DNA from: an uncultured Gammaproteobacteria bacterium
GTDB taxonomy: Bacteria; Patescibacteriota; Microgenomatia; Levybacterales; GWA1-39-11
DNA length: 64,000 nucleotides
Direction: 5' to 3'
Assembly: GCA_964450885.1 (NCBI GenBank)
Contig: CAYVFE010000002.1
Span: 15,192-79,191, forward strand
In this document: in pieces, positions 1 to 64,000 of the stretch
Layout of the letters: each line of letters begins with the position of its first letter
How positions within the stretch are numbered: position 1 is the first letter of the stretch
Notes under the pieces: model-generated
Told to the model about the DNA's origin: nothing
What the model saw: only the letters and a program-made list of their open reading frames with translations
The model's database searches: none
Made by a program: the position numbers and the translations under genes

Positions 1-524
1 AGAGGATCATGTCCTTCAAGGATTCGCGGGATTATGAACTTTATTATTACTATAAAACTGATACCAAGTCCGATCAATGACCCTAGGCCTTTCCACCTGG
101 CTATAGCAAGTACTATAAGAACAAATAAAATAGCAGCCCACATTAGCTTGTCGAGTCTGTATTTGTCGGTGACGATGTATTCTGTAGAATTGTCTGGCCG
201 TGAGAATTCAAGGATTACTACTTTGTCGTCTTGCTTAAGTAGCATATCATCACTTAGTGTAGCTAGATTTCCATGTGTCAAAACTATAATCTTTCCCTTA
301 TCAGGCCCGTCCAGTAGCTCGAGTCTTAGGTCCTGATACTTATTTTTGAATTCACCACTTCCGGTTTCGCCTTCATCAACAACCTCCAAAACCTTTGCTT
401 TATAAAGATTTTCTTTTGGCATATTCGAGTTAGGCTGATTTTCCGGGGTGTTTTGTGCATCTGCCGGAAGAGGCGTCAGGATGTAAAACACAAGTAATGC
501 TAAAAGACCAATAATAAATTTCAT
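1..524 (-). CDS. Partial CDS running off the window start. Secreted/membrane protein with an N-terminal signal peptide: MKFIIGLLALLVFYILTPLPADAQNTPENQPNSNMPKENLYKAKVLEVVDEGETG..., with hydrophobic segments further on.
   Basis: Hand reverse-translation from ATG (complement of 522-524) gives an open frame to position 1 with a signal-peptide-like N-terminus. Not in the ORF track because it is truncated by the window edge. The antisense ORF 34..336 looks spurious. Confidence 0.5.
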   Translation of the reverse strand, partial: MKFIIGLLALLVFYILTPLPADAQNTPENQPNSNMPKENLYKAKVLEVVDEGETGSGEFKNKYQDLRLELLDGPDKGKIIVLTHGNLATLSDDMLLKQDDKVVILEFSRPDNSTEYIVTDKYRLDKLMWAAILFVLIVLAIARWKGLGSLIGLGISFIVIIKFIIPRILEGHDP

Positions 525-592
525 AATTCTATTGTAACAAAACAAGCGTTAAAATTGACAAATGCAAATCATTCGCATAAACTATACAAAAT

Positions 593-1006
593 ATGCTTAC
601 AAGTATTGAGAAAACCGGTCTGAAAAAGACAAAGACTAGGGAGGCGCTTATAGATATCTTTCGGAGACAATCAAAGCCTATCGATGTCTCTGAATCGATC
701 AGCCTACTTAGAAAAAAGGGTGTTTATTCTGACCAGGCAACTATATACAGGAGTTTGAATACATTTTCTGATAGGGGACTTGTCCGAGAAGTCCATTTCA
801 ATGATGGAGTAGTGCGCTATGAACTTGCAGATGTACCAGAGCACCATCATGCAGTATGCGTACGGTGTCACGCCATAGAGGATATTATGGATTGCTCTGT
901 AGATAGAATCGAAACCCAAATTTCAAAGAAGAAGGGATTTTCAGTCTTATCGCATTCTCTGGAATTTTTTGGGTTATGTAAAAATTGTAAATCTAAAAAA
1001 TCATGA
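593..1006 (+). CDS. zur: Fur-family metal-uptake transcriptional regulator (Zur-like)
   Basis: 137 aa. Fur-like metal-binding motifs HHHAVCVRCHAIEDI and C-x2-C near the C-terminus. Stop overlaps the start of a ZIP zinc transporter (1003). Confidence 0.7.
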   Translation: MLTSIEKTGLKKTKTREALIDIFRRQSKPIDVSESISLLRKKGVYSDQATIYRSLNTFSDRGLVREVHFNDGVVRYELADVPEHHHAVCVRCHAIEDIMDCSVDRIETQISKKKGFSVLSHSLEFFGLCKNCKSKKS

Positions 1007-1830
1007 ATTTATTGACATATATTATCTTATTTACTGCATTAGGGGGTGTTTTGTCACTTATCGGCGGCACATTGCTCTTGATGAATCGGAAGCTTGTCAA
1101 AATATCCCACTTGCTTTCATCCTTTGCGGCAGGAGCACTATTGGGAGCTGTCTTTTTTGAATTACTTCCGGAGGGAGTCCATCAGGCAGAGGAATCCATC
1201 GGGATATTGATGTTCTTTGTATATGTGCTGGGCGGGATTATAGTGTTCTACCTGCTCGAAAGGGTTTTACACTGGCAACACAATCATGATAGCGAGAGCG
1301 TAAAGGAGCCGATAATACCTATGATCATAATAGGAGATACAATTCATAATTTTGTTGATGGTATTGCGATTGCTGCTGCATTTTTAGTGAATATTCCGCT
1401 GGGAATAATAACCGCCTTAGTTGTTGGAGCTCATGAGATTCCGCAAGAAATAGGGGATTTTGGGGTTCTTTTGAGAAAAGGCCTTAAGAGAAGAAAAATC
1501 ATACTTATAAATTTTCTCAGCGCATTGGTTTCACTAATGGGGGCAATACTTACTTTTTATATAGGAACGTCATTTATAAATCTTTCAGTAATTTTTATAG
1601 CTATATCAGCCGGATTTTTCATGTATATTTCGCTTTCAAATCTTATCCCTGAAATTCATCAGGAAAATAGACGCGGTTTTGCAGTTACCGAAACTGCCGC
1701 GCTTCTTGGCGGACTACTGATTACCTATATTGCGATCACAAGTCTTCACAATTTTATTCCGGAAGACGCGCATGGGCATAATGAAGAGATTCACATAGAT
1801 GAGAATTTGAAAGGTGAGGATCTGGAATAA
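1003..1830 (+). CDS. zupT: ZIP-family zinc transporter (ZupT-like)
   Basis: 275 aa polytopic membrane protein with the ZIP signature HEIPQEIGDFGVL and a His-rich loop (HWQHNHDSE). Translationally coupled to the Fur-family gene. Confidence 0.75.
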   Translation: MNLLTYIILFTALGGVLSLIGGTLLLMNRKLVKISHLLSSFAAGALLGAVFFELLPEGVHQAEESIGILMFFVYVLGGIIVFYLLERVLHWQHNHDSESVKEPIIPMIIIGDTIHNFVDGIAIAAAFLVNIPLGIITALVVGAHEIPQEIGDFGVLLRKGLKRRKIILINFLSALVSLMGAILTFYIGTSFINLSVIFIAISAGFFMYISLSNLIPEIHQENRRGFAVTETAALLGGLLITYIAITSLHNFIPEDAHGHNEEIHIDENLKGEDLE

Positions 1831-1853
1831 TAGTCTTTAGAAGATAATTAAAT

Positions 1854-2309
1854 TTACTCGGTAACGGTAAGCGTTCCGACCATTCCCATTTCGCGGTGAT
1901 TTCCTACTGAGCAATAATATTCAAATTCGCCTGCTTCTGTTGGGGTAAATTCAACCTCTACCGTTTCACCTGGGTTTGCAACATCTGATCTAACGTCCAA
2001 TTCATCTACCACAAAGTCATGGGGCATATCTACTGCATTTAATACTACTTTTACAGTTTCACCAACTTGCACTGAAATTTCTGATGGATCAAACGAAAAA
2101 TCTTCTCCAGTCATATCTATAGTTCTAACCTCCATCATCGCATCTTCCTCCATCATCATATCGTCTGTAGATTCCTCTTCGACTATCGTTTCTGTGTTTT
2201 CTTGGGTCTCTACTGCTGCATCAGGAGTATTTTGTGAGTTTAAATAAAAATAACCTGCTGCTGCGGCTATTACGATTATGACTATCGCTATGAGGATTTT
2301 GGAATTCAT
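1854..2309 (-). CDS. Membrane-anchored cupredoxin (plastocyanin/halocyanin-like blue copper protein)
   Basis: N-terminal TM helix, acidic linker, C-terminal type-1 copper ligand pattern (H...YYCSVGNHREMGM). Confidence 0.6.
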   Translation of the reverse strand: MNSKILIAIVIIVIAAAAGYFYLNSQNTPDAAVETQENTETIVEEESTDDMMMEEDAMMEVRTIDMTGEDFSFDPSEISVQVGETVKVVLNAVDMPHDFVVDELDVRSDVANPGETVEVEFTPTEAGEFEYYCSVGNHREMGMVGTLTVTE

Positions 2310-2350
2310 TTATTAAGTTTTAATATAATTTTATTGCTTTGTCAAATATG

Positions 2351-2421
2351 TGGACCCGAGGGGAATTGAACCCCTTTCTTATCCATGCCATGGATACATT
2401 CTACCGGTGAACTACGGGCCC
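2351..2421 (-). tRNA. tRNA-Cys (anticodon GCA)
   Basis: Reverse complement GGGCCCGTAGTTCACCGGTAGAATGTATCCATGGCATGGATAAG...GGGTTCAATTCCCCTCGGGTCCA folds as a cloverleaf. Anticodon loop TGGCATG, T-loop GGTTCAATTCC. Boundaries approximate. Confidence 0.65.
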
Positions 2422-2588
2422 TACGTCAAATCAAGAATATCGTCTTCGCAAAAAAGTAAACTTATTTTGCTGCGACATTTATTCTGATTCTCCTTATTTC
2501 GCCCCGCTAAGCGGGACGACAGGTCTAGAAGTAGATTTTATCAAATATAATAGTTATTTCCTAGACAAGCGGTGGTAAAATAGGGCAC

Positions 2589-3788
2589 ATGCATATACCC
2601 CTGGCAGAAAAACTAAGACCCCAGAATCTCGATGAGTTTATAGGCCAACAGCATCTGGTGGCAAAAGGAAAACCTATCCGCAGGATGATCGTGACTGGAA
2701 ATGTGACCAGTATGATCCTCTGGGGCCCTCCAGGCTGTGGCAAGACGACTCTTGCGACAGTCATCGCCAACAGCATAGACGCAAACTTCGTATTTTTCTC
2801 AGCAGTAACCAGTGGAGTAGAGCAGGTCAGAAAAATCATAAAAGAAGCAGAGGAGGTTAGGAAGGAAAAAAAGCAAAAGACCATACTTTTCGTGGACGAG
2901 ATCCATAGATTCAATAAATCCCAGCAGGATGCTTTCCTACCCCATGTAGAAAACGGAACTATAATCCTGATTGGAGCGACAACCGAAAATCCAGGCTTCA
3001 GGATCAACGCACCACTTCTGTCGAGGAGCCAGTTATTCGTTCTAAAACAACTTTCAGATGAAGACATCGAGAAGGTAGTCAAACGTGCAATTTCTTTTTA
3101 TCCCAAGGCAACAATCGATAATGAAGCCATTTCGCATATCATTCATTTTTCAAATGGCGACGCGCGGTTTGCTATCAACGCCGTAGAGACTGCAGTAACC
3201 GTAAAAAACAGAATAAATCTCAAAGTTGCAGAAGAAGCAATTCAGAAGAGGGCGGTATATTATGATAAAAAAGGGGATTATCACTATGACACGATTTCTG
3301 CATTTATAAAATCGATGCGTGGAGGTGACCCAGACGCGACTCTTCATTATCTCGCACGTATGATAAAGGCAGGTGAGGATCCGATATTTATCGCAAGACG
3401 CATGGTTATATTTGCTGCAGAGGACATAGGAAATGCCCAACCCACTGCATTAGTACTTGCTACAAGTTCTATGCAGGCAGTCCATATGATAGGTCTTCCT
3501 GAAGCACAACTTATACTTGCACAGACTGCAACTTATCTTGCTACGAGTAAAAAATCGATTGCATCAACAAATGGAATATTTGCAGCTCTCTCTGATATCG
3601 AGATAGAAAATCTTCCGCCTATCCCCATGCATTTGAGAAATGACGCAAATAAAGTAATGAAGGGCCTCGGATACGGAAAAGGACACATAAGATACGCATG
3701 GCGCGAAGAAAAAAAGGGCAAGAAAATAAACCAGAGCTATCTACCGGAGAGATTAAAGAATAAAAAGTACTACGAAAAAGATTGGTAG
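2589..3788 (+). CDS. rarA: Replication-associated recombination protein A (AAA+ ATPase RarA/MgsA)
   Basis: 399 aa. Walker A GPPGCGKTTLA, Walker B ILFVDEIHRFNK, C-terminal MgsA domain. Confidence 0.85.
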   Translation: MHIPLAEKLRPQNLDEFIGQQHLVAKGKPIRRMIVTGNVTSMILWGPPGCGKTTLATVIANSIDANFVFFSAVTSGVEQVRKIIKEAEEVRKEKKQKTILFVDEIHRFNKSQQDAFLPHVENGTIILIGATTENPGFRINAPLLSRSQLFVLKQLSDEDIEKVVKRAISFYPKATIDNEAISHIIHFSNGDARFAINAVETAVTVKNRINLKVAEEAIQKRAVYYDKKGDYHYDTISAFIKSMRGGDPDATLHYLARMIKAGEDPIFIARRMVIFAAEDIGNAQPTALVLATSSMQAVHMIGLPEAQLILAQTATYLATSKKSIASTNGIFAALSDIEIENLPPIPMHLRNDANKVMKGLGYGKGHIRYAWREEKKGKKINQSYLPERLKNKKYYEKDW

Positions 3789-3809
3789 AACTTTTGTTAC
3801 ACTAGTTCT

Positions 3810-4388
3810 ATGACCGGTAGAACCCATGATCTTGCAGCTTTCACAGCACTTACTGCGACTGTCGCATATTTTCCTCTGACAGAAATGACTCTCGCAACAG
3901 CGATAGTAGCGTTCACTGCAAACATGGTCGGCGCCTTAGCACCCGACATAGACCAGACAACATCTTCTATATGGGAAAAGGTGAGATTTGGAAGAATACT
4001 AAGCGGCATCGTATCTCCGCTTTTTGGGAAACACAGATTTTTGTCTCATTCTTTAGTCGGATTAGTCTTATTTGCTATAGGAGTTAGGTTTTTACTAGGA
4101 CTGATAGGTGCGGTGCTCTTGGTCGATATGAATATCGTATGGATCTCTTTTATGATTGGGTTTATTTCTCACCTTCTGACTGATATGCTGACTCGGGATG
4201 GAATACCACTTTTATTTCCCTTTCCAATAAAATTTGGCATCCCGCCAATTAGGGCCTTTAGAATCAAAACCAAAGGATTTGCAGAAAAAAGCATCATCTT
4301 TCCCGGCTTGATACTCCTTAATATGTATATCTTCTATATGAACTACGAAAAGTTTCTGGAGTTTTTCAGAGAATACTTAATACGATAA
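3810..4388 (+). CDS. YdjM-like membrane-bound metal-dependent hydrolase (DUF457)
   Basis: Pattern LAPDIDQ...HRFLSHSL...SHLLTDMLTRDGIPLLFP parallels E. coli YdjM (LPDIDH...HRGFTHSL...SHILADMLTPAGVPLLWP). Confidence 0.55.
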   Translation: MTGRTHDLAAFTALTATVAYFPLTEMTLATAIVAFTANMVGALAPDIDQTTSSIWEKVRFGRILSGIVSPLFGKHRFLSHSLVGLVLFAIGVRFLLGLIGAVLLVDMNIVWISFMIGFISHLLTDMLTRDGIPLLFPFPIKFGIPPIRAFRIKTKGFAEKSIIFPGLILLNMYIFYMNYEKFLEFFREYLIR

Positions 4389-4398
4389 AATCTGTAAT

Positions 4399-4416
4399 CC
4401 CGCTTGCGGGATTAAG
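4399..4416. terminator. GC-rich hairpin AATCCCGC-ttgc-GGGATT between ydjM-like (+) and tRNA-Leu (-); T-run on the minus-strand side
   Basis: Perfect 7-bp inverted repeat followed on the minus strand by ACAGATTTTAT. Likely terminator for the minus-strand tRNA transcript and/or the convergent plus gene. Confidence 0.35.
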
Positions 4417-4492
4417 TAAGGAGGAATAGACGAGAAACCGAAGTTTTTTGATTTTTCAAAAACGAAGGTGTGAAGTCTTAGTTCCGACGTAG

Positions 4493-4574
4493 TGCCCGGG
4501 GAGGGATTCGAACCCTCAAGACCAAAGGTCACAGGATTTTAAGTCCTGCGTGTATACCATTCCACCACCCGGGC
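4493..4574 (-). tRNA. tRNA-Leu (anticodon TAA)
   Basis: Reverse complement GCCCGGGTGGTGGAATGGTA...CAGGACTTAAAATCCTG...GGGTTCGAATCCCTCCCCGGGCA. Long variable arm, anticodon loop CTTAAAA. Confidence 0.7.
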
Positions 4575-4615
4575 TAGCTAATAAGGGAATTATACTAAAT
4601 ACGACAATGAAGATA

Positions 4616-5338
4616 CTAGTCGTTTAGATGTTCTTTTTTGAGGGTCTTTTTAATATCCTTGTACGTTGCATGCTCCATTTGTTTTTTTGTAAGTCTAAGC
4701 TCTCTTTTATACTTTATATACTCGATTACCATCGGCAGGATAGAAATCACGATTATAACCACCACTGCATAGTGGAAATTGTGCTGTATAAATGGCAGCC
4801 CACCGAAAAAGTACCCCGCGAAAGTAAATAAAGTTACCCAAAGAAAACCACCTACTATATTATATAAAAGAAAAGTGCGGTAGTGCATTTTCCCTACACC
4901 TGCTACAAATGGAGCAAACGTTCTTAAAATAGGAAGGAAGCGCGCCAAAATTATAGTTTTTCCGCCATGTTTATCATAGAACTCACGGGTTTTTTCCAAA
5001 TATGCTTTTTTGAATATCCTTGAGTTTTCTTTACTAAATACTCGAGGCCCTATGTGATGTCCTATCCAATAATTTACTGTGTCTCCGAGTATCGCCGCAA
5101 CAAGTAGAGATAAATAAGTAATAACTATATTTAAATGACCTGCTCCAGAAAGAGTTCCTGCTACAAAAAGCAATGAATCTCCAGGTAAAAAGGGAGCAAC
5201 TACTAGTCCTGTTTCTGCAAATACTATCCCAAAAAGGATCACGTATGTAAAAGGCCCGAACGCGTTTATGATGTTTGCCAGATGCTCATCCAGGTGAAGA
5301 AAGAGGTCGAATAGAAAGATTATTAAATCCATTTTCAA
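4616..5338 (-). CDS. DedA/SNARE-associated family membrane protein
   Basis: 240 aa. DedA hallmark [18 protein letters not shown] and a multi-TM profile. Confidence 0.7.
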
Positions 5339-5380
5339 ATAGTATCAAAAAATCCCCGAAACTAAAATACCCAGAATTAT

Positions 5381-6322
5381 CTATTCGTGCACAGGTGGAG
5401 TCTCACCAAGCTCGATAAGAGTGTAGTCGAGTAGGTCTTTCATCTCCTGTCTTCTGTTCTGGCTATTCAAAAGCACCGCGATAATAGTTCTATCGTTATA
5501 CTCCAGATAGGTAATGAGACACAGTCCTGCTTCCCAGGTAAATCCCGTCTTTACTCCTATAACCCCAGGATAGGAAGTCAAAAGGTTGGTGTCGTTATAT
5601 AAGTAAAAATACTTGTGATATTTAGTAGCGGGCAGTTCTTTTTCATATGTTCCTACAACTTTTCTAAATGTTTGGTTTTCCATGGCAAGCTTTGTAAGTT
5701 TTAGAAGATCGACCGCAGTTGAGTACTGATCACCATCACCCTCAAGACCAGAGGGATTAGTAAAATTAGTGTCATTCATGCCGAGTTGTTTTGCACGAAT
5801 ATTCATTTCATCCACAAATCCATTTCGTCCATAATAACTTCCCTCAGCTATGACCTCTGCGGCATCGTTTCCCGACGGAAGAAGAAGTCCATACAATAGC
5901 TCTTCAAGCCTAAAAACCTCCCCCTCAGAGACCCCCATAGAATTTTCGCCAACCGACGCAGCGGACTTGCTGACTCTATATATTTTGTCAGCTCCCTCCT
6001 CTAGGGCGAGAAAGGCAGTCATTATTTTCGTAAGAGACGCCATAGGAAGCTTTTCATTTATGTTTTTTGAGAACACCATCTTTCCGGAAGACATGTCATA
6101 AGAGGCTGCAGACTGTGCAGAAAGTACTAATCTTTGATCGAATATACCACCCACTTGAGGAGTATTGGGCGTCCAAGTTGGGTAGACAGGATCCAGCTCC
6201 TCTTCAGGCTGTGCAACAGGAGAAAGCATAGAGCCTAAAGATAGATTGGGGTTTTTCAAAAAAAGCTGCGCGGAAAACAAAACGAATGCGATAACCACTG
6301 CTACAAATATACCTTTTAGCAT
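5381..6322 (-). CDS. dacA: D-alanyl-D-alanine carboxypeptidase (S11 peptidase, PBP5/DacA-like)
   Basis: Signal/TM anchor, SxxK active site (ASLTKIMT), SGN motif (LPSGNDAA), KTG motif (GVKTGFT). Confidence 0.75.
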   Translation of the reverse strand: MLKGIFVAVVIAFVLFSAQLFLKNPNLSLGSMLSPVAQPEEELDPVYPTWTPNTPQVGGIFDQRLVLSAQSAASYDMSSGKMVFSKNINEKLPMASLTKIMTAFLALEEGADKIYRVSKSAASVGENSMGVSEGEVFRLEELLYGLLLPSGNDAAEVIAEGSYYGRNGFVDEMNIRAKQLGMNDTNFTNPSGLEGDGDQYSTAVDLLKLTKLAMENQTFRKVVGTYEKELPATKYHKYFYLYNDTNLLTSYPGVIGVKTGFTWEAGLCLITYLEYNDRTIIAVLLNSQNRRQEMKDLLDYTLIELGETPPVHE

Positions 6323-6391
6323 TAAATCATTATAAAAATATATGATGTGTGTTGCAACAGAATACTACAAAATGTATTATTAGAAGAATAA

Positions 6392-7684
6392 ATGTCAAAG
6401 CAACTAGATGTTTTTCTCGAAACAGCACAACTTATAAAAAACGTAGGGAAAAAGTATAACTACAAAGAAGATGTTATCGAGGCATTCATCAATCCAAATA
6501 GGATAGTCGAGGTATCGTTGCCTGTGGAAATTGACGGGAAGATCAAGGTATTTAAAGGATTCAGGTCTCAGCATAACAACACACACGGCCCCTATAAAGG
6601 TGGAATAAGATTCCATGAAGAAGTAACACGTTCTGAAGTAATGGCGCTTTCGATATGGATGAGCTTAAAAACAGCTGTAATAGGACTTCCTTACGGCGGA
6701 GCAAAAGGCGGAGTAATCGTTGATCCAAAAGAATTATCCGAAAAGCACTTGGAGAATTTATCCCGCGAATATGCAAGAAAGATATACGATATGATAGGCC
6801 CAGACAAAGATATTCCAGCGCCTGATGTAAATACAAATCCAAAAATCATCAACTGGATGGTAGATGAATATGTAAAAATCGCAAAGGAAAAGGAAAGTAC
6901 GTATTCGGAAGAAGCGCTTTATGGGACTTTTACAGGAAAATCTATCAAAAATCATGGGTTAGATGGACGTGAAGAGGCGACTGGATTTGGAGGAGCAGTG
7001 ATCCTTCGTGAGCTCGCAAAAAAGCAAGGTAAAAATCCATCTGATATGACTGTGGCAGTCCAGGGATTTGGAAATGTGGGTTATTTTTTCAGCAAATTTG
7101 CTTCAGATTTTGGATTCAAGATAGTTACCGTTAGTGACTCGAAAGGTGCTGTTACGGATAAATCAGCAGCCCTGCACACAGGACTTGATATCGAAAAAGT
7201 ATATGCATGTAAGTTAGAAAAGGGAATGATTTCAGGATGCTACTGCGTTGGAGGAGTCTGTGACATAAATGAGGGGAAAGAGTTATCAAACGAACAGCTT
7301 CTTACACTTCCTGTTGATGTTCTGGTGCCATCAGCGCTGGGTAACGTAATAAATGAAAATAATATGAAAGACATAAAAGCAAAAACGATAATCGAGATGG
7401 CAAATGGCCCAGTCAGCCCTGATGCTCATAAATATCTTACAGAAAAAGGTGTTGTAATTGTCCCTGATATCCTAGCAAACGCGGCAGGAGTTACAGCTTC
7501 ATATCTCGAATGGAGACAAAATGTGGAGGGCATAAGGATGCAAAACAAAGAGGTTTTGGACGAACTTGAAAAAATACTTTCAAAGGCTTTTTCAAATGTC
7601 TGGAAAGAGTCTGAGGATAGAAATATCGACTTGAGATATGCCTCTTATGGAATAGCCTTCAAAAGGTTACTAGGCAATCCCTAA
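6392..7684 (+). CDS. gdhA: Glutamate dehydrogenase (NAD(P)+)
   Basis: 430 aa. GDH glycine-rich substrate motif GLPYGGAKGG and Rossmann motif GFGNVG. Confidence 0.85.
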   Translation: MSKQLDVFLETAQLIKNVGKKYNYKEDVIEAFINPNRIVEVSLPVEIDGKIKVFKGFRSQHNNTHGPYKGGIRFHEEVTRSEVMALSIWMSLKTAVIGLPYGGAKGGVIVDPKELSEKHLENLSREYARKIYDMIGPDKDIPAPDVNTNPKIINWMVDEYVKIAKEKESTYSEEALYGTFTGKSIKNHGLDGREEATGFGGAVILRELAKKQGKNPSDMTVAVQGFGNVGYFFSKFASDFGFKIVTVSDSKGAVTDKSAALHTGLDIEKVYACKLEKGMISGCYCVGGVCDINEGKELSNEQLLTLPVDVLVPSALGNVINENNMKDIKAKTIIEMANGPVSPDAHKYLTEKGVVIVPDILANAAGVTASYLEWRQNVEGIRMQNKEVLDELEKILSKAFSNVWKESEDRNIDLRYASYGIAFKRLLGNP

Positions 7685-7688
7685 TATT

Positions 7689-8279
7689 ATGAGCACCACA
7701 AATTACAAAAAACACAGCTCGCCCAATCCTATTCAAAAAAAACTGATAGATAATTTCTATTCGACTGTAATAAAGATCCTAAGGCCACTTGAGGTAGATA
7801 GCATTCTGGATGTCGGGTGCGGAGAGGGTTTTACTTTAGATAAATTCAAAAAAGAGGGTATAGGTAAAAAGTTATCAGGAATCGACTATTCGGATGATGC
7901 ACTAGAACTAGGAGCAAAAATCTACCCAGATCTCGATCTTAAAAAAGGAGATATATATGACATAAAAGCAAAAGAAAATTCTTTCGATCTTGTCATGGCA
8001 ACTGAGGTTCTTGAGCATCTGGATGATCCGAATAAAGCTCTCAAGGAACTTATCAGGGTAAGCAGAAAATATATAATGCTTTCTGTCCCAAATGAACCAT
8101 TTTTTATAGGAGCAAATTTTTTGAGAGGGAAATACCTCAAAAGCTTTGGAAATCACCCAGAGCACATAAACCATTGGACATTTATTGGTTTTGAAAAGTT
8201 TTTAAAGAAAAACGGGCTGAAGATAGTTGAGAGCAAACATCCTTTTGCGTGGACACTGATACTTGCAGAGAAAAAATAA
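7689..8279 (+). CDS. Class I SAM-dependent methyltransferase
   Basis: SAM-binding motif I LDVGCGEG and motif post-I. 196 aa. Confidence 0.6.
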   Translation: MSTTNYKKHSSPNPIQKKLIDNFYSTVIKILRPLEVDSILDVGCGEGFTLDKFKKEGIGKKLSGIDYSDDALELGAKIYPDLDLKKGDIYDIKAKENSFDLVMATEVLEHLDDPNKALKELIRVSRKYIMLSVPNEPFFIGANFLRGKYLKSFGNHPEHINHWTFIGFEKFLKKNGLKIVESKHPFAWTLILAEKK

Positions 8280-8297
8280 TCCCTATTTTGACAAAGA

Positions 8298-8330
8298 AAA
8301 AACCCATCGGTTAAGATGGGTTTTTATCAC
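8298..8330. terminator. Bidirectional rho-independent terminator between convergent methyltransferase (+) and corA (-)
   Basis: AAAAAACCCATC-ggttaa-GATGGGTTTTTAT: perfect stem flanked by A-run and T-run, so it functions on both strands. A second 9-bp inverted repeat TTTTCTAAA/TTTAGAAAA lies at about 8351-8384. Confidence 0.6.
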
Positions 8331-8457
8331 TAAGGTAGCCCAACATATTTTCTAAAAAACTACTTTAGAAAATATGACTAACTTTATAATATTTTCCAAG
8401 TCTTCTTATGTCAAGATGGAAAAAACGCAAAAATAGGCTTATATTAATTTTGCTAGA

Positions 8458-9414
8458 TTAAAGCCATTTTTTGTAATAGAAGATCAAAAATGCGATACCC
8501 CAGATAATAAGAGTTCCCCATATGAGATATGCAAATATAAATGGGTTATCCTGAAAAGGAAGTGCGATGTTCATTCCGTAAATTCCTCCTATCACCGTCG
8601 GAATTGATAGTAAAATAGTCATAACTGTCAGAAGCTTAATTATCTTATTCAAATTATTTGTAAATATAACCTGATAAGAATCCCTGACACCACGAATACT
8701 CTTGACACTTAGTTTACAAAGATCTGCCGACTGTCTAAATCCGATCATAAGGTCCTCTAGAATGTCTTTATCCTCTTCATGAATACTTATATATTTCTTG
8801 GCGACAATCGTCTCAAGAGAATTATTCATCAAAACGAGTGCCGAAATATATTGATTTAGTATTTCTTCGCTTTCCGCAAGCACAATAAAGTCTTTACTAT
8901 CGATTCTTTTTAACTCGCGCCTTCCACGGGGAACCTTATTACTAACTTGTTTCGTTTTTAACGTGTACTCCTGCGCAACCCTAAGTAGAAGCTTTAGGAC
9001 AAGCTTGATTTTCTGGGTAGTAGCTATCTTTGTGGCCTGATCTATCATCTTGTCGATGAGGGGATTTACAGTCGGAGATATCGTAATTAGATATTTGTCT
9101 GTAAGAATTATCGCCATAAGCTCTGTATAAAGCTCTTCGTTCTCTCCGGTTGGGTAACGGGTGTATATGATAAATCCCTCTTCCTGTCTCTCTACGCGGG
9201 GTAGTTCGTAACGATCAAGTGCGTCCCGAAGATCCGCCACCTGCAGACCTGTAAGCTCAGCAATCTTTTCAATATCCTCATTCGTCGCTTTATCGACATT
9301 TATCCAGCTTCCTGGTTTTGGAGTGCTCGTTTTCTTGAATTTCTTGTCTTTTAATGTTTTATAAAAAATCGATAGCATGAATTTATTGTAACAAAAAAGA
9401 AGACTTGTCAACAA
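8458..9414 (-). CDS. corA: CorA-family magnesium/cobalt transporter
   Basis: C-terminal two TM helices with the YGMN signature (IYGMNIALPF). Start may be the downstream Met (MLSIFYK). Confidence 0.8.
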   Translation of the reverse strand: MLTSLLFCYNKFMLSIFYKTLKDKKFKKTSTPKPGSWINVDKATNEDIEKIAELTGLQVADLRDALDRYELPRVERQEEGFIIYTRYPTGENEELYTELMAIILTDKYLITISPTVNPLIDKMIDQATKIATTQKIKLVLKLLLRVAQEYTLKTKQVSNKVPRGRRELKRIDSKDFIVLAESEEILNQYISALVLMNNSLETIVAKKYISIHEEDKDILEDLMIGFRQSADLCKLSVKSIRGVRDSYQVIFTNNLNKIIKLLTVMTILLSIPTVIGGIYGMNIALPFQDNPFIFAYLIWGTLIIWGIAFLIFYYKKWL

Positions 9415-9425
9415 ACGTTTTAAGA

Positions 9426-9881
9426 TTAGGAGCGCCTGACGAGTTTTGCGGAGTAAACGATTTCCTGGACTTGTCCTTCGGCGGTCTCAAACTGTCTCTG
9501 TCCTGTGAGTCGTGCGTATTCCTGTAGATATTCGGAAAGAGAATCTTTTGCTTCCTTAAGATCTGTCTTCTTGTCTTTTACCTTGGCAAAGATATTTGAC
9601 ACGTCAGGTCTTTTCATTATCTCTGCTTTTGTAGCATTTTTAACCTTACTTGCTTGCTTTGCATCCTCTACATGCTTTTTATAGACTTCATCATTCTCGA
9701 GAACGCTATTTATCATCTCGTCGAGTGGCTTTACCTCATCACCGATAGTATCGATCCTATTTAGAGTTTCATTTATAAGATTCTGAAGGTTGGTTATCAC
9801 TATCGCATCAGATCCTTCTGAGCTCTCTGATTCCTCAATAATCTCACCATCCTGTATTTCTTCTTGGTTATTTTCGTCCAT
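9426..9881 (-). CDS. Hypothetical acidic coiled-coil protein
   Basis: 151 aa, highly charged, no recognisable motif. Upstream of corA on the same strand. Confidence 0.35.
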   Translation of the reverse strand: MDENNQEEIQDGEIIEESESSEGSDAIVITNLQNLINETLNRIDTIGDEVKPLDEMINSVLENDEVYKKHVEDAKQASKVKNATKAEIMKRPDVSNIFAKVKDKKTDLKEAKDSLSEYLQEYARLTGQRQFETAEGQVQEIVYSAKLVRRS

Positions 9882-9927
9882 AGAATACTACTTTAATCAA
9901 AGTAGCGGTAAAAAATCAAGTCCCTGA

Positions 9928-11331
9928 TTGAGCTTTTTTGTTGTGCTGAGGTATAATATTAGAGCTGTGAGAAAATATCTGGCTTTATTTGTATTGTATT
10001 ACTTGCGTTTTTTCGCAAAGAAAACGCTTAGGAAAAATAGACCAATTACTATCGGGATTGCTGGATCTGTAGGCAAGTCCTCACTTCGTAATGCAACCGT
10101 TGCAATACTAAATAACAACGCAAAAACGCTAGCTCTTGGTGGGAATTCCGAAACTGGAATTCCACTGGGTATACTTGGGCTGGATCCTCATGATTATTCG
10201 TATGTGAATTGGTTAAAGAATATGTTCAAGGCCCCTTTTAGAACAAATCATCTTCGTGGTTATAAATATTTGGTTGTAGAGATGGGGATAGACGATCCGT
10301 ATCCGCCTAAAAATATGGATTATTTACTGACGATTCTAAAACCAGATATTGCCATAAACCTAAACGTCTCAGCAACCCACACACAGCAATTCGAAAAAGC
10401 TATTCCAAAAAATAAGAAAAAAACACTAGATAATCTAATCGACGCGATAGCCTTTGAGGACACGAAGATAATCACTAAGTCGAACTGCAAGGTAGGTATT
10501 TACAATTCCGATAATCCATACATTAGAAAGTATATAGAAAAGTTCAAAAAGGAAAATCCGGAAGCATTACTAAAATCCTTTGGGAGCGGTAAGAGTGATT
10601 CGATAAAACTCATCTCTTATGAAGTTACGTTAAAAAAGACTAAGTTCACTTTTAGACTATATGAGAAAAACGTACGCGAATTCACTGTTACGTTCAGAAA
10701 TTATTGTCTTCCGAAAGCCTACTCAACAACATTTGAGGCGGCAATATTGGCTGCAAGGGAGCTAAAGATCCCCCTCAAAGTAATTCAGGAAGGGCTCGAG
10801 GAAAATTTCAGCCTTCCAAAAGGCAGGGCAAGTGTCATAAAAGGAATCAAAAACAGCATAATTATAGACTCGTCTTATAATGCATCAAAAGAGTCGATGT
10901 TGACCTTTCTGGAGCTTTTGAGGACTCTTCGAAAAACGACTAAAAGACCGGCAGTCTTTGTGTTTGGTGACATGCGGGAGCTGGGAGCAGCAAGTAGAGA
11001 AGAACACGAAGAAGTCGCGCATTTTGCAAAAGATTGCGCAAATTATATATATACGCTAGGCCCGCAGACTCAAGAATTTGTATTGCCGATCATAAAGGAG
11101 TCGAACAAGAGGATATACAAGGACGCGTCAAAGAATTCTGTACAGCTAGGCCTTCACCTAAAGGAGTCTTTGCCAGAAAATGCGATAATCCTATTTAAAG
11201 GGTCTCAGAACGAGATATTCCTTGAGGAGGCGATTAAATTCATTCTCGAAAATCAAACTGATGAAAAAAAACTGTGTCGTCAATCAGAATACTGGAAGAA
11301 CAAAAAGTCCTCATACTTCAACTTGAACTAG
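9928..11331 (+). CDS. Mur ligase family protein (MurF/FolC-like ADP-forming amide ligase)
   Basis: P-loop of Mur ligases ITIGIAGSVGKSS near the N-terminus. 467 aa. Exact substrate not assignable from sequence alone. Confidence 0.55.
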   Translation: MSFFVVLRYNIRAVRKYLALFVLYYLRFFAKKTLRKNRPITIGIAGSVGKSSLRNATVAILNNNAKTLALGGNSETGIPLGILGLDPHDYSYVNWLKNMFKAPFRTNHLRGYKYLVVEMGIDDPYPPKNMDYLLTILKPDIAINLNVSATHTQQFEKAIPKNKKKTLDNLIDAIAFEDTKIITKSNCKVGIYNSDNPYIRKYIEKFKKENPEALLKSFGSGKSDSIKLISYEVTLKKTKFTFRLYEKNVREFTVTFRNYCLPKAYSTTFEAAILAARELKIPLKVIQEGLEENFSLPKGRASVIKGIKNSIIIDSSYNASKESMLTFLELLRTLRKTTKRPAVFVFGDMRELGAASREEHEEVAHFAKDCANYIYTLGPQTQEFVLPIIKESNKRIYKDASKNSVQLGLHLKESLPENAIILFKGSQNEIFLEEAIKFILENQTDEKKLCRQSEYWKNKKSSYFNLN

Positions 11332-11349
11332 ACACACATCTACGTTAAC

Positions 11350-12228
11350 ATGGTACCCATGCAACCTATACTTGAAGTTAAAGATAGTATTATGAACAAT
11401 TTTGCGCCTTGGATTCTAAATCATGGCATCCAGATCCTCATAGTTATTGTAGCCGCTTTAGTTGTCGGTAAAATATCTAAAATAGTTGTCGAGAGGATCA
11501 TCAAGAAAACGATCCGCACATCAAAATACGAATCGAAAGCTGCCGAAGAGCAGCGAGAAAACACGTTGATTCTTGTATTCAACTATGCCTTCAACATAAT
11601 ACTTATCGTAATAGTTGTACTCACGATTCTTTCAGAAGTGGGTGTAGACATAGGTCCTCTTATCGCAGGCGCTGGGATCGTTGGGGTAGCTGTAGGATTT
11701 GGGGGCCAGTATTTTATACGTGATATTATCGCCGGATTTTTTATAATCCTTGAAAATCAATATAGGGTGGGAGATGTTGTTGAGATTAATAATAAGGGAG
11801 GTCTCGTGGAAGATATTACTCTGAGGCTTACTGTAATTCGTGATCTTGATGGGGTAGTGCACAGCATACCTAATGGCGAAATCACCTACTCGTCTAATAT
11901 GTCGAAGGAATTCTCAAGAATTAACCTTGATATCAGAGTCTCGTACGATAGCGATATCGAAAAAATTATTAAGGTAATTGACGAGACAGGCAAGGCTATG
12001 GCCAAAGATAAAGAATGGAAGAGCCAGATAACTACAGCTCCTCATTTTTTACGGGTTGATGATTTTGCTGACTCTGCAATTATCGTTAAAATACTGGGAG
12101 AGACTCAGCCATTGAAGCAATGGAGCGTTGCCGGCGAATTCAGAAAAAGACTAAAAATTTCCTTTGATAAAAATAGAATAAAGATCCCATATCCTCAAAG
12201 AGTAATCCACCAACAGGATACGGCCTAG
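11350..12228 (+). CDS. Small-conductance mechanosensitive channel (MscS family)
   Basis: N-terminal TM helices then the MscS beta-domain pattern ([43 protein letters not shown]). Confidence 0.75.
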
Positions 12229-12608
12229 TTCTTTTTTTCAGGAATAAAATCGAGTGCCAGCGAGTTTATACAGTATCGCAACCCGGTAGGTTTTGGGCCG
12301 TCATTGAATACGTGCCCCAGATGAGCATCACAATTTTTGCAAACAACCTCAGTCCTGCTCATGCCTTGCGAGTCATCGTCATCAAGTTTTATGTTCTCTT
12401 TTTCTGTATCCCAGAAGCTCGGCCATCCTGTTTGACTATCAAATTTCGTGTCAGAGTCAAATAACTTTTTGCCACAATTTACACAAACATACTCTCCCTC
12501 TTTCTTATTATCAGTATACTTTCCACTAAAAGGCGGCTCTGTTCCTTTTAAGAAGCAAATATTGTATTGTTCCTGAGTCAGTTTGTTTTTCGGGTCTTTG
12601 TTATTCAT
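12225..12608 (-). CDS. msrB: Peptide-methionine (R)-S-oxide reductase MsrB
   Basis: Two CxxC zinc motifs ([20 protein letters not shown]), signature [10 protein letters not shown], and catalytic Cys in RYCINS. Confidence 0.85.
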
Positions 12609-12960
12609 CTTGCTTCACTTTGACATATACGGGCCTGAGTAGTTGTGTTCCGATTGATGAAATCTTTCCTCCTGCAAATATAATAAGTCCTACCAATGCA
12701 GAATTTGCCCCGAGATTTAATACGGTGTTTATAAGGTCTGCCGGAAGTATCTCAACCCTCATGCCCCTGGTTAGACTCTCTGGTAATTGTGGAAATAGAA
12801 TCTTCCCATCTATTGCAAAATCCGAAGATTCAAATGAGAATAGTTGAACAGGTTCGATAACTGCTGTAAACACCAGAACTACCTGAAGAATGCTGCCTAC
12901 AATCATAATGATTCCTGCAACCAAAAGCGCATAACCAGTTTTCTTGATGCTACTATCCAT
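12601..12960 (-). CDS. Hypothetical membrane protein
   Basis: 119 aa with N-terminal TM. Overlaps the msrB start by 8 nt (operon). Confidence 0.35.
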
Positions 12961-12991
12961 GACTCCAGTATAGCATGGTTATTTTAAAGAA

Positions 12992-13132
12992 TTAGAAAAC
13001 CAATCTCCAAATAAGAACCAAAAGAACGATAGCTACGATCGTTCCGAGTATTCCTCTTGGAATCGGTACAAATGAAAAAACTATGTTAACGATAAGCACA
13101 AAGAGTATTATTCCTAGAATTAATTCAAGCAT
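12992..13132 (-). CDS. Small hydrophobic protein (46 aa, two predicted TM helices)
   Basis: Below the ORF-track length cutoff. ATG preceded by a perfect SD (AAAGGAGGTGATATTAAATG). Translation MLELILGIILFVLIVNIVFSFVPIPRGILGTIVAIVLLVLIWRLVF. Confidence 0.4.
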   Translation of the reverse strand: MLELILGIILFVLIVNIVFSFVPIPRGILGTIVAIVLLVLIWRLVF

Positions 13133-13283
13133 TTAATATCACCTCCTTTCGATTTATTACTAATGTTAGCAGTACGCATATAAAATCCTTGTAAGAAAAC
13201 TAACATTAATGTGTAAGTTGAAAGTCTTAGAGAAATTATTGTAATATTAATCTTTGCACAAGGGGAGGTGAGTGGTTGAACTC

Positions 13284-13733
13284 ATGGATAAAAATAAAAA
13301 CCTAACAACAGGAATAGTTATAGTTGCGATAATCGTTGTTGTGACTGTTGCTGCCGCTTTTTATCAGCAGAGTGTAACTACCCAAACATCGGAACTTGTC
13401 GTAAATGAACAAGAATTAAATCATACCAATCCATCAAATTATGAAAGTGGTACATATGAGGCTACTGGAAATTATATTTCCCCGGGGGGAGCTGAAGAAA
13501 TAGATGTAACGCTTACGATCGAAGATGGTGTTGTTGTAGATTCACATGTGGAGCCGAGAGCAACAAGAGACATCTCTGTAGTTATGCAAAATGACTTTGC
13601 AGATAACTACAAAGAATTTGTCATAGGAAAAAGTATTGATGAGGTTAGTCTCACAAAGGTCTCTGGATCATCGCTTACTCCAAATGGATTTAATGACGCA
13701 GTCGAGAAAATCAAAGGACAGGCAAGATCGTAG
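13284..13733 (+). CDS. Membrane-anchored FMN-binding domain protein (candidate ApbE substrate)
   Basis: N-terminal TM anchor. C-terminal KVSGSSLTPNGF resembles the FMN_bind flavinylation motif D-x-x-(S/T)-G-A-(T/S). Encoded immediately upstream of apbE. Start ambiguous: GTG 13272 (ORF track) or ATG 13284. Confidence 0.5.
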   Translation: MDKNKNLTTGIVIVAIIVVVTVAAAFYQQSVTTQTSELVVNEQELNHTNPSNYESGTYEATGNYISPGGAEEIDVTLTIEDGVVVDSHVEPRATRDISVVMQNDFADNYKEFVIGKSIDEVSLTKVSGSSLTPNGFNDAVEKIKGQARS

Positions 13734-13739
13734 TGACCC

Positions 13740-14609
13740 ATGAAGACTTTTTCTTTCGAGTCCATCGGCACGAGATGGCAGATTGATATACTGGAGAATA
13801 TTTCTAGAACAAAACTCGAGGAAATAAGAGTGAACGTACAGTCATTCCTTGAGGAATTTACAGTCACGTACTCTAGATTTAGCGCAGAATCAACTGTCAC
13901 CAGGATTTCTGAAAAAATTGGGAGATATAAATTCCCTGAGAGTGCACGCGAACTCTTTTCTATATACAAAAAGCTATACGATTTGAGTGATGGGAGATTT
14001 ACGCCACTTATTGGAGATACCCTAAGCTTAGCTGGATATGACCGAAAGTACTCGCTAGTTTCCAAAAAAATGACCAGACCGAAAAAGTGGGAAGAGGTTA
14101 TGCAGTTTTCATATCCATATCTTTCAACCCACGAAAAGGTAATACTTGATTTTGGAGCATGCGGAAAGGGATATGCGATAGATAGAATATCGCACCTACT
14201 AAAAGAGGCAAAAATTAAATCATACATAATTGATGCAAGCGGAGACCTATATATAAGTGAGGCTAAGAATACGAGAATCGGGTTGGAAAATCCGCTAGAC
14301 CCCAAGCAAGTCATTGGCGTTGCTACTATAAACAACGTTAGCATCTGTGCTTCGTCTTTAAATAGACGAAAATGGGATAAGTATTCACATATCATCGACC
14401 CTCGCACCCTTGCCAGCCCTGAGGGAATACTGGGGGTCTGGGTAATAAGTAAAAAAGCTGTTCTCGCTGATGCTCTTGCTACAGCATTATTTTTAGACCG
14501 ACCGGACAAGTTTAAAAAAGATTTTAAATTTGAATATTTGATTTTGTACTCAGACTTTTCTATTTCAAAGTCTATGAAATTTCCTGCAGAAATTTACTAT
14601 AATAACTAA
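13740..14609 (+). CDS. apbE: FAD:protein FMN transferase (ApbE family)
   Basis: 289 aa. ApbE motifs DFGACGKGYAIDRI and GDLYISEAK. Confidence 0.8.
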   Translation: MKTFSFESIGTRWQIDILENISRTKLEEIRVNVQSFLEEFTVTYSRFSAESTVTRISEKIGRYKFPESARELFSIYKKLYDLSDGRFTPLIGDTLSLAGYDRKYSLVSKKMTRPKKWEEVMQFSYPYLSTHEKVILDFGACGKGYAIDRISHLLKEAKIKSYIIDASGDLYISEAKNTRIGLENPLDPKQVIGVATINNVSICASSLNRRKWDKYSHIIDPRTLASPEGILGVWVISKKAVLADALATALFLDRPDKFKKDFKFEYLILYSDFSISKSMKFPAEIYYNN

Positions 14610-14610
14610 G

Positions 14611-16128
14611 ATGCAACGAGTAGACGAATTCTTAAACTCCTTGACCATGTACAAAACAGTCCTATATGGGCTTATAACTCTTGTAGCATGCACTCTAATA
14701 GTTTCTATCCTCGGATCTATTTCTTTCACGCCTTTTATGCTTTTGGCATCTCTTGGTCTCCTTGTAGGCATTTGCGGAATAACCAACTTTATTTTCGCAA
14801 AAATATTCAAAGCCCAAACGAATACCGAGTCATATATCATTAGCGCGCTTATTCTATTTTTTATAATGACTCCTGATGTAAGCAGAGCAGAGGATCTAAT
14901 TTCTTTGATTGCCGTAGGGTTTTTTGCAATGGCATCAAAATACATATTTGCGATCAAAAAAAAGCATCTATTCAACCCTGTTGCGATTTCTGCAGTTCTC
15001 ATCGGCCTTACTGGATTGACGGGAGCAAGCTGGTGGATAGCAACTCCCGTCATGTTACCAGCGGTTACCATAGTAGGGCTTCTTATCATCAGAAAGCTTA
15101 GAAAGTTTTCGATGTTTTTTGCCTTTCTGGGAGTAGTAGCTATAGAAATGCTATTTTTTGGTTTGGTCTATAACACCAGTTCCGTGGATGTAATAACCCA
15201 GCTCATTCTCTCCTGGCCTGTGATCTTTTTTGCGACAATCATGTTGACAGAGCCTCTAACTATGCCCCCAACGAGAGTCTTGCAGATGATGTATGGAGGA
15301 CTGGTCGGATTTCTATTCGCATTTCAACTGCCTTTGGGTCCGATCCTGATGTCGCCGGAATTAGCTCTAGTTATAGGCAATATTTTTTCTTACTTTGTGA
15401 GCTCCAGACAAAAAATCATTCTCACCCTGAAAAGCAAAGAAAAACTTTCAAAAACGATCTATAGCTATGTCTTTACCCAAAGCGAAAGACTCAATTTTAC
15501 AGCTGGTCAGTATATTGAATGGACTCTTCCTCATAAAAATCCTGATAGCAGAGGGAACAGGAGATACTTTACGATAGCATCGTCTCCTACAGAAGAGGAC
15601 ATCATGCTGGGGGTTAGAATTTCTGATGACGGAAGCAGCTTTAAAAAGGCATTACTTGAGCTTGAAAAAAACGCCAGACTTTCAGCAGGAAGTTTAAAGG
15701 GAGATTTTACACTTCCAGACAACAAAAATAAAAAGCTTGTATTTCTGGCAGGGGGGATAGGCATCACACCTTTTAGAAGCATGATTAAATATCTACTGGA
15801 TAAAGGAGAAAAACGCGACATAATACTTTTTCACACATGCTCTAATGGAAGTGATTTTGTATATGCGGATCTATTTAAGGAGGCTGAACAGAAAATGAAC
15901 ATGAAAATAAACTACCTACTCAGCGAGAAGGAAAACGTACCTGCTAATTACGAGGGTAAGTTTGGCCACCTAACAAAAGAAATGATCAAAGATGCGGCTT
16001 TAGATTTTAATGAAAGGATATTTTATATTTCAGGATCAAGCGTCATGGTAGATGCTTATAAAAAAGCTCTAAAGGAACTCGGTGTACCAAAGACAAATAT
16101 AGTAACCGACTACTTCTCCGGGTACTAA
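14611..16128 (+). CDS. Polytopic membrane protein fused to a C-terminal ferredoxin-NADP reductase-type FAD/NAD(P)-binding oxidoreductase domain
   Basis: About 10 predicted TM helices (residues 1-270), then the FNR-family FAD-binding motif RRYFTIASSP and NAD-binding motif FLAGGIGITPFRS. Adjacent to apbE and the FMN-binding gene. Confidence 0.6.
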   Translation: MQRVDEFLNSLTMYKTVLYGLITLVACTLIVSILGSISFTPFMLLASLGLLVGICGITNFIFAKIFKAQTNTESYIISALILFFIMTPDVSRAEDLISLIAVGFFAMASKYIFAIKKKHLFNPVAISAVLIGLTGLTGASWWIATPVMLPAVTIVGLLIIRKLRKFSMFFAFLGVVAIEMLFFGLVYNTSSVDVITQLILSWPVIFFATIMLTEPLTMPPTRVLQMMYGGLVGFLFAFQLPLGPILMSPELALVIGNIFSYFVSSRQKIILTLKSKEKLSKTIYSYVFTQSERLNFTAGQYIEWTLPHKNPDSRGNRRYFTIASSPTEEDIMLGVRISDDGSSFKKALLELEKNARLSAGSLKGDFTLPDNKNKKLVFLAGGIGITPFRSMIKYLLDKGEKRDIILFHTCSNGSDFVYADLFKEAEQKMNMKINYLLSEKENVPANYEGKFGHLTKEMIKDAALDFNERIFYISGSSVMVDAYKKALKELGVPKTNIVTDYFSGY

Positions 16129-16135
16129 GCCAACT

Positions 16136-16441
16136 CTATTTCCTTGCTGCCTTTTTGATCATTTCTGCCTTATTGCGTGCTTTGTCAGCAGATTTTTCTA
16201 TACTGCGCTGTGCCTTATCAGCTTTTTTTTCAAGGTCGTCTGCCAACTCCTGCGTGTCCTTTGCAGTTTTGCCAAGAAATTTTTTACTCTCATCTCTAGC
16301 ATCATCGATCATTTTTTTTGCTTTTTCTCTATTTTCTTTTTTGGAGAGCACTACAGCTGCAGCAGCGCCAGCCGCCACTGCCGCTCCTGCAAGACCCGCC
16401 GCGACTGCTTTTTTTGTATTATTATTTTTTTTCCTAACCAT
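16136..16441 (-). CDS. YtxH-like small membrane-anchored Lys/Ala-rich protein
   Basis: Glycine-zipper TM (AVAAGLAGAAVAAGAAAAVVL) followed by a charged coiled coil. Paralog of 19277..19618. Confidence 0.45.
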   Translation of the reverse strand: MVRKKNNNTKKAVAAGLAGAAVAAGAAAAVVLSKKENREKAKKMIDDARDESKKFLGKTAKDTQELADDLEKKADKAQRSIEKSADKARNKAEMIKKAARK

Positions 16442-16565
16442 AAATACTTATCACCCCCTTTTGATAGTAAATAAATTATAAAATTGCACTTTGAAGATTA
16501 TGTAAGAATCACAAAGGTTTTTTATTACATATAGTTAATGTTTTTTTGGTATAAAAAGTAGAATA

Positions 16566-16991
16566 GTGAGAAAAAAACGGGCAATAATCTGTGATATTGA
16601 TGGGACTCTGGCACTTCTTCAAAGTAGAAATCCTTATGATCCCACAAGCGGAGAAGATATATTGAATGATCCAATAGCAAATATTCTGGAGGTCTATGAC
16701 AATCAAAAGGCTTTTGACGTTTCTCTTATTCTTATATCAGGCCGTGAAGAACGTTACCGCGAGCATACCATCAGATGGCTAGAAAAATATGGCATTACAA
16801 ACTATAAAAAGCTTTTTCTAAGAAAAAACGGTGATAGGAGAAAGGACTTTGTCATAAAAAAAGAAATATATAATAATTTCATAAAAAATAGATACGATGT
16901 CTTATTTGTGCTGGAAGACAGAGATCAGGTTGTTAAAATGTGGAGAGATGAGGGGATAACCTGCCTCCAGGTTGCATATGGAGACTTCTAG
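16566..16991 (+). CDS. HAD-superfamily phosphatase (polynucleotide 3'-phosphatase-like)
   Basis: DxDGT catalytic motif at the N-terminus (AIICDIDGTLAL). GTG start. 141 aa. Confidence 0.5.
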   Translation: MRKKRAIICDIDGTLALLQSRNPYDPTSGEDILNDPIANILEVYDNQKAFDVSLILISGREERYREHTIRWLEKYGITNYKKLFLRKNGDRRKDFVIKKEIYNNFIKNRYDVLFVLEDRDQVVKMWRDEGITCLQVAYGDF

Positions 16992-17126
16992 AACTGCGAT
17001 TTTAATAGAACTCACAATGGTAGTATTATGAAAAACGTCTTCTTTTGACTCTCTTACATCAATTTCCTATTTTTCACAATAAAGACATCTAGAGTAGGTA
17101 AAAGCGCAGAAAGGAGGTGGAAGAGC

Positions 17127-17261
17127 ATGAACGACACATATACTTGCAGTTGTGGAGAAATATTTGAAAGCAAAGAGGAGCTTAAGGAGCACAATCTTGA
17201 AACACATGGTGATGAAATGGCCGAAAAAGTTGACCAGATGGAGCCAGATCAGAACATCTAA
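17127..17261 (+). CDS. Small C2H2-type zinc-finger protein (44 aa)
   Basis: Below the ORF-track cutoff. Strong SD (AAAGGAGGTGGAAGAGCATG). Translation MNDTYTCSCGEIFESKEELKEHNLETHGDEMAEKVDQMEPDQNI carries C-x-C-x12-H-x4-H. Confidence 0.4.
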   Translation: MNDTYTCSCGEIFESKEELKEHNLETHGDEMAEKVDQMEPDQNI

Positions 17262-17311
17262 GCAGTTAGTTTTTGTAATTTAATCAACTTAAAATATTTA
17301 GTTGGTATAAT

Positions 17312-18286
17312 TTGTTTGTGAGGAAAAAAGTAATAGTAGGTCTTTTTATCGCTGTTATATTGCTCGTTGGACTGAGTATAAATAGACTACCCGAATATTC
17401 AAAGATTGCAAAAAGTACACCTGAAGAGAGTGTGGAATCATTTACTATGATCTCAACTGGAGATGTAGGACTGGGAAGATACGTCAACTACATGATACAT
17501 TTGAATAATGATCCCACTTATCCATTCACAAATGTGGCAAACTACACGCAAAATGCAGATCTGACCATAATCAGCCTGGAAAATCCACTTATAGAGAATT
17601 GCCCGATTGTTGTAACTGGCTTTAAATTTTGTGGCAAAGACACGAATGTTGAAGGCTTGCTTTATGCTGGCGTTGATGCAGCAAATCTCGCAAATAACCA
17701 TACGACAAATTACGGACACTCAGGACTTGAGGAAACAGTAAGAGTTTTAAAAGAGGGTGGAATAAAAGGCTATGGATTAGACAACTCTATTGAATACATT
17801 GAACTAAAGGGCCACCAGATAGCCCTAATAGGTTTTGTCGAGCTGGGAAACAACTGGGCAGGACTTAACAATGCAAGCGAGGAAAATATTTTAGATCTGA
17901 TAGGCGAGGCGAATGCGAAAGCTGATATAGTCATCGTTTCATTTCATTGGGGCAACGAGTATACCCATACCCCTAGTGAGGCCCAGGTAAGACTGGGTAG
18001 GCTGGCTGTAGATATAGGAGCTGACATAGTTCTTGGTAACCATGCTCACTGGATCCAACCATATGAGATCTACAAAGATAAATTCATAATTTATGCGCAA
18101 GGCAACACCGTATTCGATCAGGATTGGTCGCAAAAGACTAAAGAAGGAGTGCTATATAAGTTCAAATACAATAGCGGAGCATTCGAACTTATAGACAAGA
18201 AATATACTGTTATCGAAAATAACGCGCAGCCTAGATTTGCGGCGACTGACGAGACAAATAGAATCGGGAGCTATTTGGTCAATTAA
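17312..18286 (+). CDS. CapA/PgsA-family metallophosphoesterase (poly-gamma-glutamate/capsule biosynthesis type)
   Basis: N-terminal TM anchor. Metallophosphatase motifs (LANNH, SFHWGNEY, GNHAHW) in CapA arrangement. Confidence 0.7.
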   Translation: MFVRKKVIVGLFIAVILLVGLSINRLPEYSKIAKSTPEESVESFTMISTGDVGLGRYVNYMIHLNNDPTYPFTNVANYTQNADLTIISLENPLIENCPIVVTGFKFCGKDTNVEGLLYAGVDAANLANNHTTNYGHSGLEETVRVLKEGGIKGYGLDNSIEYIELKGHQIALIGFVELGNNWAGLNNASEENILDLIGEANAKADIVIVSFHWGNEYTHTPSEAQVRLGRLAVDIGADIVLGNHAHWIQPYEIYKDKFIIYAQGNTVFDQDWSQKTKEGVLYKFKYNSGAFELIDKKYTVIENNAQPRFAATDETNRIGSYLVN

Positions 18287-18909
18287 ATTTCATTTACCTC
18301 AACAAGCTCGGAATATACGACCGTCCTGTCAGAATAATCGCTTAAAGTACTATCAAAAGTTCCTGCACACGTTATTAAATTTAGTCTCTGTTTTTCATAA
18401 GAACCAAAGACCTCTAAAAGTGGAAATTCTTCATTATCATAGGTTTTTACGTCAACCACAGCAAAGACATATTCCGTCCCTTTCTCATCGATGGTGATTA
18501 TCTTATCGCCCACATTAAGGCTGTCTATATCATAAAACACAGACGGGTCACCACTTGGAGTATCCAAATGACCGGCAATAACAGCATTACCTTTCTCTCC
18601 AGGCATCGCCCCTAACGAGTACCATGCTGTATTTAATGGATCTTCGGGCACATCCATGCGACCCTCATCATCTTCGGTAACACTTTCTATATTTGCAGCA
18701 ACTCCTAGTGAAGGTATTTTTATTGACTGTGGGATAGAGGGACTTGGTAATTTTTCCTCTTGGTGTGGCGAAACAGACTCAGAAATAGCAAGCACTTTGT
18801 CATTTACCTCTGATGAAGGTGCATTTTTATTAACGAAAATACCTGCACATACGCCACCAACAAGCAGAATAAAAAAAATAAATTTCTTCATAAATTCTAA
18901 AGGCGACAC
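18283..18909 (-). CDS. Sortase-family transpeptidase (class E/F-like)
   Basis: N-terminal TM. Catalytic His (NAVIAGHLDT), Cys in the TLxTC-type motif (LNLITCAG), downstream Arg (YSDRTVV). Confidence 0.7.
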   Translation of the reverse strand: MSPLEFMKKFIFFILLVGGVCAGIFVNKNAPSSEVNDKVLAISESVSPHQEEKLPSPSIPQSIKIPSLGVAANIESVTEDDEGRMDVPEDPLNTAWYSLGAMPGEKGNAVIAGHLDTPSGDPSVFYDIDSLNVGDKIITIDEKGTEYVFAVVDVKTYDNEEFPLLEVFGSYEKQRLNLITCAGTFDSTLSDYSDRTVVYSELVEVNEI

Positions 18910-18933
18910 ACAGGCCGCCTTTATCGCGTAAGA

Positions 18934-19110
18934 CTAGTACCCAAATCCAGTTTTGGGGGCAGCATCTGGAACATCGTCTTCGCTATCGTCTTGTGTCACG
19001 GTAGGAGTTGGTGAAGGTGTATCAGTTGCCTCTTGCGCATTTATGTATGAAGCACCTACAAAAAAGGCCATAGCAACAGTAAGTACACCTAATACGATTG
19101 TCTTAATCAT
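18934..19110 (-). CDS. Small secreted Thr/Pro/Asp-rich protein (59 aa) immediately upstream of the sortase gene
   Basis: Hand translation MIKTIVLGVLTVAMAFFVGASYINAQEATDTPSPTPTVTQDDSEDDVPDAAPKTGFGY. Strong SD AAAAGGAGGTGATAATAGATG. The opposite-strand track ORF 18953..19138 lacks an RBS. Confidence 0.4.
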   Translation of the reverse strand: MIKTIVLGVLTVAMAFFVGASYINAQEATDTPSPTPTVTQDDSEDDVPDAAPKTGFGY

Positions 19111-19276
19111 CTATTATCACCTCCTTTTCGTGTTTTAGATTATCAATAAAAAATAAATTCGAAGATAAAAATATGTAAGATTTTAGATAGGAGAACTACT
19201 GTAACGAATAAAAAATAATCTGTCAAGTTTTGAACAGAATCAACATCCTTTATAGATATTTACTGGTATCCTAGCG

Positions 19277-19618
19277 TTATTTTTTGACTACCTTTTTAAC
19301 AGCCTTTGCTTTTGGCTTCGCTTTGACCTTTGTCTTGGTCGCAGCTTTTTTAGCACTTTTTTTAGTACCTCTTTTAACGTCGTTTGATGCTTTTTTCGCC
19401 TGAGCTTTTACTTCTGATAACAACTTTGATCCCTCTCTTTTTGCATCATTAAGGATTTTTTCAGCCTTCTTCCTGTTTTTTTTGTTGGAAAGAGCTGCAG
19501 CGGCCGCTCCAGCTAGAACAGCAGCTCCTGCAACACCCGCAGCTATCGCTGCTTTACCAGCAGTATTGTTTTTCTTTTTTCCTAGTTTCATAATTACACC
19601 TCCTTTCCTTTTATTCAC
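19277..19618 (-). CDS. YtxH-like small membrane-anchored protein with a histone-H1-like Lys-rich C-terminal tail
   Basis: N-terminus KKKNNTAGKAAIAAGVAGAAVLAGAAAAALSNKKNRKKAEK parallels 16136..16441. C-terminal KKSAKKAATKTKVKAKPKAKAVKKVVKK. SD GGAAAGGAGGTG upstream. Confidence 0.45.
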   Translation of the reverse strand: MNKRKGGVIMKLGKKKNNTAGKAAIAAGVAGAAVLAGAAAAALSNKKNRKKAEKILNDAKREGSKLLSEVKAQAKKASNDVKRGTKKSAKKAATKTKVKAKPKAKAVKKVVKK

Positions 19619-19622
19619 TTAA

Positions 19623-20093
19623 TTAAACAAGTAGCTTTTTTATCTCATCACGATTTTTGGCTAGAAAGTATTTAGTAGAATCATTTAGTGTTAGCTTTTC
19701 TGTTTCTTTTAATTTAAAAAATTCCAGTCTCTGCCTAGAGCGTCTGTCTATCTGATTTACATCATCATCGGTAAGTCTTACAGAGTAGAACCTGTCCATA
19801 ATTTTATCCTGGGAATTAGACAGAATGGGTTTGATATTTTTGAGGGTAAGATTAGTAGTATGTTTTATGATCCTATATATTGCGTCTTCAGAAGTTTCTT
19901 TTGGTAACTGTCTATTCCCCACAAAAGACCACACGTTTTGAGTAATATCATCTATATCTATATCATGGGAAAAAAGTAGGAGTTTACCTTTATAGGCAAG
20001 AATTACATAATTTGAGGAACCCATAATTAGTACATAATTATAACACTTTTTACTCGTGGGAATCCTAGCATCGTGCAAAAACTTTACAAACAA
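19623..20093 (-). CDS. Hypothetical protein
   Basis: 156 aa ORF, no recognisable motif. Start uncertain. Confidence 0.3.
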   Translation of the reverse strand: MFVKFLHDARIPTSKKCYNYVLIMGSSNYVILAYKGKLLLFSHDIDIDDITQNVWSFVGNRQLPKETSEDAIYRIIKHTTNLTLKNIKPILSNSQDKIMDRFYSVRLTDDDVNQIDRRSRQRLEFFKLKETEKLTLNDSTKYFLAKNRDEIKKLLV

Positions 20094-20124
20094 TATCTAT
20101 CCAATCCCTGCTATAATATAGGAT

Positions 20125-21096
20125 ATGGCGTTAATTGATGACATAATTATTAAAGTGAAGGCGGGAAGAGGGGGAAATGGCGGCAGGTCGCATAAGGTCT
20201 ATTATGGTAGTACAAAAACTCATCCTGATGGGGGAAATGGCGGTCGTGGGGGAAATGTCTTCTTTGAAGGAACAACGAATTTAAATGATCTTAGCGAATT
20301 CCGATTCAAAAAGGAAATAAAAGCAGGGGATGGAGAAAAGGGAATGAATAAGGACCTGGATGGAAAATATGGAGAAGATGTCACGGTACTTGTCCCCCTT
20401 GGAACAACTATCATAGATATGGATACCCAAGAGACTGTAGAGATTTTGGAAGAAAATTTGCCGATAAAAATAGCTCGTGGCGGACGTGGAGGGATAGGGA
20501 ACCATGATCAAAAGATCGTTCCTGGACGGATAACGCGTACGACTATTGAAGGGCGACCGGGCGAGCAAAAAGAACTTCATCTAATTTTGAATCTGATAGC
20601 AGACGTGGGCTTGGTAGGCCTCCCAAATGCAGGCAAGAGTTCGCTTCTTACATCGCTTACGAAAGCTACTCCGAAAATAGGAAATTACCCGTTTACGACC
20701 CTTGAACCAAATCTGGGAACTATGGACGAAAATAAAAAGAGAGTAGTTATCGCTGATATTCCTGGTCTGGTCGAGGGCGCGTCAATGGGTAAGGGTCTGG
20801 GGATACAATTTTTGAAACATATCCAAAAAACAAAGGTTCTACTTCATATGATAGACATAACAACTCCGGATCTTATGAACACCTACCAGACGATCCGAAA
20901 AGAGTTCGAAGATTATGATCCGTCTTTGCTTTCAAAAAAAGAGATAATCCTTTTGACCAAAATCGACCTAACAGACAAAGACTATATCGAAAAAGCAATT
21001 AAAAAGCTTGAGAAAACGAAAAAGGAAATACTTACGGTCTCGATCTATGATGAGAAAAGCCTTAATGAATTAAAGGACTTTTTGTCGAGAATATAA
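20125..21096 (+). CDS. obg: GTPase Obg/CgtA
   Basis: Gly-rich Obg fold repeats (GGNGG) at the N-terminus and G1 motif GLVGLPNAGKSS. 323 aa (no C-terminal TGS/OCT extension). Confidence 0.9.
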   Translation: MALIDDIIIKVKAGRGGNGGRSHKVYYGSTKTHPDGGNGGRGGNVFFEGTTNLNDLSEFRFKKEIKAGDGEKGMNKDLDGKYGEDVTVLVPLGTTIIDMDTQETVEILEENLPIKIARGGRGGIGNHDQKIVPGRITRTTIEGRPGEQKELHLILNLIADVGLVGLPNAGKSSLLTSLTKATPKIGNYPFTTLEPNLGTMDENKKRVVIADIPGLVEGASMGKGLGIQFLKHIQKTKVLLHMIDITTPDLMNTYQTIRKEFEDYDPSLLSKKEIILLTKIDLTDKDYIEKAIKKLEKTKKEILTVSIYDEKSLNELKDFLSRI

Positions 21097-21368
21097 TGGA
21101 AACAAATTCTCCCACATTCTACGTCTACATGCTTAAATGTGCTGACGGAACTTTTTACATAGGCCAAACAAACAATCTAGAAAAAAGACTGAGGGCGCAC
21201 AATGGAACACTTAAGGGTGGAGCAAAATACACAAAATACAGATCCCCGGTAACGATTGTTTACTCTGAAAAGAGCATTTCTAAGTCTGCCGCGCTGCGCA
21301 GAGAGCTTGCACTTAAAAAACTGACAAGAAAACAAAAAGAAAGCCTGATAAATAGTGTTTCAAAATGA
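21096..21368 (+). CDS. GIY-YIG nuclease-domain protein
   Basis: YVYMLKCADGTFYIGQTNNLEKRLRAHN matches GIY-YIG. Start ATG overlaps the obg stop (TAATG). Confidence 0.7.
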   Translation: METNSPTFYVYMLKCADGTFYIGQTNNLEKRLRAHNGTLKGGAKYTKYRSPVTIVYSEKSISKSAALRRELALKKLTRKQKESLINSVSK

Positions 21369-21423
21369 CGAATAGCCTTAGTTGCTTTACTTCGGGTATT
21401 TTCGTACTATACTAGTAGTTATT

Positions 21424-21768
21424 ATGGACAAAAAAATCAAAAGAGAGAAAATGACAACTCCGTTCGGAAAATACTTTAGGGAGCTCGAACAGATCGATTC
21501 TGAGTTAAAGGAATCGAGAGAATACGGTTCTATCCTCATCCTGTCGCTAGTAGAGGAAATCGGGGAAATGGCCAGAGCATACCTGGCTGAACACGGTAGA
21601 AAAAAAACCAACCTGGCTGCTCAGCAGGATGAGACCTACGAACAGGAGCTTGGAGATATTTTGGTTACAATCATAAGATTCGCCCGTATAAAAAATATCG
21701 ATCTCGATAAAAGAATTGCCTATACACTTGGGAAAATAAAGAAAAGAAAAACTCAACCAAAACTTTAA
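21424..21768 (+). CDS. MazG-like nucleotide pyrophosphohydrolase (small, single-domain)
   Basis: EEIGEMARAY...ELGDILVTIIRFA resembles the MazG EExxE/D metal-binding helices. Start trimmed to the internal Met (MDKKIK). Confidence 0.5.
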   Translation: MDKKIKREKMTTPFGKYFRELEQIDSELKESREYGSILILSLVEEIGEMARAYLAEHGRKKTNLAAQQDETYEQELGDILVTIIRFARIKNIDLDKRIAYTLGKIKKRKTQPKL

Positions 21769-21967
21769 TTGTTCTCCAGAAGAAATTTGATCTGCTCAGA
21801 CTGAGCTCTATTTTGGGTGATTATCCTTTTAAACACATAAGCATTGAATATTGAAGAGAGAATTATTGCTATTAAAAACCCTATAATAACCCCCACAAGT
21901 AGGTCTCTTCCATTAATTTTTTGCTTTTTAGCTTTCACTCTAGTTATAGGTTAATGATATTTACCAG

Positions 21968-22432
21968 CTAAGTCAAATGCGGCACATGGCTATACTTTTT
22001 AAATAAAGATTTATACTTTTTCATGGATATACTTGCACCGGTATGAAATGGTTTTGGAAATTTTCCAAGTGGAAATACTCCAAGCTCACTAAACTTATGA
22101 GGTTCCATAATCTTTACTTTCGAAGTGTCAACTAAAATGAAAAAGGGGATTGCTACCCAATGTGTTGTTATATCATCAAATGTCCTTATTATGGAATGTG
22201 CAGGCACTTGCTCTTGAATCTTGCCTTTTACTCCATATTCCTCATAAAGCTCCCGCAAGACTCCTTTTTCGATATCCTCCCCGAAATCGAGCTGTCCCGC
22301 TCCAAAATCCCACATGCCTTTTTCATCGCGTGCATTTTGAGTCCTTTTATGCAGGACAAAATTACCTTTTCCATCATTGCAATAGAACGGAGTAGATATG
22401 CCTATATAGTCGATTCCAGGGGTAAGATTCAC
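21968..22432 (-). CDS. NUDIX hydrolase
   Basis: Nudix box GAGQLDFGEDIEKGVLRELYEEYGV (Gx5Ex7REUxEExGU). Confidence 0.65.
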   Translation of the reverse strand: MNLTPGIDYIGISTPFYCNDGKGNFVLHKRTQNARDEKGMWDFGAGQLDFGEDIEKGVLRELYEEYGVKGKIQEQVPAHSIIRTFDDITTHWVAIPFFILVDTSKVKIMEPHKFSELGVFPLGKFPKPFHTGASISMKKYKSLFKKYSHVPHLT

Positions 22433-22449
22433 GAAACTAGTATAGCAGA

Positions 22450-23868
22450 TTAGTTGTTAATTCCTTCTTCTATAATCGATTCTTTTATGACTTTATCCTC
22501 AAGTGGAGTAGTTACGAGAGAGTGTTTACTTTTCCAACTTCCACTCTTGAACCAAAGAATCGTAACTATTGCCATAATGATATTTGCTACAGGAAATGCT
22601 ATCCAGACACCAAATTCATTAAATCCAGATGTGTGGGAAAGAATATAAGCTATGGGAAATTGAAGAACCCACACACTAATTACCGTCAGGATCATAGATG
22701 CGAACGTATTTCCGGAACCTTGAAAAGCTCCCGCAAGCGATAGCTGCATTCCTATAAATCCGAATGTTAAGGCCATCACCTTCACAAAAGTTACACTACC
22801 TTCAAGAGCGTGGGGATCTCCAGTTATGAAAACTGAGGCAATATTCTCAGCGAAGACGAATGCAAGAACCCCAATTATCGTTAGCGAAACAAAACCTATA
22901 ATTGCACTTAAATTTGCTGTTTGTTCAGCCCGTCTTAACTTCCCTGCCCCTATATTTTGTGCCACTATTGTAGATGTCGCCATAGAAAGTCCTATCGCAG
23001 GTATTATGACAAAACTCAAAATTCTCGTTCCGATCCCATAAGAAGCTATCACTGATGTTCCAAATCCCGCGACCAGTATGGTCATCACCGTAAATCCTAG
23101 CGCTCTCATCGACTGCTCGATGGAAGCAGGCAGTCCCAATTTAAACATCTTCATAATAAGTTCTTTATCTGGCTTAAACTCATTTAGCTTTAGGTGTATG
23201 CCATACTTGCCGCTAAAAAGAATAAAAAGACCGATAATCGTTGCTATAGCTTGTGTCAAGACTGTGGCTCCTGCCGCACCCGCAACCCCAAAACCAGGAA
23301 TAGGTCCATAGCCAAATATAAATAACGGATCCAAAATTGAATTAAGTATAACTGTCCCAAGTACTATATAGATGGGCGTTTTGACATCACCGACTCCACG
23401 AAGCAGAGCTTGAAAAGCAAAAAATCCGAATACAAAAATAAGACCTATAAAAGATACTTGAAGATAATTTGTAGCAAGAGGTAATACATTTGCATCGGCT
23501 CCCATAAACTTCATCAATGGACCAGATATAGATATCCCTATGATTGTGAGAGGAATAACAATAGCTAAAATCATGAGCAAGGTTTGGCCTGCTATGTGAT
23601 TTGCTCTTTTGATTTCTTTCGCACCTATCGACTGGGCGACCATTATACTTCCGGCGATCGTCAAACCGCCGCCCACCGCAAACATCAGAAATATTATTGG
23701 AAATGAAAGAGAAACGGCAGCAACAGCTTGGGCACCAAGTCTTCCCACCCAAAAAGTGTCTACAAGTTGGTACGCACTTTGAAGAATATTTGAAAAAACT
23801 ACAGGAATGGAAAGCGCGATAAGCGCTTTAAAGATAGAACCGTCTGTAAAGGTCTTTGCTTTTTGCAT
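22450..23868 (-). CDS. MATE-family multidrug/oligosaccharidyl-lipid efflux transporter
   Basis: 472 aa, 12 TM, duplicated MATE halves. Confidence 0.8.
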   Translation of the reverse strand: MQKAKTFTDGSIFKALIALSIPVVFSNILQSAYQLVDTFWVGRLGAQAVAAVSLSFPIIFLMFAVGGGLTIAGSIMVAQSIGAKEIKRANHIAGQTLLMILAIVIPLTIIGISISGPLMKFMGADANVLPLATNYLQVSFIGLIFVFGFFAFQALLRGVGDVKTPIYIVLGTVILNSILDPLFIFGYGPIPGFGVAGAAGATVLTQAIATIIGLFILFSGKYGIHLKLNEFKPDKELIMKMFKLGLPASIEQSMRALGFTVMTILVAGFGTSVIASYGIGTRILSFVIIPAIGLSMATSTIVAQNIGAGKLRRAEQTANLSAIIGFVSLTIIGVLAFVFAENIASVFITGDPHALEGSVTFVKVMALTFGFIGMQLSLAGAFQGSGNTFASMILTVISVWVLQFPIAYILSHTSGFNEFGVWIAFPVANIIMAIVTILWFKSGSWKSKHSLVTTPLEDKVIKESIIEEGINN

Positions 23869-24055
23869 AGATTAGACTTGAGTTAACCACAACTTTTCCT
23901 GGGAATGCCTGCTAGAATTCTTTCAGAAGAGATTTATTATAACAAATTCTGCTCCCGGACTTGGATTTCCCACATGGGGACTAGCTATTTCCCTCAGGAG
24001 GACTACCTATTTTATAGGGTCGCATAGCGTCGCTTCTCATCCAGCCCAAGCTTTG

Positions 24056-24126
24056 CTTCGGGACTTGGATTCGAACCAAGATAAACAGCTCCAAAGGCTG
24101 TTGTCCTACCATTAGACGATCCCGAA
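24056..24126 (-). tRNA. tRNA-Gln (anticodon TTG)
   Basis: Reverse complement TTCGGGATCGTCTAATGGTAGGACAACAGCCTTTGGAGCTGTT...TTGGTTCGAATCCAAGTCCCGAAG. Anticodon loop CTTTGGA. Confidence 0.7.
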
Positions 24127-24188
24127 TTATCAGTTAATTATAATCTAAAGGGTAGTCAGCTTCAAGAAAGCAATGTTATAATATTTTT

Positions 24189-25901
24189 ATGCCGAAAAGA
24201 AAAGTTTCCCCGGAAGAACTCGACGAAATACTCATAGAAAAGAATATCGAAGACAACCTTTGGTACAAAGATGCTGTTTTCTATGAGCTTCATGTCAGAA
24301 CTTTTTTCGACAGTAACGGAGATGGCGTTGGAGATTTTAAGGGTCTGACTTCAAAACTGGACTATATCCAAAGTCTGGGAGTGGACTGCATCTGGCTTTT
24401 GCCTTTTTTTCCCTCTCCCTTGCGCGATGATGGATACGACGTATCTGACTTTTATAATGTCCATCCTGATATAGGGACACTTGAAGACTTCAAGCAATTC
24501 ACCGAAGAAGCACACAATAGAGGACTGAGGGTGATATCTGATATGGTATTCAATCATGTCTCAAACGACCACGAATGGTTTCAGCAGGCTCGCTCAGACC
24601 CCAATAACCCCAAGAGAGACTGGTTTGTTTGGGCTGACGATGACAAGAAATATAAGGATGTAAGAATAATATTCACAGACACTGAGACCTCCAACTGGAC
24701 ATGGGACCCCGTCGCAAAGCAATATTTCTGGCATAGATTCTTTAGAAACCAGCCTGATCTAAATTATGACAATCCTGAGGTAAGAAACGAGATAAAAAAC
24801 GTGATCAGCTATTGGATGGATTTAGGACTAGATGGAATGCGGTGCGATGCCGTTCCATATCTATTCGAAAGGGAAGGAACCTCTGGAGAAAATCTACCTG
24901 AAACTCATGAATTTTTTAAAGACGTAAGGCGGATGATGGATGAAAAATATCCTGGCAAGATACTTCTTGCAGAAGCGAACCAGCTCCCTGACGAAACCAT
25001 TCCCTACTTTGGCACAAATGAAGAGAACGAATTCCACATGGCGTTTAACTTTCCACTGATGCCGCGCATTTTTATAGCTCTTGCAAGAAAAGACAGAAGC
25101 GCTATAGTCGACATACTGGAACAGACTAAAAATATTCCCAAAAAAGCTCAGTGGGCAACATTTTTGCGTAACCATGATGAATTAACACTTGAGATGGTGA
25201 CTGACGAAGAGCGGGATCTGATGTATCTGGAATACGCAAAACATCCCAAGATGAGGATAAATCTGGGGATACGCCGTAGACTGGCACCGCTTGTCGACAA
25301 CGACAGGCTCACCATGGAGATGCTTACGGCTATGCTTCTTACTTTTCCGGGCAGCCCCGTCATATATTATGGTGACGAACTCGGAATGGGAGACAACCTC
25401 TTTCTGGGAGATAGAAATGGCGTAAGAACCCCTATGCAATGGAGCAGTGACCTAAATGCAGGATTTTCGATTGCTGATCCCGAGCACTGTTACCTGCCGC
25501 CTATCACTAACCCTGCTTATCATTATGAAACCTTAAATATCAGGACGGAGGAAAAGATGCCTTATTCATTCCTGAACTGGGTAAAAGCCAGACTTTCTGT
25601 CAGACGCAAGACAAAAGCCTTTGGGCGGGGAACTTTCGAGATCCTCGAACCTGAGAATAAGAAGATCTTTGCATTCATAAGAGAGTACAAAGATGATACA
25701 GTCCTTTGTATCTATAACCTCTCGAGACGTCCCCAGTATTGTGAACTTGATTTATCCAGATATAAAGGACTTTATCTATTCGAACTAAATGGAGAAGTAC
25801 AATTCCCGAAAATTACAGATGATAAAAACGTATTCACCATGACAGGTCACAGATTTTTCTGGTTTCATATCTCCAAGGAAGAAATCGAAAGTGAATTTTA
25901 G
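24189..25901 (+). CDS. treS: GH13 alpha-amylase-family enzyme, trehalose synthase/maltose alpha-D-glucosyltransferase-like
   Basis: N-terminal [65 protein letters not shown] is near-canonical TreS. GH13 regions with catalytic Asp (GMRCDAV) and Glu (LLAEANQ) present. 570 aa. Confidence 0.75.
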
Positions 25902-25902
25902 G

Positions 25903-27012
25903 TTATAAACTCTCCAGTGCCTCAACCGAGGGCTTGTAATTATGCTTGTAGAGCAGAGCAGTCTCAAATTCTTGTCTTGCCAAATCTAAATTGCCCTGTT
26001 TCTGATATATCAAGCCTCTGAGATGATAAAGCTCGGAAAACGCGCGGTTTTGATTGTTGAGTATGTTTGTGGTCAAGTTGAATACACGATCGTAATTTCC
26101 TGCTTCGTAATAACTTCGAATCGGTTCTATTTGATACCACAGAGTACGGAAAGAGAGCCTATTTTCAACTTTTTCAAATTCATCTATAGATTTCTCATAT
26201 TCATCTAGGTAATAGTAGATTCGTGATTTTGCGAATGTCAGATGCCAGTTGTCTGGATCCTGCAAAATTTCATCTTCGATTCTGGTCAGCGCATTCTGCC
26301 ACGCGGTTTTTTCATTCAGCTCCTCACCCAAGATCTGCTCCACAAGTTCCTTCTTTTCCTCATCCACTATGACTAGATATTCATAGTTAAAGGGTCTCCA
26401 GATATCGTCGAAATCGCTGTATGTGTAGGTCAAGTTCTTACCCTGAAGGGAATCGTCCTGGATCAATGTCTGAGTTGATCTGTCATATCCTCTTATAACC
26501 CTATAATGACCTATGTCTTCATCTGCCTTAAGCCATGTTCTGGCAACGATCGGTATGCCGCTAGATATGAACTTTTCAAGCATTTGAGGCGTACCATTTG
26601 GTCTCAAATAAGAATACAAACCATACTCTTGCGCTTGGTCTGCAACTTCTTGAAGAGTTACAGATTTATCGTCATTGTCTCCTCCTACGACCTGATAAGG
26701 CCTCAGAATATCTCCAAGTTCCTGTTGGGAAATATTCATACCCCAATAGGAAAGTGCCATGGAAAGAGTTGCAGGCCCACAATTATTGAAAGATTGAAAG
26801 ACATGGTGTCTCTGAGTAATCGTGTAGCTTTCGGGGACAGCAATAGTCGGGGTAGGAGAAAGCTTTGCTGCAGTCTCCGCTATCTTTTCCTTTATAACGC
26901 CTACCGGTGATTTCAAATCATTACTTTGCTTAGAAATTAAAAAATACACGGTCAAACCGAAAAAAATCAGCAAAAAAAGTATAATTATTGTACGCTCAAT
27001 ACGTGGATTCAT
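25903..27012 (-). CDS. Membrane-anchored C39-like (papain-fold) peptidase-domain protein with C-terminal TPR repeats
   Basis: N-terminal TM. Peptidase_C39-like Cys motif NCGPATLSMALSYWGMN with a downstream His. C-terminal TPR-like repeats. Convergent with treS. Confidence 0.5.
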   Translation of the reverse strand: MNPRIERTIIILFLLIFFGLTVYFLISKQSNDLKSPVGVIKEKIAETAAKLSPTPTIAVPESYTITQRHHVFQSFNNCGPATLSMALSYWGMNISQQELGDILRPYQVVGGDNDDKSVTLQEVADQAQEYGLYSYLRPNGTPQMLEKFISSGIPIVARTWLKADEDIGHYRVIRGYDRSTQTLIQDDSLQGKNLTYTYSDFDDIWRPFNYEYLVIVDEEKKELVEQILGEELNEKTAWQNALTRIEDEILQDPDNWHLTFAKSRIYYYLDEYEKSIDEFEKVENRLSFRTLWYQIEPIRSYYEAGNYDRVFNLTTNILNNQNRAFSELYHLRGLIYQKQGNLDLARQEFETALLYKHNYKPSVEALESL

Positions 27013-27038
27013 AGGATAAATAAGATCGCGATAAAATA

Positions 27039-27479
27039 TTACTCTCTGCTATATAGGCCGATAAGCGTAGCTTCATCAAAGATATGGGGCTTGATGGCTT
27101 CTTCGATTTCCTCCGATGTCATATCTTCCTCAAGCTCAGGCTCTCCGTCCAACGCATAAAGCTTGAATCTATATCTGTGAGTTCCTCTCGGCGGACAAGG
27201 TCCTCCCCATTGTGTATGCCCAAAATCATTCATTGCAAGAATACTTCCCTCAGGCACGCTATCTTCGTGTATGCTTTCAGTATCAGCCGGGATATTTAGC
27301 ACCACCCAATGAGTCCATGTCTTTCCTGTAGCGTCAGGATCATCAACTATCAAAGCGAGGGACTTTATATCCTCAGGAACATCCTCGAAATTGAGGGTAG
27401 GATTTATATCCTCACCATCACAAGTATATTCCGCAGGAATCATCTCATTATTTGAAAATGCTGGACTTGTTATTCTCAT
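27039..27479 (-). CDS. YbhB/YbcL-family phosphatidylethanolamine-binding protein (PEBP/RKIP-like)
   Basis: HWVVLNIP and GGPCPPRGTHRYRFKLYALD match the PEBP signature. Confidence 0.75.
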   Translation of the reverse strand: MRITSPAFSNNEMIPAEYTCDGEDINPTLNFEDVPEDIKSLALIVDDPDATGKTWTHWVVLNIPADTESIHEDSVPEGSILAMNDFGHTQWGGPCPPRGTHRYRFKLYALDGEPELEEDMTSEEIEEAIKPHIFDEATLIGLYSRE

Positions 27480-27708
27480 AATTTATTTATAGACTCTTCT
27501 TGCTGTAATATGCAAATTTGCTTGTTGCATATTCAGCTTAGATGAGTGGTACCCGACCTATAAATATGTTAAGTAGGGTAAACACTATTTACGACCTTTC
27601 AAAAATAGGGCCGAAGACTACATTGTAAGCATATTTGACTATTTGTCAAGTCTTATAGGATAGATTGTAAACTGATCAATATCTGCTAAAATATGAAGGT
27701 GCGATTTT

Positions 27709-27790
27709 GCCGAGGTGGTGAAATTGGTATACACGCAGCCTTGAGGTGGCTGTGCCGCAAGGTGTGCAGGTTCAAGTCCTGTCCTCGGCA
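27709..27790 (+). tRNA. tRNA-Leu (anticodon GAG)
   Basis: GCCGAGGTGGTGAAATTGGTA...CAGCCTTGAGGTGGCTG...GGTTCAAGTCCTGTCCTCGGCA. Long variable arm. ORF-track CDS 27746..28999 overextends across it. Confidence 0.7.
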
Positions 27791-27883
27791 CCTAGTAAAA
27801 GCTTAGGCTTAGCATTTCGGCCAGATGAAACATCAGGCCTCAATTTGACAGCCTGCATTTACTTTTTCAAAATGCTAAAGCAT

Positions 27884-27988
27884 TTTGACTGTCGTAAATT
27901 CGATAGAATTTACGAAATAAGGAGGATGAGGATAAATGTTGAAGATCCGATCTATCGGATCGAAAACGATATCCTGCATCCGACGCTT
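27884..27988 (+). repeat. tRNA-leader structured element, copy A (immediately 5' of tRNA-Val TAC)
   Basis: Hairpin CGTAAATTC/GAATTTACG, conserved core AAATAAGGAGGATGAGGATAAATGTTGAAG, hairpin ATCCGAT-ct-ATCGGAT, conserved tail CGAAAACGATATCCTGCATCCGACGC. See finding. Confidence 0.6.
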
Positions 27989-28062
27989 GGACGATTAGCT
28001 CAGCTGGCTAGAGCACCTCGTTTACACCGAGGGTGTCGGGGGTTCAAATCCCTCATCGTCCA
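27989..28062 (+). tRNA. tRNA-Val (anticodon TAC)
   Basis: GGACGATTAGCTCAGCTGGCTAGAGCACCTCGTTTACACCGAGGGTGTCGGGGGTTCAAATCCCTCATCGTCCA. Confidence 0.75.
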
Positions 28063-28066
28063 CTGG

Positions 28067-28999
28067 ATGCTTATAGTTACAGGAACAGTTGCATATGACT
28101 ACATCATGGACTTTCCTGAGAGTTTTTCGGATCATATTCTTCCAGACAGCCTTCATAAGATAAACCTTTCATTTATAGTAGATAGATTCGAAAAAAGACG
28201 TGGAGGAACCGCAGGGAATGCGTCATATTCACTAGGTTTACTTAAGATCCCGCATAAATTAGTCTCATTTGCCGGCAAAGACTTTGATGACTACGCAAAA
28301 ACCTTCAAAAAATTAAAAATCGATATCTCGAAAATCAACATCGACAAGAAAAACTATACGGCGACAGGTTTTGCTATGACTGACAAATCGGATAACCAGA
28401 TATGGGGGTATTTTTATGGGGCAGCAATTAATTCCTCGAAGACAAACCTGAGCTTTGCAGACCCGGAAAAAGACCTCGTGCTGGTAGGTCCCAGTGGTGC
28501 AAGAGGATCTATGGCTACTGTAAATGAATGCATAAAGTATAAGATCCCCTATATGCTGGACCCTGGATTCATCTTGACCGAGGTTAGTGCTTACGATCTT
28601 ACAAAAGCTGTCAAAAACTCTACCTATGTGATAGGTAATGATTATGAAATTGAGCTTATTTCAAATAGAGTCAAAGGCTGGGAAAAGATAAAGAGAAAAA
28701 AGACTGTGATAAAGACTCTTGGAAAAGACGGCGCAGAGATAGAAGAGGATGGTAAAACGATAAAAATAGAACCCTCAAAAGCAAAAAGGGCAGTAGACCC
28801 CACCGGAGCGGGTGACGCGTGGAGATCGGGGTTTCTGGCAGGGTTACACATGAATTTAGACCTCAGAACTGCAGGCAGGATGGGAGCAGTTGCAGCATCT
28901 TTTGCGGTAGAGCACTATGGAACACAAGAACATAGATATTCTATAGCAGAATTCAAAAAACGGTATAGAAAAAACTATAATGAAGTGTTAAACTTTTGA
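28067..28999 (+). CDS. PfkB-family carbohydrate/nucleoside kinase (probable adenosine kinase)
   Basis: C-terminal PfkB signature DPTGAGDAWRSGFLAG. Start trimmed to Met 28067 (MLIVTGTVAYDY), downstream of the two tRNAs. Directly followed by ahcY, suggesting adenosine salvage. Confidence 0.65.
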   Translation: MLIVTGTVAYDYIMDFPESFSDHILPDSLHKINLSFIVDRFEKRRGGTAGNASYSLGLLKIPHKLVSFAGKDFDDYAKTFKKLKIDISKINIDKKNYTATGFAMTDKSDNQIWGYFYGAAINSSKTNLSFADPEKDLVLVGPSGARGSMATVNECIKYKIPYMLDPGFILTEVSAYDLTKAVKNSTYVIGNDYEIELISNRVKGWEKIKRKKTVIKTLGKDGAEIEEDGKTIKIEPSKAKRAVDPTGAGDAWRSGFLAGLHMNLDLRTAGRMGAVAASFAVEHYGTQEHRYSIAEFKKRYRKNYNEVLNF

Positions 29000-29002
29000 C
29001 TT

Positions 29003-30274
29003 ATGGCGACGGGAAAAGACTACGATGTAAAGGATCTAAAGCTTGCTGAGAGTGGAAAATTAAAAATAGAATGGTCAGAACAACAGATGCCGGTCCTGCG
29101 ATCGATATCCGAAAGATACGCGAAAGAAAAACCTCTAAAAGGACTTACCATCGCAGCTTGTCTCCACATAACCTCAGAAACAGCAAACCTGCTTATAACA
29201 CTTAAAAAAGGTGGCGCAAAGGTTGTCGCCACTGCCTCAAACCCACTTTCTACCCAAGACAATGTAGCAGCAGCACTCGTGAAGCACTATGGAATATCAA
29301 CCTATGCGATAAAAGGAGAAAATAGTAAGTCTTATTATTCACATTTGAACTCAGCGTTAGATAGCAGACCACAAATCACTATGGATGATGGAGCAGATCT
29401 AGTCCATCTCCTACATACAAAAAGACAGGATCAGCTCAACGGGATCTTAGGATCCTCAGAGGAAACAACGACAGGAGTTATCAGACTCAAGGCTATGGAA
29501 AAAGATGGAGCACTAAAGCTCCCTGTCATCGCGGTAAATGATTCGGACACGAAGCATCTTTTTGACAACCGTTATGGAACTGGCCAGTCGACCATAGATG
29601 GCATAATAAGAGCTACAAATATCCTTCTCGCCGGTAAAACCTTTGTCGTCTGTGGATATGGCTGGTGCAGTAGGGGAATTGCTATGCGTGCAAAAGGAAT
29701 GGGCGCTCACGTCATAGTGACGGAGGTCGATCCGGTCCGCGCGCTGGAAGCTGCTATGGATGGATTTATGGTCATGAGGATCAAAGAAGCTGTCAAAAAT
29801 GGAGATATCTTCGTAAGCGCAACGGGCGACAAGCACGTGATAACCGTAGACCATGTAAATAACATGAGGGATGGTGCGATCATCGCAAATTCCGGTCATT
29901 TTGATGTCGAGATAGATATGGCAGGGATAGAAAAGGAGAAAAAGAGCAAAAGAAGGATCCGAAATTCACTGGACGAATATGTCCTCAAAAACGGTAAAAA
30001 ACTTTATATCCTGGGTGAGGGTAGACTGGTCAATCTCGCAGCAGCTGAGGGTCATCCTGCAGAGGTTATGGATATGTCGTTCGCGAATCAGGCATTTGCC
30101 GCAGAATACTTTATCAAGAATAAAGGAAAGCTTGAGAACAAAGTATATGTGTTACCAAAAGAACTCGACAAAAAAGTCGCCAGTATCAAGTTAAAAGCCA
30201 TGGGAATATCCATAGACACGTTGACGAAAGAGCAATCGACCTACCTCTCCTCATGGAACGAAGGCACGCAATAG
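29003..30274 (+). CDS. ahcY: Adenosylhomocysteinase (S-adenosyl-L-homocysteine hydrolase)
   Basis: 423 aa. NAD-binding [11 protein letters not shown], and AhcY-conserved regions throughout. Confidence 0.9.
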
Positions 30275-30350
30275 TTCTTCTTGCAATAAAAATCGCACAG
30301 TGAAATAATATTCTAAGTATCTGTAATTTACGGAAGGAGGTGAATAAAAC

Positions 30351-30761
30351 ATGATGGACGTAAATTGGATCGCAATTATTATCGCTGCTATTGTCTACAA
30401 TGCCATAGGATTCTTCTGGTACTCTGACTCTCTTTTTGGAAAAATGTGGAGAGCCGAATCAGGCATGACAAAAGACAAAATCACAGAGGGATCAAAGAAT
30501 ATGGGTCGGATGTTCGTATTCATGGCAGTAGGATCTATAATCATGGCATATGTTCTCTCCGTAGTCTTTTCTGTATTTGAGGCAAATACGCTTTCTGCGG
30601 GTCTAACAGGAGCTTTTTGGCTTTGGCTGGGATTTGTAGCAACTATAATGTTAAATAGCGTAACTTACGAGATGAAATCCTGGCGTTATTATTTTATAAA
30701 TGCTGGTTATCAGCTCGTTGGGATTCTTGCTATGGGAGCAGTTCTTGTGCTTTGGGTATAA
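30351..30761 (+). CDS. Hypothetical 4-TM membrane protein (DUF1761-like)
   Basis: 136 aa, hydrophobic. SD AAGGAGGTGAATAAAACATG. Confidence 0.4.
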   Translation: MMDVNWIAIIIAAIVYNAIGFFWYSDSLFGKMWRAESGMTKDKITEGSKNMGRMFVFMAVGSIIMAYVLSVVFSVFEANTLSAGLTGAFWLWLGFVATIMLNSVTYEMKSWRYYFINAGYQLVGILAMGAVLVLWV

Positions 30762-30841
30762 AAGCGATTTGAACCCAAGAAAACAATTCCGCTGATGCGG
30801 ATTGTTTTCTTTTTTTAAATTCTCAAATTTGACTAACAAAC

Positions 30842-31129
30842 CTACGCTATCATCAATGATATTAGCGCAATAAGTCCTAATGATTCCCAATAGTTGATCT
30901 CCCTAAAGCCAAATACGAGTGGTACTATATTATTCCACAAAGCCTTGAACCAGAAATTTAAGACGGGAATAAGAATAAGTGCGATAGCATAGACTGCTAT
31001 GAATTCACCGAATGAACCGATCGGCTCAGTAGGCAACAGATATGGATCAGCAACCATCCCGAACAGAAGAACAGCAAGAATGGAAATCGCAACCAGCGGT
31101 TTGTTGACCTTTTTTTCTTTAGTGGCCAT
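30842..31129 (-). CDS. Hypothetical small membrane protein
   Basis: 95 aa, 3 predicted TM helices. Confidence 0.3.
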   Translation of the reverse strand: MATKEKKVNKPLVAISILAVLLFGMVADPYLLPTEPIGSFGEFIAVYAIALILIPVLNFWFKALWNNIVPLVFGFREINYWESLGLIALISLMIA

Positions 31130-31159
31130 ATAATATCACCTCCCTCTAGATTTAAACTG

Positions 31160-31231
31160 AGCGGGAGACGGGATTTGAACCCGCGACCTCCTCGTTGGCA
31201 ACGAGGCGCTCTACCACTGAGCTACTCCCGC
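31160..31231 (-). tRNA. tRNA-Gly (anticodon GCC)
   Basis: Reverse complement GCGGGAGTAGCTCAGTGGTAGAGCGCCTCGTTGCCAACGAGGAGGTCGCGGGTTCAAATCCCGTCTCCCGCT. Confidence 0.75.
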
Positions 31232-31330
31232 AGCGTCGGAACGCAGAATGATGCTTTCGATCTGTTTAAAATCAGATCTTCAGCTTTCATTCTCTTCCTC
31301 CTTATTTCAAAACTCTAAAGAGTTTTGACA
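31232..31330 (-). repeat. tRNA-leader structured element, copy D (5' of tRNA-Gly on the minus strand)
   Basis: Minus-strand sense: TGTCAAAACTCT-tt-AGAGTTTTGAAATAAGGAGGAAGAGAATGAAAGCTGAAGATCTG-attttaaa-CAGATCGAAAGCATCATTCTGCGTTCCGACGCT then the tRNA. Confidence 0.6.
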
Positions 31331-31511
31331 AATTGCTGCGCAATTTATGTATTTTAATTTTTAAAAGACCTTTTATCTTCCTTATTTAGACTCCGCTATA
31401 CGTAATCGGCAGTAATCTCGCAAAGCGAGATTAAGTTGCGAAAAAGCCGACATGATGAATGAAGTCAGGTGTTCCACCTGACGAAATGTGAATGTCGTGA
31501 CTTTTTCGCTG

Positions 31512-31584
31512 TGCCGAGACCAGGAATCGAACCCGGATAACGTGTTCTTCAGACACGCGCCTTGACCAACTTGGCAATCTCGGC
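31512..31584 (-). tRNA. tRNA (anticodon GAA, Phe) - assignment tentative
   Basis: Reverse complement GCCGAGATTGCCAAGTTGGTCAAGGCGCGTGTCTGAAGAACACGTTATCCGGGTTCGATTCCTGGTCTCGGCA. 73 nt, T-loop GGTTCGATTCC. Unusual D-arm. Confidence 0.5.
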
Positions 31585-31683
31585 TCGTCGGAATGCAGGA
31601 TAGCGTTTTCGAATTTAGCTAAAACTAAATTCTTCAACATTCATCCTCATCCTCCTTACTTCAAAATACTTAGTATTTTGACA
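31585..31683 (-). repeat. tRNA-leader structured element, copy C (5' of the tRNA at 31512-31584 on the minus strand)
   Basis: Minus-strand sense: TGTCAAAATACT-aa-GTATTTTGAAGTAAGGAGGATGAGGATGAATGTTGAAGAATTTAG-tttta-gCTAAATTCGAAAACGCTATCCTGCATTCCGACGAG then the tRNA. Confidence 0.6.
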
Positions 31684-31856
31684 ATTAACTTGTTAAATTG
31701 CAAAGCAATTTTTCTCTAAAAAAGTAATTCCGTTTCAGCGAAATTAAGTTGCGAAGCAGCAAGCCAGAAAGCGAAAATCCGATCTAGTCGGATTGGAACG
31801 TCAAGGCTTTGACTGATTCGTATGTAGTATAGTGAATTTTCAGGCAAAACTCAATA

Positions 31857-32171
31857 TTAAGAAAGTTTTCTAGCTCTTCTATAATGGAAGGCAAAAAGCG
31901 CAGATCCTACCACGAGGAATGTAATTGAGCTTGATATATCAGTAACTTCTTTAACCTTTCTTTCACGCGAAAGCTCTTCTAGACATTTATCTTGAGGCTG
32001 AGGGTAGCTGCAGCGTCCTGCTTCATAAGGCAAATAGTAGTTATCCAGAAACACCTTTCTGACTCCGTAGTCAGACAATTTGAATACGCCTATTATGAGA
32101 AGAATTATCCCTATGGCTGAAAAGACATAAAAGTATGCAGTTCTTATAGAATGGCCCAAATTAGTTGCCAT
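31857..32171 (-). CDS. Hypothetical small membrane protein
   Basis: 104 aa, two TM helices and a Cys-containing loop. Confidence 0.3.
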   Translation of the reverse strand: MATNLGHSIRTAYFYVFSAIGIILLIIGVFKLSDYGVRKVFLDNYYLPYEAGRCSYPQPQDKCLEELSRERKVKEVTDISSSITFLVVGSALFAFHYRRARKLS

Positions 32172-32226
32172 AACTAAATAATAGTAAAAATTGCCAAAAT
32201 ATACAAACTTTCTGTCGAAAATCGTT

Positions 32227-32308
32227 GTGCCCGGGAGAGGATTTGAACCTCCACATCCATGGGATACAGCGTTCTGAACACTGCGCGTCTACCATTTCGC
32301 CACCCGGG
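32227..32308 (-). tRNA. tRNA-Leu (anticodon CAG)
   Basis: Reverse complement GCCCGGGTGGCGAAATGGTAGACGCGCAGTGTTCAGAACGCTG-long variable arm-GGTTCAAATCCTCTCCCGGGCA. Confidence 0.7.
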
Positions 32309-32443
32309 CATAAAAATCAGTTAACTTTTTTAATTTTACCTCATTTTGACTTTAGAATAAACCAAATATCTGTATTACTAATTTATAGTTTGATTACCTT
32401 AAATACCTTGACACCAAAACGTGAAAATGGCAGGATGTAGGAT

Positions 32444-33037
32444 ATGGGTAGGAAAATCATTTTAACCGGTGCTTATTTCTTTAGCTCACTAGTACTACTT
32501 CTAATACTCACAGCAGCGCTGCTTTCGACGCTTTTTAGCTCAAATGAGCTACACAAGACACTAATCTACGATAGTGATGTTCAAAAACCCAAATATCAGG
32601 CATTACCCGAAAAGGTCAAAGAAGTTACTACAACTGCTACGACAGAAGATGGCAGGGTAGGAGCACTTGAAAGATTTTTTGCTGGTTACGAGTCGCCACT
32701 TGAACCACATGCTCAGCTAATTGTCGATGAAGCTGATAAGTATGGCATGGACTATAGACTGGTTCCAGCTATCGCAATGAAGGAGAGCACGCTTTGTCAT
32801 AAGATAATCAAAAATACACACAACTGCTGGGGATACGGGATATATGGAGACAAAGTAACTTACTTTGATAACTACGAAGAGGGAATCCGTACGGTCTCCA
32901 AAGGTCTGGGAGAAAGATATATCGGGATCGGACTCGTCGATCCATATGAAATTATGACTAAGTATAATCCAGTAAGTACTGGTTCGTGGGCCGAAACTGT
33001 CACTTTTGTGATGGAAAAGATATCCACACGTCTATAA
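32444..33037 (+). CDS. Membrane-anchored putative peptidoglycan hydrolase-like protein (glucosaminidase/GH73-like fold), paralog 1
   Basis: N-terminal TM. Region LERFFAGYESPLEPHAQLIVDEADKYGMDYRLVPAIAMKESTLC resembles the ESxxG-containing helix of FlgJ/GH73-type muramidases. Paralogous to 33238..33801. Low certainty. Confidence 0.35.
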   Translation: MGRKIILTGAYFFSSLVLLLILTAALLSTLFSSNELHKTLIYDSDVQKPKYQALPEKVKEVTTTATTEDGRVGALERFFAGYESPLEPHAQLIVDEADKYGMDYRLVPAIAMKESTLCHKIIKNTHNCWGYGIYGDKVTYFDNYEEGIRTVSKGLGERYIGIGLVDPYEIMTKYNPVSTGSWAETVTFVMEKISTRL

Positions 33038-33237
33038 TTAGCCTCAAAACTGGCCCAACAGCCTGTAGTTTTACCCCTTGACAAACCCATAGTTACTGCT
33101 ATAATACGCATTAGGTCCTAAGGTAGCCCAAAACTACTTTAGGATTTTTTTATGGTTTGACTATAGTAATTCTATAGATAAGCCTCTTCTATATTTTCCC
33201 CAAAGTTTTAGTAATCATCAATCTGCCTTTTGACGGA

Positions 33238-33801
33238 TTGAAAGTTACAAAAACTATGAAAAGAATACTTATAACAGTCGTGATAATTATTATTACGGCC
33301 CTAGTATTGCCACAAAATGCAATGGCTTTTGAGAAGCAACAAACAGCTTCTGCGAGGCTTGCTATAACTATTGAAAACGAAAAGTCTGACGATATACGTG
33401 TGCAGGCTTTAGAGAACATCTTTGCAAAATACAATTCACCACTTGCAGGAGAGGGTAAATCGTATGTTGAACTTGCCGATAAGAACGGCGTTGACTGGAA
33501 GTTACTTCCGTCTATCGCAGGGCTTGAGTCATCTTTTGGTAAGCGCCTGATGCCTAATTCATATAACGCGTATGGGTGGGGTGGAGGACACATTTACTTT
33601 GACTCATGGTCGGATGGAATTGACACTATCACAAAGTCTCTTAAGACACGCTACTATGCACGTGGGGCGGATACAGTGTGGACGATCGGTCCTATATATG
33701 CTGAGTCTCCAACATGGGCTGTACGCGTAAACTCTTTTATGGAGAAAATCGAGAAAGAATACGTCGATCTGCTTCGCAATGAAGTAGTGATGACTATCTA
33801 A
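33238..33801 (+). CDS. Paralog 2 of the putative peptidoglycan hydrolase-like protein
   Basis: LENIFAKYNSPLAGEGKSYVELADKNGVDWKLLPSIAGLESSFG ... YGWGGG parallels 32444..33037. Confidence 0.35.
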   Translation: MKVTKTMKRILITVVIIIITALVLPQNAMAFEKQQTASARLAITIENEKSDDIRVQALENIFAKYNSPLAGEGKSYVELADKNGVDWKLLPSIAGLESSFGKRLMPNSYNAYGWGGGHIYFDSWSDGIDTITKSLKTRYYARGADTVWTIGPIYAESPTWAVRVNSFMEKIEKEYVDLLRNEVVMTI

Positions 33802-33848
33802 TTTGTTGATTGGAAAAACTGAGCGTTTTCATAGTATAATTCACCTTA

Positions 33849-33929
33849 CGCCCGGGTGGTGAAATGGTAGACGCGCTGGTTTTAGGAACCAGTACCGAAA
33901 GGTGTGAAGGTTCAAGTCCTTTCCCGGGC
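33849..33929 (+). tRNA. tRNA-Leu (anticodon TAG)
   Basis: GCCCGGGTGGTGAAATGGTAGACGCGCTGGTTTTAGGAACCAG-long arm-GAAGGTTCAAGTCCTTTCCCGGGCA. Confidence 0.7.
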
Positions 33930-33930
33930 A

Positions 33931-34027
33931 CTACGTCGGAATGCAGGATAGCGCTTTCAATCCGATAAATCGGATTTTCAGCCTTAATCCTCATCCTCCT
34001 TACTTCAAAAAGCTGATGCTTTTTGAC
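33931..34027 (-). repeat. tRNA-leader structured element, copy E - inverted, abutting the 3' end of tRNA-Leu(TAG)
   Basis: Minus-strand sense: TGTCAAAAAGC-atca-GCTTTTTGAAGTAAGGAGGATGAGGATTAAGGCTGAAAATCCGAT-tt-ATCGGATTGAAAGCGCTATCCTGCATTCCGACGTA. Same architecture as copies A-D but not followed by a tRNA on its own strand. Confidence 0.55.
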
Positions 34028-34102
34028 AGAAAAATATAACATTAGAGCTCTTAGGAAAAAGTCTAACTTTACAAACCTAACCTCAAACACTATAATATCC
34101 AA

Positions 34103-34987
34103 ATGGCAAAAGACACGAAAACAACCAAACAAAAAAGCCCTGCTGCAAAACAAGAGCAGAAAAAAGAACTCGTGCGCCGCGATGACGGCACTATCGAATT
34201 AAATATTACGGTTCCTGCTGCAACAGTCCAAAAGGAAAGAGGCAAGATCGAAGACGCACTAGTCAAAGGCATAGAGCTTCCTGGTTTTAGAAAGGGAATG
34301 GCACCAAGAGATCTAGCGTTAAAAAAAATCTCTGAGGAAAAAATCCGCGAAGAGCTGCTTCGTGAAGTAATTACAAATGAATATAGAAAAGCAGTTGAAA
34401 AGCACAAACTTCAACCTGTTATAAATCCACAGATACATATCGAGGCATTCGAGAATGGTCAGGATTTGCAGTTTACTGCAGAAATTGCCGAAGAACCCAA
34501 GGTTGAATTAGGTGATTACAAAAAAGCCATAAAAGATGTCAGCGCAAAAGGAAAGATCGTCACAGAGAAAGGCAAAGAGCCGCAGAAACCGTCAATCGAT
34601 GCTGTGATTGCCGCCGGAATGTCTCAGGTAACCGTCAAAATCCCCAACGTAATCATCGAACGCGAGGTCAGCAGACTATTATCCCAAGTAATTGATGAAG
34701 TAAAACAGCTAGGCATGACTCTGGAAAACTATCTTGATTCAAAAAAGATCTCTGTAGAACAGCTGAGAGAAGAGTACAAGAATAGGGCGGAAAGAGACAT
34801 AAAACTTGAATTCTTCTTGAGAAAAGTCGCTGATGAAGAAAAGATAACGGTCACAGCAGACGATATTACTGCTGCTATCGCAAAAATTGAGGACAAGGAT
34901 CAACAGGAAGAAATCAAGAAAAATCCATACCTTGTGGCAAGTATCATAAGACAACAAAAAACTATTGATTTCTTGACTCAAATTTGA
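34103..34987 (+). CDS. tig: Trigger factor (short form, apparently lacking the PPIase domain)
   Basis: Ribosome-binding signature LPGFRKGMAPRDL (TF GFRxGxxP motif), then a TF C-terminal-like arm. Only 294 aa. Confidence 0.6.
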   Translation: MAKDTKTTKQKSPAAKQEQKKELVRRDDGTIELNITVPAATVQKERGKIEDALVKGIELPGFRKGMAPRDLALKKISEEKIREELLREVITNEYRKAVEKHKLQPVINPQIHIEAFENGQDLQFTAEIAEEPKVELGDYKKAIKDVSAKGKIVTEKGKEPQKPSIDAVIAAGMSQVTVKIPNVIIEREVSRLLSQVIDEVKQLGMTLENYLDSKKISVEQLREEYKNRAERDIKLEFFLRKVADEEKITVTADDITAAIAKIEDKDQQEEIKKNPYLVASIIRQQKTIDFLTQI

Positions 34988-35019
34988 GGAATTAGCCTCA
35001 ATATGTTATAATCTAGGGC

Positions 35020-35631
35020 ATGAAATCCAACGCCAACATAATAGGCTCAAGCCTTACAGAGGCAGGAGAAGGTCTATCACAAGGCCTTAAGAGTCTATTT
35101 GAACAAACTCACAAAACAGCTACCGGACAGCTGAGCGAAGCACGAAAAGATGCTCAATCCCAGGTATTTGGACTTGAAAAAGACCTAAAAGAAGGAGATG
35201 AGATGGATCTATCGGGAAGTGAGGCAGAAACAAAAAAACCTATCAGCGCTGAGCACCAATCATACTTTAGAGAAATCATTTCTACCCCGACAAGAGCGGA
35301 ACACGAAGACCGGGCTCAGCTAAAGGTACAGATTGAGGAAATACGAATCGAAATAAAAAAGTTAAAGGATGCATCAGCAGAGATGGAGATAGTCTTTAAA
35401 GAGGTCTCTACCCAGCAGACTCCTGAAAAACCTGGCAAATATCACCTCAATTTTTATGAGTGGGTATTTCTGACTATCCAGAATGCAAGACAAAGGATGG
35501 AAGAAGTAAATACACTGGGATCAATGGTAAGCAATAGGAAGAAAGAAAAACAGTATCTTGCGATGAGCAAGAAGCACGGAACGAGCTTCTCACTAAATAA
35601 TGAGCGCGCGATAGCACGACAGTCAGGCTGA
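35020..35631 (+). CDS. Hypothetical coiled-coil protein
   Basis: 203 aa, charged, no recognisable motif. Confidence 0.35.
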   Translation: MKSNANIIGSSLTEAGEGLSQGLKSLFEQTHKTATGQLSEARKDAQSQVFGLEKDLKEGDEMDLSGSEAETKKPISAEHQSYFREIISTPTRAEHEDRAQLKVQIEEIRIEIKKLKDASAEMEIVFKEVSTQQTPEKPGKYHLNFYEWVFLTIQNARQRMEEVNTLGSMVSNRKKEKQYLAMSKKHGTSFSLNNERAIARQSG

Positions 35632-35691
35632 TAAATTTTTCATTCTCAATTCTCCTTTATTAGTTTTTTTTTCGTGGGAAAAATAGGTAGA

Positions 35692-35775
35692 GGAGACGGA
35701 TTTGATGTATTGGGGCCGCGAAAATTCGCGAGCGTTTCGTGATGTGCACGACCCTTTTATCAAAATCCGTCTCCG
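35692..35775. repeat. Large inverted repeat GGAGACGGATTTTGAT...ATCAAAATCCGTCTCC enclosing an inner CGCGAAaaTTCGCG palindrome, at the left edge of the GC-rich island
   Basis: 15-16 bp arms read directly from the sequence, about 50-nt spacer. Lies 3' of the minus-strand ORF 35799..36275. Confidence 0.5.
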
Positions 35776-35798
35776 CATCTTTGCGAAATCAGTCGCCC

Positions 35799-36275
35799 TT
35801 AGGCGAGTGCGTAACCATGCCCGCGTCGGTACGAGCGTTCCCTGCGGTCCAGACGGGCCTTCCTGCGCTTGTTGCGCGAGTTCTCAGTCCTGTTGTGGAC
35901 CAGATGATTGAGGGCGGTAACCCTCACAGCCTTGCTGCCAAGCGTGGTGCGTGTCTCGATGACGAGAATGCCGGGTTCGTGCACGAATGCACCTGAACGG
36001 GACTGCGGCTTGCGCAACCTGACGATCTTGTACGCCACGAGCGGTTCGTTTCCCTCGAGAGGGAAGAGCGACAGTGCGACCATCTGGTCGTTGACTGGGC
36101 GCTCCCATACCGTCAGGTCCACACGGACACGATGGACTTCCCAGTTGCCCTCCTGAGCGGGTACCACCTCATAGGTGATGCCGTCCCCGAATATCTTCGG
36201 CAGGATGCCCCCTTCGACGACCGCCGAAAGGTTGTTGATGGCAACGGGAAGATCCGTAAATGGCCTCTTTGCCAT
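35799..36275 (-). CDS. Hypothetical 158-aa protein with an Arg/Lys-rich C-terminal tail, encoded in a compositionally foreign (GC-rich) island
   Basis: Good SD (GGAGGTGTAGAAAATGGC). Non-repetitive, beta-rich-looking sequence ending ...NRTENSRNKRRKARLDRRERSYRRGHGYALA. Other-frame ORFs in this block look like GC-driven noise. Confidence 0.4.
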   Translation of the reverse strand: MAKRPFTDLPVAINNLSAVVEGGILPKIFGDGITYEVVPAQEGNWEVHRVRVDLTVWERPVNDQMVALSLFPLEGNEPLVAYKIVRLRKPQSRSGAFVHEPGILVIETRTTLGSKAVRVTALNHLVHNRTENSRNKRRKARLDRRERSYRRGHGYALA

Positions 36276-36540
36276 TTTCTACACCTCCAGGTGTACTGAA
36301 CTCTGGCGTTGACGATAGGATGGTGCGCCATGCGGCGCAGGGTCTTTCTGACCGGAAAGTTGATGATTGATGTCTTTTATTCCCGGAGAGTTTTTTGCCG
36401 GGAAAACCAATATCCCAATAACACCTCTTTCTTTTGGGGCTGGATTTGTTTGGTTCCCCAATTCTGAGTATATAGTCTATACCCAGAGTAGGAGAACCAA
36501 ATAATAATTTCGCAAAGATTTTAATGTGCAAAAAGACAAT

Positions 36541-36575
36541 AAAAAAACTCCCCGTGCATTTTGGGGAGTTGTTCG
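36541..36575 (-). terminator. Rho-independent terminator (minus-strand sense AACTCCCC-aaaatgcac-GGGGAGTTTTTTTATTG) upstream of the island promoter region
   Basis: 7-bp GC-rich stem plus a U7 run on the minus strand. Would insulate the island gene from read-in. Confidence 0.5.
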
Positions 36576-36715
36576 ATTGGTCTTTTAATTATTCGACAAA
36601 TAACTCCCCCTACGCCCCAAGGACGAAACGGAAAGTATTTTTAATCGAATAATTGCAAACCATAACGCAATGTTAGCAAACGAAATGACCGCCGTCAAGA
36701 CCTTTATGCTGGATA

Positions 36716-36868
36716 TTGACATACATTTTAATGAGTGTTATTCTACATTTAATGAACACGATACTTTCTCACAAGCTGTCACTTAGCGCTCTTCTGGAGC
36801 TTGAGTAACCGCTTGGGAGGAAAGTACTGATTTTCTTATAAACCTCCCACTAGGGGAGGTTTTTTTTG
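36716..36868 (+). promoter_or_regulatory. Candidate promoter (TTGACA-17-TATTCT) plus attenuator-type leader for the small-ORF cassette
   Basis: -35 TTGACA at 36716 and -10 TATTCT 17 nt later. The leader contains CTTGGGAGG (segment 1), CCTCCCAC (segment 2), GGGGAGG plus T7 (segment 3), forming mutually exclusive antiterminator (1:2) and terminator (2:3) helices. Segment 3 doubles as the SD of ORF 36874. Confidence 0.45.
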
Positions 36869-36873
36869 TGGTT

Positions 36874-37101
36874 ATGGAAAGAAATAATTATATACCTGAA
36901 GACCAAATCTCGCATTACGATGCGATGGGTAATCCTGTAGCAAAGCCTGAGTGGAGAGCGCAATACAGAAAATCAGCAGAAACATTTGTCGTAAACGAAA
37001 TCGTAGACAGGCAAATCAGCGAAATATTGGAGGGCGAATTCATAATTAATCCTACAGTAGACACTCAGATAGAAGAGATTATGAAAGAAGCAGATTTTTA
37101 G
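36874..37101 (+). CDS. Small acidic hypothetical protein (75 aa), first of three
   Basis: ATG 36874 (the track lists GTG 36868). MERNNYIPEDQISHYDAMGNPVAKPEWRAQYRK... Confidence 0.4.
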   Translation: MERNNYIPEDQISHYDAMGNPVAKPEWRAQYRKSAETFVVNEIVDRQISEILEGEFIINPTVDTQIEEIMKEADF

Positions 37102-37117
37102 AAGGAGGTGATAATTT

Positions 37118-37375
37118 ATGGAAAGTAGAGAAACGGGTCCAATTTTTAATCTACAAGCCAGTGAAACAAGAGGGGGTGGATATAAGGCCTTGGAAGTGGA
37201 GGCGATAGAAAATAGCGTCTCAAGATATAACTTAGAAAAAGAACGGGAACAGAGGATGGAAGAAGCGGGTTATGATCCCAGGATCTTGGCTACACGTGCA
37301 GAAATGGAATATAGAGGGTTTGAGATGCAACAAAGCGCAGAATATCCAGTTGGAGAGAGCGCCCAGAATATATAA
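37118..37375 (+). CDS. Small acidic hypothetical protein (85 aa), second of three
   Basis: Preceded by AGGAGGTGATAATTTATGGAA, identical to the initiation region of the third ORF. Confidence 0.4.
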   Translation: MESRETGPIFNLQASETRGGGYKALEVEAIENSVSRYNLEKEREQRMEEAGYDPRILATRAEMEYRGFEMQQSAEYPVGESAQNI

Positions 37376-37488
37376 TATTGACAGACACTGCCGGCAGTGT
37401 TAAATTAGTCATTAATGAAAACAGGCTTGATAGTAAATAGTTATTGGTTTAGCTTCCGCTAACGCGGAGGTATTAACCTGTTTTAAAT

Positions 37489-37526
37489 TACCTTCGCAGA
37501 CTCAAAAGAGTCGGGGCGGAGGTTTT
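37489..37526 (+). terminator. Intrinsic terminator/attenuator hairpin (CCTTCGC...GCGGAGG plus T7) in the leader of the third small ORF
   Basis: Upstream alternative hairpin CTTCCGC-taac-GCGGAGG (37452-37470) can compete, giving an attenuator-like arrangement. Confidence 0.4.
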
Positions 37527-37551
37527 TTTATTTGAGAGGAGGTGATAATTT

Positions 37552-37821
37552 ATGGAACAAAGATTAACCGGGCTAGCTTGGATAACGAAAACGAAGGAAG
37601 TATATGATTCTATCCCTGGAGGTTCGAACTACCTGATAGACCCTTGCGAGATAAATATGGAACTTGTCAGAGAGAAGTGTGAGAACTGGACTGGCGAGGA
37701 ATGCGCTCTGGGCGTAGTTATGAAAGAAGGAATAGCGTATTGTCCGCTTCAAGAACAAAAACAAATTACTCTTAGAAATAGTTTTGGCTCTAACGAAGCC
37801 CCAACCCAAGATACTGCTTAG
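37552..37821 (+). CDS. Small Cys-containing hypothetical protein (89 aa), third of three
   Basis: MEQRLTGLAWITKTKEVYDSIPGGSNYLIDPCEINMELVREKCENWTGEECALGVVMKEGIAYCPLQ... with four Cys. SD AGGAGGTGATAATTTATGGAA. Confidence 0.4.
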   Translation: MEQRLTGLAWITKTKEVYDSIPGGSNYLIDPCEINMELVREKCENWTGEECALGVVMKEGIAYCPLQEQKQITLRNSFGSNEAPTQDTA

Positions 37822-37870
37822 CTTCATTGTCTAGGTTATTTTATTCTGGTAAAATACGAATGCTTTAAAA

Positions 37871-37969
37871 GTCAAAAAGCATCAGCTTTTTGAAGCAAGG
37901 AGGATGAGGATAAATGTTGAAGAATTTATCTCTGGTAAATTCGAAAACGATATCCTGCATCCGACGCAA
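37871..37969 (+). repeat. tRNA-leader structured element, copy B (5' of tRNA-Val GAC)
   Basis: GTCAAAAAGC-atca-GCTTTTTGAAGCAAGGAGGATGAGGATAAATGTTGAAGAATTTA-tctctgg-TAAATTCGAAAACGATATCCTGCATCCGACGCAAG then the tRNA. Confidence 0.6.
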
Positions 37970-38043
37970 GGACGGTTAGCTCAGTTGGTTAGAGCGTCGC
38001 ATTGACATTGCGGAGGCCACTGGTTCGAATCCAGTATCGTCCA
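37970..38043 (+). tRNA. tRNA-Val (anticodon GAC)
   Basis: GGACGGTTAGCTCAGTTGGTTAGAGCGTCGCATTGACATTGCGGAGGCCACTGGTTCGAATCCAGTATCGTCCA. Confidence 0.75.
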
Positions 38044-38100
38044 CTAAAGCAGTCTGAGCGTCGTGCCCCAAGGGCACTTGCCGACACTCGGTGGCGCATA

Positions 38101-38141
38101 CACATTGCGGAGGCCATAGGCATCGATCCAGTATCGTCCAC
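38101..38141 (+). pseudogene. Degenerate duplicate of the 3' half of tRNA-Val(GAC)
   Basis: CACATTGCGGAGGCCATAGGCATCGATCCAGTATCGTCCAC versus the tRNA's GACATTGCGGAGGCCACTGGTTCGAATCCAGTATCGTCCAC. T-loop destroyed, acceptor 3' strand identical. Confidence 0.5.
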
Positions 38142-38163
38142 AAGTGTTTGATATACTAGAATC

Positions 38164-38736
38164 ATGACCCGAGATGGCGCATATCAAACACTCACCGTAT
38201 ACGTACAGTCCCAAAACCTCATAAGGCATCACCTAGCTACAGAGGTTGCAATGCGCTCACTTGCGCAGCACTTATCAAAATCAAAGAATCAACTACTGGA
38301 CATAGAGAAGTGGGGAATAACAGGCCTATTACATGATGCTGACTATGAACTGACAAGAAAGACTCCAGAAAAGCACACCTTGTATCTTGAGGAAAAGCTC
38401 GGAGAGCAAATCCCGAAAGACATAATGTATGCTATAAAGGCGCATAACTATGCTTACACTAAAATCGAACCAACGAGTCTCATGGATTGGGCGCTTTATA
38501 CATGTGATGAGCTGACAGGATTTATAGTTGCTTGCACACTCGTCCTCACGGATAAAAAAATCAAGAGTCTATCTACCGATTTCGTACTAAATAAGATGAA
38601 TGATAATGCATTCGCAAAAAGCGTGAACCGTGAACAGATAAAACTTTGCGAGAAAAGTCTGGGAATTCCTCTTTCCGAGTTCATTATGATAGTCCTTAGC
38701 TCAATGCAGGCTATTGATACTACGCTTGGACTTTAG
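38164..38736 (+). CDS. HD-domain phosphohydrolase
   Basis: HD motif region (ITGLLHDADYE) and additional His/Asp residues. 190 aa. Confidence 0.55.
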   Translation: MTRDGAYQTLTVYVQSQNLIRHHLATEVAMRSLAQHLSKSKNQLLDIEKWGITGLLHDADYELTRKTPEKHTLYLEEKLGEQIPKDIMYAIKAHNYAYTKIEPTSLMDWALYTCDELTGFIVACTLVLTDKKIKSLSTDFVLNKMNDNAFAKSVNREQIKLCEKSLGIPLSEFIMIVLSSMQAIDTTLGL

Positions 38737-38749
38737 GTAAAATGAATCT

Positions 38750-38980
38750 ATGACACAGCCGAAAGATAAATCGACAGAGATATACCATAAAAAACTATCA
38801 GAAATACTTATCCATAATTTTTTTGCTGGAATCATGTGGGGTCTTGGAGTCACGATAGGAGCGGCTATCGTTCTAGCATTTGGAGGTTTTATTCTCTCAA
38901 AAATCAATCTGATTCCATTCATCGGTGAGTATGTGAAGGAGATTGCCGAATATGTCCAAGACGCTAGCCCCAGATTGTGA
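38750..38980 (+). CDS. Small hypothetical membrane protein (76 aa)
   Basis: One or two TM helices (FFAGIMWGLGVTIGAAIVLAFGGFILS). Confidence 0.35.
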   Translation: MTQPKDKSTEIYHKKLSEILIHNFFAGIMWGLGVTIGAAIVLAFGGFILSKINLIPFIGEYVKEIAEYVQDASPRL

Positions 38981-38997
38981 TACAATACTAACCTCAA

Positions 38998-40239
38998 ATG
39001 GATTCAAATCTAAAAGACCACAAACAAATAGGACAGGAACAGGAATTATTTTTTACGAATGAAATAGCACCTGGAGCTCCATTCTGGCTTCCAAATGGCA
39101 TGATAATCTTTAAAGAGCTTGAGAAATATATCCGTGAGATAACTACCGAAAATGGATATCTTGAAACCTCAACTCCTATCATGGTGAAGACAGATCTATT
39201 CAAACAGTCTGGTCATTGGGACAAATTCGGCGAGAACAATATGTATAACCTTGAACTGAAAGATGACGAAGCAGATTCTCACCCGCAAAGCTTCACCCTA
39301 AAACCCATGAACTGTCCTGAATCGACAGTCCTGTATCGCTTTAGGCCACGAAGCTACAGAGAACTTCCACTTCGCCTGTCTGAGATAGGAAGACTTCACA
39401 GACGCGAAAAATCCGGAGAAGTGAATGGGCTGCTTCGAGTAAGACAGATTACTATGGATGATGCACATATATTTGCTGCTGAAGAACAGATATTTGACGA
39501 AATCGACAACATTTTAAAGATGATGATGGAGTTTTATGATAAATTGGGGTTCGAGTATGACTTTCGGCTGGCAACACGTCCTGAGATGTATGCCGGAACT
39601 ACAGAAAATTGGAGTAGGGCTGAAAAAGATCTGGAGGAAGCATTGAAGAAAAACAATCTCAAATATAGCATCAAGGATCAGGATGGGGCTTTCTATGGGC
39701 CCAAAATTGACGTCCACATAAAAGATTCTCTGGGACGCGAATGGCAGCTTGCAACAGTACAGCTAGACTTCCATCAGCCAGAAGCATTTGATCTGAAATA
39801 TATCGATAACGACGGCGCTGAAAAGCGTCCTGTCATGATTCATCGAGCCATCACCGGATCATTCGAAAGATTCATAGGGATCATGACCGAACACTTCCAA
39901 GGAGCGTTCCCTGTCTTTTTATCACCTATTCAAGCCGTAATAGTTCCCATTTCCGAAAAACAGAATGAATATGCCAAAAAGATCGAGGATGAACTCAAAA
40001 AAGCAGGTATCAGAGTGAAATTAGATGCCCGAAATGATACAATGCAAGGGAAAATACGAGAGGCTACTTTACAAAAAGTACCCTTAATCTGTATAATAGG
40101 CGGTCAGGAAGAAAAAGAGGCAAACGAAAGCAACGATTTGATAGTAACGGCAAGACACAGAGACGGACAGCAAGAGAAAAGTGTATCCCTGAAATCTCTT
40201 ATCGAGAAAGTTAAAAAAGACATTGAGAAAAAGAACTAA
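38998..40239 (+). CDS. thrS: Threonine--tRNA ligase, catalytic plus anticodon-binding domains only (no N-terminal TGS/editing region)
   Basis: Starts at the class II core (DHKQIGQEQELFF...APGAPFWLPNGM). Motif 2 region RLSEIGRLHRREKSGEVNGLLRVRQITMDDAHIF. Followed by infC-rpmI-rplT as in canonical operons. 413 aa versus about 640 typical. Confidence 0.8.
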   Translation: MDSNLKDHKQIGQEQELFFTNEIAPGAPFWLPNGMIIFKELEKYIREITTENGYLETSTPIMVKTDLFKQSGHWDKFGENNMYNLELKDDEADSHPQSFTLKPMNCPESTVLYRFRPRSYRELPLRLSEIGRLHRREKSGEVNGLLRVRQITMDDAHIFAAEEQIFDEIDNILKMMMEFYDKLGFEYDFRLATRPEMYAGTTENWSRAEKDLEEALKKNNLKYSIKDQDGAFYGPKIDVHIKDSLGREWQLATVQLDFHQPEAFDLKYIDNDGAEKRPVMIHRAITGSFERFIGIMTEHFQGAFPVFLSPIQAVIVPISEKQNEYAKKIEDELKKAGIRVKLDARNDTMQGKIREATLQKVPLICIIGGQEEKEANESNDLIVTARHRDGQQEKSVSLKSLIEKVKKDIEKKN

Positions 40240-40756
40240 CACACAGAACAAGCTGCCCTTCTATAGGAAGAATAATCAGATTAGGGCACAGGAGGTAAGA
40301 CTTATCGATAATGAAGATAAGCAAATAGGGATAATGAGTCTTAGCGATGCTTTTAAGCTTGCTCAGGAAAAAGAATTGGATTTGGTAGAAATCGCACCAT
40401 CGGCAAAGCCGCCGGTAGTAAAAATCATAGATTTCTCTAAATTTATATACTATCTGAACAAGAAGAAAAAAGAAGAAAAGAAAAACACTAAGACGTCACA
40501 GACAAAGCAGATAAGGTTCGGACCATTTATCGGGGAACACGATCTGGACATAAAACTAAAAAAGGCACGTGGATTTTTGGATGATGGCGATAAAGTAAAA
40601 TTTGCGGTAAAATTTGCAGGCCGCCAAATAACGAAGAAGGAATTAGGAGAGCAGGTGCTAAATAAGGTCTTACAAAGCCTTGACGATGTGGCAAAGGCTG
40701 AAAAAGAGATGAGGATGGAAGGACGACAACTAGTCGTAATATTAACAAAAAAATAA
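40223..40756 (+). CDS. infC: Translation initiation factor IF-3
   Basis: IRAQEVRLIDNEDKQIGIMSLSDAFKLAQEKELDLVEIAP... matches IF-3 N and C domains. Start codon uncertain (infC commonly uses non-ATG starts). Confidence 0.8.
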   Translation: MRKRTNTQNKLPFYRKNNQIRAQEVRLIDNEDKQIGIMSLSDAFKLAQEKELDLVEIAPSAKPPVVKIIDFSKFIYYLNKKKKEEKKNTKTSQTKQIRFGPFIGEHDLDIKLKKARGFLDDGDKVKFAVKFAGRQITKKELGEQVLNKVLQSLDDVAKAEKEMRMEGRQLVVILTKK

Positions 40757-40758
40757 AT

Positions 40759-40962
40759 ATGGCAAAAAATAAGATAAAAGTTAAAAAGTCAGTAAGTAAC
40801 CGTTTTAGGGTAACTAAAAAGGGTAAGGTAATGCGTGGAAGCAAAGGGCTTTCGCATTTGCGCTCAAAAAATTCAAAAAGGAAATTGAGACGGATGACTG
40901 AACCAAAGCAGCTAGAAGGAAAATTCGCTAAGAAAGTAAAACAGATGCTGACAGCAGCATAA
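40759..40962 (+). CDS. rpmI: 50S ribosomal protein L35
   Basis: 67 aa basic protein MAKNKIKVKKSVSNRFRVTKKGKVMRGSKG... in the infC-rpmI-rplT context. Confidence 0.8.
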   Translation: MAKNKIKVKKSVSNRFRVTKKGKVMRGSKGLSHLRSKNSKRKLRRMTEPKQLEGKFAKKVKQMLTAA

Positions 40963-40968
40963 TATAAT

Positions 40969-41319
40969 ATGGCAAGAGTAAAAAGAGGGACAGTGTCCCG
41001 ACAAAAACACAAAAAAGTACTGGGTCTTGCAAAGGGCTATAGAGGAACACGAAGCAAACTCATAAAGACGGCACAGGAGGCGGTTTTGCATGCTGACGCA
41101 TATGCTTTCCATGGAAGAAAGAGAAAGAAGCGCGACATAAGACGTCTCTGGATCACCAGAATAAGCGGCGCACTAGAGGAAAAAGGACATTCATACAGTA
41201 AGTTCATAAATGCTCTCAAAGTAAGCAAGATAGAAATAGACAGAAAAATAATGGCGAAAATCATTTCTGACGATCCAAAAACCTTTGGACAGATAGTCGA
41301 TAAAGTCTTCGGAAAATAA
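40969..41319 (+). CDS. rplT: 50S ribosomal protein L20
   Basis: MARVKRGTVSRQKHKKVLGLAKGYRGTRSKL... is the canonical L20 N-terminus. Confidence 0.85.
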   Translation: MARVKRGTVSRQKHKKVLGLAKGYRGTRSKLIKTAQEAVLHADAYAFHGRKRKKRDIRRLWITRISGALEEKGHSYSKFINALKVSKIEIDRKIMAKIISDDPKTFGQIVDKVFGK

Positions 41320-41365
41320 TCAGCTTCTCTTTTTTTTCTCCCTCAGGCGTGTATAATACATATAC

Positions 41366-42412
41366 GTGGAAGAGGAATTATTAAATATCAAAAACGATGC
41401 AGGAGCGCTCATTATGGACGCGCAGAGTCTTTCGGAAGTGAATCAAATTTATATTGCCTTTCTGGGACGAAATGGAAAGCTCACGAATGAGCTTAAAAAT
41501 CTCAAAAAAGTACCTATCGAAAAACGTCCTGAAGTGGGCATGCTTGCGAACGAAATAAAAAATACCATTGAAATACTGATTTCCGATAAGAAAAAATCTC
41601 TTAAAGAAGGAAAGCATGAGCAACGGACGCAAAAGCTTGACATCACCAGGCCCGCATTGCTTCCGGAGCTAGGATCGCTGCATCTTGTGACCCAAGCCAT
41701 AAAGGAGATCTCCCAAGTGTTTGAAAGTATCGGATTCGAGCGTGTGCGTCATCCCGAAGTCGAGTGGGACTGGTATGCGTTCGAGGCGTTAAATTTTCCC
41801 GAGGATCATCCTGCAAGAGACGACTGGGAAACGTTTTTTATAGACGAAAAACCGGATCCTAAAATGGGCCCTATGATTCTCACTCCACACACTTCATCTG
41901 GTCAGGTAAGAGAAATGCTCGAGAAGGCGAAGGGGCAGGGTACTTCAATAAGGATGTTGAATCTCGCCAAATGTTATAGGCGTCAATCTGACGTCTCACA
42001 CACCGAGATGTTCCACCAATTCGAAGGGCTTGTAGTAGACGAGAATATAAATATCGGACACCTCAAGGGAGTACTTGAGTATTTCGTCAAATCTTACTTT
42101 GGAGAAAACCGAACTTCAAGGATCAGACCCTACCAATTCCAGTTCACTGAGCCGTCATTTGAGATAGATATAAGCTGCGGAATCTGCAACGGCAAAGGGT
42201 GTAAATTGTGCAAAGAAGGGTGGCTTGAGATAGGAGGAGCTGGCATGGTGCATCCAAATGTCCTGAAAGCAGGCAGAATAGATCCTGAAAAATATAGCGG
42301 GTTTGCATTCGGATGGGGAGTCGAAAGGGTTCTGATGATGAAAGAGGGCCTTAATCTACCTGACTTGAGGCTGATTTATTCAAACCGGATAGAGTTTCTC
42401 AAACAATTTTAA
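41366..42412 (+). CDS. pheS: Phenylalanine--tRNA ligase alpha subunit
   Basis: Class II motifs (FRRQSDVSHTEMFHQFEGLVVDE, GAGMVHPNVL, FGWGVERV). GTG start. Confidence 0.9.
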   Translation: MEEELLNIKNDAGALIMDAQSLSEVNQIYIAFLGRNGKLTNELKNLKKVPIEKRPEVGMLANEIKNTIEILISDKKKSLKEGKHEQRTQKLDITRPALLPELGSLHLVTQAIKEISQVFESIGFERVRHPEVEWDWYAFEALNFPEDHPARDDWETFFIDEKPDPKMGPMILTPHTSSGQVREMLEKAKGQGTSIRMLNLAKCYRRQSDVSHTEMFHQFEGLVVDENINIGHLKGVLEYFVKSYFGENRTSRIRPYQFQFTEPSFEIDISCGICNGKGCKLCKEGWLEIGGAGMVHPNVLKAGRIDPEKYSGFAFGWGVERVLMMKEGLNLPDLRLIYSNRIEFLKQF

Positions 42413-42414
42413 TC

Positions 42415-44364
42415 ATGAATATACAAATACTGGATAGCAATTTACGTGAACATATAAATACTCAGGCAAAGCCTTCCGAGATATCAAAGATTTTGTCCTT
42501 AACCAGTGTATCTGTCGAAAGGCTCGAAAAACTTCCCAACGACTATCTCTACGACATCGAAGTTACTACAAATAGAGTTGACCTCATGTCTGTCATAGGA
42601 ATCGCCCGAGAGCTAGACGCAGCCCTTTCTCAAAACGGAATAAAGTCACAGTTTATCGAAAAGAAATATCCTCCTCTCAAATCAGGGAAAAATGACCTTC
42701 TGGACATACAGATAGACAAAAGACTAGTAAATAGGGTTAGTGCTGCAATAATTGATGTAAAAACTGGAGAATCTCCAGCATTTATGACAGAGATGCTGGA
42801 AAAAAGCGGGATCCGACCTCTTTCAAATCTTATTGATATCACAAACTTTATCATGCGTGAAGTCGGCCACCCTGCACACATCTTCGATTATGACAGGTTA
42901 AATGGGCAGAAAATAATTATCCGTGAATCGGAAAAAGGAGAAACGATAACAACCCTCGATGGCAAGACCCACATCCTAAAAGGAGGAGATATCATAGCAA
43001 CCGACCAAAATGGCAGAATCATAGACCTTTTGGGAATAATGGGGCTTGAAAACAGCGTCGTCACTGACGATACGACTAGGGCCGTACTGTTTTTTGATAA
43101 TAATAACCCTAAAAAAATCAGAAAGACCTCAATGGGTCTTGGTATCCGCACAGAAGCCGCGGTTCTTAACGAGAAGAATGTAGATCCGGAGCTTATTACA
43201 ACCACCATGCAACGCGGCATCGAGCTTTATGAAAAATATGCTGGAGGAAAAGTGGTCGGAAATATCATAGATATCTATCCGTCAAAACCCGAGGCAAAAA
43301 GAATAAACGTAAGAAAATCAAGAATCTCTCAGATAATAGGCGTAGACATAGACGATAAAACTATCACTCAGATACTTGAAAAGCTTTCATTTAAAGTGGC
43401 TGACGGGAAAGATACGATTACGGTAATTCCCCCCTCCTTTAGGGCATCTGACGTCGATATCGAAGAGGACGTAATCGAGGAAATCGCCAGAATCTACGGA
43501 TATCACAAAATACCAAATAGTCTTCCACCTATAAATTATAAATCTCCAAATAACATAAAGAGTGGCTTTTTCTACTGGGAAAACCGCGTAAAGGATGCGA
43601 TGAAATACTGGGGATTTAACGAAGTATATACGTATTCTATGGTCGCAGAAAGCCTATTTGAAGGACCACTTACTACTGCTTTAAAAATCGCAAACCCTCT
43701 TTCTGAGGATCATGCCTACATGAGAGCGACGTTGGTCCCAAGTCTTCTTGAGGTTACTGAGAATAACTACACTGAGGAGATAAGGCTCTTTGAGATAGCA
43801 AATGTCTATAAAAAAAGGAGCGGTAATCTTCCTGATGAGATACCACATCTTGCAGCGGTGATAAAAAAAAGCAGTGAAGATATATTCTTTGAAGCAAAGG
43901 GGATTCTGGTTGGAATCTTCGAAGATCTAGGCATAAAAAATTATAACTTTAAAAAACGCGATGAGGGTGGAGCAGGCGCTGACGTATTTGTAGACACCGT
44001 AAAAATTGGTGACATAGAACTTTTGGAGCAGGATCTGGTAAATTTTGAGATAAATTTTCAACTACTTTCCCAAAAGGCTACTGATAAAAAGGTATTCAAG
44101 CCAATCCCTCTATATCCTCCTATAATCGAGGATATTAGGATAGAGGTAAAACCCGAAATAGAGTATCAGAAAATAATAGACACGATCTACGGATCGAGTG
44201 AAATCGTAAATAACGCAGTACTCATAGATGAGTATGAGAACAAAAAAACATTCAGAATAAGCTTTCAGGACGAAAGAAAAAGCCTTTCCAGTGTCGATGT
44301 GACACCAATAAGAGAAAAACTTATAGAAGACCTCAGATCAAAGCTCAAAGCCAAGATAGGATAA
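42415..44364 (+). CDS. pheT: Phenylalanine--tRNA ligase beta subunit (short form, 649 aa)
   Basis: Immediately follows pheS. B3/B4 and B5 region similarities, C-terminal FDX-ACB-like end. Shorter than the about 800 aa typical bacterial PheT. Confidence 0.8.
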   Translation: MNIQILDSNLREHINTQAKPSEISKILSLTSVSVERLEKLPNDYLYDIEVTTNRVDLMSVIGIARELDAALSQNGIKSQFIEKKYPPLKSGKNDLLDIQIDKRLVNRVSAAIIDVKTGESPAFMTEMLEKSGIRPLSNLIDITNFIMREVGHPAHIFDYDRLNGQKIIIRESEKGETITTLDGKTHILKGGDIIATDQNGRIIDLLGIMGLENSVVTDDTTRAVLFFDNNNPKKIRKTSMGLGIRTEAAVLNEKNVDPELITTTMQRGIELYEKYAGGKVVGNIIDIYPSKPEAKRINVRKSRISQIIGVDIDDKTITQILEKLSFKVADGKDTITVIPPSFRASDVDIEEDVIEEIARIYGYHKIPNSLPPINYKSPNNIKSGFFYWENRVKDAMKYWGFNEVYTYSMVAESLFEGPLTTALKIANPLSEDHAYMRATLVPSLLEVTENNYTEEIRLFEIANVYKKRSGNLPDEIPHLAAVIKKSSEDIFFEAKGILVGIFEDLGIKNYNFKKRDEGGAGADVFVDTVKIGDIELLEQDLVNFEINFQLLSQKATDKKVFKPIPLYPPIIEDIRIEVKPEIEYQKIIDTIYGSSEIVNNAVLIDEYENKKTFRISFQDERKSLSSVDVTPIREKLIEDLRSKLKAKIG

Positions 44365-44829
44365 ATGAATATTCTTGCAACCCTGGTCTATGTCCAGAAG
44401 GACGATAAGACGCTTATGATCCTTCCAGGCCCGCATAAACACGATCTCTATAAAGGGAAATGGAATGGTCTGGGTGGAAAACTTGACCCGGAAGAAACCC
44501 CAGAACAGTGCGCGATACGTGAGGTCAAAGAGGAATCAGGGCTAAAGCCCGCCAAACTAAAACTCGCAGGAATCCTGACATTTCCGAAAGTCGATCGCGA
44601 GAATAACTGGTACACATTCGTGTATACTTGCAGCGAATTTACAGGTAGGCTCAAAGAGTCAACAGAGGGGAAGCTCAAATGGTGCCAAACAGACAAACTG
44701 CTCGAACTAAATCTCTGGGAGGGAGACTACATATTTCTACCGTGGATATTTGAGAGAAAATTGTTCTCCGCAAAATTCATCTACGATGAAGGGAAACTAC
44801 TATCTCACGAAGTTGTCTTTCACAGTTAG
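44365..44829 (+). CDS. NUDIX hydrolase (MutT/8-oxo-dGTPase-like)
   Basis: Nudix box GGKLDPEETPEQCAIREVKEESGL. Confidence 0.65.
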   Translation: MNILATLVYVQKDDKTLMILPGPHKHDLYKGKWNGLGGKLDPEETPEQCAIREVKEESGLKPAKLKLAGILTFPKVDRENNWYTFVYTCSEFTGRLKESTEGKLKWCQTDKLLELNLWEGDYIFLPWIFERKLFSAKFIYDEGKLLSHEVVFHS

Positions 44830-47042
44830 TCGTATTTATAATCTGACTTTTCTGTAGGAGGGTAGTATTCAGGGCGATCAGCAGCATAGTGCTCTTTGAT
44901 CCATTCATCTATCGCTTCTTTCCATCTATTTCTTCCGTCTGTTGAGACAGGATCCTCCTCGTCAAAGACTATGAATTCTTTCGTATCATAATCATTGCGC
45001 TCTATTTCTTCGTCCGACGCGAGCTTTCCGTCATCGTGCTTTGAGAGCTTTACCGTCTTATAGATCGCAGACTTTCCCGAGGGCTGTGTTCCTTTGACAA
45101 AATATTCGACCCGAGTTGGCTGATCTCCTACAGGCAATCCTCCCGAATAAGCATCGATCTGCATAGCCTCCACATTTGATGGAACCTCAAAATCTTCATT
45201 GTCTGTGCCGGAAAGCACCGCTTTCATTATTCCTGCCCAAATAGGAGATGCACCGGTGACACCTGATGCGATACGTGGATCAAGCGGCGTGCTGTCATTG
45301 TTTCCCACCCATACACCTACCGTGTACGAGGGAGTGTAGCCGATTGTCCAGTTATCTTTTTTTTCATCAGTTGTACCTGTTTTTGCAGCAACCGTTCTTC
45401 CTGCAACATTCAGATACGAGTTGGTTCCAAAAGCATCAGCACGCGCATTGTTATCAAGCAATATGTGCGATATCAGAAATGATACTTCTTCCGATAGAAC
45501 CCTTTCGGGACTTTGAGGGGTATGTTTGTAAATCGTCTTGCCTTTCCTGTCTTTCACTTCCAAGATAGCAAAAGGGTCCAACTGTTCACCTTTTCTGGCA
45601 AATACCGAATATGCTGACGATATATCAAGAAGTGTTGCTTCGCGTCCTCCCAACACCAAAGAAAGACCGACATTCGCTAGATTCCCGCGCGTTGGCTCCC
45701 AGTTGGTAATTCCCATATCATAACCTTTCTGCATCACAGGCTCTATCCCGACCCGCGCAAGCATCTTTACAGCTGGGACGTTCAAAGAGTTACCGAGTGC
45801 GAACCGTAGCTGCACCGGCCCTCTGTATTCACCGTCATAATTTACGGGAACATATTCTGCCTCCCCAGGGACACCCGTCTGAAACCCTGTCTTTACATCC
45901 ATCACCAGCGTCGCGGGAGTATAGCCTTTTTCAAATGCCACAGCATAGGTAATAGGCTTTAGAGACGATCCTGGCTGACGTAGGGCAGTTGCAGCATTAA
46001 AATTTCCGTCATTTTCTGTATCGAAATAATCGACACTTCCGACCATCGCAAGTATTCCTCCTGTCTCTACATCCAACACAACAGCTGACGCATTATTTAC
46101 GTCATAGTCCTCAAATTTCTCGAATTCCTTTGTGATGACGTCCTCAGCTTTCTCCTGAATATCCTGATCCAAAGTGGTTGTTATGACTAGATTTCCGTTC
46201 TCGACAAGATTTTCCCCGAGCTGATCTATCAATAGTTGTCTAACATACATCACAAAATGCGGCGCCTTGATGCTTCCCGTTTTTTGTTCGAATTTGAAGT
46301 TCTTTATTTCTTCAAGCGATTTCTTCTCCTCGTCTTCACTGATGTATCCGTCCTCACGCATACGACGCAGGACAACGCTGCTTCTATCTATATAACTATC
46401 TCCACCGCTAACCATAGGGGAGTAGAGAGAGGGTGCTTGTGGAAGTCCAGCTAGAAATGCAGACTCTGACAAGGTTAGATCCTTTGCGTTCTTCTCAAAA
46501 TAAAGATTACTTGCCGCCTCAACTCCAACAGCAGCTCCTCCATAAGGGATATTATTAAGATACATCTCGAGTATCTCGTCTTTACTAAACCTACTATCTA
46601 CCTGCACCGCAAGTATGAGCTCCTTTAGCTTTCTCGTGACTGTCCTTTCAGGAGAGAGCAGCGCGTTTTTGACAAGCTGCTGGGTAATGGTGGATCCTCC
46701 AGCAATCCTCCCCCTAAAAATAGGATCTATCACAAGACCACGGATATATCCTGTTATAGAAAATCCTTTATTTGTGTAAAAATCTTTATCCTCGACGGCG
46801 ATTGTCGCTTCACGCAAATGTACTGGAATGTTGTCCAAGTCAACATATATCCTATTTATATCCTTAAAAAATGAGAACAGAAGCTCTCCGTCTTTGTCGA
46901 GGATTCTTGTAGAATCCTTTAGGTCCGGATTCGTCAATTTACCAGGGGTAGGAAGGTCACGGCTTACCCATAAAGCATATAAAAACCCTACAACAAGAAA
47001 GATTATCAATCCGAAAAAGATATATTTCATACCTTTTCCCAT
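44826..47042 (-). CDS. Class A penicillin-binding protein (bifunctional glycosyltransferase/transpeptidase, PBP1A-like)
   Basis: GT51 motifs (EDKDFYTNKGF, GGSTITQQLVKN, RKLKEL), transpeptidase SxxK (SSLKP), SxN and KTGT (AAKTGTT). Start trimmed to MGKGMKYIFF (the track ORF starts at 47126). Acidic C-terminal extension. Confidence 0.8.
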   Translation of the reverse strand: MGKGMKYIFFGLIIFLVVGFLYALWVSRDLPTPGKLTNPDLKDSTRILDKDGELLFSFFKDINRIYVDLDNIPVHLREATIAVEDKDFYTNKGFSITGYIRGLVIDPIFRGRIAGGSTITQQLVKNALLSPERTVTRKLKELILAVQVDSRFSKDEILEMYLNNIPYGGAAVGVEAASNLYFEKNAKDLTLSESAFLAGLPQAPSLYSPMVSGGDSYIDRSSVVLRRMREDGYISEDEEKKSLEEIKNFKFEQKTGSIKAPHFVMYVRQLLIDQLGENLVENGNLVITTTLDQDIQEKAEDVITKEFEKFEDYDVNNASAVVLDVETGGILAMVGSVDYFDTENDGNFNAATALRQPGSSLKPITYAVAFEKGYTPATLVMDVKTGFQTGVPGEAEYVPVNYDGEYRGPVQLRFALGNSLNVPAVKMLARVGIEPVMQKGYDMGITNWEPTRGNLANVGLSLVLGGREATLLDISSAYSVFARKGEQLDPFAILEVKDRKGKTIYKHTPQSPERVLSEEVSFLISHILLDNNARADAFGTNSYLNVAGRTVAAKTGTTDEKKDNWTIGYTPSYTVGVWVGNNDSTPLDPRIASGVTGASPIWAGIMKAVLSGTDNEDFEVPSNVEAMQIDAYSGGLPVGDQPTRVEYFVKGTQPSGKSAIYKTVKLSKHDDGKLASDEEIERNDYDTKEFIVFDEEDPVSTDGRNRWKEAIDEWIKEHYAADRPEYYPPTEKSDYKYD

Positions 47043-47196
47043 AATAAAAAGCTTGAGCGAATTTATTTTTCCTCCGCTATTTCCGCTTCTTACTCTAACT
47101 CTTCTTCTGGGTCTGTAGTGTTGCATAAAATTATTATAATGGAAAAAGGCTCTTTATCGTTGCAAAAATCGGTCGCAAATAAGTATAATTAAGCGT

Positions 47197-48357
47197 ATGT
47201 CCGAATTGCAAGAGCTACTCACGCGTGGTGTCGCAAACATTATACCAAATAGGAAGGAGTTAGAAAAAAAACTGTCATCGGGTGAAAAGATCAATATTTA
47301 TCTGGGAATCGACCCAACTGCAACAAATATCCATCTGGGACATGCTGTTTCGCTGAGAAAACTTAAAAAATTTGCAGAGCTGGGACATAACGTCACATTC
47401 CTCGTAGGGGATTTTACGGCAAAGATAGGAGACACTTCGGATAAAGAAACAGAGCGTCCACAGCTTAGTGATGAGCAAATAAAAGAAAACCTAAAAACCT
47501 ACAAGCAGCAGGCCGGAAAAATCATAGACTTTGATAAGGTACAGATAAGATTCAACAGCGAATGGCTGTCACGTCTCACTTTTGAAGAAACGATAAGGCT
47601 AATCGGTAAATTCAGCTTGAATGATTTTATCTCGAGAGAGCTTATAAAAAAACGTTTGAATGAAGGCAAAAGCGTAGGGCTACTTGAGACAATCTATCCT
47701 ATCATGCAGGGTTACGATAGTCAGACACTTGATACTGATCTACAAATAGGTGGAACTGACCAGACATTTAACATGCAGGCAGGACGCGCGCTCATGAAAG
47801 GTAAAAAGGAATCATTTGTGATGACTACGGAATTCCTATCTGGCACTGATGGTCGCAAGATGAGCAAGACCTGGGGGAATGCCATCTGGCTTACGGATAG
47901 CCCAGAGGATATGTTTGGGAAAGTCATGTCAATTAAAGACGACGTTATAATTGAATACTTTATACTTGCAACAGACGTACCTATGGATACGATAAAAGAA
48001 CTAAAAGAAGATGTCAAAAAAAACCCAATGACACTAAAAATTGATTTGGCAAACAAAATCGTTACTGAAATCTACGGCGGCGAAGCTGCCCACAGTGCTC
48101 AGTTAAATTTTCAAAAAACAGTACAGAACAAAGAAATACCAACTGATATCAAAGAGCTTAGTGCCACAAAGGATACCTTGATGCTGGATTTTATGGTTGA
48201 AAATAAACTTGCAGAAAGTAAATCCCGAGCAAAAAGTCTGATAGATCAGGGTGGGGTAGTATTTGACGACAATAAAATAGATGTTTTTACAAAAATAGAA
48301 AAAAGTGGTATCTTAAAGGTTGGAAAAAGAAACTTTGTAAAAGTAAATATAGACTAA
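47197..48357 (+). CDS. tyrS: Tyrosine--tRNA ligase
   Basis: HIGH-type motif (NIHLGHAV), KMSKS-type (KMSKTWGN), C-terminal S4-like domain. Confidence 0.8.
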   Translation: MSELQELLTRGVANIIPNRKELEKKLSSGEKINIYLGIDPTATNIHLGHAVSLRKLKKFAELGHNVTFLVGDFTAKIGDTSDKETERPQLSDEQIKENLKTYKQQAGKIIDFDKVQIRFNSEWLSRLTFEETIRLIGKFSLNDFISRELIKKRLNEGKSVGLLETIYPIMQGYDSQTLDTDLQIGGTDQTFNMQAGRALMKGKKESFVMTTEFLSGTDGRKMSKTWGNAIWLTDSPEDMFGKVMSIKDDVIIEYFILATDVPMDTIKELKEDVKKNPMTLKIDLANKIVTEIYGGEAAHSAQLNFQKTVQNKEIPTDIKELSATKDTLMLDFMVENKLAESKSRAKSLIDQGGVVFDDNKIDVFTKIEKSGILKVGKRNFVKVNID

Positions 48358-48477
48358 TATGGAATTTATAAGAAAAAATAAATGGTTTTGGAGGATTTTT
48401 GCAGCGATTCTGATACTCGCTATGGCCGCATCTCTTATCCTGCCTTATCTTCCAGGAATGGGACTTTACTAGATTAA

Positions 48478-50490
48478 ATGACACTAAATACTCCGGTAGC
48501 AAGCCTCGGCTTTGTATATAAGGCCAAGAAAAAACCTCTGGAAAAAATAGGGATTACGACCCTAAAGGATTTGCTGTATTATCCACCTACAAGATACGAA
48601 ATGTATCCAGATCCAAAACCGATAGGAAAAACACTCGATGGAGAGGATGTCGTCATCGAAGGAAAAGTTGCAACCATAAATAATCAGTACCTAAAGCGCA
48701 AATTATCCATTCAAAAGGCCACCATATGGGATGATACCGGAGAAATAGAATGCGTGTGGTTTAACCAGATCTATATTGCAAAAATAATACACGAAGGAGA
48801 CACGCTGCGAGTAACAGGAAAGGTAAAATACTCTGGTAACAAAAAAAGTCTTTCTGTTAAGGATTATGAGCTGATCGTCGCAGGCAAAAAACCTATCCAT
48901 ATCACTAAAATTGTCCCGATATATAGCGAGACGCGGGGCATCTCGTCCAAATGGCTGAGAAACAGGATATTTGAAAGGCTAAATAGCAATCTGGAATTTG
49001 AAGACATAATTCCCTCAGGGATCCTGACCGAACACGATCTGCTACCGATCGAGGAGGCGATAAACATCATCCACTTTCCCAAGAGTATGAACGAAGTAGA
49101 TAAAGCAAATCTGAGACTTTCATATGAAGAAATTCTCCTGAAGCACCTTGCCAGCCTGAAAATAAAGGAAGAATGGAACAAAAAACTTACTGCGCCAAAA
49201 TTTGAATTAGAAAAATATGCCAAAAAAGTTGAAAAGGTCATAAAATCTCTGCCTTTCGAGCTGACATCTGCACAGAAAAAGGCTATCGACGCCATCTTTT
49301 TGGATCTTCAAAAGGAGAAGCCGATGAATAGACTCCTTGAGGGAGATGTCGGATCGGGAAAGACGATAGTCGCAGCACTTAGCGCTTATCTGGCGCATCT
49401 CAACGGCTTCCAAAGCGCTATCATGGCGCCGACCGGAATACTTGCAGGACAACACTACAAAACATTGGAAAACCTTTTGATCCCGCTTGGTATACGCGTA
49501 GAACTTTTTACCTCGAGCACTAAAAAGACAGGAGACTTTGACATAGCAGTAGGAACTCATGCTCTTATACATAAAAAGGTCAATTTCGAAAAACTGGGGC
49601 TAGTTGTCATAGACGAACAGCAGCGGTTTGGGGTGGAGCAACGCGCGATACTAAGAGAGCGGGGAAATAGTCCGCACGTTCTGACGATGACGGCAACACC
49701 CATCCCCCGCACGATCCTTCTTACTGCCTATGGTGATTTGGATGTGTCGATCCTTGATGAGATGCCAAAAGGAAGAAAAACGATTAAAACCTGGCTCGTG
49801 CCAGACGAAAAAAGGGAGAGCGGGTATGCGTGGATAGAAAAAAAGGTGAAAGGCGGCGATCAGGTATTTATCGTATGCCCTTTTATAGAGTCTTCTGAAA
49901 ATATGACTACTGTAAAAGCTGCAACTGAGGAGTTCGAGCGGCTCAAAAGTGATGTGTTCAAGAATCTCAAACTCGGTCTTTTACATGGAAAAATGAAAGC
50001 TGACGAAAAAGACGCCATCCTGAAAGATTTCAAGGATAAGAAGTTTGACATACTTGTGTCGACTCCAGTAGTAGAGGTCGGAATCGATATACCGAATGCA
50101 ACAATCATGCTCATAGAGGGTGCGGAGCGGTTCGGACTAGCACAGCTTCATCAGATGAGAGGGCGGGTAGGACGCGGAGAAAAGGAATCCTTTTGTCTGC
50201 TTTTCTCAGACAACCTAAATCCAAATACTGAAAAAAGGCTCAGATCTATGGAGAAAATCTTTTCCGGTCCACAACTGTCAGAGATAGATCTGCAGCTGCG
50301 GGGCCCTGGAAATATCTATGGCACAGCACAGCACGGACGCATGGAATTTAAATTCGCCTCAATCTTCGACAAAAGTCTCATAAATCTGGTAAAAAAAGAT
50401 GCTGAAAGATTGATCAAAGAGCTTTCCAAACACAAACTATTGCGTGATGAGGTGAAATATTCTATAATACAGAAAGTTTCACCTGATTAA
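48478..50490 (+). CDS. recG: ATP-dependent DNA helicase RecG
   Basis: Wedge/OB N-domain, helicase motifs I (GDVGSGKT), II (DEQQRFG), VI (QMRGRVGRG), RecG TRG region. Confidence 0.85.
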   Translation: MTLNTPVASLGFVYKAKKKPLEKIGITTLKDLLYYPPTRYEMYPDPKPIGKTLDGEDVVIEGKVATINNQYLKRKLSIQKATIWDDTGEIECVWFNQIYIAKIIHEGDTLRVTGKVKYSGNKKSLSVKDYELIVAGKKPIHITKIVPIYSETRGISSKWLRNRIFERLNSNLEFEDIIPSGILTEHDLLPIEEAINIIHFPKSMNEVDKANLRLSYEEILLKHLASLKIKEEWNKKLTAPKFELEKYAKKVEKVIKSLPFELTSAQKKAIDAIFLDLQKEKPMNRLLEGDVGSGKTIVAALSAYLAHLNGFQSAIMAPTGILAGQHYKTLENLLIPLGIRVELFTSSTKKTGDFDIAVGTHALIHKKVNFEKLGLVVIDEQQRFGVEQRAILRERGNSPHVLTMTATPIPRTILLTAYGDLDVSILDEMPKGRKTIKTWLVPDEKRESGYAWIEKKVKGGDQVFIVCPFIESSENMTTVKAATEEFERLKSDVFKNLKLGLLHGKMKADEKDAILKDFKDKKFDILVSTPVVEVGIDIPNATIMLIEGAERFGLAQLHQMRGRVGRGEKESFCLLFSDNLNPNTEKRLRSMEKIFSGPQLSEIDLQLRGPGNIYGTAQHGRMEFKFASIFDKSLINLVKKDAERLIKELSKHKLLRDEVKYSIIQKVSPD

Positions 50491-50504
50491 AGGAGGTAAA
50501 TTTA

Positions 50505-50630
50505 ATGCCACAAGAACCAAAAAGAAGACATTCTACTGCAAGAAAGGGCAAGCGCCGTGCAAGTATAAAACTTGAAATCAAAAGCGCTTCCCATAAGTTA
50601 TCTCACGCAAAAAAGAGAAAACTTATCTAG
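50505..50630 (+). CDS. rpmF: 50S ribosomal protein L32
   Basis: 41-aa ORF MPQEPKRRHSTARKGKRRASIKLE... (L32 PKRRxSxxRxxKRR motif) with SD AAAGGAGGTAAATTTAATG. Below the ORF-track cutoff. Confidence 0.55.
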   Translation: MPQEPKRRHSTARKGKRRASIKLEIKSASHKLSHAKKRKLI

Positions 50631-50636
50631 CCTCTA

Positions 50637-50993
50637 ATGAAAACTGCCAGCGATCCACGACACACAGCACGACAAGAAGTTGTGCAAGGACTGTTCTCTC
50701 AAAGCTTTTTATCTCAAAAGACGAAAAACGAAAAGGTAAAATCTATCGTCGAAAAATTTGACCAGATTGATGAAATCATAAAAAAGGTCGCACCCGAATT
50801 TCCAGTAGATAAGATAAATCGCGTGGACTTGGCTATACTAAGACTTGCTGTCTTTGAGATAGAAATCGAGAAGAAAGAGCCACCAAAGGTAGTAATAGAT
50901 GAAGCTATAGAACTAGCGAAAGAATATGGAGGAGATTCATCTCCTGGATTTGTAAACGGAGCACTAGGAAAACTAATAAAGAAAAATGACTAA
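50637..50993 (+). CDS. nusB: Transcription antitermination factor NusB
   Basis: N-terminal RHTARQEVVQGLF and C-terminal ELAKEYGGDSSPGFVNGALGKL are NusB-like. 118 aa. Confidence 0.7.
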   Translation: MKTASDPRHTARQEVVQGLFSQSFLSQKTKNEKVKSIVEKFDQIDEIIKKVAPEFPVDKINRVDLAILRLAVFEIEIEKKEPPKVVIDEAIELAKEYGGDSSPGFVNGALGKLIKKND

Positions 50994-51645
50994 CATACCA
51001 GAATTTATAAATCCGGAATTATTTGATCTAGCTTTTACACATAGGTCTTATCTAAATGAATCAAATGGTGCAACTGAGTCAAATGAAAGGCTTGAGTTCT
51101 TGGGGGATAGTATCCTCTCATATATAGTCTCGACCCACATATTCAACGAATTCAAGGATAGAAAAGAGGGAGAACTTACAAGTCTTAGGTCTGTGCTTAC
51201 GAATACCGAGACTCTTTATGAGGTCGGAAAAAGGCTCAATCTAGGTCAAAATCTTAAGTTATCCAAAGGAGAAGAAGAGAGTGGAGGACGTGAAAGCAAG
51301 ACAATACTGGCAAATACTTATGAGGCTGTCGTAGGAGCTTTGTATCTTGACCAAGGAATAGATGCTGTCCGAAAATTCATCGAGGAAACGATAATATCGG
51401 ACATCGATAACATTGTTGCCTCACAGGGACTAAAGGATCCAAAAAGCGCTTTACAGGAATTCCTGCAGGAGAACCGGAAGATGTCTCCACGATACGAGGT
51501 ATTGGAGGAGAGTGGACCAGATCATGATAAGTTGTATGTGGTCGGGGTATTTGTGGAAGCAGAGCTCCTTTCAAAAGGCCAGGGTAAATCAAAGCAGGAT
51601 GCGGAAAAAAAGGCAGCTCACAACGCCCTAAAAACCCTGAGCTAA
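50986..51645 (+). CDS. rnc: Ribonuclease III
   Basis: RNase III signature ERLEFLGDSILS, catalytic acidic residues, C-terminal dsRBD. Confidence 0.9.
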   Translation: MTNIPEFINPELFDLAFTHRSYLNESNGATESNERLEFLGDSILSYIVSTHIFNEFKDRKEGELTSLRSVLTNTETLYEVGKRLNLGQNLKLSKGEEESGGRESKTILANTYEAVVGALYLDQGIDAVRKFIEETIISDIDNIVASQGLKDPKSALQEFLQENRKMSPRYEVLEESGPDHDKLYVVGVFVEAELLSKGQGKSKQDAEKKAAHNALKTLS

Positions 51646-51700
51646 GAAATCACCAATTTGAATTGAAAACTTACATTAAACATGATAAACTATCAACCTT

Positions 51701-51964
51701 ATGTCATTAGTAATTAGATTTGCGAAAACAGGTAGAAAAGGCGAGCGAAAGTATCGTCTTGTCGTGCGTGAGAAGAGAAGCAGGCGTGATGGAAAACCAG
51801 TCGATACCCTAGGTTATTACGAAAAAACCATAAATAGCATCAAAAAAGAGATCGACCAGAAAAAGGTTGATTACTGGATCTCAAAAGGAGCAAAAGTGAG
51901 CCCGGCTGTAGACAATAAGTTGTACGATAACAAGTATTCAAAACAAAATGCAACAACTGCTTAA
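51701..51964 (+). CDS. rpsP: 30S ribosomal protein S16
   Basis: MSLVIRFAKTGRKGERKYRLVV... is the canonical S16 N-terminus. rpsP-KH-trmD context. Confidence 0.85.
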   Translation: MSLVIRFAKTGRKGERKYRLVVREKRSRRDGKPVDTLGYYEKTINSIKKEIDQKKVDYWISKGAKVSPAVDNKLYDNKYSKQNATTA

Positions 51965-52181
51965 ACACATAACAGACTCGCTATTTCCTGAAAGCAATAT
52001 AACTATCGAAGAGAGTACCAACGAAGGAACGACATTATTCACGATTTATGCACCTCAAGCAGAAATCGGAAGGATAATCGGCAAAGAGGGGAAAGTTATA
52101 AATGCCATGAAGCAACTTCTCAAAATAAAGGCCATGAAAGATAATGTTTTTGTTGATCTTGAAATAAAAGAACAGCAATAG
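51948..52181 (+). CDS. KH-domain RNA-binding protein (YlqC/UPF0109 family)
   Basis: GRIIGKEGKVINAMKQL is a KH GxxG loop. Conserved position between rpsP and trmD. Confidence 0.7.
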   Translation: MQQLLKHITDSLFPESNITIEESTNEGTTLFTIYAPQAEIGRIIGKEGKVINAMKQLLKIKAMKDNVFVDLEIKEQQ

Positions 52182-52188
52182 TTTTCTC

Positions 52189-52887
52189 ATGAAATTCTCC
52201 ATAGTCACACTTTTTCCCGAAATTTTTTCTGGTGTCTTCGAACACTCTATAATAGGCAGAGCGGTTAAAGAAAGCAGGGTTCAGATAAATTTAGTAAACC
52301 TGAGGGATTTTGGCATAGGTCCTCATAAGATAGTAGACGACAAGCCTTATGGCGGAGGAACGGGAATGGTTCTGCGTGTAGACGTACTCAATAGTGCTAT
52401 CAACTCAGTTAAAGAAAATGAAGGAAATGAAAAGGTAGCGATTCTTGACGCGCGAGGAGAAGTGTACTCACAAAAAATAGCCGAGGATTTTTCAAAGCTT
52501 GACCACTTGATACTTATCTGTGGAAGATACGAAGGCTTTGACGAACGAATCAAGGAATTTGTGGATTTTTCGATTTCGATAGGTGACTATGTTTTAACAG
52601 GAGGGGAAATTCCTGCAATGAGCATAGTGGACTCAACTGTCCGGCTTATTCCCGGTGTGCTCTCGAAAGATGATGCTACGGTAAATGAATCTTTTTCTCA
52701 GAGTGAGCATGGCAGAATACTTGAGCATCCACAATATACCAGACCAGAAAATTATGAAGATCTGAGAGTTCCTGAGGTCCTTTTGAGTGGACATGCCGCT
52801 AATATCTCAAATTATAAATCGGAAGAATCATTGAGAGTAACCTCCAAAAATAGAAAAGATATTAAAGTGACCACTCCCTCAAAGTAG
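52189..52887 (+). CDS. trmD: tRNA (guanine37-N1)-methyltransferase
   Basis: MKFSIVTLFPEIF... DDKPYGGGTGMVL ... GRYEGFDERI are TrmD SPOUT motifs. Confidence 0.9.
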   Translation: MKFSIVTLFPEIFSGVFEHSIIGRAVKESRVQINLVNLRDFGIGPHKIVDDKPYGGGTGMVLRVDVLNSAINSVKENEGNEKVAILDARGEVYSQKIAEDFSKLDHLILICGRYEGFDERIKEFVDFSISIGDYVLTGGEIPAMSIVDSTVRLIPGVLSKDDATVNESFSQSEHGRILEHPQYTRPENYEDLRVPEVLLSGHAANISNYKSEESLRVTSKNRKDIKVTTPSK

Positions 52888-53515
52888 AAAGCAGAGATTG
52901 TTGCTGCGCGTTAAGTGGCGCAACCAGAGTCTGAGCCTGAAATCCGGCAGGGTTCATGGGCTTGAAATAAAAATTCACGTCAAATCTTGCATCACTTTCG
53001 CTGGCTTCAATCGAATTTATCTCAACTACGGGAACCGACTCGTAAAGGACTTGGGCAAAGTTAGTAAAATCTGCAGCGCTTTGGCCAGTCGCGCGCACGA
53101 GTATATTCAAATATGGAACCCCGTCCACGTTATTTTTTTCGACTCCTTTCGCATTCTGCTCATAGACTGTTCCGACCTGTACATTTAGACTTCCTATGAC
53201 GACATTTGACCGCAGTGCTGCTGAATTTAACGCTTCAAATATGGATCCGATACTTTTACTAAGTGGCAGGGCGGAAAGAACCAGATCATAATCATCATCC
53301 AACTGGCTATCTGAGATCGACGATAAAGTGCTATCCGAACTCCTCAGTCCCTCATTTGTATCTTCCTGTACGTCTATTTGAGTCCGTAGGTCCCCAATAT
53401 CATTAAATTGCGGCAGGATAATAAAATTCGCAAGCATGAGCGCGGCAAGAATTAGCGCTGCTGGCAGCAAATCCTGCCTGTAACGTCTTAGGTATAATTT
53501 TAGTTGCTTTTCCAT
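52862..53515 (-). CDS. pilO: Type IV pilus assembly protein PilO-like
   Basis: N-terminal TM then a periplasmic domain. Positioned after pilM-pilN on the same strand. Confidence 0.45.
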   Translation of the reverse strand: MEKQLKLYLRRYRQDLLPAALILAALMLANFIILPQFNDIGDLRTQIDVQEDTNEGLRSSDSTLSSISDSQLDDDYDLVLSALPLSKSIGSIFEALNSAALRSNVVIGSLNVQVGTVYEQNAKGVEKNNVDGVPYLNILVRATGQSAADFTNFAQVLYESVPVVEINSIEASESDARFDVNFYFKPMNPAGFQAQTLVAPLNAQQQSLLSTLREWSL

Positions 53516-54052
53516 CTAAATAAATTCTATTGTGAAATTTGCCTTATACTGATTTGTTTCTGTGTCCAAACCAAAACTACTCATCTCGACTCTCTTGACC
53601 GTTTTTTGACTTTCCGTGGCATACTCCTCAATCTTGGTTTCGATCAGAGTATTCAACGAAGACAGGTCGCTGGCTACAACCTGGAGCACAACCTTTTCCT
53701 CATCACCCTCGATAAGCGAGATTCCGACATCAAGAGGAAGAGTCTGCGAAACCGATACCAAGCGGGAGTTGATGTTTTTTCTCTTACTTATCACTTTTTG
53801 GATTTCAGCTAATCTCTCACGAACAGAAAGATACTTTATCTTCTTCTCAGGATTGCTGTTTATGACAGACGTTAGACGTGCTTCTTCTTCCTTAAAATTG
53901 CTCAATTCTCCTGCAAGATAAAGCCTATACACGATAAGCCCCGCAGAAATCAAAAAAGCGAGAGAGAAAATAACGACCGCTCCCGTAAAAAAACGCTTAT
54001 GGAAAGCGTTTGGTGTCCTCCTTTTTGAGACTAGATTTATCGAAGTTTTCAT
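53516..54052 (-). CDS. pilN: Type IV pilus assembly protein PilN-like
   Basis: Short cytoplasmic N-terminus, single TM (AVVIFSLAFLISAGLIVY), coiled-coil. Follows pilM. Confidence 0.5.
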   Translation of the reverse strand: MKTSINLVSKRRTPNAFHKRFFTGAVVIFSLAFLISAGLIVYRLYLAGELSNFKEEEARLTSVINSNPEKKIKYLSVRERLAEIQKVISKRKNINSRLVSVSQTLPLDVGISLIEGDEEKVVLQVVASDLSSLNTLIETKIEEYATESQKTVKRVEMSSFGLDTETNQYKANFTIEFI

Positions 54053-55080
54053 ACTAAATCTTTAATTCCAAGACCTACTACAGTATTAAATGATGAAGAC
54101 TCGCGCGCAAGCTCCTCGGGAACTTTTCCAATGTTATATATCTGAAACGCATTCCCAAGCATAACCTGTATATTGAGTTGATTTGTGAAGTAGACATCTA
54201 TTCCTGGCAAAAGCGCAGTTCCTCCAGAGAGTATTATTTGATTTATCTGCTTATCTGTCGCCTTTTGTTTGTACATAAGCATCGTCTTTCGTACATCTCC
54301 CATGATAGATTCGAGGATCGGGAAAAGAGAGCGTCCGATCTTACCCTCAAAAGTCTCCTTGTTCAATCCGTAAACTTTTTTGAAAGATTCTGCTTGTGCA
54401 AAATCTATTCCGAGATCAGAAGATATAGCACGGGTTATAGCCAAGCCTCCTTGATCTATTGTAAAAGTAGACAGAATAACCCCATTTTGTACAAGCGCAA
54501 TGCTGGTAGTCATAGCTCCCATATGAACGACGATGCTGGGGTTCGGGTTATACAAAAGAGGGTAAAGCGACCTATATACAGAAATCATTTCTGTCTCGAT
54601 ACTGCTTGTCAAAAGTCCTGCAGCCTCGACAACTTTTTCATATTTATTTAAAAGTGCAATAGGTGCTGCCACCAAAAAAACGCTTGTTATCTGTCTTCCT
54701 TCGACATTGCTTGTCCCCAGTATTTGCCAATCAGTTCTTACTTGCTCAAGAGGAAGCGGAATATATTGTTCCATCTCGTACTTGAGCGATGCAGCAAGCT
54801 CGCGTTCAGAAAGGGATGGCATGTCGATAATTTTCGTATATACCTGATTATCGGAAAGACACAATGCGACCTCGTCAGACTTGATACTTGCTTGACTGAT
54901 GACTTCCTTTACATGACGCGAAAGGGTCTCCAGATCACTTTCCGAATCAGAAGTAATTCCGCGTTCAGGAGCTGGACCCACACCGATAGATTCCACCTCA
55001 ATACCGCTTCCGCTTCTCTTGAATTTGGCAGCTTTTATAAAAGTTGAACCTATGTCTAAACCAAAAAGGTTAGTCTTCAT
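54049..55080 (-). CDS. pilM: Type IV pilus assembly ATPase-fold protein PilM
   Basis: Actin-like N-terminus LFGLDIGSTFIKAAKF and second ASKHA phosphate motif. Confidence 0.8.
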   Translation of the reverse strand: MKTNLFGLDIGSTFIKAAKFKRSGSGIEVESIGVGPAPERGITSDSESDLETLSRHVKEVISQASIKSDEVALCLSDNQVYTKIIDMPSLSERELAASLKYEMEQYIPLPLEQVRTDWQILGTSNVEGRQITSVFLVAAPIALLNKYEKVVEAAGLLTSSIETEMISVYRSLYPLLYNPNPSIVVHMGAMTTSIALVQNGVILSTFTIDQGGLAITRAISSDLGIDFAQAESFKKVYGLNKETFEGKIGRSLFPILESIMGDVRKTMLMYKQKATDKQINQIILSGGTALLPGIDVYFTNQLNIQVMLGNAFQIYNIGKVPEELARESSSFNTVVGLGIKDLV

Positions 55081-55910
55081 TGGGACAGGATGTTATATGG
55101 AAATAACTCGACTGGCATTTGAGGGTACGACTGATAATAAGTGATCTTTCTAACGGTCTCCCCTGATGTTCCTGTTGATTCTACTACTGACCCCTGAGAG
55201 GGCAATAGAAGCGCTTCTCCCGATAAGTCAGTCGCGACTACAGCGACTTTCGTGGAATTGTATAAAGGAATAACTTTCATGATAATCCCATTTGTAATAG
55301 ATATGGGGGTTGATGTCCTGTTCAAAAATACCTCCCCCGGTAGCCCTGAGACATTATAACTCCCATAGCTACTTCCATCTAGAGTACCCAGAGTACGGGA
55401 CGCACACGTATCATAAAGGTATTTGGAATATGTAGGATTGTTCAAATCGGCTCCTTGCAGAACGACTATCTCAAGAGCTGGTCTGACTGGATCTGTCGAG
55501 CTACAATTCGTCTGCCCCTCTTCTCCCCAATAGACAGTAAGCCTTGCGTTTGCGATCTTATTTGAATAATCTGGATAGTCAGAAAGCCATACATCGGCCC
55601 CAAAATCCTGATCGACCTGTTCACCATTATTGAGAAGTGTCTCCGAACCCCCATATTGCGTAGCGCTGACAACAAAATTAGAGTTATTTCCCAAGGATTC
55701 CTCCAACACGATTTCTCCTCCTTGCTGCAAGACCCTGTCGATTCCAGCCTCGGCTGCGTTAAATGCCCTCTGACTTTCCTCATTTTGCCTCGAAATCCTA
55801 AGCTCTGTAACGGTTCGGGAGGCAACAGAAAGTCCTACAGTCAACGCAACAATCATAGTAATAACGACAATAAGCAGTATTTGTCCTTTTTCGTTCATTT
55901 TTTGATACAT
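55077..55910 (-). CDS. Pilus-associated hypothetical protein with degenerate prepilin-like N-terminus
   Basis: N-terminus MNEKGQILLIVVITMIVALTVGLSVA resembles a degenerate class III signal. Gly/Ser/Thr-rich body. In the pilin gene run. Confidence 0.35.
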   Translation of the reverse strand: MYQKMNEKGQILLIVVITMIVALTVGLSVASRTVTELRISRQNEESQRAFNAAEAGIDRVLQQGGEIVLEESLGNNSNFVVSATQYGGSETLLNNGEQVDQDFGADVWLSDYPDYSNKIANARLTVYWGEEGQTNCSSTDPVRPALEIVVLQGADLNNPTYSKYLYDTCASRTLGTLDGSSYGSYNVSGLPGEVFLNRTSTPISITNGIIMKVIPLYNSTKVAVVATDLSGEALLLPSQGSVVESTGTSGETVRKITYYQSYPQMPVELFPYNILSQ

Positions 55911-55964
55911 AAAGCCTATTTTTATAATAGACTGGGAGGCCTCTACAAGTCAAGCTAAAACTGA

Positions 55965-56537
55965 CTAGTTTGGGGTATAATTCCGCATGAGAACTGATGT
56001 CTTGAATGGAGCAGAATCCCGGTTCTCGAAAAGTGCATCAGGCGATTTCTGGGTCAGCGTAAAACCAAACTCGACGATAGGTGGAGTATAGGGATCGTTA
56101 TTTTGCTGTCTACAAGTAAAATAACAAGCATTTGGATCCGAGCTGTCAACACGCACTCTTGAAGTGTCAAAAAGCGATGCGCTATTTGATGAGATAGTAT
56201 CGCTCGCGCATTCGTACAGAATCGTTCCCTGTTCCTGTGATACCAAAATTTCTATCGAATTACCCGTCGGACTAGGGTCACCTGTGCAGTCTGCAACGGC
56301 ATCTCCGTCTATGGCAACGATATCTTCTGCTGAGATTATTTCGTTTGAGATAACTGTACTCGCATAATTACCAGCCTGGGCAATCCGATTTGTAATATTT
56401 GTTCTGCTTGTTCCTCTGAGAGTCTGGGTTATGAGCGCTGAAATAATTCCTGTCACTGCAACAAGGATCGTAACTACAGCAAGGAGCTCTATAACCGTAT
56501 AACCGGCATTTTTGTTACCAGGATTATGGATAAACAT
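55965..56537 (-). CDS. Prepilin-type N-terminal cleavage/methylation domain protein (minor pilin-like)
   Basis: GYTVIELLAVVTILVAVTGI class III signal motif. Confidence 0.55.
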   Translation of the reverse strand: MFIHNPGNKNAGYTVIELLAVVTILVAVTGIISALITQTLRGTSRTNITNRIAQAGNYASTVISNEIISAEDIVAIDGDAVADCTGDPSPTGNSIEILVSQEQGTILYECASDTISSNSASLFDTSRVRVDSSDPNACYFTCRQQNNDPYTPPIVEFGFTLTQKSPDALFENRDSAPFKTSVLMRNYTPN

Positions 56538-57012
56538 TTACGCTCCTTTCGTACGGAATACAAGAAACCAGGGTAGTATTATGACAGAATCTTTCTTCCG
56601 CTCCACATTTGCCGCTTGACCACTGAACGACAACTGTCACTTTTTTTAGATTTAAAGCATCGCCATCTTCTTCCAGGCATGGCGACTCATCGGTTGTGAT
56701 ATTTATATTGCGGATATGAGAATTTCCGATATTTACTTGCTCGGTCGCGCCAGGACTAAGCTGCAGATCGTTCTCTCCATACGCATAATCTCCATTTAGA
56801 GTCGCGAATATATCTATTTCTTCTGCCTGAACCCGTCTCATATGCTCCATGCCTTGCTGTGCATATTTGTTAGCAAGATTCTGATTCTTTACAAATTGAG
56901 AATTATTTAAAGAGTTAGTGATAGCTATCGTTATTGCCGCAACTATCGTAAAGACAGCGGCAAGAGCAACAACCGCTTCAACTATCGTCTGTCCTGATTG
57001 ATTGAACTTCAT
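56524..57012 (-). CDS. Prepilin-like protein (minor pilin candidate)
   Basis: N-terminus QSGQTIVEAVVALAAVFTIVAAI (G-x-T-x-x-E pattern). Confidence 0.5.
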   Translation of the reverse strand: MKFNQSGQTIVEAVVALAAVFTIVAAITIAITNSLNNSQFVKNQNLANKYAQQGMEHMRRVQAEEIDIFATLNGDYAYGENDLQLSPGATEQVNIGNSHIRNINITTDESPCLEEDGDALNLKKVTVVVQWSSGKCGAEERFCHNTTLVSCIPYERSVNVYP

Positions 57013-57558
57013 TTAGATAATGTTAACATTTCCCAGCTCATTTATACGTATCGTTTTTGTCTGTCCAAAGCCTTCTATGTCGATATCGCATGGCAATAAG
57101 GGGAGTCCACTTACCTGAAGCCTTACAGTCTCGTACACGACCTCATCACATGTAGTACCGACTCCCATATTTAGGTTTGAGGGCAGTTCGAACGTCTTTA
57201 CCAGTTCTTCGGAATTGTTACAAATCATATGAAGCTCTATCGAATCGTTACCGACCGAGGATGGCAGTACGTCCACCCTATATGCAGTAACGTCTGTATC
57301 GCATGTTATTGCCTGACCAGTTGCGTCTACTTCAAGCTTCACTGACGAAACAGCATTAAACTTTGCCTCATCAAAAATACTTTTCGTGTTTCCAACCGAT
57401 TGTTCGATTAGTTGAGTATTCCCATAATTAACCATCGAAAAAATTCCTATTCCTGATACCAGTCCCACCAGGGTTATAACCACAAGTAACTCGATGATAG
57501 TAAATCCACTAGAAGATTCTCTAATTTTTTTCTGTATCAATAAATTTATTAATCGCAT
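57013..57558 (-). CDS. Prepilin-type protein (minor pilin-like)
   Basis: SGFTIIELLVVITLVGLVSG class III signal. Confidence 0.55.
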   Translation of the reverse strand: MRLINLLIQKKIRESSSGFTIIELLVVITLVGLVSGIGIFSMVNYGNTQLIEQSVGNTKSIFDEAKFNAVSSVKLEVDATGQAITCDTDVTAYRVDVLPSSVGNDSIELHMICNNSEELVKTFELPSNLNMGVGTTCDEVVYETVRLQVSGLPLLPCDIDIEGFGQTKTIRINELGNVNII

Positions 57559-57572
57559 TGATCATTTCCAAT

Positions 57573-58013
57573 TTATGGATTTGTTAAGGTGAATGAAGCC
57601 GGTGTAGTGCAATTACTCGCAGTGTATATTGCCTCTTCATCCGCATCACCATCATTTTCATTCTCCAGACATGCAACTAATGTATATGTGGATCCATCTG
57701 CACTAGTATATGCATAAGGCGCATCCGTTAACGAGTCACAAGGAATCTCTGATAAATAAACTGCATCACCGCTTGAGAGGGCTCCTCCACATGTAAGCGT
57801 GAGGGGATAGCTGCCATTGTCTGCGCGATATAGCTCTAAGGCCGTCTGTATGTTGAAAAGGTTTGATTTGCGTTGTCCGTCACGGCCTCTTTGACGAATA
57901 CCGACAAAATTTACCATAAGTAAAGTAGTAAGTACTGCAATAACTGATATCACCACTAAAAGTTCTATTAGAGTAAAACCTTTTTTGTTATTCTCCGAAC
58001 GCCTAGTATTCAT
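57573..58013 (-). CDS. Type IV pilin
   Basis: KKGFTLIELLVVISVIAVLTTLL canonical prepilin leader and hydrophobic helix. Cys pairs in the C-terminal domain. Confidence 0.65.
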   Translation of the reverse strand: MNTRRSENNKKGFTLIELLVVISVIAVLTTLLMVNFVGIRQRGRDGQRKSNLFNIQTALELYRADNGSYPLTLTCGGALSSGDAVYLSEIPCDSLTDAPYAYTSADGSTYTLVACLENENDGDADEEAIYTASNCTTPASFTLTNP

Positions 58014-58056
58014 ATACTAATTCATTGTAGTCCATATGTTTTTTTAATTGCAAATC

Positions 58057-58731
58057 CTATGGAGAAATATTCGGACTCGTGACTCCATAATTACATATCT
58101 CATCTCCTATTCCGCATCCACTGACTCCAGCAGGCAAATTTGCGCATGCAAGACCACCGTTGCAAGAATCCGGATCACTATCGCCTCTATCAAGTGATGC
58201 ATATATCCTATATGACTGGAAATTATTCAATTCGTCAGACCAATAGATATAAAATTTATTGGAGTTAGGCTCAACAGGCAATATATCGATATATGGGGCC
58301 CAGGTGTTACCCCAATGCAAAGCGTCATCACCTTCACCATCTAATTCATTTATGGTGTAGGGGAATGCGCCTGTATTTGTGGCACCACAGCACCCAGTAA
58401 ATGAAGGATAACGCCCAAAATCTTGATAATAAGCCTCCAACGCCCTTTGTAGTTGCGCTAGGTCACTTTTTCTCTTACTATCCTGAGCTTTTCGGAATTG
58501 TTCGATAGGGTTAAGGGCTGTAAATGCTATGGTCGCAAGGATAGCAAGGACACCGATGGCTGTTATCACTTCTATCAAAGTGAAGCCTTTTGAATTAATG
58601 GGAAAATCTAGAATATCATTCTGGCTATTGGCAAAATTACTTTTTCTCCAAACAGAAGTGCGAATACTGTCGATCCAACCAGAAATGGTCCGAAGGGCAC
58701 CGTGCCCGTCCGAAAGCTTTTTTTCTTCCAT
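58057..58731 (-). CDS. Prepilin-like protein with an unusually long (about 45 aa) predicted leader
   Basis: SKGFTLIEVITAIGVLAILATIAF motif begins about 47 residues after the only in-frame ATG. The 5' 124 nt overlap the 3' end of pilD. Confidence 0.45.
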   Translation of the reverse strand: MEEKKLSDGHGALRTISGWIDSIRTSVWRKSNFANSQNDILDFPINSKGFTLIEVITAIGVLAILATIAFTALNPIEQFRKAQDSKRKSDLAQLQRALEAYYQDFGRYPSFTGCCGATNTGAFPYTINELDGEGDDALHWGNTWAPYIDILPVEPNSNKFYIYWSDELNNFQSYRIYASLDRGDSDPDSCNGGLACANLPAGVSGCGIGDEICNYGVTSPNISP

Positions 58732-59429
58732 AAAACCAGTATGATAGAGACAGTAGCGCCTGTCAAGAAAGCAAGGTAAAGCCCATAAATTACCATCGGG
58801 AATCCTAGAATCAATCCTAAAGCGAAGGATATCTTCACGTCCCCAAAACCCATGCCGCGCCCTTTTGTAAAGAAATAGAGTGCTGCGAAAAATAAAAGGG
58901 CACCAAGTGCCGCCTGCAGATGATTTAGGGGGTCGAAATCTCCTACATAGACATAAATTACGGCAACTAAAGTAAGAAAAATGGTCAGCTTGTCGGGAAT
59001 TATTCCATACTCAAGGTCGATGAAAAATATCGCGATTGACGTAAATACGATTAAAGCCAAAATAATGAATACAACGGAAAGCCCAAATTGCATATAAAGA
59101 AAAAGCAACGCTATAGCGCATCCAAGTTCGACTAAAAGTATTCTGGGTGGAATCTGTGCTTTACAATGTCTACATCTGCCTCTTAGAAAGAGGTACGACA
59201 ATATGGGCACCAGCTCGATAGGACCAAGAGTCTTTTTGCAGCTCTCACAATAAGATCTTCCTTTGGTGACTGACCTGTTTGTGGCAAATCTATCGATTAT
59301 CACATTTAAAAAACTTCCTACAACAGAACCAAGAATAAAAAATAACAAACTAAGAAAGAGTAGAATAGGGGGATTCACTATCGTGTACACCAGTAGCAAG
59401 TACCATCTGCTGCAGATGCATCTGGGCAA
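58608..59429 (-). CDS. pilD: Prepilin peptidase (A24 family)
   Basis: N-terminal zinc-binding Cys pairs (CESCKK...CRHCK), polytopic membrane, catalytic Asp in FIDLEYGIIPD and a second GMGFGDVK region. Confidence 0.8.
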   Translation of the reverse strand: MPRCICSRWYLLLVYTIVNPPILLFLSLLFFILGSVVGSFLNVIIDRFATNRSVTKGRSYCESCKKTLGPIELVPILSYLFLRGRCRHCKAQIPPRILLVELGCAIALLFLYMQFGLSVVFIILALIVFTSIAIFFIDLEYGIIPDKLTIFLTLVAVIYVYVGDFDPLNHLQAALGALLFFAALYFFTKGRGMGFGDVKISFALGLILGFPMVIYGLYLAFLTGATVSIILVLWKKKSFRTGTVPFGPFLVGSTVFALLFGEKVILPIARMIF

Positions 59430-59947
59430 CTGTCAGGTGCTCCGGTATTATCTGCTCCAGTTTCATCATAGATAGTCTCAGGTGAAGCCTTTTGAGATTT
59501 TGATGTTGGGGCGAAGCAAATCGCGACATTTGATCCGTCTCCAGAATCCCAATTTACCTGAACCTTCGCTAGATCAGCAGTATTTGTTGTAAATGCTGAC
59601 TTCAATTCTCCCTCAGCAACAAGAGAATTAGTTATACAAGAGGTCATCCCAGCATCGTTAAGCGCAACCGGGTCAATACCAGATGTCGCAAGATCAGTGC
59701 AGGCAGTATCTGAATTACCAGGGTCATTCCATGGAAATGCTCCATGAGTAGTGTAATAACGGATAAGCGAAGTCTGGAACTCAACTGCCATATTCTTTAT
59801 TTTTGCGTCATCTCCTTTTTTCAACTGTTCGAATGGGTCAATTGTTGCAACAAGTGCAGCAGCTAAAATTCCGAGGATTCCGATAACTACAAGAAGTTCG
59901 ATAAGAGTGAAACCTTTTTGTAAAGTTTTGCGGGCAGATAAATTCAT
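59378..59947 (-). CDS. Type IV pilin (major pilin candidate)
   Basis: QKGFTLIELLVVIGILGILAAAL. Cys-rich C-terminal domain (D-region-like disulfides). Confidence 0.65.
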   Translation of the reverse strand: MNLSARKTLQKGFTLIELLVVIGILGILAAALVATIDPFEQLKKGDDAKIKNMAVEFQTSLIRYYTTHGAFPWNDPGNSDTACTDLATSGIDPVALNDAGMTSCITNSLVAEGELKSAFTTNTADLAKVQVNWDSGDGSNVAICFAPTSKSQKASPETIYDETGADNTGAPDSCPDASAADGTCYWCTR

Positions 59948-60018
59948 TAAATTTAGCTAATCATATTAAAAAATCTTTGTCAAGAGGTTATTTTGAAGAA
60001 AAATTTTGGGCCATATAG

Positions 60019-60663
60019 CTACAAAATAGCACTTTCTAATCCTAATCTTATATTTAAGTTGTTGAATTTCACGAAATTTGAGACATCCAAAAGCTTCCTC
60101 AGAATTCCTGTATGTTTTTTTAACGCGACGCGATCATTGCTATCCAAAACCTTCATCAAGGCCTTTCTATATGACTGGATAAAGATGTCCATCTGCTGAC
60201 CAGAGGAGACGTCTTTGTTACTATTGAGAAAACTGTCTATGGCAAGCAATCTTTGCGGTAGGTCGTCAGAGAGAATACCGTCGAGCTGTACTCCTAGATC
60301 ACCTGCATCTGGGATACCAAGTTTTACTATAAAAAAACGTGACTTTATAGTGTCGATAATCTCACTTAGATCCTGTTGGGACAGTATTACCGATACGTTG
60401 TCAGAAAGCTCCTCAAAACTTTTAAGAAGGAGGTTTTGAGCAACCAAATTTATCTTCGCATCAATGACGATAAGACGCTTAGTAGAGTACTTATTCGATA
60501 AATCCTTTCTTATGGCTTTTGCCTCAATAATCTTGATTTCATCAGAATAAACTGTAATAGAATGTGAGGGAATGTTCTCGGTGGCGGCAAATTCTTCTAT
60601 ATATCGCAGTCTTTCTACCGAGTCTCCTGTAATTATGAAGCTTCTCATCTTGACTGTCTGCAT
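60019..60663 (-). CDS. holB: DNA polymerase III delta'-like clamp-loader subunit (degenerate AAA+)
   Basis: LLLKSFEELSDN (clamp-loader LLKTLEEP box) and IKSRFF (sensor-1 SRC-like). Start trimmed to MQTVKMRSF (60663) to remove the overlap with pilB. TATAAT-like -10 upstream. Confidence 0.45.
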   Translation of the reverse strand: MQTVKMRSFIITGDSVERLRYIEEFAATENIPSHSITVYSDEIKIIEAKAIRKDLSNKYSTKRLIVIDAKINLVAQNLLLKSFEELSDNVSVILSQQDLSEIIDTIKSRFFIVKLGIPDAGDLGVQLDGILSDDLPQRLLAIDSFLNSNKDVSSGQQMDIFIQSYRKALMKVLDSNDRVALKKHTGILRKLLDVSNFVKFNNLNIRLGLESAIL

Positions 60664-60684
60664 TCTATCGAATACGATTATATA

Positions 60685-62463
60685 GTGCAACAGACTGCCC
60701 AAAATAATGCAGTAGGTAATGTTGGTGGAAATAATTTCTCCCACGACAGTACTTACAAAACAAACAAGAACATCGGAGACATCCTCATAGCAGAGGGTAT
60801 CCTCAAACCTGAACAGGTAGAGCAGATAAAGATCGAGGCCGCAAAACGCGGTATCGATATGGAAAAGCTCATCCTCGAAGCTCAGATCGTATCTGAGGAA
60901 CAATTTTATGAAGCACGTGCAAAGCTTTACAATATCCCCTTCGCATCAGTTGCGACTCTCCCTTTTTCGCCGGAAGCACTAGGCTCAATCCCCAGATCTG
61001 TTGCCGAACGCTTCAAGCTTATCCCATTTGCGATAGACGACAACACGAAGACACTTTCTGTCGTAATGTCTAACCCCTTAGACCTTGACGCAATAACCTT
61101 TATAGGACAAAAAAGCGGAAAGCAAATAAAGGCCTTCCAGGGGATACCGACAGAGATTGCCACAGCTATCCAGAACCAGTATAGTTTCGGATTGGTCGGT
61201 GAGGTCAAAGCCGCGCTTAAAGAAAGCGAACAAATCCAAAAAGTAAGAACTTTTGACAAAGACACTATCTCCTCTGTTATTAAAGAGGCGCCTATCGCAA
61301 AGATCGTATCGACGATTTTGGAGTACGCTGTAAAAAGTAGGGCGTCTGATGTACATATCGAACCTCAAGCCGACAGGATGAGGGTCAGATATAGAATTGA
61401 CGGAATACTTTATGAAAGATTATCTCTTCCAATAGGCGTTAGAGAGGCAGTCATATCGCGCATAAAGATACTTTCCCAGATGAAAATAGATGAACACAGA
61501 ATACCTCAGGATGGAAGGTTCAACTTTAAAGTAGGTCAGGAAGAGGTCGACCTCCGTGTAAGCGCTTTGCCTACTGCATTCGGAGAGAAAATCGTCATGA
61601 GACTTCTTAAAAAATCCGGCGGAGTTCCGACTCTTCAAGACCTGGGTCTGAGAGGCACGTCACTAAGAACACTTGAAGCATCGATCCTCAGGCCTCACGG
61701 AATAATACTTGTCTGCGGACCTACAGGATCGGGTAAAACGACGACACTTTATTCTGTCTTATCAAAGCTAAATACGACCCGTGTCAATATCCTCACACTG
61801 GAGGATCCTATCGAGTACCAGATAGCAGGAGCGAATCAGGTCCAGATAAACCCAGATGTTGGGCTGACATTTGCCTCAGGTCTCCGTTCATTCCTACGTC
61901 AGGATCCTAATATTATCCTTGTAGGAGAGATCAGAGACCAGGAGACAACGGAGCTTGCAATACAGGCAGCCCTAACTGGACATTTGGTATTCTCGACACT
62001 CCATACGTCTAGTGCTGCAGGAGCACTTCCTCGTCTCATAGACATGGGCGCCGAAACATTTCTTCTTGCATCGACGATAACTGCATCACTGGGCCAAAGG
62101 ATTTCCCGAAAGATTTGCGAAGGCTGCAAGACGTCATATACACCTCCACGCGAAATCGTAGCTGAAATCAGGAAAGCGCTTGGTGACATGATGCCAAAAG
62201 TCGAAGACTCTCAGGTCAAACTTTATAAAGGGACGGGGTGTGAAAGATGTGGTCACTCAGGATTTTTGGGGAGAATTGGAATATATGAAGTCATGGCTAT
62301 CTCAGAGGCTATCGCAAAACTTATCCTGCAACGCGCCGATAGCACGTCGATTGAAAAACAGGCAAAGCTTGAAGGGATGATAACCATAAAACAAGACGGA
62401 TATCTAAAAGTGTTGGATGGATTGACTACAATAGATGAGATATTGCGTGTAGCTCAAGAATAA
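60685..62463 (+). CDS. pilB: Type IV pilus assembly ATPase PilB (GspE family)
   Basis: GspII_E N-domain, Walker A GPTGSGKTTT, Walker B, His box, tetracysteine motif CEGC...CERCGHSG. Confidence 0.85.
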   Translation: MQQTAQNNAVGNVGGNNFSHDSTYKTNKNIGDILIAEGILKPEQVEQIKIEAAKRGIDMEKLILEAQIVSEEQFYEARAKLYNIPFASVATLPFSPEALGSIPRSVAERFKLIPFAIDDNTKTLSVVMSNPLDLDAITFIGQKSGKQIKAFQGIPTEIATAIQNQYSFGLVGEVKAALKESEQIQKVRTFDKDTISSVIKEAPIAKIVSTILEYAVKSRASDVHIEPQADRMRVRYRIDGILYERLSLPIGVREAVISRIKILSQMKIDEHRIPQDGRFNFKVGQEEVDLRVSALPTAFGEKIVMRLLKKSGGVPTLQDLGLRGTSLRTLEASILRPHGIILVCGPTGSGKTTTLYSVLSKLNTTRVNILTLEDPIEYQIAGANQVQINPDVGLTFASGLRSFLRQDPNIILVGEIRDQETTELAIQAALTGHLVFSTLHTSSAAGALPRLIDMGAETFLLASTITASLGQRISRKICEGCKTSYTPPREIVAEIRKALGDMMPKVEDSQVKLYKGTGCERCGHSGFLGRIGIYEVMAISEAIAKLILQRADSTSIEKQAKLEGMITIKQDGYLKVLDGLTTIDEILRVAQE

Positions 62464-62465
62464 AT

Positions 62466-63545
62466 ATGGATCAAAACGTTTCTATACAGGATTTATTGAA
62501 TAAGACGATCGAGCACAAGGGTTCTGATCTGCATATTGTGGCGGGTTTCAAACCGATAATAAGGGTAGACGGAACTCTTAGACAGGTAGACACCTATCCA
62601 GAGCTTCCTAAGGAGCTGACACAAAAAATAGTATTTGAACTTTTGACGGAACAGCAAAAGGAAATGCTTGTAGCAAATAGGAGTATCGACTTTTCATATG
62701 GATATGGAAGTGGTGATTATGGCGACAAAGGAAGATTTAGGGTAAATGCATATTACCAGAGAGACACCTTGGCAGCCTCTCTAAGACTTCTTCCATCTAC
62801 TGTAAAGACTATAGAAGAACTAGGACTGCCGGATATCTGTCATACATTTGCATCCTACAAACAAGGCTTTATTCTTGTTACAGGACCGACAGGTCATGGA
62901 AAAACAACAACGATCGCATCAATGGTCAATGAGATAAATATGACCCGTTCTGAAAATATAATCACTATCGAAGATCCTATCGAGTATGTCTACGGAAAAG
63001 GGAAAAGTGTTCTTTCGCAAAGAGAAATAGGCCGCGACACTCATTCGTGGAACGAGGCATTGAAGAGCACACTCCGCGAAGATCCGAATATCGTAGTGAT
63101 AGGCGAAATGAGGGACCCTGAGAGTATCGCGTCAGCTATCACTATAGCCGAGACCGGACATCTGGTATTTTCGACACTACACACAAATTCCGCCTCGCAA
63201 AGCATAGATAGGATTATCGACTCGTTCCCACAAAGCCAGCAAAACCAGGTGAGGATCCAACTCTCATCTGCGCTGGCAGGAATTCTTTCTCAAAGACTTA
63301 TTCCAAGTATAAATGGCGGAAGAGTAGTAGCATCAGAAATACTCATGGCAACAAATGCGATAAAATCAAACATCCGCGAGGCGAAAACGCATCTTATCGA
63401 TTCGATCATAGAGACGTCAAATGATGCTGGAATGATTTCTATGGAAGCATCCCTTGCTTCACTTGTCAGAAAGGGAGCAATTACACTTGAAACTGCAAAA
63501 GGCTATGTTTTGAGGCAGGATCTATTTGAAAGACTCTTAGGATAA
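62466..63545 (+). CDS. pilT: Twitching motility/retraction ATPase PilT
   Basis: Walker A GPTGHGKTTT, GEMRD Walker B region, PilT AIRNLIRE-like helix (AIKSNIRE). Confidence 0.85.
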   Translation: MDQNVSIQDLLNKTIEHKGSDLHIVAGFKPIIRVDGTLRQVDTYPELPKELTQKIVFELLTEQQKEMLVANRSIDFSYGYGSGDYGDKGRFRVNAYYQRDTLAASLRLLPSTVKTIEELGLPDICHTFASYKQGFILVTGPTGHGKTTTIASMVNEINMTRSENIITIEDPIEYVYGKGKSVLSQREIGRDTHSWNEALKSTLREDPNIVVIGEMRDPESIASAITIAETGHLVFSTLHTNSASQSIDRIIDSFPQSQQNQVRIQLSSALAGILSQRLIPSINGGRVVASEILMATNAIKSNIREAKTHLIDSIIETSNDAGMISMEASLASLVRKGAITLETAKGYVLRQDLFERLLG

Positions 63546-63547
63546 AT

Positions 63548-64000
63548 ATGGAATTTAAATATACAGCGGTAAGTCTTGACGGCAAAAAAGAAACGGGAGA
63601 GCTGGATGTAAATACAGAGAAAGAAGTTCTGGAATTTTTAAGATCAAATAAATTGACACCCATTAAAATAGAGCTCCTCGAAAAGACCGAATCAACCATA
63701 CTTGCATATTTTAATAGGGTAACAAATAGCGATATCGTGCTATTTACCAGACAGCTTTCATCTATGGTCCTTACCGGACTGACGCTTATAGAATCTTTAA
63801 ATATCCTGAAAAAACAGTCAGTAAAGCCTAAGATGGCTAAGATGGTTGAAGATCTTATCGCTGATGTCTCGGAGGGAAAATCCTTCTCACAGGCTTTAGA
63901 GCGCCACAAAGAAGCATTTTCCCCAGTCTATATCTCGCTCATCACTGCAGCTGAGGAGGGCGGACTACTTGATAAGGTCCTTTTGCGTCTTGCGGACAAT
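63548..64000 (+). CDS. pilC: Type IV pilus inner-membrane platform protein PilC (GspF family), N-terminal part; continues beyond the window
   Basis: MEFKYTAVSLDGKKETGELDVNTEKEVLEFLRSNKLTPIKIE... and the T2SSF first repeat (LSSMVLTGLTLIESL). Confidence 0.75.
   Translation, partial: MEFKYTAVSLDGKKETGELDVNTEKEVLEFLRSNKLTPIKIELLEKTESTILAYFNRVTNSDIVLFTRQLSSMVLTGLTLIESLNILKKQSVKPKMAKMVEDLIADVSEGKSFSQALERHKEAFSPVYISLITAAEEGGLLDKVLLRLADN

Follow-up and report, generated by a model that had tools for sequence, protein, structure and literature searches.

Two genome-based studies, Méheust et al. 2021 in eLife (PMC8238504) and Huang et al. 2024 in mSystems (PMC11334425), define an 'NQR/RNF-like' system, found mainly in Actinobacteria and in the candidate phyla radiation. 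It comprises an FMN_bind subunit homologous to NqrC/RnfG, an ApbE, and a single NqrB/RnfD-like–NqrF-like fusion protein whose membrane domain lacks the flavinylated threonine (PMC11334425). Electrons are proposed to pass one way, from NAD(P)H through a flavin site in the membrane to a covalent FMN outside the cell (PMC8238504, PMC11334425), and an AlphaFold-multimer model places the site of the small subunit at the outer face, beside the flavin pocket of the membrane domain (PMC11334425). The cofactors, the direction of electron flow, the acceptor and any ion coupling of the system are all inferred, and no member has been characterised biochemically.

The operon described here, in a Patescibacteria-type genome, is a member of these NQR/RNF-like systems, a kind already catalogued in 2021 and 2024. 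A first-pass annotation had likened it to NQR/RNF-like systems in a minimal three-gene form; that description agrees with the published system (PMC8238504, PMC11334425), so the module itself is not new. Compared with Na+-NQR (NqrA-F), the operon lacks NqrA, NqrD and NqrE as well as the 2Fe-2S ferredoxin domain of NqrF, the loop that carries covalent FMN in NqrB is deleted, and reductase and membrane subunit form a single fusion; the path out and back to a quinone in Na+-NQR is replaced by one transmembrane path. Unlike RNF (RnfABCDGE, or RsxABCDGE in E. coli), it has no Fe-S subunits and no ferredoxin link, RnfA, RnfE, RnfB and RnfC were not found near it, and the donor is NAD(P)H via an FNR-type module instead of RnfC.

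The annotation also likened the genes to PplA, FmnB and Ndh2 of Listeria. By analogy, the Listeria system (Ndh2, EetA/B, DmkA/B, PplA and FmnB) would share an ApbE-family transferase, a flavinylated extracytosolic FMN_bind protein and an outward flow of NADH-derived electrons. The likeness is an analogy only; neither an Ndh2 nor a quinone step is encoded adjoining the three genes. In Listeria a type II NADH dehydrogenase works with a dedicated quinone, and PplA and FmnB are secreted lipoproteins that require exported FAD (PMC9973259), whereas here a flavin-only membrane protein stands in for Ndh2 and quinone and the ApbE has no export signal. In this last respect the enzyme resembles the cytosolic ApbE of Klebsiella pneumoniae, which has no signal peptide and acts in the cytoplasm (PMC12052999). 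The substrate in Klebsiella is a soluble cytoplasmic fumarate reductase; here it is signal-anchored and predicted to face outward.

The three genes and their products

The window, that is, the whole stretch of 64,000 nucleotides that was analysed, contains three real, co-directional genes separated by 6 nt (gene 1 to gene 2) and 1 nt (gene 2 to gene 3), and every sequence feature reported in the annotation was recovered in its place.

13284..13733, plus strand: gene 1, FMN_bind-type protein, 149 aa, signal-anchored, NqrC/RnfG-like subunit
13299-13364, plus strand: transmembrane helix of gene 1, residues 6-27
13449-13730, plus strand: FMN_bind domain of gene 1, residues 56-149, after a disordered linker
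13653..13673, plus strand: predicted flavinylation motif T124-K-V-S-G-S-S130, corresponding to D-x-x-[ST]-G-[AS]-[ST]
13740..14609, plus strand: gene 2, ApbE, FAD:protein FMN transferase, 289 aa
14611..16128, plus strand: gene 3, membrane/reductase fusion, 505 aa
14611..15414, plus strand: N-terminal domain of gene 3, residues 1-268, NqrB/RnfD-fold, 10 TM helices, N-in/C-in
15421..16128, plus strand: C-terminal FNR-type module of gene 3, residues about 271-505, ending in an aromatic residue
15559-15588, plus strand: RRYFTIASSP, FAD-binding, residues 317-326
15751-15774, plus strand: GGIGITPF, NAD(P)-binding, residues 381-388

Profile searches identified the neighbours of the operon as MsrB, a 119-aa membrane protein and a HAD phosphatase. 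Recoding of TGA (code 25), which would lengthen the ApbE, was rejected; code 11 gives full-length, homologue-matching reading frames for the three genes and their neighbours. Levybacteria, Daviesbacteria and 'Patescibacteria group' are the labels of the best-matching named relatives.

Gene 1 had been described as a TM-anchored protein of 150 aa with an FMN_bind-like C-terminus. The anchor and the domain stand; the length does not, since the reading frame opens at GTG 13272 (153 aa) and the conserved start, also used by the public protein P0121, is ATG 13284, giving 149 aa with the stop side at 13733. The protein has the FMN_bind fold, preceded by a variable linker rich in Ser, Thr, Gln and Pro. 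Its own match to PF04205 (FMN_bind) lies under the gathering score (16.8 bits against a cut-off of 22, E = 0.011) and the 149-aa form gives no FMN_bind profile match at E <= 0.01; the profile is matched by 15 of 38 close homologues, the best at E = 2.3e-7. The assignment to FMN_bind held up. In the motif T-K-V-S-G-S-S-L-T-P (13653-13682), residues G128, S129, S130, L131 and P133 are invariant across the 38 homologues, and the first motif position is T, D or G. The site reads SGSS, with a Ser acceptor, rather than the published SGAT, and the canonical VD-x-[VI]-SGAT occupies the equivalent place in a sister subtype of the same module. Ser130 is the expected FMN phosphoester acceptor; Ser acceptors have been demonstrated experimentally for other ApbE substrates (PMC11334425). 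The charge flanking the anchor is +2 on the N-terminal side and -1 on the C-terminal side, and the N-flank exceeds the C-flank in 27 of 38 homologues, a moderate positive-inside signal from which the predicted topology of the small subunit is N-in/C-out.

Gene 2 is an ApbE, as annotated. PF02424 matches with E = 9e-41 (140.6 bits), covering model positions 2-252 from residue 10, and the closest PDB sequence is FmnB (7esa, E = 1.6e-14). The FAD- and Mg-binding and catalytic motifs are all present: GACGKGYAID, YSHIIDPRT and ADALATA align to solved ApbE/FmnB structures (7esa and 4xgw) at the motifs GxxxKGxxxD, H-x-x-DPxT and D-A-x-x-T. The protein has neither the signal peptide nor the lipobox of the typical extracytosolic form, and no TM segment (the most hydrophobic 19-residue window scores 1.4); an N-terminal extension is excluded by an in-frame TGA at 13734. 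A signal peptide was likewise absent from the ApbE of all 58 related clusters examined. In 55 of these the reading frame leaves no room for one, and the remaining three are longer, with hydrophilic and probably miscalled extensions.

Gene 3 had been read as about 10 TM helices fused to an FNR-type FAD and NAD(P) module, and this reading proved correct. An AlphaFold2 model places ten membrane helices within residues 13-263, with both ends inside by the positive-inside rule, and the FNR-type module matches NAD_binding_1 (E = 9.6e-15) and FAD_binding_6 (E = 7.6e-4). The identity of the membrane domain, left open between NQR2_RnfD_RnfE and a ferric-reductase-like type, resolves to NqrB/RnfD rather than to an unrelated transporter family. 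A stretch of about 85 residues in E. coli RsxD, with DGISQAT among them, falls opposite a gap in the fusion, and the same gap appears against A. vinelandii RnfD; the loop with the flavinylated Thr of NqrB/RnfD is therefore missing, as in the definition of Huang et al. 2024. TGLTGAS (fusion residues 134-140) was considered as a retained flavinylation site and rejected: it aligns after the deleted loop, to AGAGWQW of RsxD, and is not conserved in the family.

Distribution and limits of the published definition

Méheust et al. 2021 define the system operationally, and the locus agrees in having both kinds of neighbour (ApbE and FMN_bind) beside the fusion and a cytosolic C-terminal NqrF-like NAD-binding domain (PF00175). 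As to export signals, gene 1 has a hydrophobic N-terminal anchor (residues 6-27) with an N-in charge bias, and the ApbE clearly has no signal peptide. Taken by itself, the membrane domain is too divergent to reach any PF03116 score, a match recorded on many homologues with about 50% identity; because of this, the published definition would probably miss the present copy. The definition probably undercounts the system; with a pattern scan, the tally came to at least 447 species-level genomes. Matches to the membrane domain with E <= 1e-30 form 613 clusters at 50% identity.

Of 81 loci, 72 carry an FMN_bind homologue on the upstream side in the same orientation, and 70 contain an ApbE. The order FMN_bind–ApbE–fusion recurs in most of them and spans Patescibacteria, Chloroflexota, Actinobacteria, Alphaproteobacteria and Spirochaetota. 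Every other real gene family is common to at most 18 of the 81 loci. A search of the 81 loci for a conserved terminal reductase beside the module found none; apart from two-component regulators (14-18 loci), the only neighbour to recur is an ABC-type permease (13 loci). The three components co-evolve as two subtypes, the present copy belonging to one; this distinction was not found in the available text of the published studies. The locus adds one more example from the candidate phyla radiation to a system defined so far by bioinformatics alone.

Predicted electron path and alternative readings

The observed domains, folds, conserved motifs and gene order make it probable that the operon is a self-contained NQR/RNF-like module that exports electrons, and they favour the earlier proposal that the gene set flavinylates an extracytoplasmic protein and feeds it electrons from NAD(P)H. 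In this mechanism ApbE would use FAD to modify the 149-aa protein with FMN, joined to Ser130 as a phosphoester. The 149-aa protein would be held in the membrane by its one N-terminal helix with the FMN_bind domain on the outer face. The cytoplasmic FNR-type FAD domain of the 505-aa protein would take a hydride from NAD(P)H, and the electrons would pass singly through a non-covalent flavin site in the NqrB/RnfD-like domain, a domain that no longer has a covalent-FMN loop of its own. The FMN bound covalently to the small subunit would dock at the place of NqrB's own FMN and carry the electrons outside. Since no reductase is conserved adjoining the module, the final acceptor is expected to be an oxidant that is soluble or extracellular, or else a protein not linked to the module. 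The net effect in a quinone-poor fermentative cell would be to regenerate NAD(P)+ or to reduce an external substrate, for example Fe(III). If this mechanism is right, the operon would be among the simplest known routes for taking electrons of cytosolic NAD(P)H through a membrane, using two proteins and flavins only, without quinone, heme or Fe-S, and the module may be the main membrane redox device where respiratory chains are absent.

Against this reading stand the signal-less ApbE, the sub-threshold FMN_bind match, the missing PF03116 score and the moderate charge signal of the small subunit. With no signal peptide, the ApbE is expected to act in the cytosol, which clashes with the predicted extracytosolic substrate, a point that the available main texts of PMC8238504 and PMC11334425 do not discuss. 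Because the export signal is missing from every cluster examined, across five phyla, we tentatively consider that FMN might be installed in the cytosol; either a pre-flavinylated, signal-anchored protein would then be threaded across the membrane, or the FMN_bind domain would work on the cytoplasmic face and the published extracytosolic model would be wrong. Threading of a pre-flavinylated protein is not known as a route of biogenesis for ApbE substrates; it would dispense with FAD export, which would suit minimal genomes.

The second of these options leads to an unlikely alternative to export, in which the FMN_bind domain is flavinylated and works in the cytoplasm as part of a membrane-bound NAD(P)H oxidoreductase that exports no electrons, for example by reducing a membrane-soluble acceptor at the NqrB-like quinone/riboflavin site. 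The 58 signal-less ApbE clusters across phyla fit it, as do the only moderate charge bias of the small-subunit anchor and the Klebsiella fumarate reductase, where a cytosolic ApbE serves a cytosolic FMN_bind domain (PMC12052999). What argues for the outer face is the direction of that same charge bias (27 of 38 homologues; +2 against -1 here), the Ser/Thr/Gln/Pro-rich variable linker, typical of exported proteins, and the published multimer model, which docks the domain on the outer face beside the flavin pocket (PMC11334425). The homologous subunits NqrC and RnfG are periplasmic, and to our knowledge Patescibacteria generally lack quinones, which counts further against a cytoplasmic domain.

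Improbable to a greater degree is a stripped-down NQR/RNF that runs in reverse, taking electrons from a donor outside the cell and driving them to NAD(P)+ with an ion gradient, or one that pumps Na+ or H+ during export. The homology of the membrane domain to NqrB/RnfD, core subunits of ion-translocating complexes, speaks for such coupling, and Méheust et al. hold that reversed flow is possible in principle (PMC8238504). The other transmembrane electron path of those complexes, NqrD/E or RnfA/E, is however not adjacent, and the operon contains none of these subunits, nor NqrA or RnfB/C. A phmmer search of the six-frame translation of the window with E. coli RsxA, B, C, D, G and E returned no matches, a weak test for the absence of other RNF subunits because the RsxD query fails to find even the fusion itself. 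The single transmembrane path that is left has been read as one-way (PMC8238504, PMC11334425). A reading of the 505-aa protein as a NOX/ferric-reductase-type enzyme, in which an FNR dehydrogenase domain is joined to an FRD membrane domain that binds heme, is refuted by its fold and by ligand conservation, as the fusion has no six-helix membrane domain with four conserved heme-ligating His.

The divergent intergenic region

Two features were located upstream of the operon.

13161..13208, no strand assigned: perfect inverted repeat with 9-bp arms, TAATGTTAG-N30-CTAACATTA, between the divergent genes
13218..13247, plus strand: promoter-like site TTGAAA-18 nt-TAATAT, from a consensus scan

The annotation had suggested the repeat as an operator. 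The repeat itself is exact, with arms TAATGTTAG at 13161-13169 and CTAACATTA at 13200-13208 and 30 nt between them; the proposed role did not hold up, as no conservation of the arms was seen in the three closest syntenic loci (L081, L082 and L084). That it is an operator controlling the divergent promoters is very doubtful. Its position between divergent genes is suggestive, but a repeat of this kind is no more than marginally unusual, occurring in about 4% of random 136-bp regions of the same composition. Across the window, 9-mer pairs of such a kind number 40, compared with about 14 expected. Elsewhere in the window the arm sequence shows no enrichment (17 matches at up to 1 mismatch, 20 expected), no regulator gene adjoins the module in the window, and dimeric operators do not usually have a spacer of 30 nt. 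RNA fold z-scores of the repeat region (-1.9 and -1.5) are unremarkable. The repeat is probably not a functional part of the module. While its arms are not conserved in the three syntenic relatives, neighbouring promoter-like blocks are: the best-conserved intergenic blocks in the alignment with these relatives are GTAAGTTGAAA and TGTAATATTAAT, and 13218-13247 is a putative promoter.

A three-gene flavinylation operon

The locus is a real member of the published NQR/RNF-like kind of flavinylation gene cluster, a kind known from genes alone, and the observation that drew attention to it is confirmed. As described in the first-pass annotation, three co-directional, nearly abutting genes are found on the + strand, and the motifs quoted from their products (KVSGSSLTP, RRYFTIASSP and GGIGITPF) can all be located in the sequence.

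13272-13733, +: gene 1, small FMN_bind-type protein; GTG ORF opening at 13272, conserved ATG at 13284, 149 aa from the ATG
13740-14609, +: gene 2, ApbE (PF02424)
14611-16128, +: gene 3, 505-aa fusion of a membrane domain and an FNR module

The ATG at 13284, preceded by GGAGGTGA at 13264-13271, is conserved in relatives and is the start used by the identical public protein (P0121). Judged by its sequence, gene 2 is unambiguously an ApbE, as had been claimed: it matches PF02424 (E = 9e-41), and it aligns with the solved ApbE and FmnB structures at the FAD-, Mg- and catalytic-site motifs. The FMN_bind assignment of gene 1 is supported. The protein itself falls below the Pfam threshold (16.8 bits vs 22), but 15 of 38 homologues match PF04205 and the GSSLxP core is invariant across the family (G128, S129, S130, L131 and P133). 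Ser130 is the predicted FMN acceptor, and serine acceptors have been demonstrated in other ApbE substrates (PMC11334425).

The charges flanking the N-terminal helix of the gene 1 protein (net +2 before, -1 after), together with an N flank that is more positive in 27 of the 38 homologues, favour an orientation predicted to place the N terminus inside and the domain outside, like NqrC and RnfG. The ApbE does not readily fit this orientation. Known secreted ApbEs are lipoproteins. The ApbE of the window leaves no space for a signal peptide, an in-frame TGA at 13734 blocking any N-terminal extension, and it contains no hydrophobic segment. Among 58 related clusters from five phyla with an identifiable ApbE, none has a signal peptide or lipobox; 55 of the ORFs start straight at the conserved core, FEAIGTxW or MGMPITVE, and the remaining three are longest-ORF calls with hydrophilic extensions. 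An ApbE with no export signal is paired with a substrate domain predicted to face outward. Signal-less ApbEs are known to serve cytosolic substrates (PMC12052999), and one possible answer is an FMN_bind domain that faces the cytoplasm, the rival against which the charge bias speaks. Cytosolic flavinylation ahead of export, or a second ApbE gene elsewhere in the genome, are also possible answers. We found no discussion of the mismatch in the main text of PMC8238504 or PMC11334425.

The fusion protein and the proposed electron path

The membrane domain alone has no Pfam match, and its identity was the chief uncertainty of the first-pass annotation. Many full-length homologues at ~50% identity bear PF03116 (NQR2_RnfD_RnfE), some being labelled RnfD or NqrB by source annotations, and a 22-sequence profile of the domain searched against the PDB matched only RnfD (8ahx_D, E = 0.001), over the MLTEPLTxPP region corresponding to ATDPVTSP of RnfD. 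In a global hhalign alignment with E. coli RsxD, a gap faces ~85 RsxD residues, the DGISQAT flavinylation loop among them, and the membrane domain has therefore lost its own covalent-FMN site. Of its loops, those on one side carry 9 K+R and those on the opposite side 1, which indicates ten helices with both termini inside, consistent with a cytoplasmic FNR module. A TGLTGAS sequence (15010-15030, fusion residues 134-140) matches [DT]xx[ST]G[AS][ST] in the outer loop predicted to join helices 5 and 6; it aligns to AGAGWQW of RsxD, downstream of the deleted flavinylation loop, is confined to a few close relatives, and is probably a coincidence.

Méheust et al. (2021, PMC8238504) defined NQR/RNF-like systems as flavinylation clusters with a fusion of NqrB/RnfD (PF03116) to NqrF (PF00175), and counted 127, most of them from Actinobacteria or the candidate phyla radiation. 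Huang et al. (2024, PMC11334425) described a two-subunit complex whose membrane domain lacks the NqrB/RnfD flavinylation site, AlphaFold-multimer placing the small-subunit flavinylation site beside the membrane domain's non-covalent flavin pocket. Independent results for the present locus reproduce each of these points, so the NQR/RNF-like reading is right and the kind not a new one; the rest of the first-pass interpretation, the operator excepted, is likewise supported. We found no experimental characterisation of such a system in the literature.

Genes, folds, motifs and synteny are established here for the module; the electron path that we infer is as follows. ApbE would move FMN from FAD onto Ser130, and NAD(P)H would reduce the FAD of the FNR module. 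A flavin in the NqrB-like domain would then carry the electrons across to the small subunit's covalent FMN, at the outer face, which would pass them on to an acceptor. As a rival, the module might operate in reverse or be ion-coupled. That the fusion is a NOX-like heme enzyme is rejected: it has only one invariant His, which excludes a bis-heme ferric-reductase domain and, with the PF03116 homologues and the RnfD profile match, decides the identity of the membrane domain in favour of NqrB/RnfD. Little in the locus is new, and the interest that remains lies in ApbE localisation and the identity of the electron acceptor.

Distribution and subtypes

A pattern scan with one genome per species gave at least 447 loci, of which 80 were retrieved. 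These come from many Patescibacteria classes, Chloroflexota (Ktedonobacteria, Anaerolineae), Actinobacteria (Agreia, Arthrobacter, Cellulomonas), Alphaproteobacteria (Mesorhizobium, Kaistia) and Spirochaetota. With the window added (81 loci, 80 of them retrieved from the at least 447), 72 have an FMN_bind homologue upstream and on the same strand, and 70 contain ApbE. Apart from these, the real neighbours that recur in the 81 loci are limited to two-component regulators (14-18 loci) and a permease (13 loci), and no terminal reductase recurs with the module. An exhaustive membrane-domain profile search (E <= 1e-30) gave 613 clusters at 50% identity, most of them 480-510 aa long, which makes the fusion the norm. 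The ApbE mismatch and weak PF03116 scores may account for the low published count, as Méheust et al. retained clusters only if a signal peptide was predicted for a target gene (PMC8238504).

Within the 80 retrieved loci and the window the module forms two co-evolving subtypes. That of the window combines an SGSS site with a ~290-aa ApbE (Saccharibacteria, Uhrbacteria, WWE3, Actinobacteria), and the second combines the canonical VDxxSGAT with a ~247-aa ApbE (many Patescibacteria, Chloroflexota, Alphaproteobacteria, Spirochaetota). They are set cleanly apart in a neighbour-joining tree of the fusion proteins and differ in taxonomic range. In a minority (locus L002, 6920-8596, and ~14-18 other loci) the module has a histidine kinase and response regulator pair beside it, which hints at regulated expression in those genomes; no such pair adjoins it in the window.

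Promoter region and neighbouring genes

The three closest relatives (62-69% identity) keep the order CorA, Mur ligase, MsrB, 119-aa protein, operon. The first-pass annotation had proposed an inverted repeat in the promoter region as a candidate operator.

13161-13169 and 13200-13208: inverted repeat TAATGTTAG/CTAACATTA, exact

The repeat is exact as described, but the operator role is not supported. Such a repeat is expected in ~4% of random regions of the same size and composition, folding gives z-scores of -1.9 and -1.5, and the window shows no enrichment of the arm motif. The three closest syntenic loci preserve neither arm; they do keep the adjacent promoter-like TTGAAA-18-TAATAT (13218-13247). 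The repeat is probably fortuitous. It sits directly upstream of a 45-aa small hydrophobic ORF, MLELILGIILFVLIVNIVFSFVPIPRGILGTIVAIVLLVLIWRLVF (~12998-13135, -), with a GGAGGTG ribosome-binding site. This ORF shows DNA-level conservation in relatives and is annotated as a 46-aa gene in locus L083.

Transcribed divergently from the operon (12225-12960, -) are a 119-aa membrane protein of no Pfam family and, with an 8-nt overlap at its start, a cytoplasmic MsrB (SelR, E = 2.8e-51). The two are adjacent in all three closest relatives, and the pair is not conserved beside the module in distant loci. A membrane-anchored cupredoxin of 151 aa (1854-2309, -; PF00127, E = 2.4e-13), with the Cys/His/Met copper site YYCSVGNHREMGM, adjoins a Fur-family regulator (593-1006, +) and a ZIP metal transporter (1003-1830, +). 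At 11 kb from the operon it represents a second one-electron carrier predicted to be extracytosolic, and a role as partner or acceptor of the module is pure speculation. The window also encodes two small paralogues, of 101 and 113 aa (16136-16441, -; 19277-19618, -), neither with a Pfam family. Each has a hydrophobic segment rich in Ala and Gly and, after it, a Lys-rich tail, and relatives hold 112-115-aa proteins at comparable positions.

Follow-up and report, generated by a model that had tools for sequence, protein, structure and literature searches.

A family of covarying structured elements at the borders of tRNA genes in a narrow clade of Microgenomates-like bacteria

Short structured extragenic repeats occurring in many copies per genome are known from proteobacteria as REP/BIME/REPIN sequences, which are mobilised by RAYT. 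They possess a conserved foot at the hairpin base, frequently form back-to-back inverted pairs, are vertically inherited over long periods, are co-transcribed with their neighbours and sometimes act in termination or RNA stability. A second group is constituted by RNA-folding MITEs, i.e. the Correia elements of Neisseria, ERIC/IRU as well as RUP and BOX of Streptococcus. These are non-coding units of ~100-200 bp, present or absent between strains, which may contribute promoter or terminator fragments and give transcribed stable hairpins as possible RNase III substrates. The element described here resembles both groups in these respects, with the features that depend on inheritance, transcription and processing being predicted in its case.

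The window, i.e. the whole stretch of 64,000 nt that was analysed, contains at least ten copies (A to J) of a folded element of ~95 nt, which is known only from a small group of Microgenomates-like bacteria forming a single narrow clade. Copies were searched using covariance models R1 (with and without filters) and R2. The five copies of a preliminary description (A to E) were all recovered, only a few bases from where they had been placed (R1 E-values of 2e-18 to 2e-23); they are genuine, but the window holds ten and not five. Including relatives, the search gave 32 copies from about nine related genomes, which is the set compared here; an earlier set was smaller (19 copies). As no match to the element was found in an Rfam comparison, the suspicion that the family is an undescribed one was borne out: it is a real structured family without Rfam counterpart. 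The copies in the window are as follows.

27890-27985, + strand: copy A, subfamily 1 (R1, 98.3 bits, E=2e-23; fold); tail 3 nt from the 5' end of tRNA-Val-TAC (27989-28063)
37870-37966, + strand: copy B, subfamily 1 (R1); tail 3 nt from the 5' end of tRNA-Val-GAC (37970-38044)
31586-31683, - strand: copy C, subfamily 1 (R1), inner half of a dimer with J; tail 1 nt from the 5' end of tRNA-Phe (31511-31584)
31234-31330, - strand: copy D, subfamily 1, P2 altered on both strands (R1, fold); tail 2 nt from the 5' end of tRNA-Gly (31159-31231)
33934-34028, - strand: copy E, subfamily 1, inverted (R1); tail 2 nt from the 3' end of tRNA-Leu-TAG (33850-33931, +)
2424-2521, - strand: copy F, newly found, subfamily 1, P2 being GAAUCAGAAU/AUUCUUGAUU (R1, fold); tail 2 nt from the 5' end of tRNA-Ala-GGC (2350-2421)
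4393-4489, + strand: copy G, newly found, diverged subfamily 1, inverted (R1, fold); tail 2 nt from the 3' end of tRNA-Leu-TAA (4492-4574, -). The copy begins directly past the stop codon of a YdjM-family ORF (3810-4388)
27794-27890, - strand: copy H, newly found, subfamily 2, inverted (R1 unfiltered E=2e-4; R2 E=6e-8), at the 3' end of tRNA-Leu-GAG (27709-27792, +); the GGAG/CGAC motif is absent, and an A-tract and a U-tract border the rod
31411-31508, + strand: copy I, newly found, subfamily 2, inverted (R1 unfiltered E=6e-3; R2 E=2.5e-9), at the 3' end of tRNA-Phe (31511-31584, -), diverging from D at a distance of 80 nt
31723-31820, + strand: copy J, newly found, degenerate subfamily 2 (R2 E=4.5e-6), outer half of the back-to-back dimer with C; tail towards the tRNA-Phe promoter, not a tRNA
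32212-32223, + strand: 12-nt remnant CTGTCGAAAATC, corresponding to the P1 5' foot, 3 nt from the 3' end of tRNA-Leu-CAG (32227-32309, -); in relative L053, a complete copy occupies the orthologous site

Each element starts with a hairpin (P1), the foot of which is conserved (UC...GA), and continues as a rod (P2-P3-P4) that contains a single bulge and is stiffened by a tandem G.A motif and a symmetric GAA/GAA internal loop. P3, a helix of 3-4 bp, is the fourth helix and was missing from the earlier description. The variable yet always paired hairpins reported for the first five copies are present in the folds, and so is the pairing of core and tail (GGATGAGGAT/ATCCTGCATCC, one bulged G), with copy D altered in step on both sides. 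Of these five, four carry the 15-nt core AAGGAGGATGAGGAT exactly and D has two mismatches, while the tail pattern gives 5 matches against 0.34 expected by chance. All copies share one minimum-free-energy architecture (z-scores relative to dinucleotide shuffles between -3.9 and -6.5), and RNAalifold independently recovers the same helices. Compensatory change, as originally proposed, is seen in every helix and persists in the set of 32 copies. Here, 92.4% of the cells are paired (58.9% in shuffled sequences), two-sided changes occur at 29 of 30 pairs, and the covariation score amounts to 0.86, compared to 0.22 for shuffles and 0.07-0.17 for slid partners. The GGAG segment meets the CGAC of the tail in a G:C pair, a tandem G.A/A.G and a further pair, the closing pair of which covaries (GC 27, AU 3, CG 1).

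The position of the element follows a simple rule. In 30 of the 32 copies the tail lies 1-6 nt from a tRNA end: 15 copies precede a tRNA 5' end and share its strand, 15 are inverted at 3' ends, and the remaining two, J and L179:3071-3165, are the outer halves of back-to-back dimers. Hence, the tRNA adjacency noted earlier, with gaps of 1-3 nt, is correct, and the inverted copy at tRNA-Leu-TAG is real but no exception, as half of the family is so placed. Dimers (H/A, I/D, J/C and those in L054 and L179) have their tails at both outer ends; H and A are spaced by 0 nt, and the halves of the dimers at L054 5888-5984/5992-6091 and 7478-7581/7581-7678 and at L179 2973-3071/3071-3165 by 0-7 nt. Where a tRNA is terminal, there would be room for a wider gap at its 3' end, so that the tight spacing of 1-5 nt seen there needs a targeting step, a point against the explanation preferred below. 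For such targeting of tRNA borders, no counterpart was found in a literature search.

Three promoter-like sequences bear on the question of whether the element is transcribed:

37827-37855, + strand: TTGTCT-17-TAAAAT, upstream of B (consensus match and conservation in L054)
31826-31854, - strand: TTGAGT-17-TATACT, upstream of J, C and tRNA-Phe (consensus match and conservation)
27845-27873, + strand: TTGACA-17-CAAAAT, inside copy H, pointing to A and tRNA-Val

In L054, the B-type promoter is located 10 nt from the tRNA and the element is absent; likewise, in L054 and L055 the tRNA-Phe promoter is separated from its tRNA by 12 nt that hold no element. Since B and J+C are situated between promoters conserved in relatives and the tRNA +1, we infer that they are transcribed tRNA leaders. 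The suggestion of a tRNA 5' leader or promoter module thus gains from these 5' copies downstream of promoters shared with element-free relatives, but in its pure form it leaves the 15 inverted 3' copies and the outer dimer halves unexplained. In 5' copies, G.U pairs outnumber A.C mismatches (15 vs 5), and the sense strand of the window's subfamily-1 copies is more stable by 2.5-10 kcal/mol; both fit an RNA read on the tRNA strand. In 3' copies no strand bias is observed (G.U vs A.C, 6 vs 6), and in the outer dimer halves, pooled, A.C exceeds G.U (7 vs 2). In folded precursors, element and cloverleaf are predicted to form independently. Read in the direction of the tRNA, the rod of most 3' copies closes as a stem followed by U4-6 and opens with the matching A-tract. 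From this arrangement, the 3' variant (subfamily 2) is probably also a terminator in both directions, although a terminator scan of the window did not flag the rods.

Our tentatively preferred explanation is a lineage-specific structured repeat which colonises tRNA borders, travels as part of pre-tRNAs and is excised from them by RNase P and RNase Z. The promoter of the tRNA itself would drive the 5' copies, giving a self-folding leader that leaves few unpaired bases ahead of +1 and is cleaved away by RNase P. Copies at 3' ends and between tRNAs would represent trailers and spacers that RNase Z and RNase P set free and that RNase III, a gene for which is located in the window at 50986-51645, might nick, with the subfamily-2 variant having a probable additional role as two-way terminator. 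The family would be gained and lost at tRNA borders, its copies being homogenised by gene conversion. Inserts may be harmless in tRNA flanks, since processing takes them out, and selection may keep the fold because a compact structure leaves tRNA folding and processing undisturbed, or perhaps because spreading requires it. Counting against the trailer part, however, 3' copies retain strand-specific purine motifs antisense to the tRNA (GAA/GAA, and in E and G also GGAG/CGAC), for which a trailer has no obvious need.

The equal orientation of these purine-rich non-Watson-Crick motifs in 5' and 3' copies agrees with the assumption of independent small RNA genes, transcribed towards the tRNA, whose product of ~100 nt with GA motifs acts in trans, e.g. 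by protein binding. RNase P would make the 3' end where the downstream tRNA begins, or at the tRNA-like fold that an antisense tRNA adopts, which explains the polarity in one step, as the tail faces a 7-bp acceptor helix either way. Antisense tRNA-Leu-TAA does fold cloverleaf-like with an intact acceptor stem directly past G. Moreover, an extended -10-like TGTTATATT is found 4 nt upstream of E, and TAAAAT or CAAAAT 13-20 nt upstream of F, B, D and A. Nevertheless, we consider this explanation unlikely: the spacing of 0-7 nt within H/A and the L054 and L179 dimers leaves no room for separate promoters, the outer dimer halves have no tRNA at their tail, the G.U excess is absent in 3' copies, and transcripts running antisense into tRNA genes would clash with expression of the tRNAs. 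RNase P reads the T-loop/D-loop elbow of tRNA, and this elbow is missing in antisense tRNA. Furthermore, any single site can be empty in a sister lineage.

Such empty sites lead to the dynamics of the family, for which gain and loss were read on a trigger-factor tree (single gene, neighbour-joining). In L179 and L053, the Leu|Val sites are compact, with spacers of 0-2 nt, and empty, while sisters carry elements there. Empty sites overall have exact spacers of 0-3 nt, and the copy number across one syntenic 21 kb ranges from 1 to 8. Cores are identical in the window genome (A, B, C, E and L147) but different in L051, L054 and L058, and P1 and P4 modules recur in different combinations. Filled and empty orthologous sites, core identity within genomes and module exchange indicate that this is a dynamic family, subject to insertion and loss plus gene conversion. 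The earlier argument against recent repeat spread is weakened accordingly; what stands of it is that the hallmarks of MITEs are not seen, as comparison of sites with relatives revealed no clear target-site duplication and no terminal inverted repeats beyond GTCG...CGAC. The same observations could reflect non-autonomous mobile DNA of the REPIN/MITE kind, in which hairpin and rod act as folded single-stranded DNA, a transposase or recombinase encoded elsewhere inserts monomers or dimers at the inverted repeat of the tRNA acceptor stem, and any element RNA would be incidental. Back-to-back dimers with outward tails, the terminal remnant at tRNA-Leu-CAG, the restriction to one narrow clade and the lack of strand bias in 3' copies agree with this reading as well. 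We regard it as improbable, too, since stems within a genome are wholly different yet paired, unlike upkeep by a sequence-reading transposase, and the G.U excess of 5' copies together with the conserved purine-loop strand fits one transcribed strand. Moreover, no transposase, reverse transcriptase, recombinase, integrase or HUH/RAYT domain (NCBIfam or Pfam) was found in the 60 larger ORFs of the window, and the Pfam labels of the relatives' called genes include a single mobility domain, a resolvase in L055.

Very unlikely is a role of the 5' copies as cis-regulatory leaders, i.e. a ligand or protein switch or an attenuator acting on read-through or RNase P processing. The conserved unpaired or non-canonical positions (AARUAA, tandem G.A and GAA/GAA) beside variable helices are riboswitch-like, and the place directly ahead of +1 is fixed. 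However, no alternative terminator/antiterminator fold is evident, and one fold dominates the ensemble in several copies (frequency of 0.23-0.36 in A, B and D), albeit less so in C, E, F and G (0.03-0.11). In addition, sister lineages have the same tRNA without the element, the tRNAs served are varied (Val, Phe, Gly, Ala, Lys), inverted 3' copies make up half of the family, and a riboswitch or T-box match in Rfam is absent even at E<=10. Finally, a ribosome-binding site and start codon of a small peptide in the core, with AUG 10 nt downstream of AAGGAGG in A, B and C, is hardly credible: this supposed free Shine-Dalgarno sequence is mostly paired with the tail and thus structural, and differs in relatives (GGAGAAAC, GGAAGAAU, GGAAUAGU) with pairing retained, AUG is absent or its frame shifted in D, E, F and G, P4 measures 17 to 22 nt between the GAA loop strands, with length differences that are not multiples of 3, reading frames continue into the tRNA, and, as already noted before, the core holds no conserved ORF.

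Compared to the known systems, the element differs from REP/BIME/REPIN sequences in that its stems vary between copies and are held by compensatory change, its units abut tRNA genes with fixed polarity and it has a second, elaborate rod with GA motifs; a RAYT or Y1 transposase domain was not found among the scanned window ORFs. Unlike Correia, ERIC/IRU, RUP and BOX, it is without terminal inverted repeats or target-site duplications, its long-range helix is internal and covarying, and tRNA borders are targeted. Integron attC sites are likewise recombination-type elements defined by fold and not by sequence (a bulged imperfect hairpin with variable terminal structure), but the present element has no R'/R'' core (GTTRRRY), no integrase in the window and no cassette array, and its copies occur in mixed orientations. 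With bidirectional intrinsic terminators, subfamily 2 shares the A-tract, GC-containing stem and U-tract directly past tRNA 3' ends; in contrast to these, its stem of ~25 bp has conserved internal loops, P1 always comes after it, and it shares ancestry with 5' leader copies, which have no U-tract. In MALAT1/mascRNA and plant tRNA-snoRNA dicistrons, the upstream RNA ends where a tRNA or tRNA-like fold starts, and RNase P 3'-end formation as in MALAT1/mascRNA would explain why the tail always faces the acceptor stem; those systems are eukaryotic, however, and separate transcription and antisense-tRNA cleavage are hypothetical here. Pre-tRNA-derived RNAs such as the E. coli 3'ETS-leuZ sponge are also transcribed tRNA flanks released by tRNA-processing nucleases, as would be the case for the present element. 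While those RNAs are single, locus-specific and without a shared fold, the element is multi-copy and displays one conserved architecture on either side of tRNAs.

Ten tRNA genes are found in the window by ARAGORN and Rfam, and it is beside such genes that the element, a structured repeat of ~95 nt, occurs. The five copies recognised in the preliminary description (A to E) can be aligned over ~100 nt with a mean column identity of 71%, conserved blocks standing between variable hairpins. Their core, AAGGAGGATGAGGAT, is exact in four of the five and carries two mismatches in the remaining one, and the tail pattern has five matches in the window vs. 0.34 expected by chance. Reading of the other tRNA flanks gave two extra copies, F, located 5' of tRNA-Ala-GGC, and G, abutting the 3' end of tRNA-Leu-TAA. 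Two covariance models were built: R1 from a seed of six copies, in which the apical parts of the two variable hairpins were trimmed because a gap-free seed alignment was wanted (the trimming touches the seed alone), and R2 from 19 real matches. With filters off, R2 retrieves A to G from the window at E values of ~1e-14 to 3e-19 and, in addition, I (2.5e-9), H (6e-8) and J (4.5e-6); beyond these ten copies, no match at E<0.4 is obtained over the 64 kb. The five copies originally listed are hence upheld, but a total of five is not. A to G form subfamily 1, while H, I and J belong with relatives to subfamily 2.

A shared fold is present in every copy; against shuffles, its z-scores range from -3.9 to -6.5.

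Parts of the element
P1: 8-10 bp hairpin, apex free, foot conserved as U-C...G-A
Linker after P1: AARUAA
G:C pair, then tandem G.A/A.G: built by GGAG (the Shine-Dalgarno-like motif) and CGAC (tail)
P2: ~11 bp with a one-base bulge in the 3' strand, followed by a small internal loop
P3: 3-4 bp, followed by a symmetric GAA/GAA loop
P4: variable hairpin
Tail: ...CGACG, then 1-5 nt to tRNA position +1

Conserved positions are UGUC, AARUAAGGAG, GAA/GAA and CGACG. In subfamily 2, the GGAG/CGAC motif gives way to a longer helix of Watson-Crick pairs, such as GCGAAAAAG...CUUUUUCGC, while P1, P3, the GAA/GAA loop and P4 are retained. Altogether, R2 finds 32 copies in the window and the contigs of related genomes. 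In their alignment, which was fitted to the model and thus favours structure, standard pairs fill 92.4% of cells vs. 58.9% with shuffled partners, and both sides have changed at 29 of 30 pairs (7/8 in P1, 6/6 in P4). The covariation score amounts to 0.86, compared with 0.22 for shuffles and 0.07-0.17 after a shift of the partners by 1-3 columns, and the 19-copy set gives the same picture. RNAalifold, unaided, arrives at the same helices with compensatory changes in 27 of its 28 pairs. Between genomes, P2 is wholly different (GGAUGAGGAU, GAAACCGACU, GAAGCAGCUUU, GGAAUAAUU and others), yet it always pairs with its partner strand. Selection on the element's structure, which had been proposed from covariation among five copies, is therefore well supported by the covariation in this larger set, the independently predicted helices and the changing but invariably paired P2. 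The AAGGAGG of the core, previously described as Shine-Dalgarno-like, should be regarded as a structural motif rather than a ribosome-binding site, since it is largely paired with the tail; the pair closing the tandem G.A covaries as well (GC 27, AU 3, CG 1). Several other readings of these motifs were rejected. A self-cleaving ribozyme replacing RNase P lacks a hammerhead core (GAUGA is there; CUGA and the stem arrangement are wrong), and GGAUGAGG is not a catalytic box because it changes along with its pairing partner in other copies. Likewise, a box C/D-like motif or k-turn does not apply because the tandem G.A lies within a continuous helix without a 3-nt bulge.

The position of the element is as constrained as its fold. 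In 30 of the 32 copies, the distance between the tail and a tRNA gene end is 1-6 nt; 15 of these flank tRNA 5' ends and share the strand of the tRNA, the other 15 flank tRNA 3' ends and run antisense to it. Only J and a copy on the contig of a relative, L179:3071-3165, deviate; both are outer halves of back-to-back dimers, in which two copies point their tails outward and the inner halves conform to the rule. Such pairs are common (H|A 0 nt apart, I/D 80 nt, J/C 39 nt), with several more in the relatives' contigs L054, L055, L051 and L179. Eight of the ten tRNA genes in the window are touched by copies, and tRNA-Gln alone has nothing. At tRNA-Leu-CAG, a 12-nt remnant of the P1 foot, CTGTCGAAAATC, is located at 32212-32223 (+), 3 nt from the tRNA 3' end; the orthologous site in L053 carries a full copy, and the remnant may be the footprint of a deletion or excision. 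The tRNAs accompanied by the element include Val (two), Phe, Gly, Ala, Lys and four Leu, hence there is no amino-acid specificity. Strict polarity and a spacing of 1-5 nt point to a targeting step which recognises tRNA gene ends, something undescribed for bacterial small repeats in the literature searched.

Whether the element is transcribed, and on which strand, can be judged from indirect observations. A promoter-like TTGTCT-17-TAAAAT upstream of B and a TATACT box upstream of J and C are conserved in element-free relatives, where they lie 10-12 nt from the tRNA; because of this conservation and spacing, B as well as J and C would sit within the transcribed leader, between promoter and +1 and on the tRNA strand. 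Upstream of A, D and F, consensus -10 matches alone are present. The 5' copies contain 15 G.U vs. 5 A.C pairs, and in the subfamily-1 copies of the window (A to G) the sense strand is 2.5-10 kcal/mol stabler than the antisense strand. For the 3' copies no strand bias is seen (G.U 6 vs. A.C 6), while the outer dimer halves (G.U 2, A.C 7) look as if they were decaying. In folded precursors, element and tRNA cloverleaf fold independently, and 2-6 unpaired nt separate the rod from the acceptor stem. Twelve of the fifteen 3' copies belong to subfamily 2, and in about ten of these twelve the rod closes with a U run when read on the tRNA strand, mostly U4-6 paired to an A-tract (U3 then U5 in H; U3 only in L054:7581 and L055:6861). 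In the direction of the tRNA, the A-tract comes first and the rod ends with stem and U4-6 in most subfamily-2 copies, which is the layout of a bidirectional terminator; a consensus terminator scan left these rods uncalled because their stems carry internal loops. P1 was rejected as a generic terminator hairpin of the genome, TCAAAA...TTTTGA hairpins in the window being confined to elements save for one looser match at 60413-60439. On the + strand, H contains TTGACA-17-CAAAAT aimed at A and tRNA-Val, by which transcription of the downstream tRNA could start anew behind a terminator. H is the only copy with a good internal promoter match, located on the opposite strand; a promoter inside the element was rejected as a general feature (TTGTCA-N17-GAARTA has a poor -10), as was TATCCT in the tail as a -10, this being part of P2 and covarying.

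The explanation we prefer, though only tentatively and from sequence analysis, takes the element for a structured repeat peculiar to this lineage, with the transcribed border of tRNA genes as its niche and with a predicted function. RNase P would trim off the 5' copies as self-folding leaders, copies at 3' ends or in spacers would be trailers or spacers taken out by RNase Z and by RNase P, and the A/U-tract variant probably acts as a transcription terminator, too. A rod of ~25 bp with internal loops would suit RNase III as well; an RNase III gene with Ribonuclease_3 and dsRBD domains is present in the window (50986-51645, +), so the enzyme would be available to cut the rods, if they are transcribed. 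A leader or spacer role does not explain how the element arrives 1-5 nt from the tRNA end with fixed polarity, nor why the purine motifs of the 3' copies lie on the strand antisense to the tRNA. Independent small RNAs, with 3' ends cut by RNase P at sense or antisense tRNAs, would account for the tail polarity; they are nevertheless unlikely, as dimers leave no room for promoters and the 3' copies are devoid of strand bias.

The distribution among relatives bears on the remaining rivals. The organism is an uncultured Microgenomates-type bacterium, and among relatives of its trigger factor, a Levybacteria protein with 49% identity is the only one that has a name. Through trigger-factor homologs of 66-81% identity, syntenic contigs of about nine related genomes were reached; on the outgroup contig L056 (trigger factor 54% identical), R2 finds no copies. 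The element is polymorphic in presence and absence at orthologous sites. The spacer Leu-GAG|Val-TAC measures 196 nt in the window, where it contains H and A, vs. 0-2 nt in L179 and L053, and the spacer Phe|Gly 279 nt (I, 80 nt and D) vs. 3 nt in L053. Among the six lineages compared at Val-GAC, B is unique to that of the window, L051, L053, L054 and L055 lacking it, and J and C are missing in L054 and L055. A neighbour-joining tree of a single gene, the trigger factor, pairs the window with L179 and L054 with L053; set against site occupancy, these pairings would require two or more precise losses, or else several gains at individual sites. The earlier view that recent repeat spread is not involved is accordingly weakened by sites filled or empty depending on lineage. 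As to the hallmarks of a MITE, comparison of filled and empty sites (flanks cct/ctt for Leu|Val, ag/ct for Phe|Gly) reveals no clear target-site duplication, though one could escape notice in spacers this short. Copies also appear to exchange parts. A, B, C, E and a tRNA-Lys copy on contig L147 have an identical core and tail in common, while L051 has a different rod common to its Gly and Phe copies; P1 is shared by B and E, P4 by A and E, and the P1 of A resembles the P4 of B and C. Such cores, homogenised within a genome, with P1 and P4 in different combinations indicate gene conversion or module exchange.

Gains, losses and dimers would all be accounted for by an element that is mobile at the DNA level and recognised in a folded single-stranded form. 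Such an element is improbable in view of stems that vary freely, the lack of terminal repeats and the lack of an enzyme among the 60 larger ORFs of the window, which encode housekeeping or unknown proteins and in which scans against NCBIfam or Pfam detect no Y1_Tnp or other transposase or integrase domain. Quite doubtful, but bolder, is a structure-defined mobile element homing to the exact tRNA borders, that is to RNase P and RNase Z sites, via the acceptor-stem helix, with recognition taking place either on folded DNA or by way of an RNA intermediate; since tRNA processing cuts the element's folded RNA out precisely, the cell would tolerate this RNA or make use of it. In a still bolder variant, the released rods would be stable RNAs with RNase P-made 3' ends, even at antisense tRNAs. 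A regulatory leader is unlikely, Rfam's T-box and riboswitch models giving no match in the window at gathering score, and so is a small ORF with a Shine-Dalgarno sequence: in line with the original statement that no ORF is conserved, D, E, F and G lack the AUG or have it in another frame, and hairpin lengths differ by non-multiples of 3. Leader-trailer pairing round one tRNA, in the style of an rRNA processing stem, was rejected as the tails of C and I are non-complementary, and the antisense of tRNA-Leu, a class II tRNA, is very unlikely to be a suppressor tRNA (anticodons CUA, UUA), having its long arm on the wrong side; ARAGORN calls nothing on it.

Searches for the element outside this group of genomes are of limited reach. 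All 48 matches of GAARYAAGGAG-N11-AANGYYGAAR in genome contigs are ordinary ribosome-binding sites, this pattern being too narrow to catch diverged copies and not selective enough against chance matches, so that it tells little on breadth. A gapped pattern gave at least 120 matches in metagenome contigs, among which, of those listed, only L070, L071 and L147 are real; it was poorly designed and equally says little on the breadth of the family. No copies were found in viral contigs, phage records and plasmids.

Further features were observed in the neighbourhood of the tRNA genes. The 3' half of tRNA-Val-GAC is partly duplicated 50 nt downstream of the intact gene: 47 nt at 38095-38141 (+) match tRNA positions 29-75 with ~85% identity. 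Partial tRNA duplicates of this kind are left at attachment sites of integrative elements; tRNA-Val fragments occur near tRNA-Val-GAC in L053 and L056, too. At 34068-34105 (+), a promoter-like TTTACA-17-TATAAT is followed after 6 nt by the trigger-factor start, and the mRNA is probably leaderless because no space is left for a Shine-Dalgarno sequence; the trigger factor of L179 has the same layout (TACAAT, 6 nt, ATG). A pfkB-family ORF (27746-28999, +; 3650-4897 on contig L049) is open through copy A and tRNA-Val-TAC. It is called with 415 aa on the public contig, the L051 relative having 310 aa, and its annotated start is probably ~100 codons too far upstream. The element-free outgroup L056 carries a tandem repeat of ~23 nt (consensus CACTTCAGTTTCGTTCAGCACAGG) after tRNA 3' ends at 8870-8944 and 13239-13311, and its tRNA-Val-TAC leader ends in GCCGACGAA, resembling the element's tail; tRNA flanks may attract repeats more widely in the group. 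Small stand-alone GIY-YIG nuclease ORFs (65-84 aa) are situated beside or between tRNA genes in three relatives:

L051, 8584-8781: GIY-YIG ORF
L056, 4882-5136: GIY-YIG ORF
L058, 9447-9683: GIY-YIG ORF

In L056, one such ORF separates tRNA-Phe and tRNA-Gly, where the window carries I and D, and a link of these ORFs to the elements is possible. L053 (6339-6667) has a compact Leu-GAG/Val-TAC/Phe/Gly operon and L179 (58-311) Leu-GAG/Val-TAC/Phe, the contig stopping after tRNA-Phe. In the window (27600-32400) this operon is split, its Phe-Gly part being inverted, with pfkB, ahcY and a DUF1761 gene in between; this rearrangement could plausibly have arisen by recombination at inverted element copies. 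Reverse-complemented, the P1 foot gives TTGACA, which in L053 (7590-7616, -) is followed by TATTAT after 17 nt, before a DUF5671 gene. In this place, a -35 box may have been recruited from the end of the element; the same check mostly fails at other copies.

If the element is indeed a repeat of transcribed tRNA borders, it represents a clear case of a repeat family with this flank as its niche, where the insert is removed from the mature tRNA by the processing machinery of the cell itself. It would also show how very small Microgenomates-type genomes tolerate selfish or semi-domesticated RNA structures, and would supply natural leaders and trailers with structure, on which RNase P and RNase Z could be studied when facing a helix 2-6 nt from the cleavage site. 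On the practical side, elements mislead gene callers, as with the pfkB ORF extended through a copy and a tRNA, and are likely recombination and inversion points in tRNA clusters.

The element was not recognised as a described family at the outset, and comparison with Rfam 15 agrees, as the whole window yields no match at gathering score; the scope includes known sRNAs and hammerhead, twister, pistol, hatchet, HDV-like and hairpin ribozymes. At E<=10 in 27600-38200, one weak match overlaps a copy, AaHKsRNA22 with 19.7 bits (gathering 39.8) and E=4.7, which is chance level. In contrast to a MITE, the element has its long inverted repeat (P2) inside and differing between copies, and its ends have only GTC(G/A)...CGAC (4 nt) in common. 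REPs and REPINs possess a near-identical palindrome among copies, whereas P1 and P4 differ in sequence yet stay paired; the Y1/HUH transposase gene of RAYT systems has no counterpart in the 60 ORFs. Integron attC sites are defined by R''/R' core sites (RYYYAAC / GTTRRRY) and an integrase or cassette array, and the element does not match these core sites. On these tests it looks like neither a MITE, a REPIN or an attC site nor a member of any Rfam family. No tRNA-flanking structured repeats of Patescibacteria are described in the literature searched, nor is the combination of stems conserved in structure and free in sequence, GA motifs, an exclusive tRNA-border site and mirror polarity; the phylogenetic range seen so far is narrow. 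Among known systems, the element would in its working be most like the structured small repeats of other bacteria (REP/BIME/REPIN, Correia, ERIC, BOX) and like pre-tRNA spacers.

Follow-up and report, generated by a model that had tools for sequence, protein, structure and literature searches.

A lineage-specific family of two-hairpin elements next to tRNA genes in Levyibacteriota

The 700-bp stretch with the genes for tRNA-Phe(GAA) and tRNA-Gly(GCC) contains four copies of an element of ~99 to 100 nt, built from two hairpins, the variable P1 and the long, irregular P2, with a conserved linker between them. These elements are a lineage-specific dispersed repeat family of a narrow clade of Levyibacteriota (Patescibacteria). 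Using two models (R1 and R2), we identified exactly 10 copies in the window, i.e., the entire 64-kb stretch of DNA analyzed, with a clean gap to the next match at E > 0.5; this DNA belongs to a Levyibacteriota-like bacterium of the candidate phyla radiation. Nine of the 10 copies reach to within 0 to 3 nt of a tRNA gene, and in each case it is the GACG end that faces the tRNA. Five copies, all of type A, occupy the entire 5' leader of a tRNA (tRNA-Ala, two tRNA-Val, tRNA-Gly, and tRNA-Phe); the other five are inverted, with four lying against tRNA 3' ends (three tRNA-Leu and tRNA-Phe) and one facing the 3' end of a protein-coding gene. Two further leader copies, at tRNA-Gly(TCC) and tRNA-Pro, lie in the 10 kb beyond the window start. 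In the genome stretch examined, 7 of 12 tRNA genes have a covarying structured leader, and 4 of 12 have a related inverted copy at the 3' end. The four elements in the tRNA-Phe/tRNA-Gly region are probably members of the dispersed family that mark the boundaries of tRNA transcription units. We found no described equivalent in the literature on Patescibacteria or the candidate phyla radiation.

Element copies in the tRNA-Phe/tRNA-Gly region and elsewhere in the window

The region from 31130 to 31860 contains the following features.

31159-31231, minus strand: tRNA-Gly(GCC) (ARAGORN; Rfam tRNA, 76.4 bits; CCA not encoded)
31232-31330, minus strand: type A element, the whole 5' leader of tRNA-Gly (R1, 95.8 bits)
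31330-31356, minus strand: spacer module (repeat D8, inverted repeat I1)
31411-31510, plus strand: inverted type B copy (R1, 33.3 bits, E = 2e-6; R2, 55.1 bits)
31511-31584, minus strand: tRNA-Phe(GAA) (ARAGORN; Rfam tRNA, 62.4 bits; CCA not encoded)
31584-31683, minus strand: type A element, 5' leader of tRNA-Phe (R1, 95 bits; fold z = -4.3)
31695-31711, minus strand: spacer hairpin AAATTGC-aaa-GCAATTT, 5' of the tRNA-Phe leader (D8, I1)
31723-31822, plus strand: inverted degenerate type B copy (R1, 21 bits, E = 0.003)

The Gly leader reads, in order, UGUC, P1 (31328-31307), the linker GAAAUAAGGA, P2, and CCGACGCU up to the tRNA 5' end, and it folds with -34.7 kcal/mol (z = -5.2). A spacer hairpin, AAATTGC-nnn-GCAATTT (31330-31346), lies directly 5' of this element, and a -10-like TAAAAT at 31356-31351 (minus strand) was read by eye and is absent from the promoter-scan calls. 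A matching small hairpin precedes the leader in the related sequences L005 and L062. The type B copy at 31411-31510, which folds with -44.3 kcal/mol, has its 3' end against the tRNA-Phe 3' end; its P2 base, GCGAAAAAG...CUUUUUCGC, is made up of an A-tract, a hairpin, and a U-tract and resembles a bidirectional terminator. The copy at 31723-31822 has no tRNA contact, and its 3' end points towards the 3' end of an ORF at 31857-32171 (minus strand). On the minus strand, its hairpin is followed by UUCGCUUUCU, and a terminator-like site was called there at 31794-31776.

Six other element sites are present in the window.

2422-2521, minus strand: type A element, 5' leader of tRNA-Ala(GGC) (R1, 87.1 bits)
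4393-4491, plus strand: inverted copy with AAGGAGG against the tRNA-Leu(TAA) 3' end (R1, 69.1 bits)
27792-27890, minus strand: inverted type B copy against the tRNA-Leu(GAG) 3' end (R1, 41.2 bits)
27890-27987, plus strand: type A element, 5' leader of tRNA-Val(TAC) (R1, 99 bits; fold z = -6.95)
33932-34028, minus strand: type A sequence in inverted position against the tRNA-Leu(TAG) 3' end (R1, 100.7 bits)
37870-37968, plus strand: type A element, 5' leader of tRNA-Val(GAC) (R1, 104.7 bits)

The training set of R1 excluded the copy at 27792-27890 as well as both type B copies in the tRNA-Phe/tRNA-Gly region. The copy at 4393-4491 comes after the stop codon of a ydjM-like gene (3810-4388). The promoter scan called TTGACA-17-CAAAAT (27845-27873, plus strand) inside the copy at 27792-27890, aimed at the next leader, and TTGTCT-17-TAAAAT with a TG at 37827-37855, before the Val(GAC) leader. 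The window contains 6 occurrences of the leader 5' motif (0.01 expected) and 5 matches to the two-anchor pattern (0.00 expected). P1-type hairpins were found in the window solely as part of the full element; we considered P1 as a general terminator hairpin of the genome and rejected this idea based on that confinement. Searching the whole window with Rfam 15, which covers T-boxes, tRNA-like elements, known leaders, and ribozymes, at the gathering score returned tRNAs only, and at E values up to 10 the best non-tRNA matches in 31100-31900 were far below threshold (e.g., AaHKsRNA22 with 19.7 versus 39.8 bits).

An earlier note on this DNA had described a tandem unit of a distal hairpin motif, a structured leader, and a tRNA. 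Such a unit is indeed present twice, with similar minus-strand leaders of ~100 nt before both tRNAs (31232-31330 and 31584-31683) and with direct repeats D1 and D2 lying 352 to 354 nt apart. The distal motif, GCGARATTAAGTTGCGAA, also exists, but at 31425-31442 and 31738-31755 on the plus strand rather than at 31408-31430 and 31735-31760. These are the sole two matches in 64 kb with up to 3 mismatches (0.10 expected) and are homologous rather than chance matches. Similarly, both hairpins described next to the motif exist, GTCAGGTG-ttc-CACCTGAC (P2d) at 31464-31482 and AATCCGA-tctag-TCGGATT at 31776-31794, the latter about 9 nt away from where it had been placed. The motif and the hairpins are, however, not a separate kind of feature, as had been assumed, but parts of the inverted, diverged type B copies at 31411-31510 (motif and P2d) and 31723-31822 (motif and the hairpin at 31776-31794), in which they map to the P1 3' half, the linker, the P2 start, and the P2 apical hairpin.

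The earlier note had also proposed that a complete regulatory unit was duplicated locally. A tandem duplication of one unit of leader and distal motif, with divergent promoters at TTGACA hexamers, would fit the recurrence of features at about 352 nt within 31130-31860 and the restriction of the 18-nt distal motif to the two units in the window. However, we consider it highly improbable because the element occurs 10 times in the window at eight different tRNAs, the two tRNAs in the region differ, and the two type B copies are just 58 to 59% identical overall. Moreover, the Phe leader is most similar to the copy at Val(GAC) (82% identity), and the copies at Leu(TAG) and Val(TAC) also resemble it more than the Gly copy does (72%); the Phe and Gly leaders are thus not mutual closest relatives, and local tandem duplication is not supported. 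The plus-strand TTGACA hexamers are located where they had been reported (31325-31330 and 31678-31683), but they are the reverse complement of the element 5' boundary TGTCAA. This boundary is TGTCGA, TGTCGT, AGTCAA, or TGTAAT in other copies, and the hexamer is not conserved among them. With no -10 box 16 to 18 nt after either TTGACA, no promoter-scan call at either site, and an element edge that is read backwards, the hexamers do not represent divergent promoters.

Secondary structure and coding potential of the element

The two-hairpin structure of the element is strongly supported. In an alignment of 21 copies, 94% of the cells are paired, and compensatory changes on both sides affect 31 of the 32 pairs; the covariation score is 0.738, compared with 0.222 for shuffles and at most 0.18 when the partners were slid. 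Single-sequence folds gave z-scores of -3.2 to -7.0, and in the pre-tRNA fold, P1, P2, and the cloverleaf stay separate domains. The leader copies contain 9 G-U pairs and 1 A-C pair, which points to an RNA on the tRNA strand; the inverted copies have no strand bias (10 G-U and 9 A-C pairs).

Several other structures and a coding function were considered and rejected. A three-way junction with a UGUC/GACG closing helix is contradicted by a C-G to A-U covariation in columns 4 and 25, which supports P1, and by the type B copies, which do not have GACG. Inspection of the tRNA-Phe flanks ruled out complementarity between leader and trailer that would enclose the tRNA in the style of an rRNA-processing stem. 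For a small ORF behind AAGGAGG, start codons, frames, and lengths vary among copies, and some copies have no AUG; coding is disfavored because the substitutions are compensatory for RNA pairing.

Distribution in relatives and explanations for the family

A strict two-anchor pattern had no matches in 185,579 species genomes, and a loosened pattern yielded 17 loci, of which one is genuine (L005). Scanning metagenomes with the pattern gave 43 loci, including three genuine ones (L026, L059, and L060), and the single match in viral sequences was a false positive. L005, L026, and L059 match the window almost completely in the linker and the P2 base. Among close relatives, the element is present at some orthologous tRNAs and missing at others: the orthologous site at tRNA-Ala(GGC) is empty in L005, with a -10 box identical to that in the window, and the site at tRNA-Val(GAC) is empty in L062. 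The -10 box is kept upstream at both empty and filled sites; therefore, the element lies between the promoter and the tRNA. Syntenic relatives at about 80% AhcY identity have the matching tRNAs without any element; tRNA expression thus does not require the element, which could be selfish. The P2 base common to the Gly and Phe copies of L062 is wholly unlike that in the window, with pairing intact; the copies within L062 show concerted evolution. L062 also contains a truncated copy (8684-8750), and the tRNA flanks in relatives hold other small inserts as well as GIY-YIG genes.

We infer transcription, release by RNase P, terminator activity, and any benefit to the cell. Type A copies, between promoter and tRNA, would be transcribed as the entire 5' leader, with a transcript that starts near the conserved UGUC and extends up to 1 to 3 nt before tRNA +1. 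RNase P would then cut the leader off the tRNA, and the released RNA of about 105 nt would end in hairpins on both sides and expose a linker, GAARUAAGGA, that resembles a Shine-Dalgarno ribosome-binding site. The leader element ends 1 to 3 nt before the tRNA, -10 or promoter-like boxes lie upstream of the element, and type A copies in sense orientation have no U-run. For the two tRNA-Val leaders, promoter-like sites lie 14 to 16 nt upstream, so that the expected start sites are about 8 to 10 nt upstream of the leaders. A promoter within the element (TTGAAG ... TAAATG or TATCCT) was rejected for its poor hexamers and poor spacing, neither of which is conserved.

The inverted copies, mostly diverged type B, directly adjoin the 3' end of a tRNA or follow an upstream gene, and on the tRNA strand they read as a long hairpin and then a U-run. 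Most likely, they terminate or insulate a unit ahead of the next promoter-leader-tRNA unit. In type B copies, the hairpin lies between an A-tract and a U-tract. The scan called one inverted copy (31794-31776) terminator-like; the other type B copies, with U4 to U6 after the core stem as judged by eye, were not called, and in the remaining inverted copies the U-tracts are short or inside the stem. The repeated module would thus comprise an upstream terminator-like copy, a promoter/small hairpin, a leader copy, and a tRNA, and it appears to have been assembled twice from family members and not by copying one unit. We note that -10-like boxes, seen by eye and not called by the scan, are present just upstream of the inverted type A copies at tRNA-Leu(TAG) and tRNA-Leu(TAA), and these copies might be transcribed antisense to the tRNA. 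We also note that several genomes strictly conserve AAGGAGGAUGAGGAU...AUCCUGCAUCCGACG, which a simple spacer or insulator role does not account for.

Two further explanations were weighed against a role at tRNA transcription unit boundaries. The elements could be selfish, non-autonomous mobile elements (MITE/REPIN-like) that prefer tRNA gene ends and spread and homogenize within genomes; any role in tRNA expression would be incidental, and pairing would be kept because a mobilizing enzyme or a single-stranded DNA intermediate needs the hairpins. The variable occupancy of orthologous tRNA sites, the relatives at about 80% AhcY identity without the family, the concerted evolution and the truncated copy in L062, and the other inserts and GIY-YIG genes at tRNA flanks all argue in this direction. 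So do the tRNA-facing end, which is constant on either side of the tRNA, and the conserved TGTC directly 5' of the 9- to 10-bp P1 hairpin (compare GTAG in REPs). However, the copy alignment shows no terminal inverted repeats (TGTCAAAA at the 5' end, ...TCCGACG at the 3' end), no target-site duplication was seen at the two pairs of empty and filled sites, i.e., tRNA-Ala (empty in L005) and tRNA-Val(GAC) (empty in L062), both filled in the window, and no RAYT or other transposase gene was found among about 20 ORFs near elements. In addition, a pairwise identity among copies of one genome of only 50 to 82%, with compensatory changes, argues for long maintenance and not recent bursts, and the excess of G-U over A-C pairs in leader copies argues for selection at the RNA level. 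We regard selfishness as possible though somewhat unlikely; it is compatible with the tRNA-boundary explanation.

Alternatively, the type A element could be a gene for a small regulatory RNA that is made 1:1 with the tRNA, whose 3' end is generated when RNase P cuts at the tRNA or antisense-tRNA cloverleaf downstream, and whose exposed UAAGGAGG linker acts in trans, for example on the 16S anti-Shine-Dalgarno sequence, other CU-rich RNAs, or a GGA-binding protein. This idea draws on the sRNA-like layout, in which a conserved single-stranded linker lies between a 5' hairpin and a stable 3' hairpin, on the near identity of linker and P2 base in the window, L005, L026, and L059, on the full sequence and upstream -10-like boxes retained by the inverted Leu(TAG) and Leu(TAA) copies, and on the precedent of regulatory RNAs derived from tRNA spacers, such as 3'ETS-leuZ (PMC8383071). 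It is quite unlikely given that parts of AAGGAGG...CCGACG are altered or lost, with the structure kept, in type B copies as well as in the Gly and Phe copies of L062, and that the Shine-Dalgarno-like sequence is partly paired within P2. A broader proposal, namely, that type A represents an undescribed class of bacterial noncoding RNA, an RNase P-released, tRNA-stoichiometric leader acting in trans via its linker, and/or that the family is a new mobile element homing to tRNA boundaries, also seems unlikely. Altogether, we favor the explanation that the elements mark the boundaries of tRNA transcription units.

Comparison with known systems

Next to nothing is known about the RNA biology of the candidate phyla radiation, whose bacteria are uncultured. 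A functional leader would make the family an unusual packaging of tRNA transcription units, with dedicated structured leader and terminator cassettes and possibly a new leader-derived RNA. Targeting to tRNA gene boundaries is so far known mainly from eukaryotic retrotransposons; if the elements are selfish, they would be a rare bacterial case of an element targeted to tRNA boundaries. In either case, annotation pipelines would gain from a model of the element, which gives rise to spurious ORFs with strong ribosome-binding-site look-alikes beside tRNAs.

The REP, BIME, and REPIN sequences of Enterobacteria and Pseudomonas are mobilized by RAYT transposases, which are IS200/IS605-like Y1 enzymes. 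Like the element, they are short interspersed extragenic hairpin repeats with a tetranucleotide beside a hairpin that occur in both orientations, form mosaics with other small motifs, vary among lineages, and have been suggested to act in termination and transcript stability. The element differs from REPs in its length of about 100 nt, its two distinct hairpins with conserved internal loops, and its tetranucleotide (TGTC rather than GTAG). It is also found at tRNA gene ends with a fixed polarity, while REPs are found at the 3' ends of protein-coding genes generally, it has no RAYT among the ORFs scanned, and its copies diverge with compensatory changes (for background on REP/RAYT, see PMC3116915 and PMC3337134). 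Correia/NEMIS, BOX, RUP, and ERIC, which are bacterial MITEs that act at the RNA level, are likewise modular repeats of roughly 100 nt with stable folds that are cotranscribed with their neighbors, and they can provide promoters, terminators, or processing sites; in contrast to them, the element showed no terminal inverted repeats or target-site duplications and strictly abuts tRNA ends.

The type B copies resemble bidirectional intrinsic terminators in that a GC-containing hairpin, flanked by an A-tract and a U-tract, separates convergent or tandem units, but they are much longer, have the conserved internal loops GAAG / CGAAA and the extra P1 hairpin, and just one copy was called as a simple terminator. 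With 3'ETS-leuZ of Escherichia coli, a regulatory RNA derived from a tRNA spacer (reviewed in PMC8383071), the leader would share that a non-tRNA segment of the precursor is freed by tRNA-processing nucleases and may persist as a structured RNA; such spacers are single loci with known sRNA partners, whereas the element is multicopy and lies at the 5' side of many tRNAs. Finally, as for MALAT1/mascRNA, an RNase P cut at a downstream tRNA or tRNA-like fold would generate the 3' end of the structured RNA that precedes it; MALAT1/mascRNA belongs to eukaryotes and relies on a mimic of a tRNA, while the partner of the element is a genuine tRNA and its processing is predicted.

A structured element at tRNA ends

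Self-comparison of the tRNA-Gly/tRNA-Phe region identified four collinear repeat families (D1, D2, D8, and D5). Both tRNAs were called by ARAGORN and Rfam, and in neither is CCA encoded.

Features of the tRNA-Gly/tRNA-Phe region
31159-31231, minus strand: tRNA-Gly(GCC)
31511-31584, minus strand: tRNA-Phe(GAA)
Upstream of both tRNAs: leaders, repeats D1 and D2, spacing 352-354 nt
Repeat D8: small hairpin AAATTGC-nnn-GCAATTT
31424-31447 and 31737-31760: distal motif, repeat D5

The earlier note described a distal hairpin motif, a leader, and a tRNA, repeated twice, with TTGACA hexamers, and proposed this self-comparison. Besides the leaders, the distal motif and small hairpin repeat collinearly; the 18-nt core of the motif, GCGARATTAAGTTGCGAA, matches only at 31425-31442 and 31738-31755 in 64 kb with up to three mismatches (0.10 expected), and both hairpins and both hexamers are present. 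The observation therefore holds, with features displaced by up to about 17 nt from the positions first assigned. On the minus strand from 31860 down to 31130, an ORF is followed by a terminator-like copy, the small hairpin, a leader, and tRNA-Phe, and then by a second terminator-like copy, a −10-like box with the small hairpin, a leader, and tRNA-Gly; 30 nt further on comes an ORF that has a ribosome-binding site of its own.

We extracted and compared the flanks of all ten window tRNAs. The same ~100-nt sequence lies 5' of tRNA-Val(TAC) and Val(GAC) as well as tRNA-Ala(GGC), Gly(GCC), and Phe(GAA). Its reverse complement lies directly 3' of tRNA-Leu(TAA) and Leu(TAG). Against 0.01 expected, the window has 6 matches to the 5' motif GAAATAAGGAGGATGAGGAT, and a two-anchor pattern matches 5 times versus 0 in shuffles. 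A covariance model, R1, built from 10 clear copies (7 from the window and 3 from other loci) and searched with filters off, identified 10 window copies, including three outside the training set.

Window copies outside the R1 training set
27792-27890, minus strand: 41 bits; abuts the 3' end of tRNA-Leu(GAG)
31411-31510, plus strand: 33 bits, E = 2e-6; abuts the 3' end of tRNA-Phe
31723-31822, plus strand: 21 bits, E = 0.003

A second model based on 21 copies, R2, recovered exactly these ten, the next match having E > 0.5. A gap of 0-3 nt separates nine of the ten from a tRNA end, in every case with the GACG end facing the tRNA; the remaining copy faces ORF 31857-32171 at its 3' end. The copies at 31411-31510 and 31723-31822 contain the distal motifs (3' arm of the first hairpin, P1, plus linker and first bases of the second, P2) and the associated hairpins (P2 apical stem). 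Thus, motif and hairpins alike belong to inverted copies of the element that forms the leaders.

The note's model, a local duplication of one unit with possible divergent promoters, is contradicted. Pairwise identities speak against the duplication: the Phe leader is closest to that of Val(GAC) (82%), followed by Leu(TAG) (78%), Val(TAC) (75%), and only then Gly (72%), and the two inverted (type B) copies of the region are 58-59% identical overall. These identities support that the twice-repeated module was assembled from family members. The arrangement is conserved in the syntenic contig L062 and predates the split from it.

Fold and constraint

Every copy shares a common fold: a conserved TGTC, a 9-10 bp P1 of variable sequence, the linker GAARUAAGGA, and the long hairpin P2. 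The base of P2 is conserved (GGAGGAUGAGGAUA / UAUCCUGCAUCC); the hairpin also has a 3-bp helix and an internal loop (GAAG / CGAAA), and its apical hairpin is variable. The element ends with GACG plus 1-3 nt. Single-sequence fold z-scores were −3.2 to −7.0. In the 21-copy alignment, which was fitted to the covariance model so that its figures are somewhat inflated, 94% of cells hold standard pairs (64.7% after shuffling), 31 of 32 pairs changed on both sides, and the covariation score was 0.738 versus 0.222 shuffled and at most 0.18 with 3' partners slid. An independent MAFFT/RNAalifold analysis of 10 copies agrees, with 23 of 32 pairs compensatory.

We considered a small protein gene behind AAGGAGG, the frame, length, and start codon of which all vary between copies. 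Because these ORFs are not conserved, the element is constrained for pairing, not coding. Non-Watson-Crick cells comprise 9 G-U and 1 A-C in leader copies, an excess consistent with the tRNA strand being the one read as RNA, and 10 G-U and 9 A-C in inverted copies, giving no strand signal. A mechanical ORF list includes ORFs of 47-119 aa running through elements and tRNAs (31431-31640, minus; 31175-31318, plus; 33794-34153, minus), and the first and last begin just 3' of an element's AAGGAGG; annotation pipelines are likely to miscall such ORFs as genes.

Distribution in relatives

Genes near the region (ahcY, pfkB, tig, and pheT) are bacterial, and the nearest AhcY homologues are labeled Levybacteria or Patescibacteria. 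A strict element pattern had no match in 185,579 species genomes. A looser pattern gave one genuine locus there: L005, from a Levyibacteriota genome, where the match precedes tRNA-Pro. Metagenomes yielded three more, of which L026 and L059 precede tRNA-Lys and L060 is identical to the window. Syntenic contigs L062-L067 were reached via AhcY homologues.

Element copies in syntenic contigs
L062 / L063 (AhcY identity 87%): at Val(TAC) both sides, Gly, and Phe both sides; missing at Leu(TAG) and Val(GAC)
L064 (AhcY identity 87%): at Leu(GAG) 3' end, Val(TAC) both sides, and Phe 3' end; none found upstream of Gly or Phe

With filters off, the element was not found in L065, L066, or L067 (AhcY identity 80-82%); in L067 the same tRNAs are present and syntenic. 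The window's own genome has further leader copies at tRNA-Gly(TCC) and tRNA-Pro(TGG), within the 10 kb (L069) that precede the window. L005 is syntenic with window 1000-3300, and its tRNA-Ala site is empty. In both empty/filled pairs (Ala and Val(GAC)), a −10 box (TGnTAAAAT or TACAAT) is kept upstream, placing the element between promoter and tRNA. The L062 Gly and Phe copies have an identical P2 base, GGAGAAACCGACUA / UAGUCGAGUUUU, wholly unlike the window's sequence and still pairing, indicating that copies in one genome evolve in concert.

The small hairpin AAATTGC-nnn-GCAATTT, with constant stem and variable loop, immediately precedes several leader copies in more than one genome (31330-31346; 31695-31711; L005, about 4974-4990; L062, upstream of 11993) and could be an operator, part of the promoter region, or a further mosaic module.

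Relatives lacking the element carry a different ~80-100-nt insert with TTCGRCGRGCTCAGGGTTG (L067 12506-12607 and 8849-8960; L064 upstream of 13781), flanked by a ~22-nt duplication of the adjoining tRNA end: the tRNA-Phe 5' part GTCGAAGTTGCCAACGTGGTCA recurs 101 nt upstream, and a piece of the tRNA-Leu(GAG) 3' end recurs before tRNA-Val. These inserts resemble att-site scars or another family, unrelated to the first, of small insertions at tRNA boundaries. In the relatives, small GIY-YIG (PF01541) ORFs are also found no more than 250 nt from tRNA genes, most within 75 nt, and may be free-standing homing-endonuclease-like genes using tRNA flanks.

GIY-YIG ORFs near tRNAs
L062: 14496-14693
L064: 2317-2652, 13983-14243
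L067: 2953-3198, 14532-14831, 20918-21187

The single GIY-YIG ORF in the window (21096-21368) adjoins no tRNA. Outside the window, about 2-4 kb before its start, the 3' end of a large serine recombinase gene (Resolvase/Recombinase domains; L069 6215-7759) overlaps by about 20 nt the opposite-strand tRNA-Pro(TGG) (7740-7814), which also has the element; an integrated element may be present at that tRNA.

Proposed roles and known systems

Two leaders are preceded by promoter-like sites.

Promoter-like sites
27845-27873: TTGACA-17-CAAAAT, 16 nt before the Val(TAC) leader
37827-37855: TTGTCT-17-TAAAAT with extended −10 TG, 14 nt before the Val(GAC) leader

At element-free tRNAs, the −10 box lies 10-20 nt from the tRNA; by this comparison, type A copies make up the 5' leader in full. 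Folding keeps P1, P2, and the cloverleaf apart as separate domains, with 6-8 unpaired nt (GACGNN) before +1. RNase P cleaves bacterial pre-tRNAs, and its cut would free a ~105-nt RNA with a hairpin at either end and the UAAGGA linker exposed. In type B copies, the P2 base pairs an A-rich strand with a U-rich one (e.g., GCGAAAAAG-CCGACAU...AUGUCGUGAC-UUUUUCGC), giving a hairpin followed by U4-U6 on either strand, the layout of bidirectional intrinsic terminators. The copy at 31723-31822 was called terminator-like on the minus strand, just past ORF 31857-32171, and inverted copies would act as terminators at unit ends. For leader and inverted copies alike, we infer all steps past sequence and structure.

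At the tRNA-Val(TAC)/pfkB junction (28063-28070), just 3 nt separate the tRNA 3' end from the probable ATG of the pfkB-like gene, too few for a ribosome-binding site, which suggests tRNA-mRNA co-transcription and a near-leaderless mRNA after tRNA excision. In L062, this junction has a ~130-nt spacer with an inverted element copy.

A selfish element preferring tRNA boundaries would account for the patchy distribution, concerted evolution, truncated copies, and fixed polarity, and is compatible with the roles proposed here. Terminal repeats are missing, however, no target duplication is seen at either empty/filled pair, and none of about 20 ORFs scanned near the elements is a transposase. That copies in one genome have diverged with compensatory change argues for maintenance at the RNA level, as does the G-U bias. 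Another possible reading is a leader-derived RNA that may act in trans.

No Rfam family matches the element, and literature searches found no description of it. Like REP/BIME/REPIN repeats and MITEs (PMC3116915, PMC3337134), it is an interspersed structured repeat, but it fails the tests for MITEs. In position, it resembles tRNA spacer-derived RNAs (reviewed in PMC8383071). What is unusual is how strictly it abuts tRNA ends, always with the same polarity.
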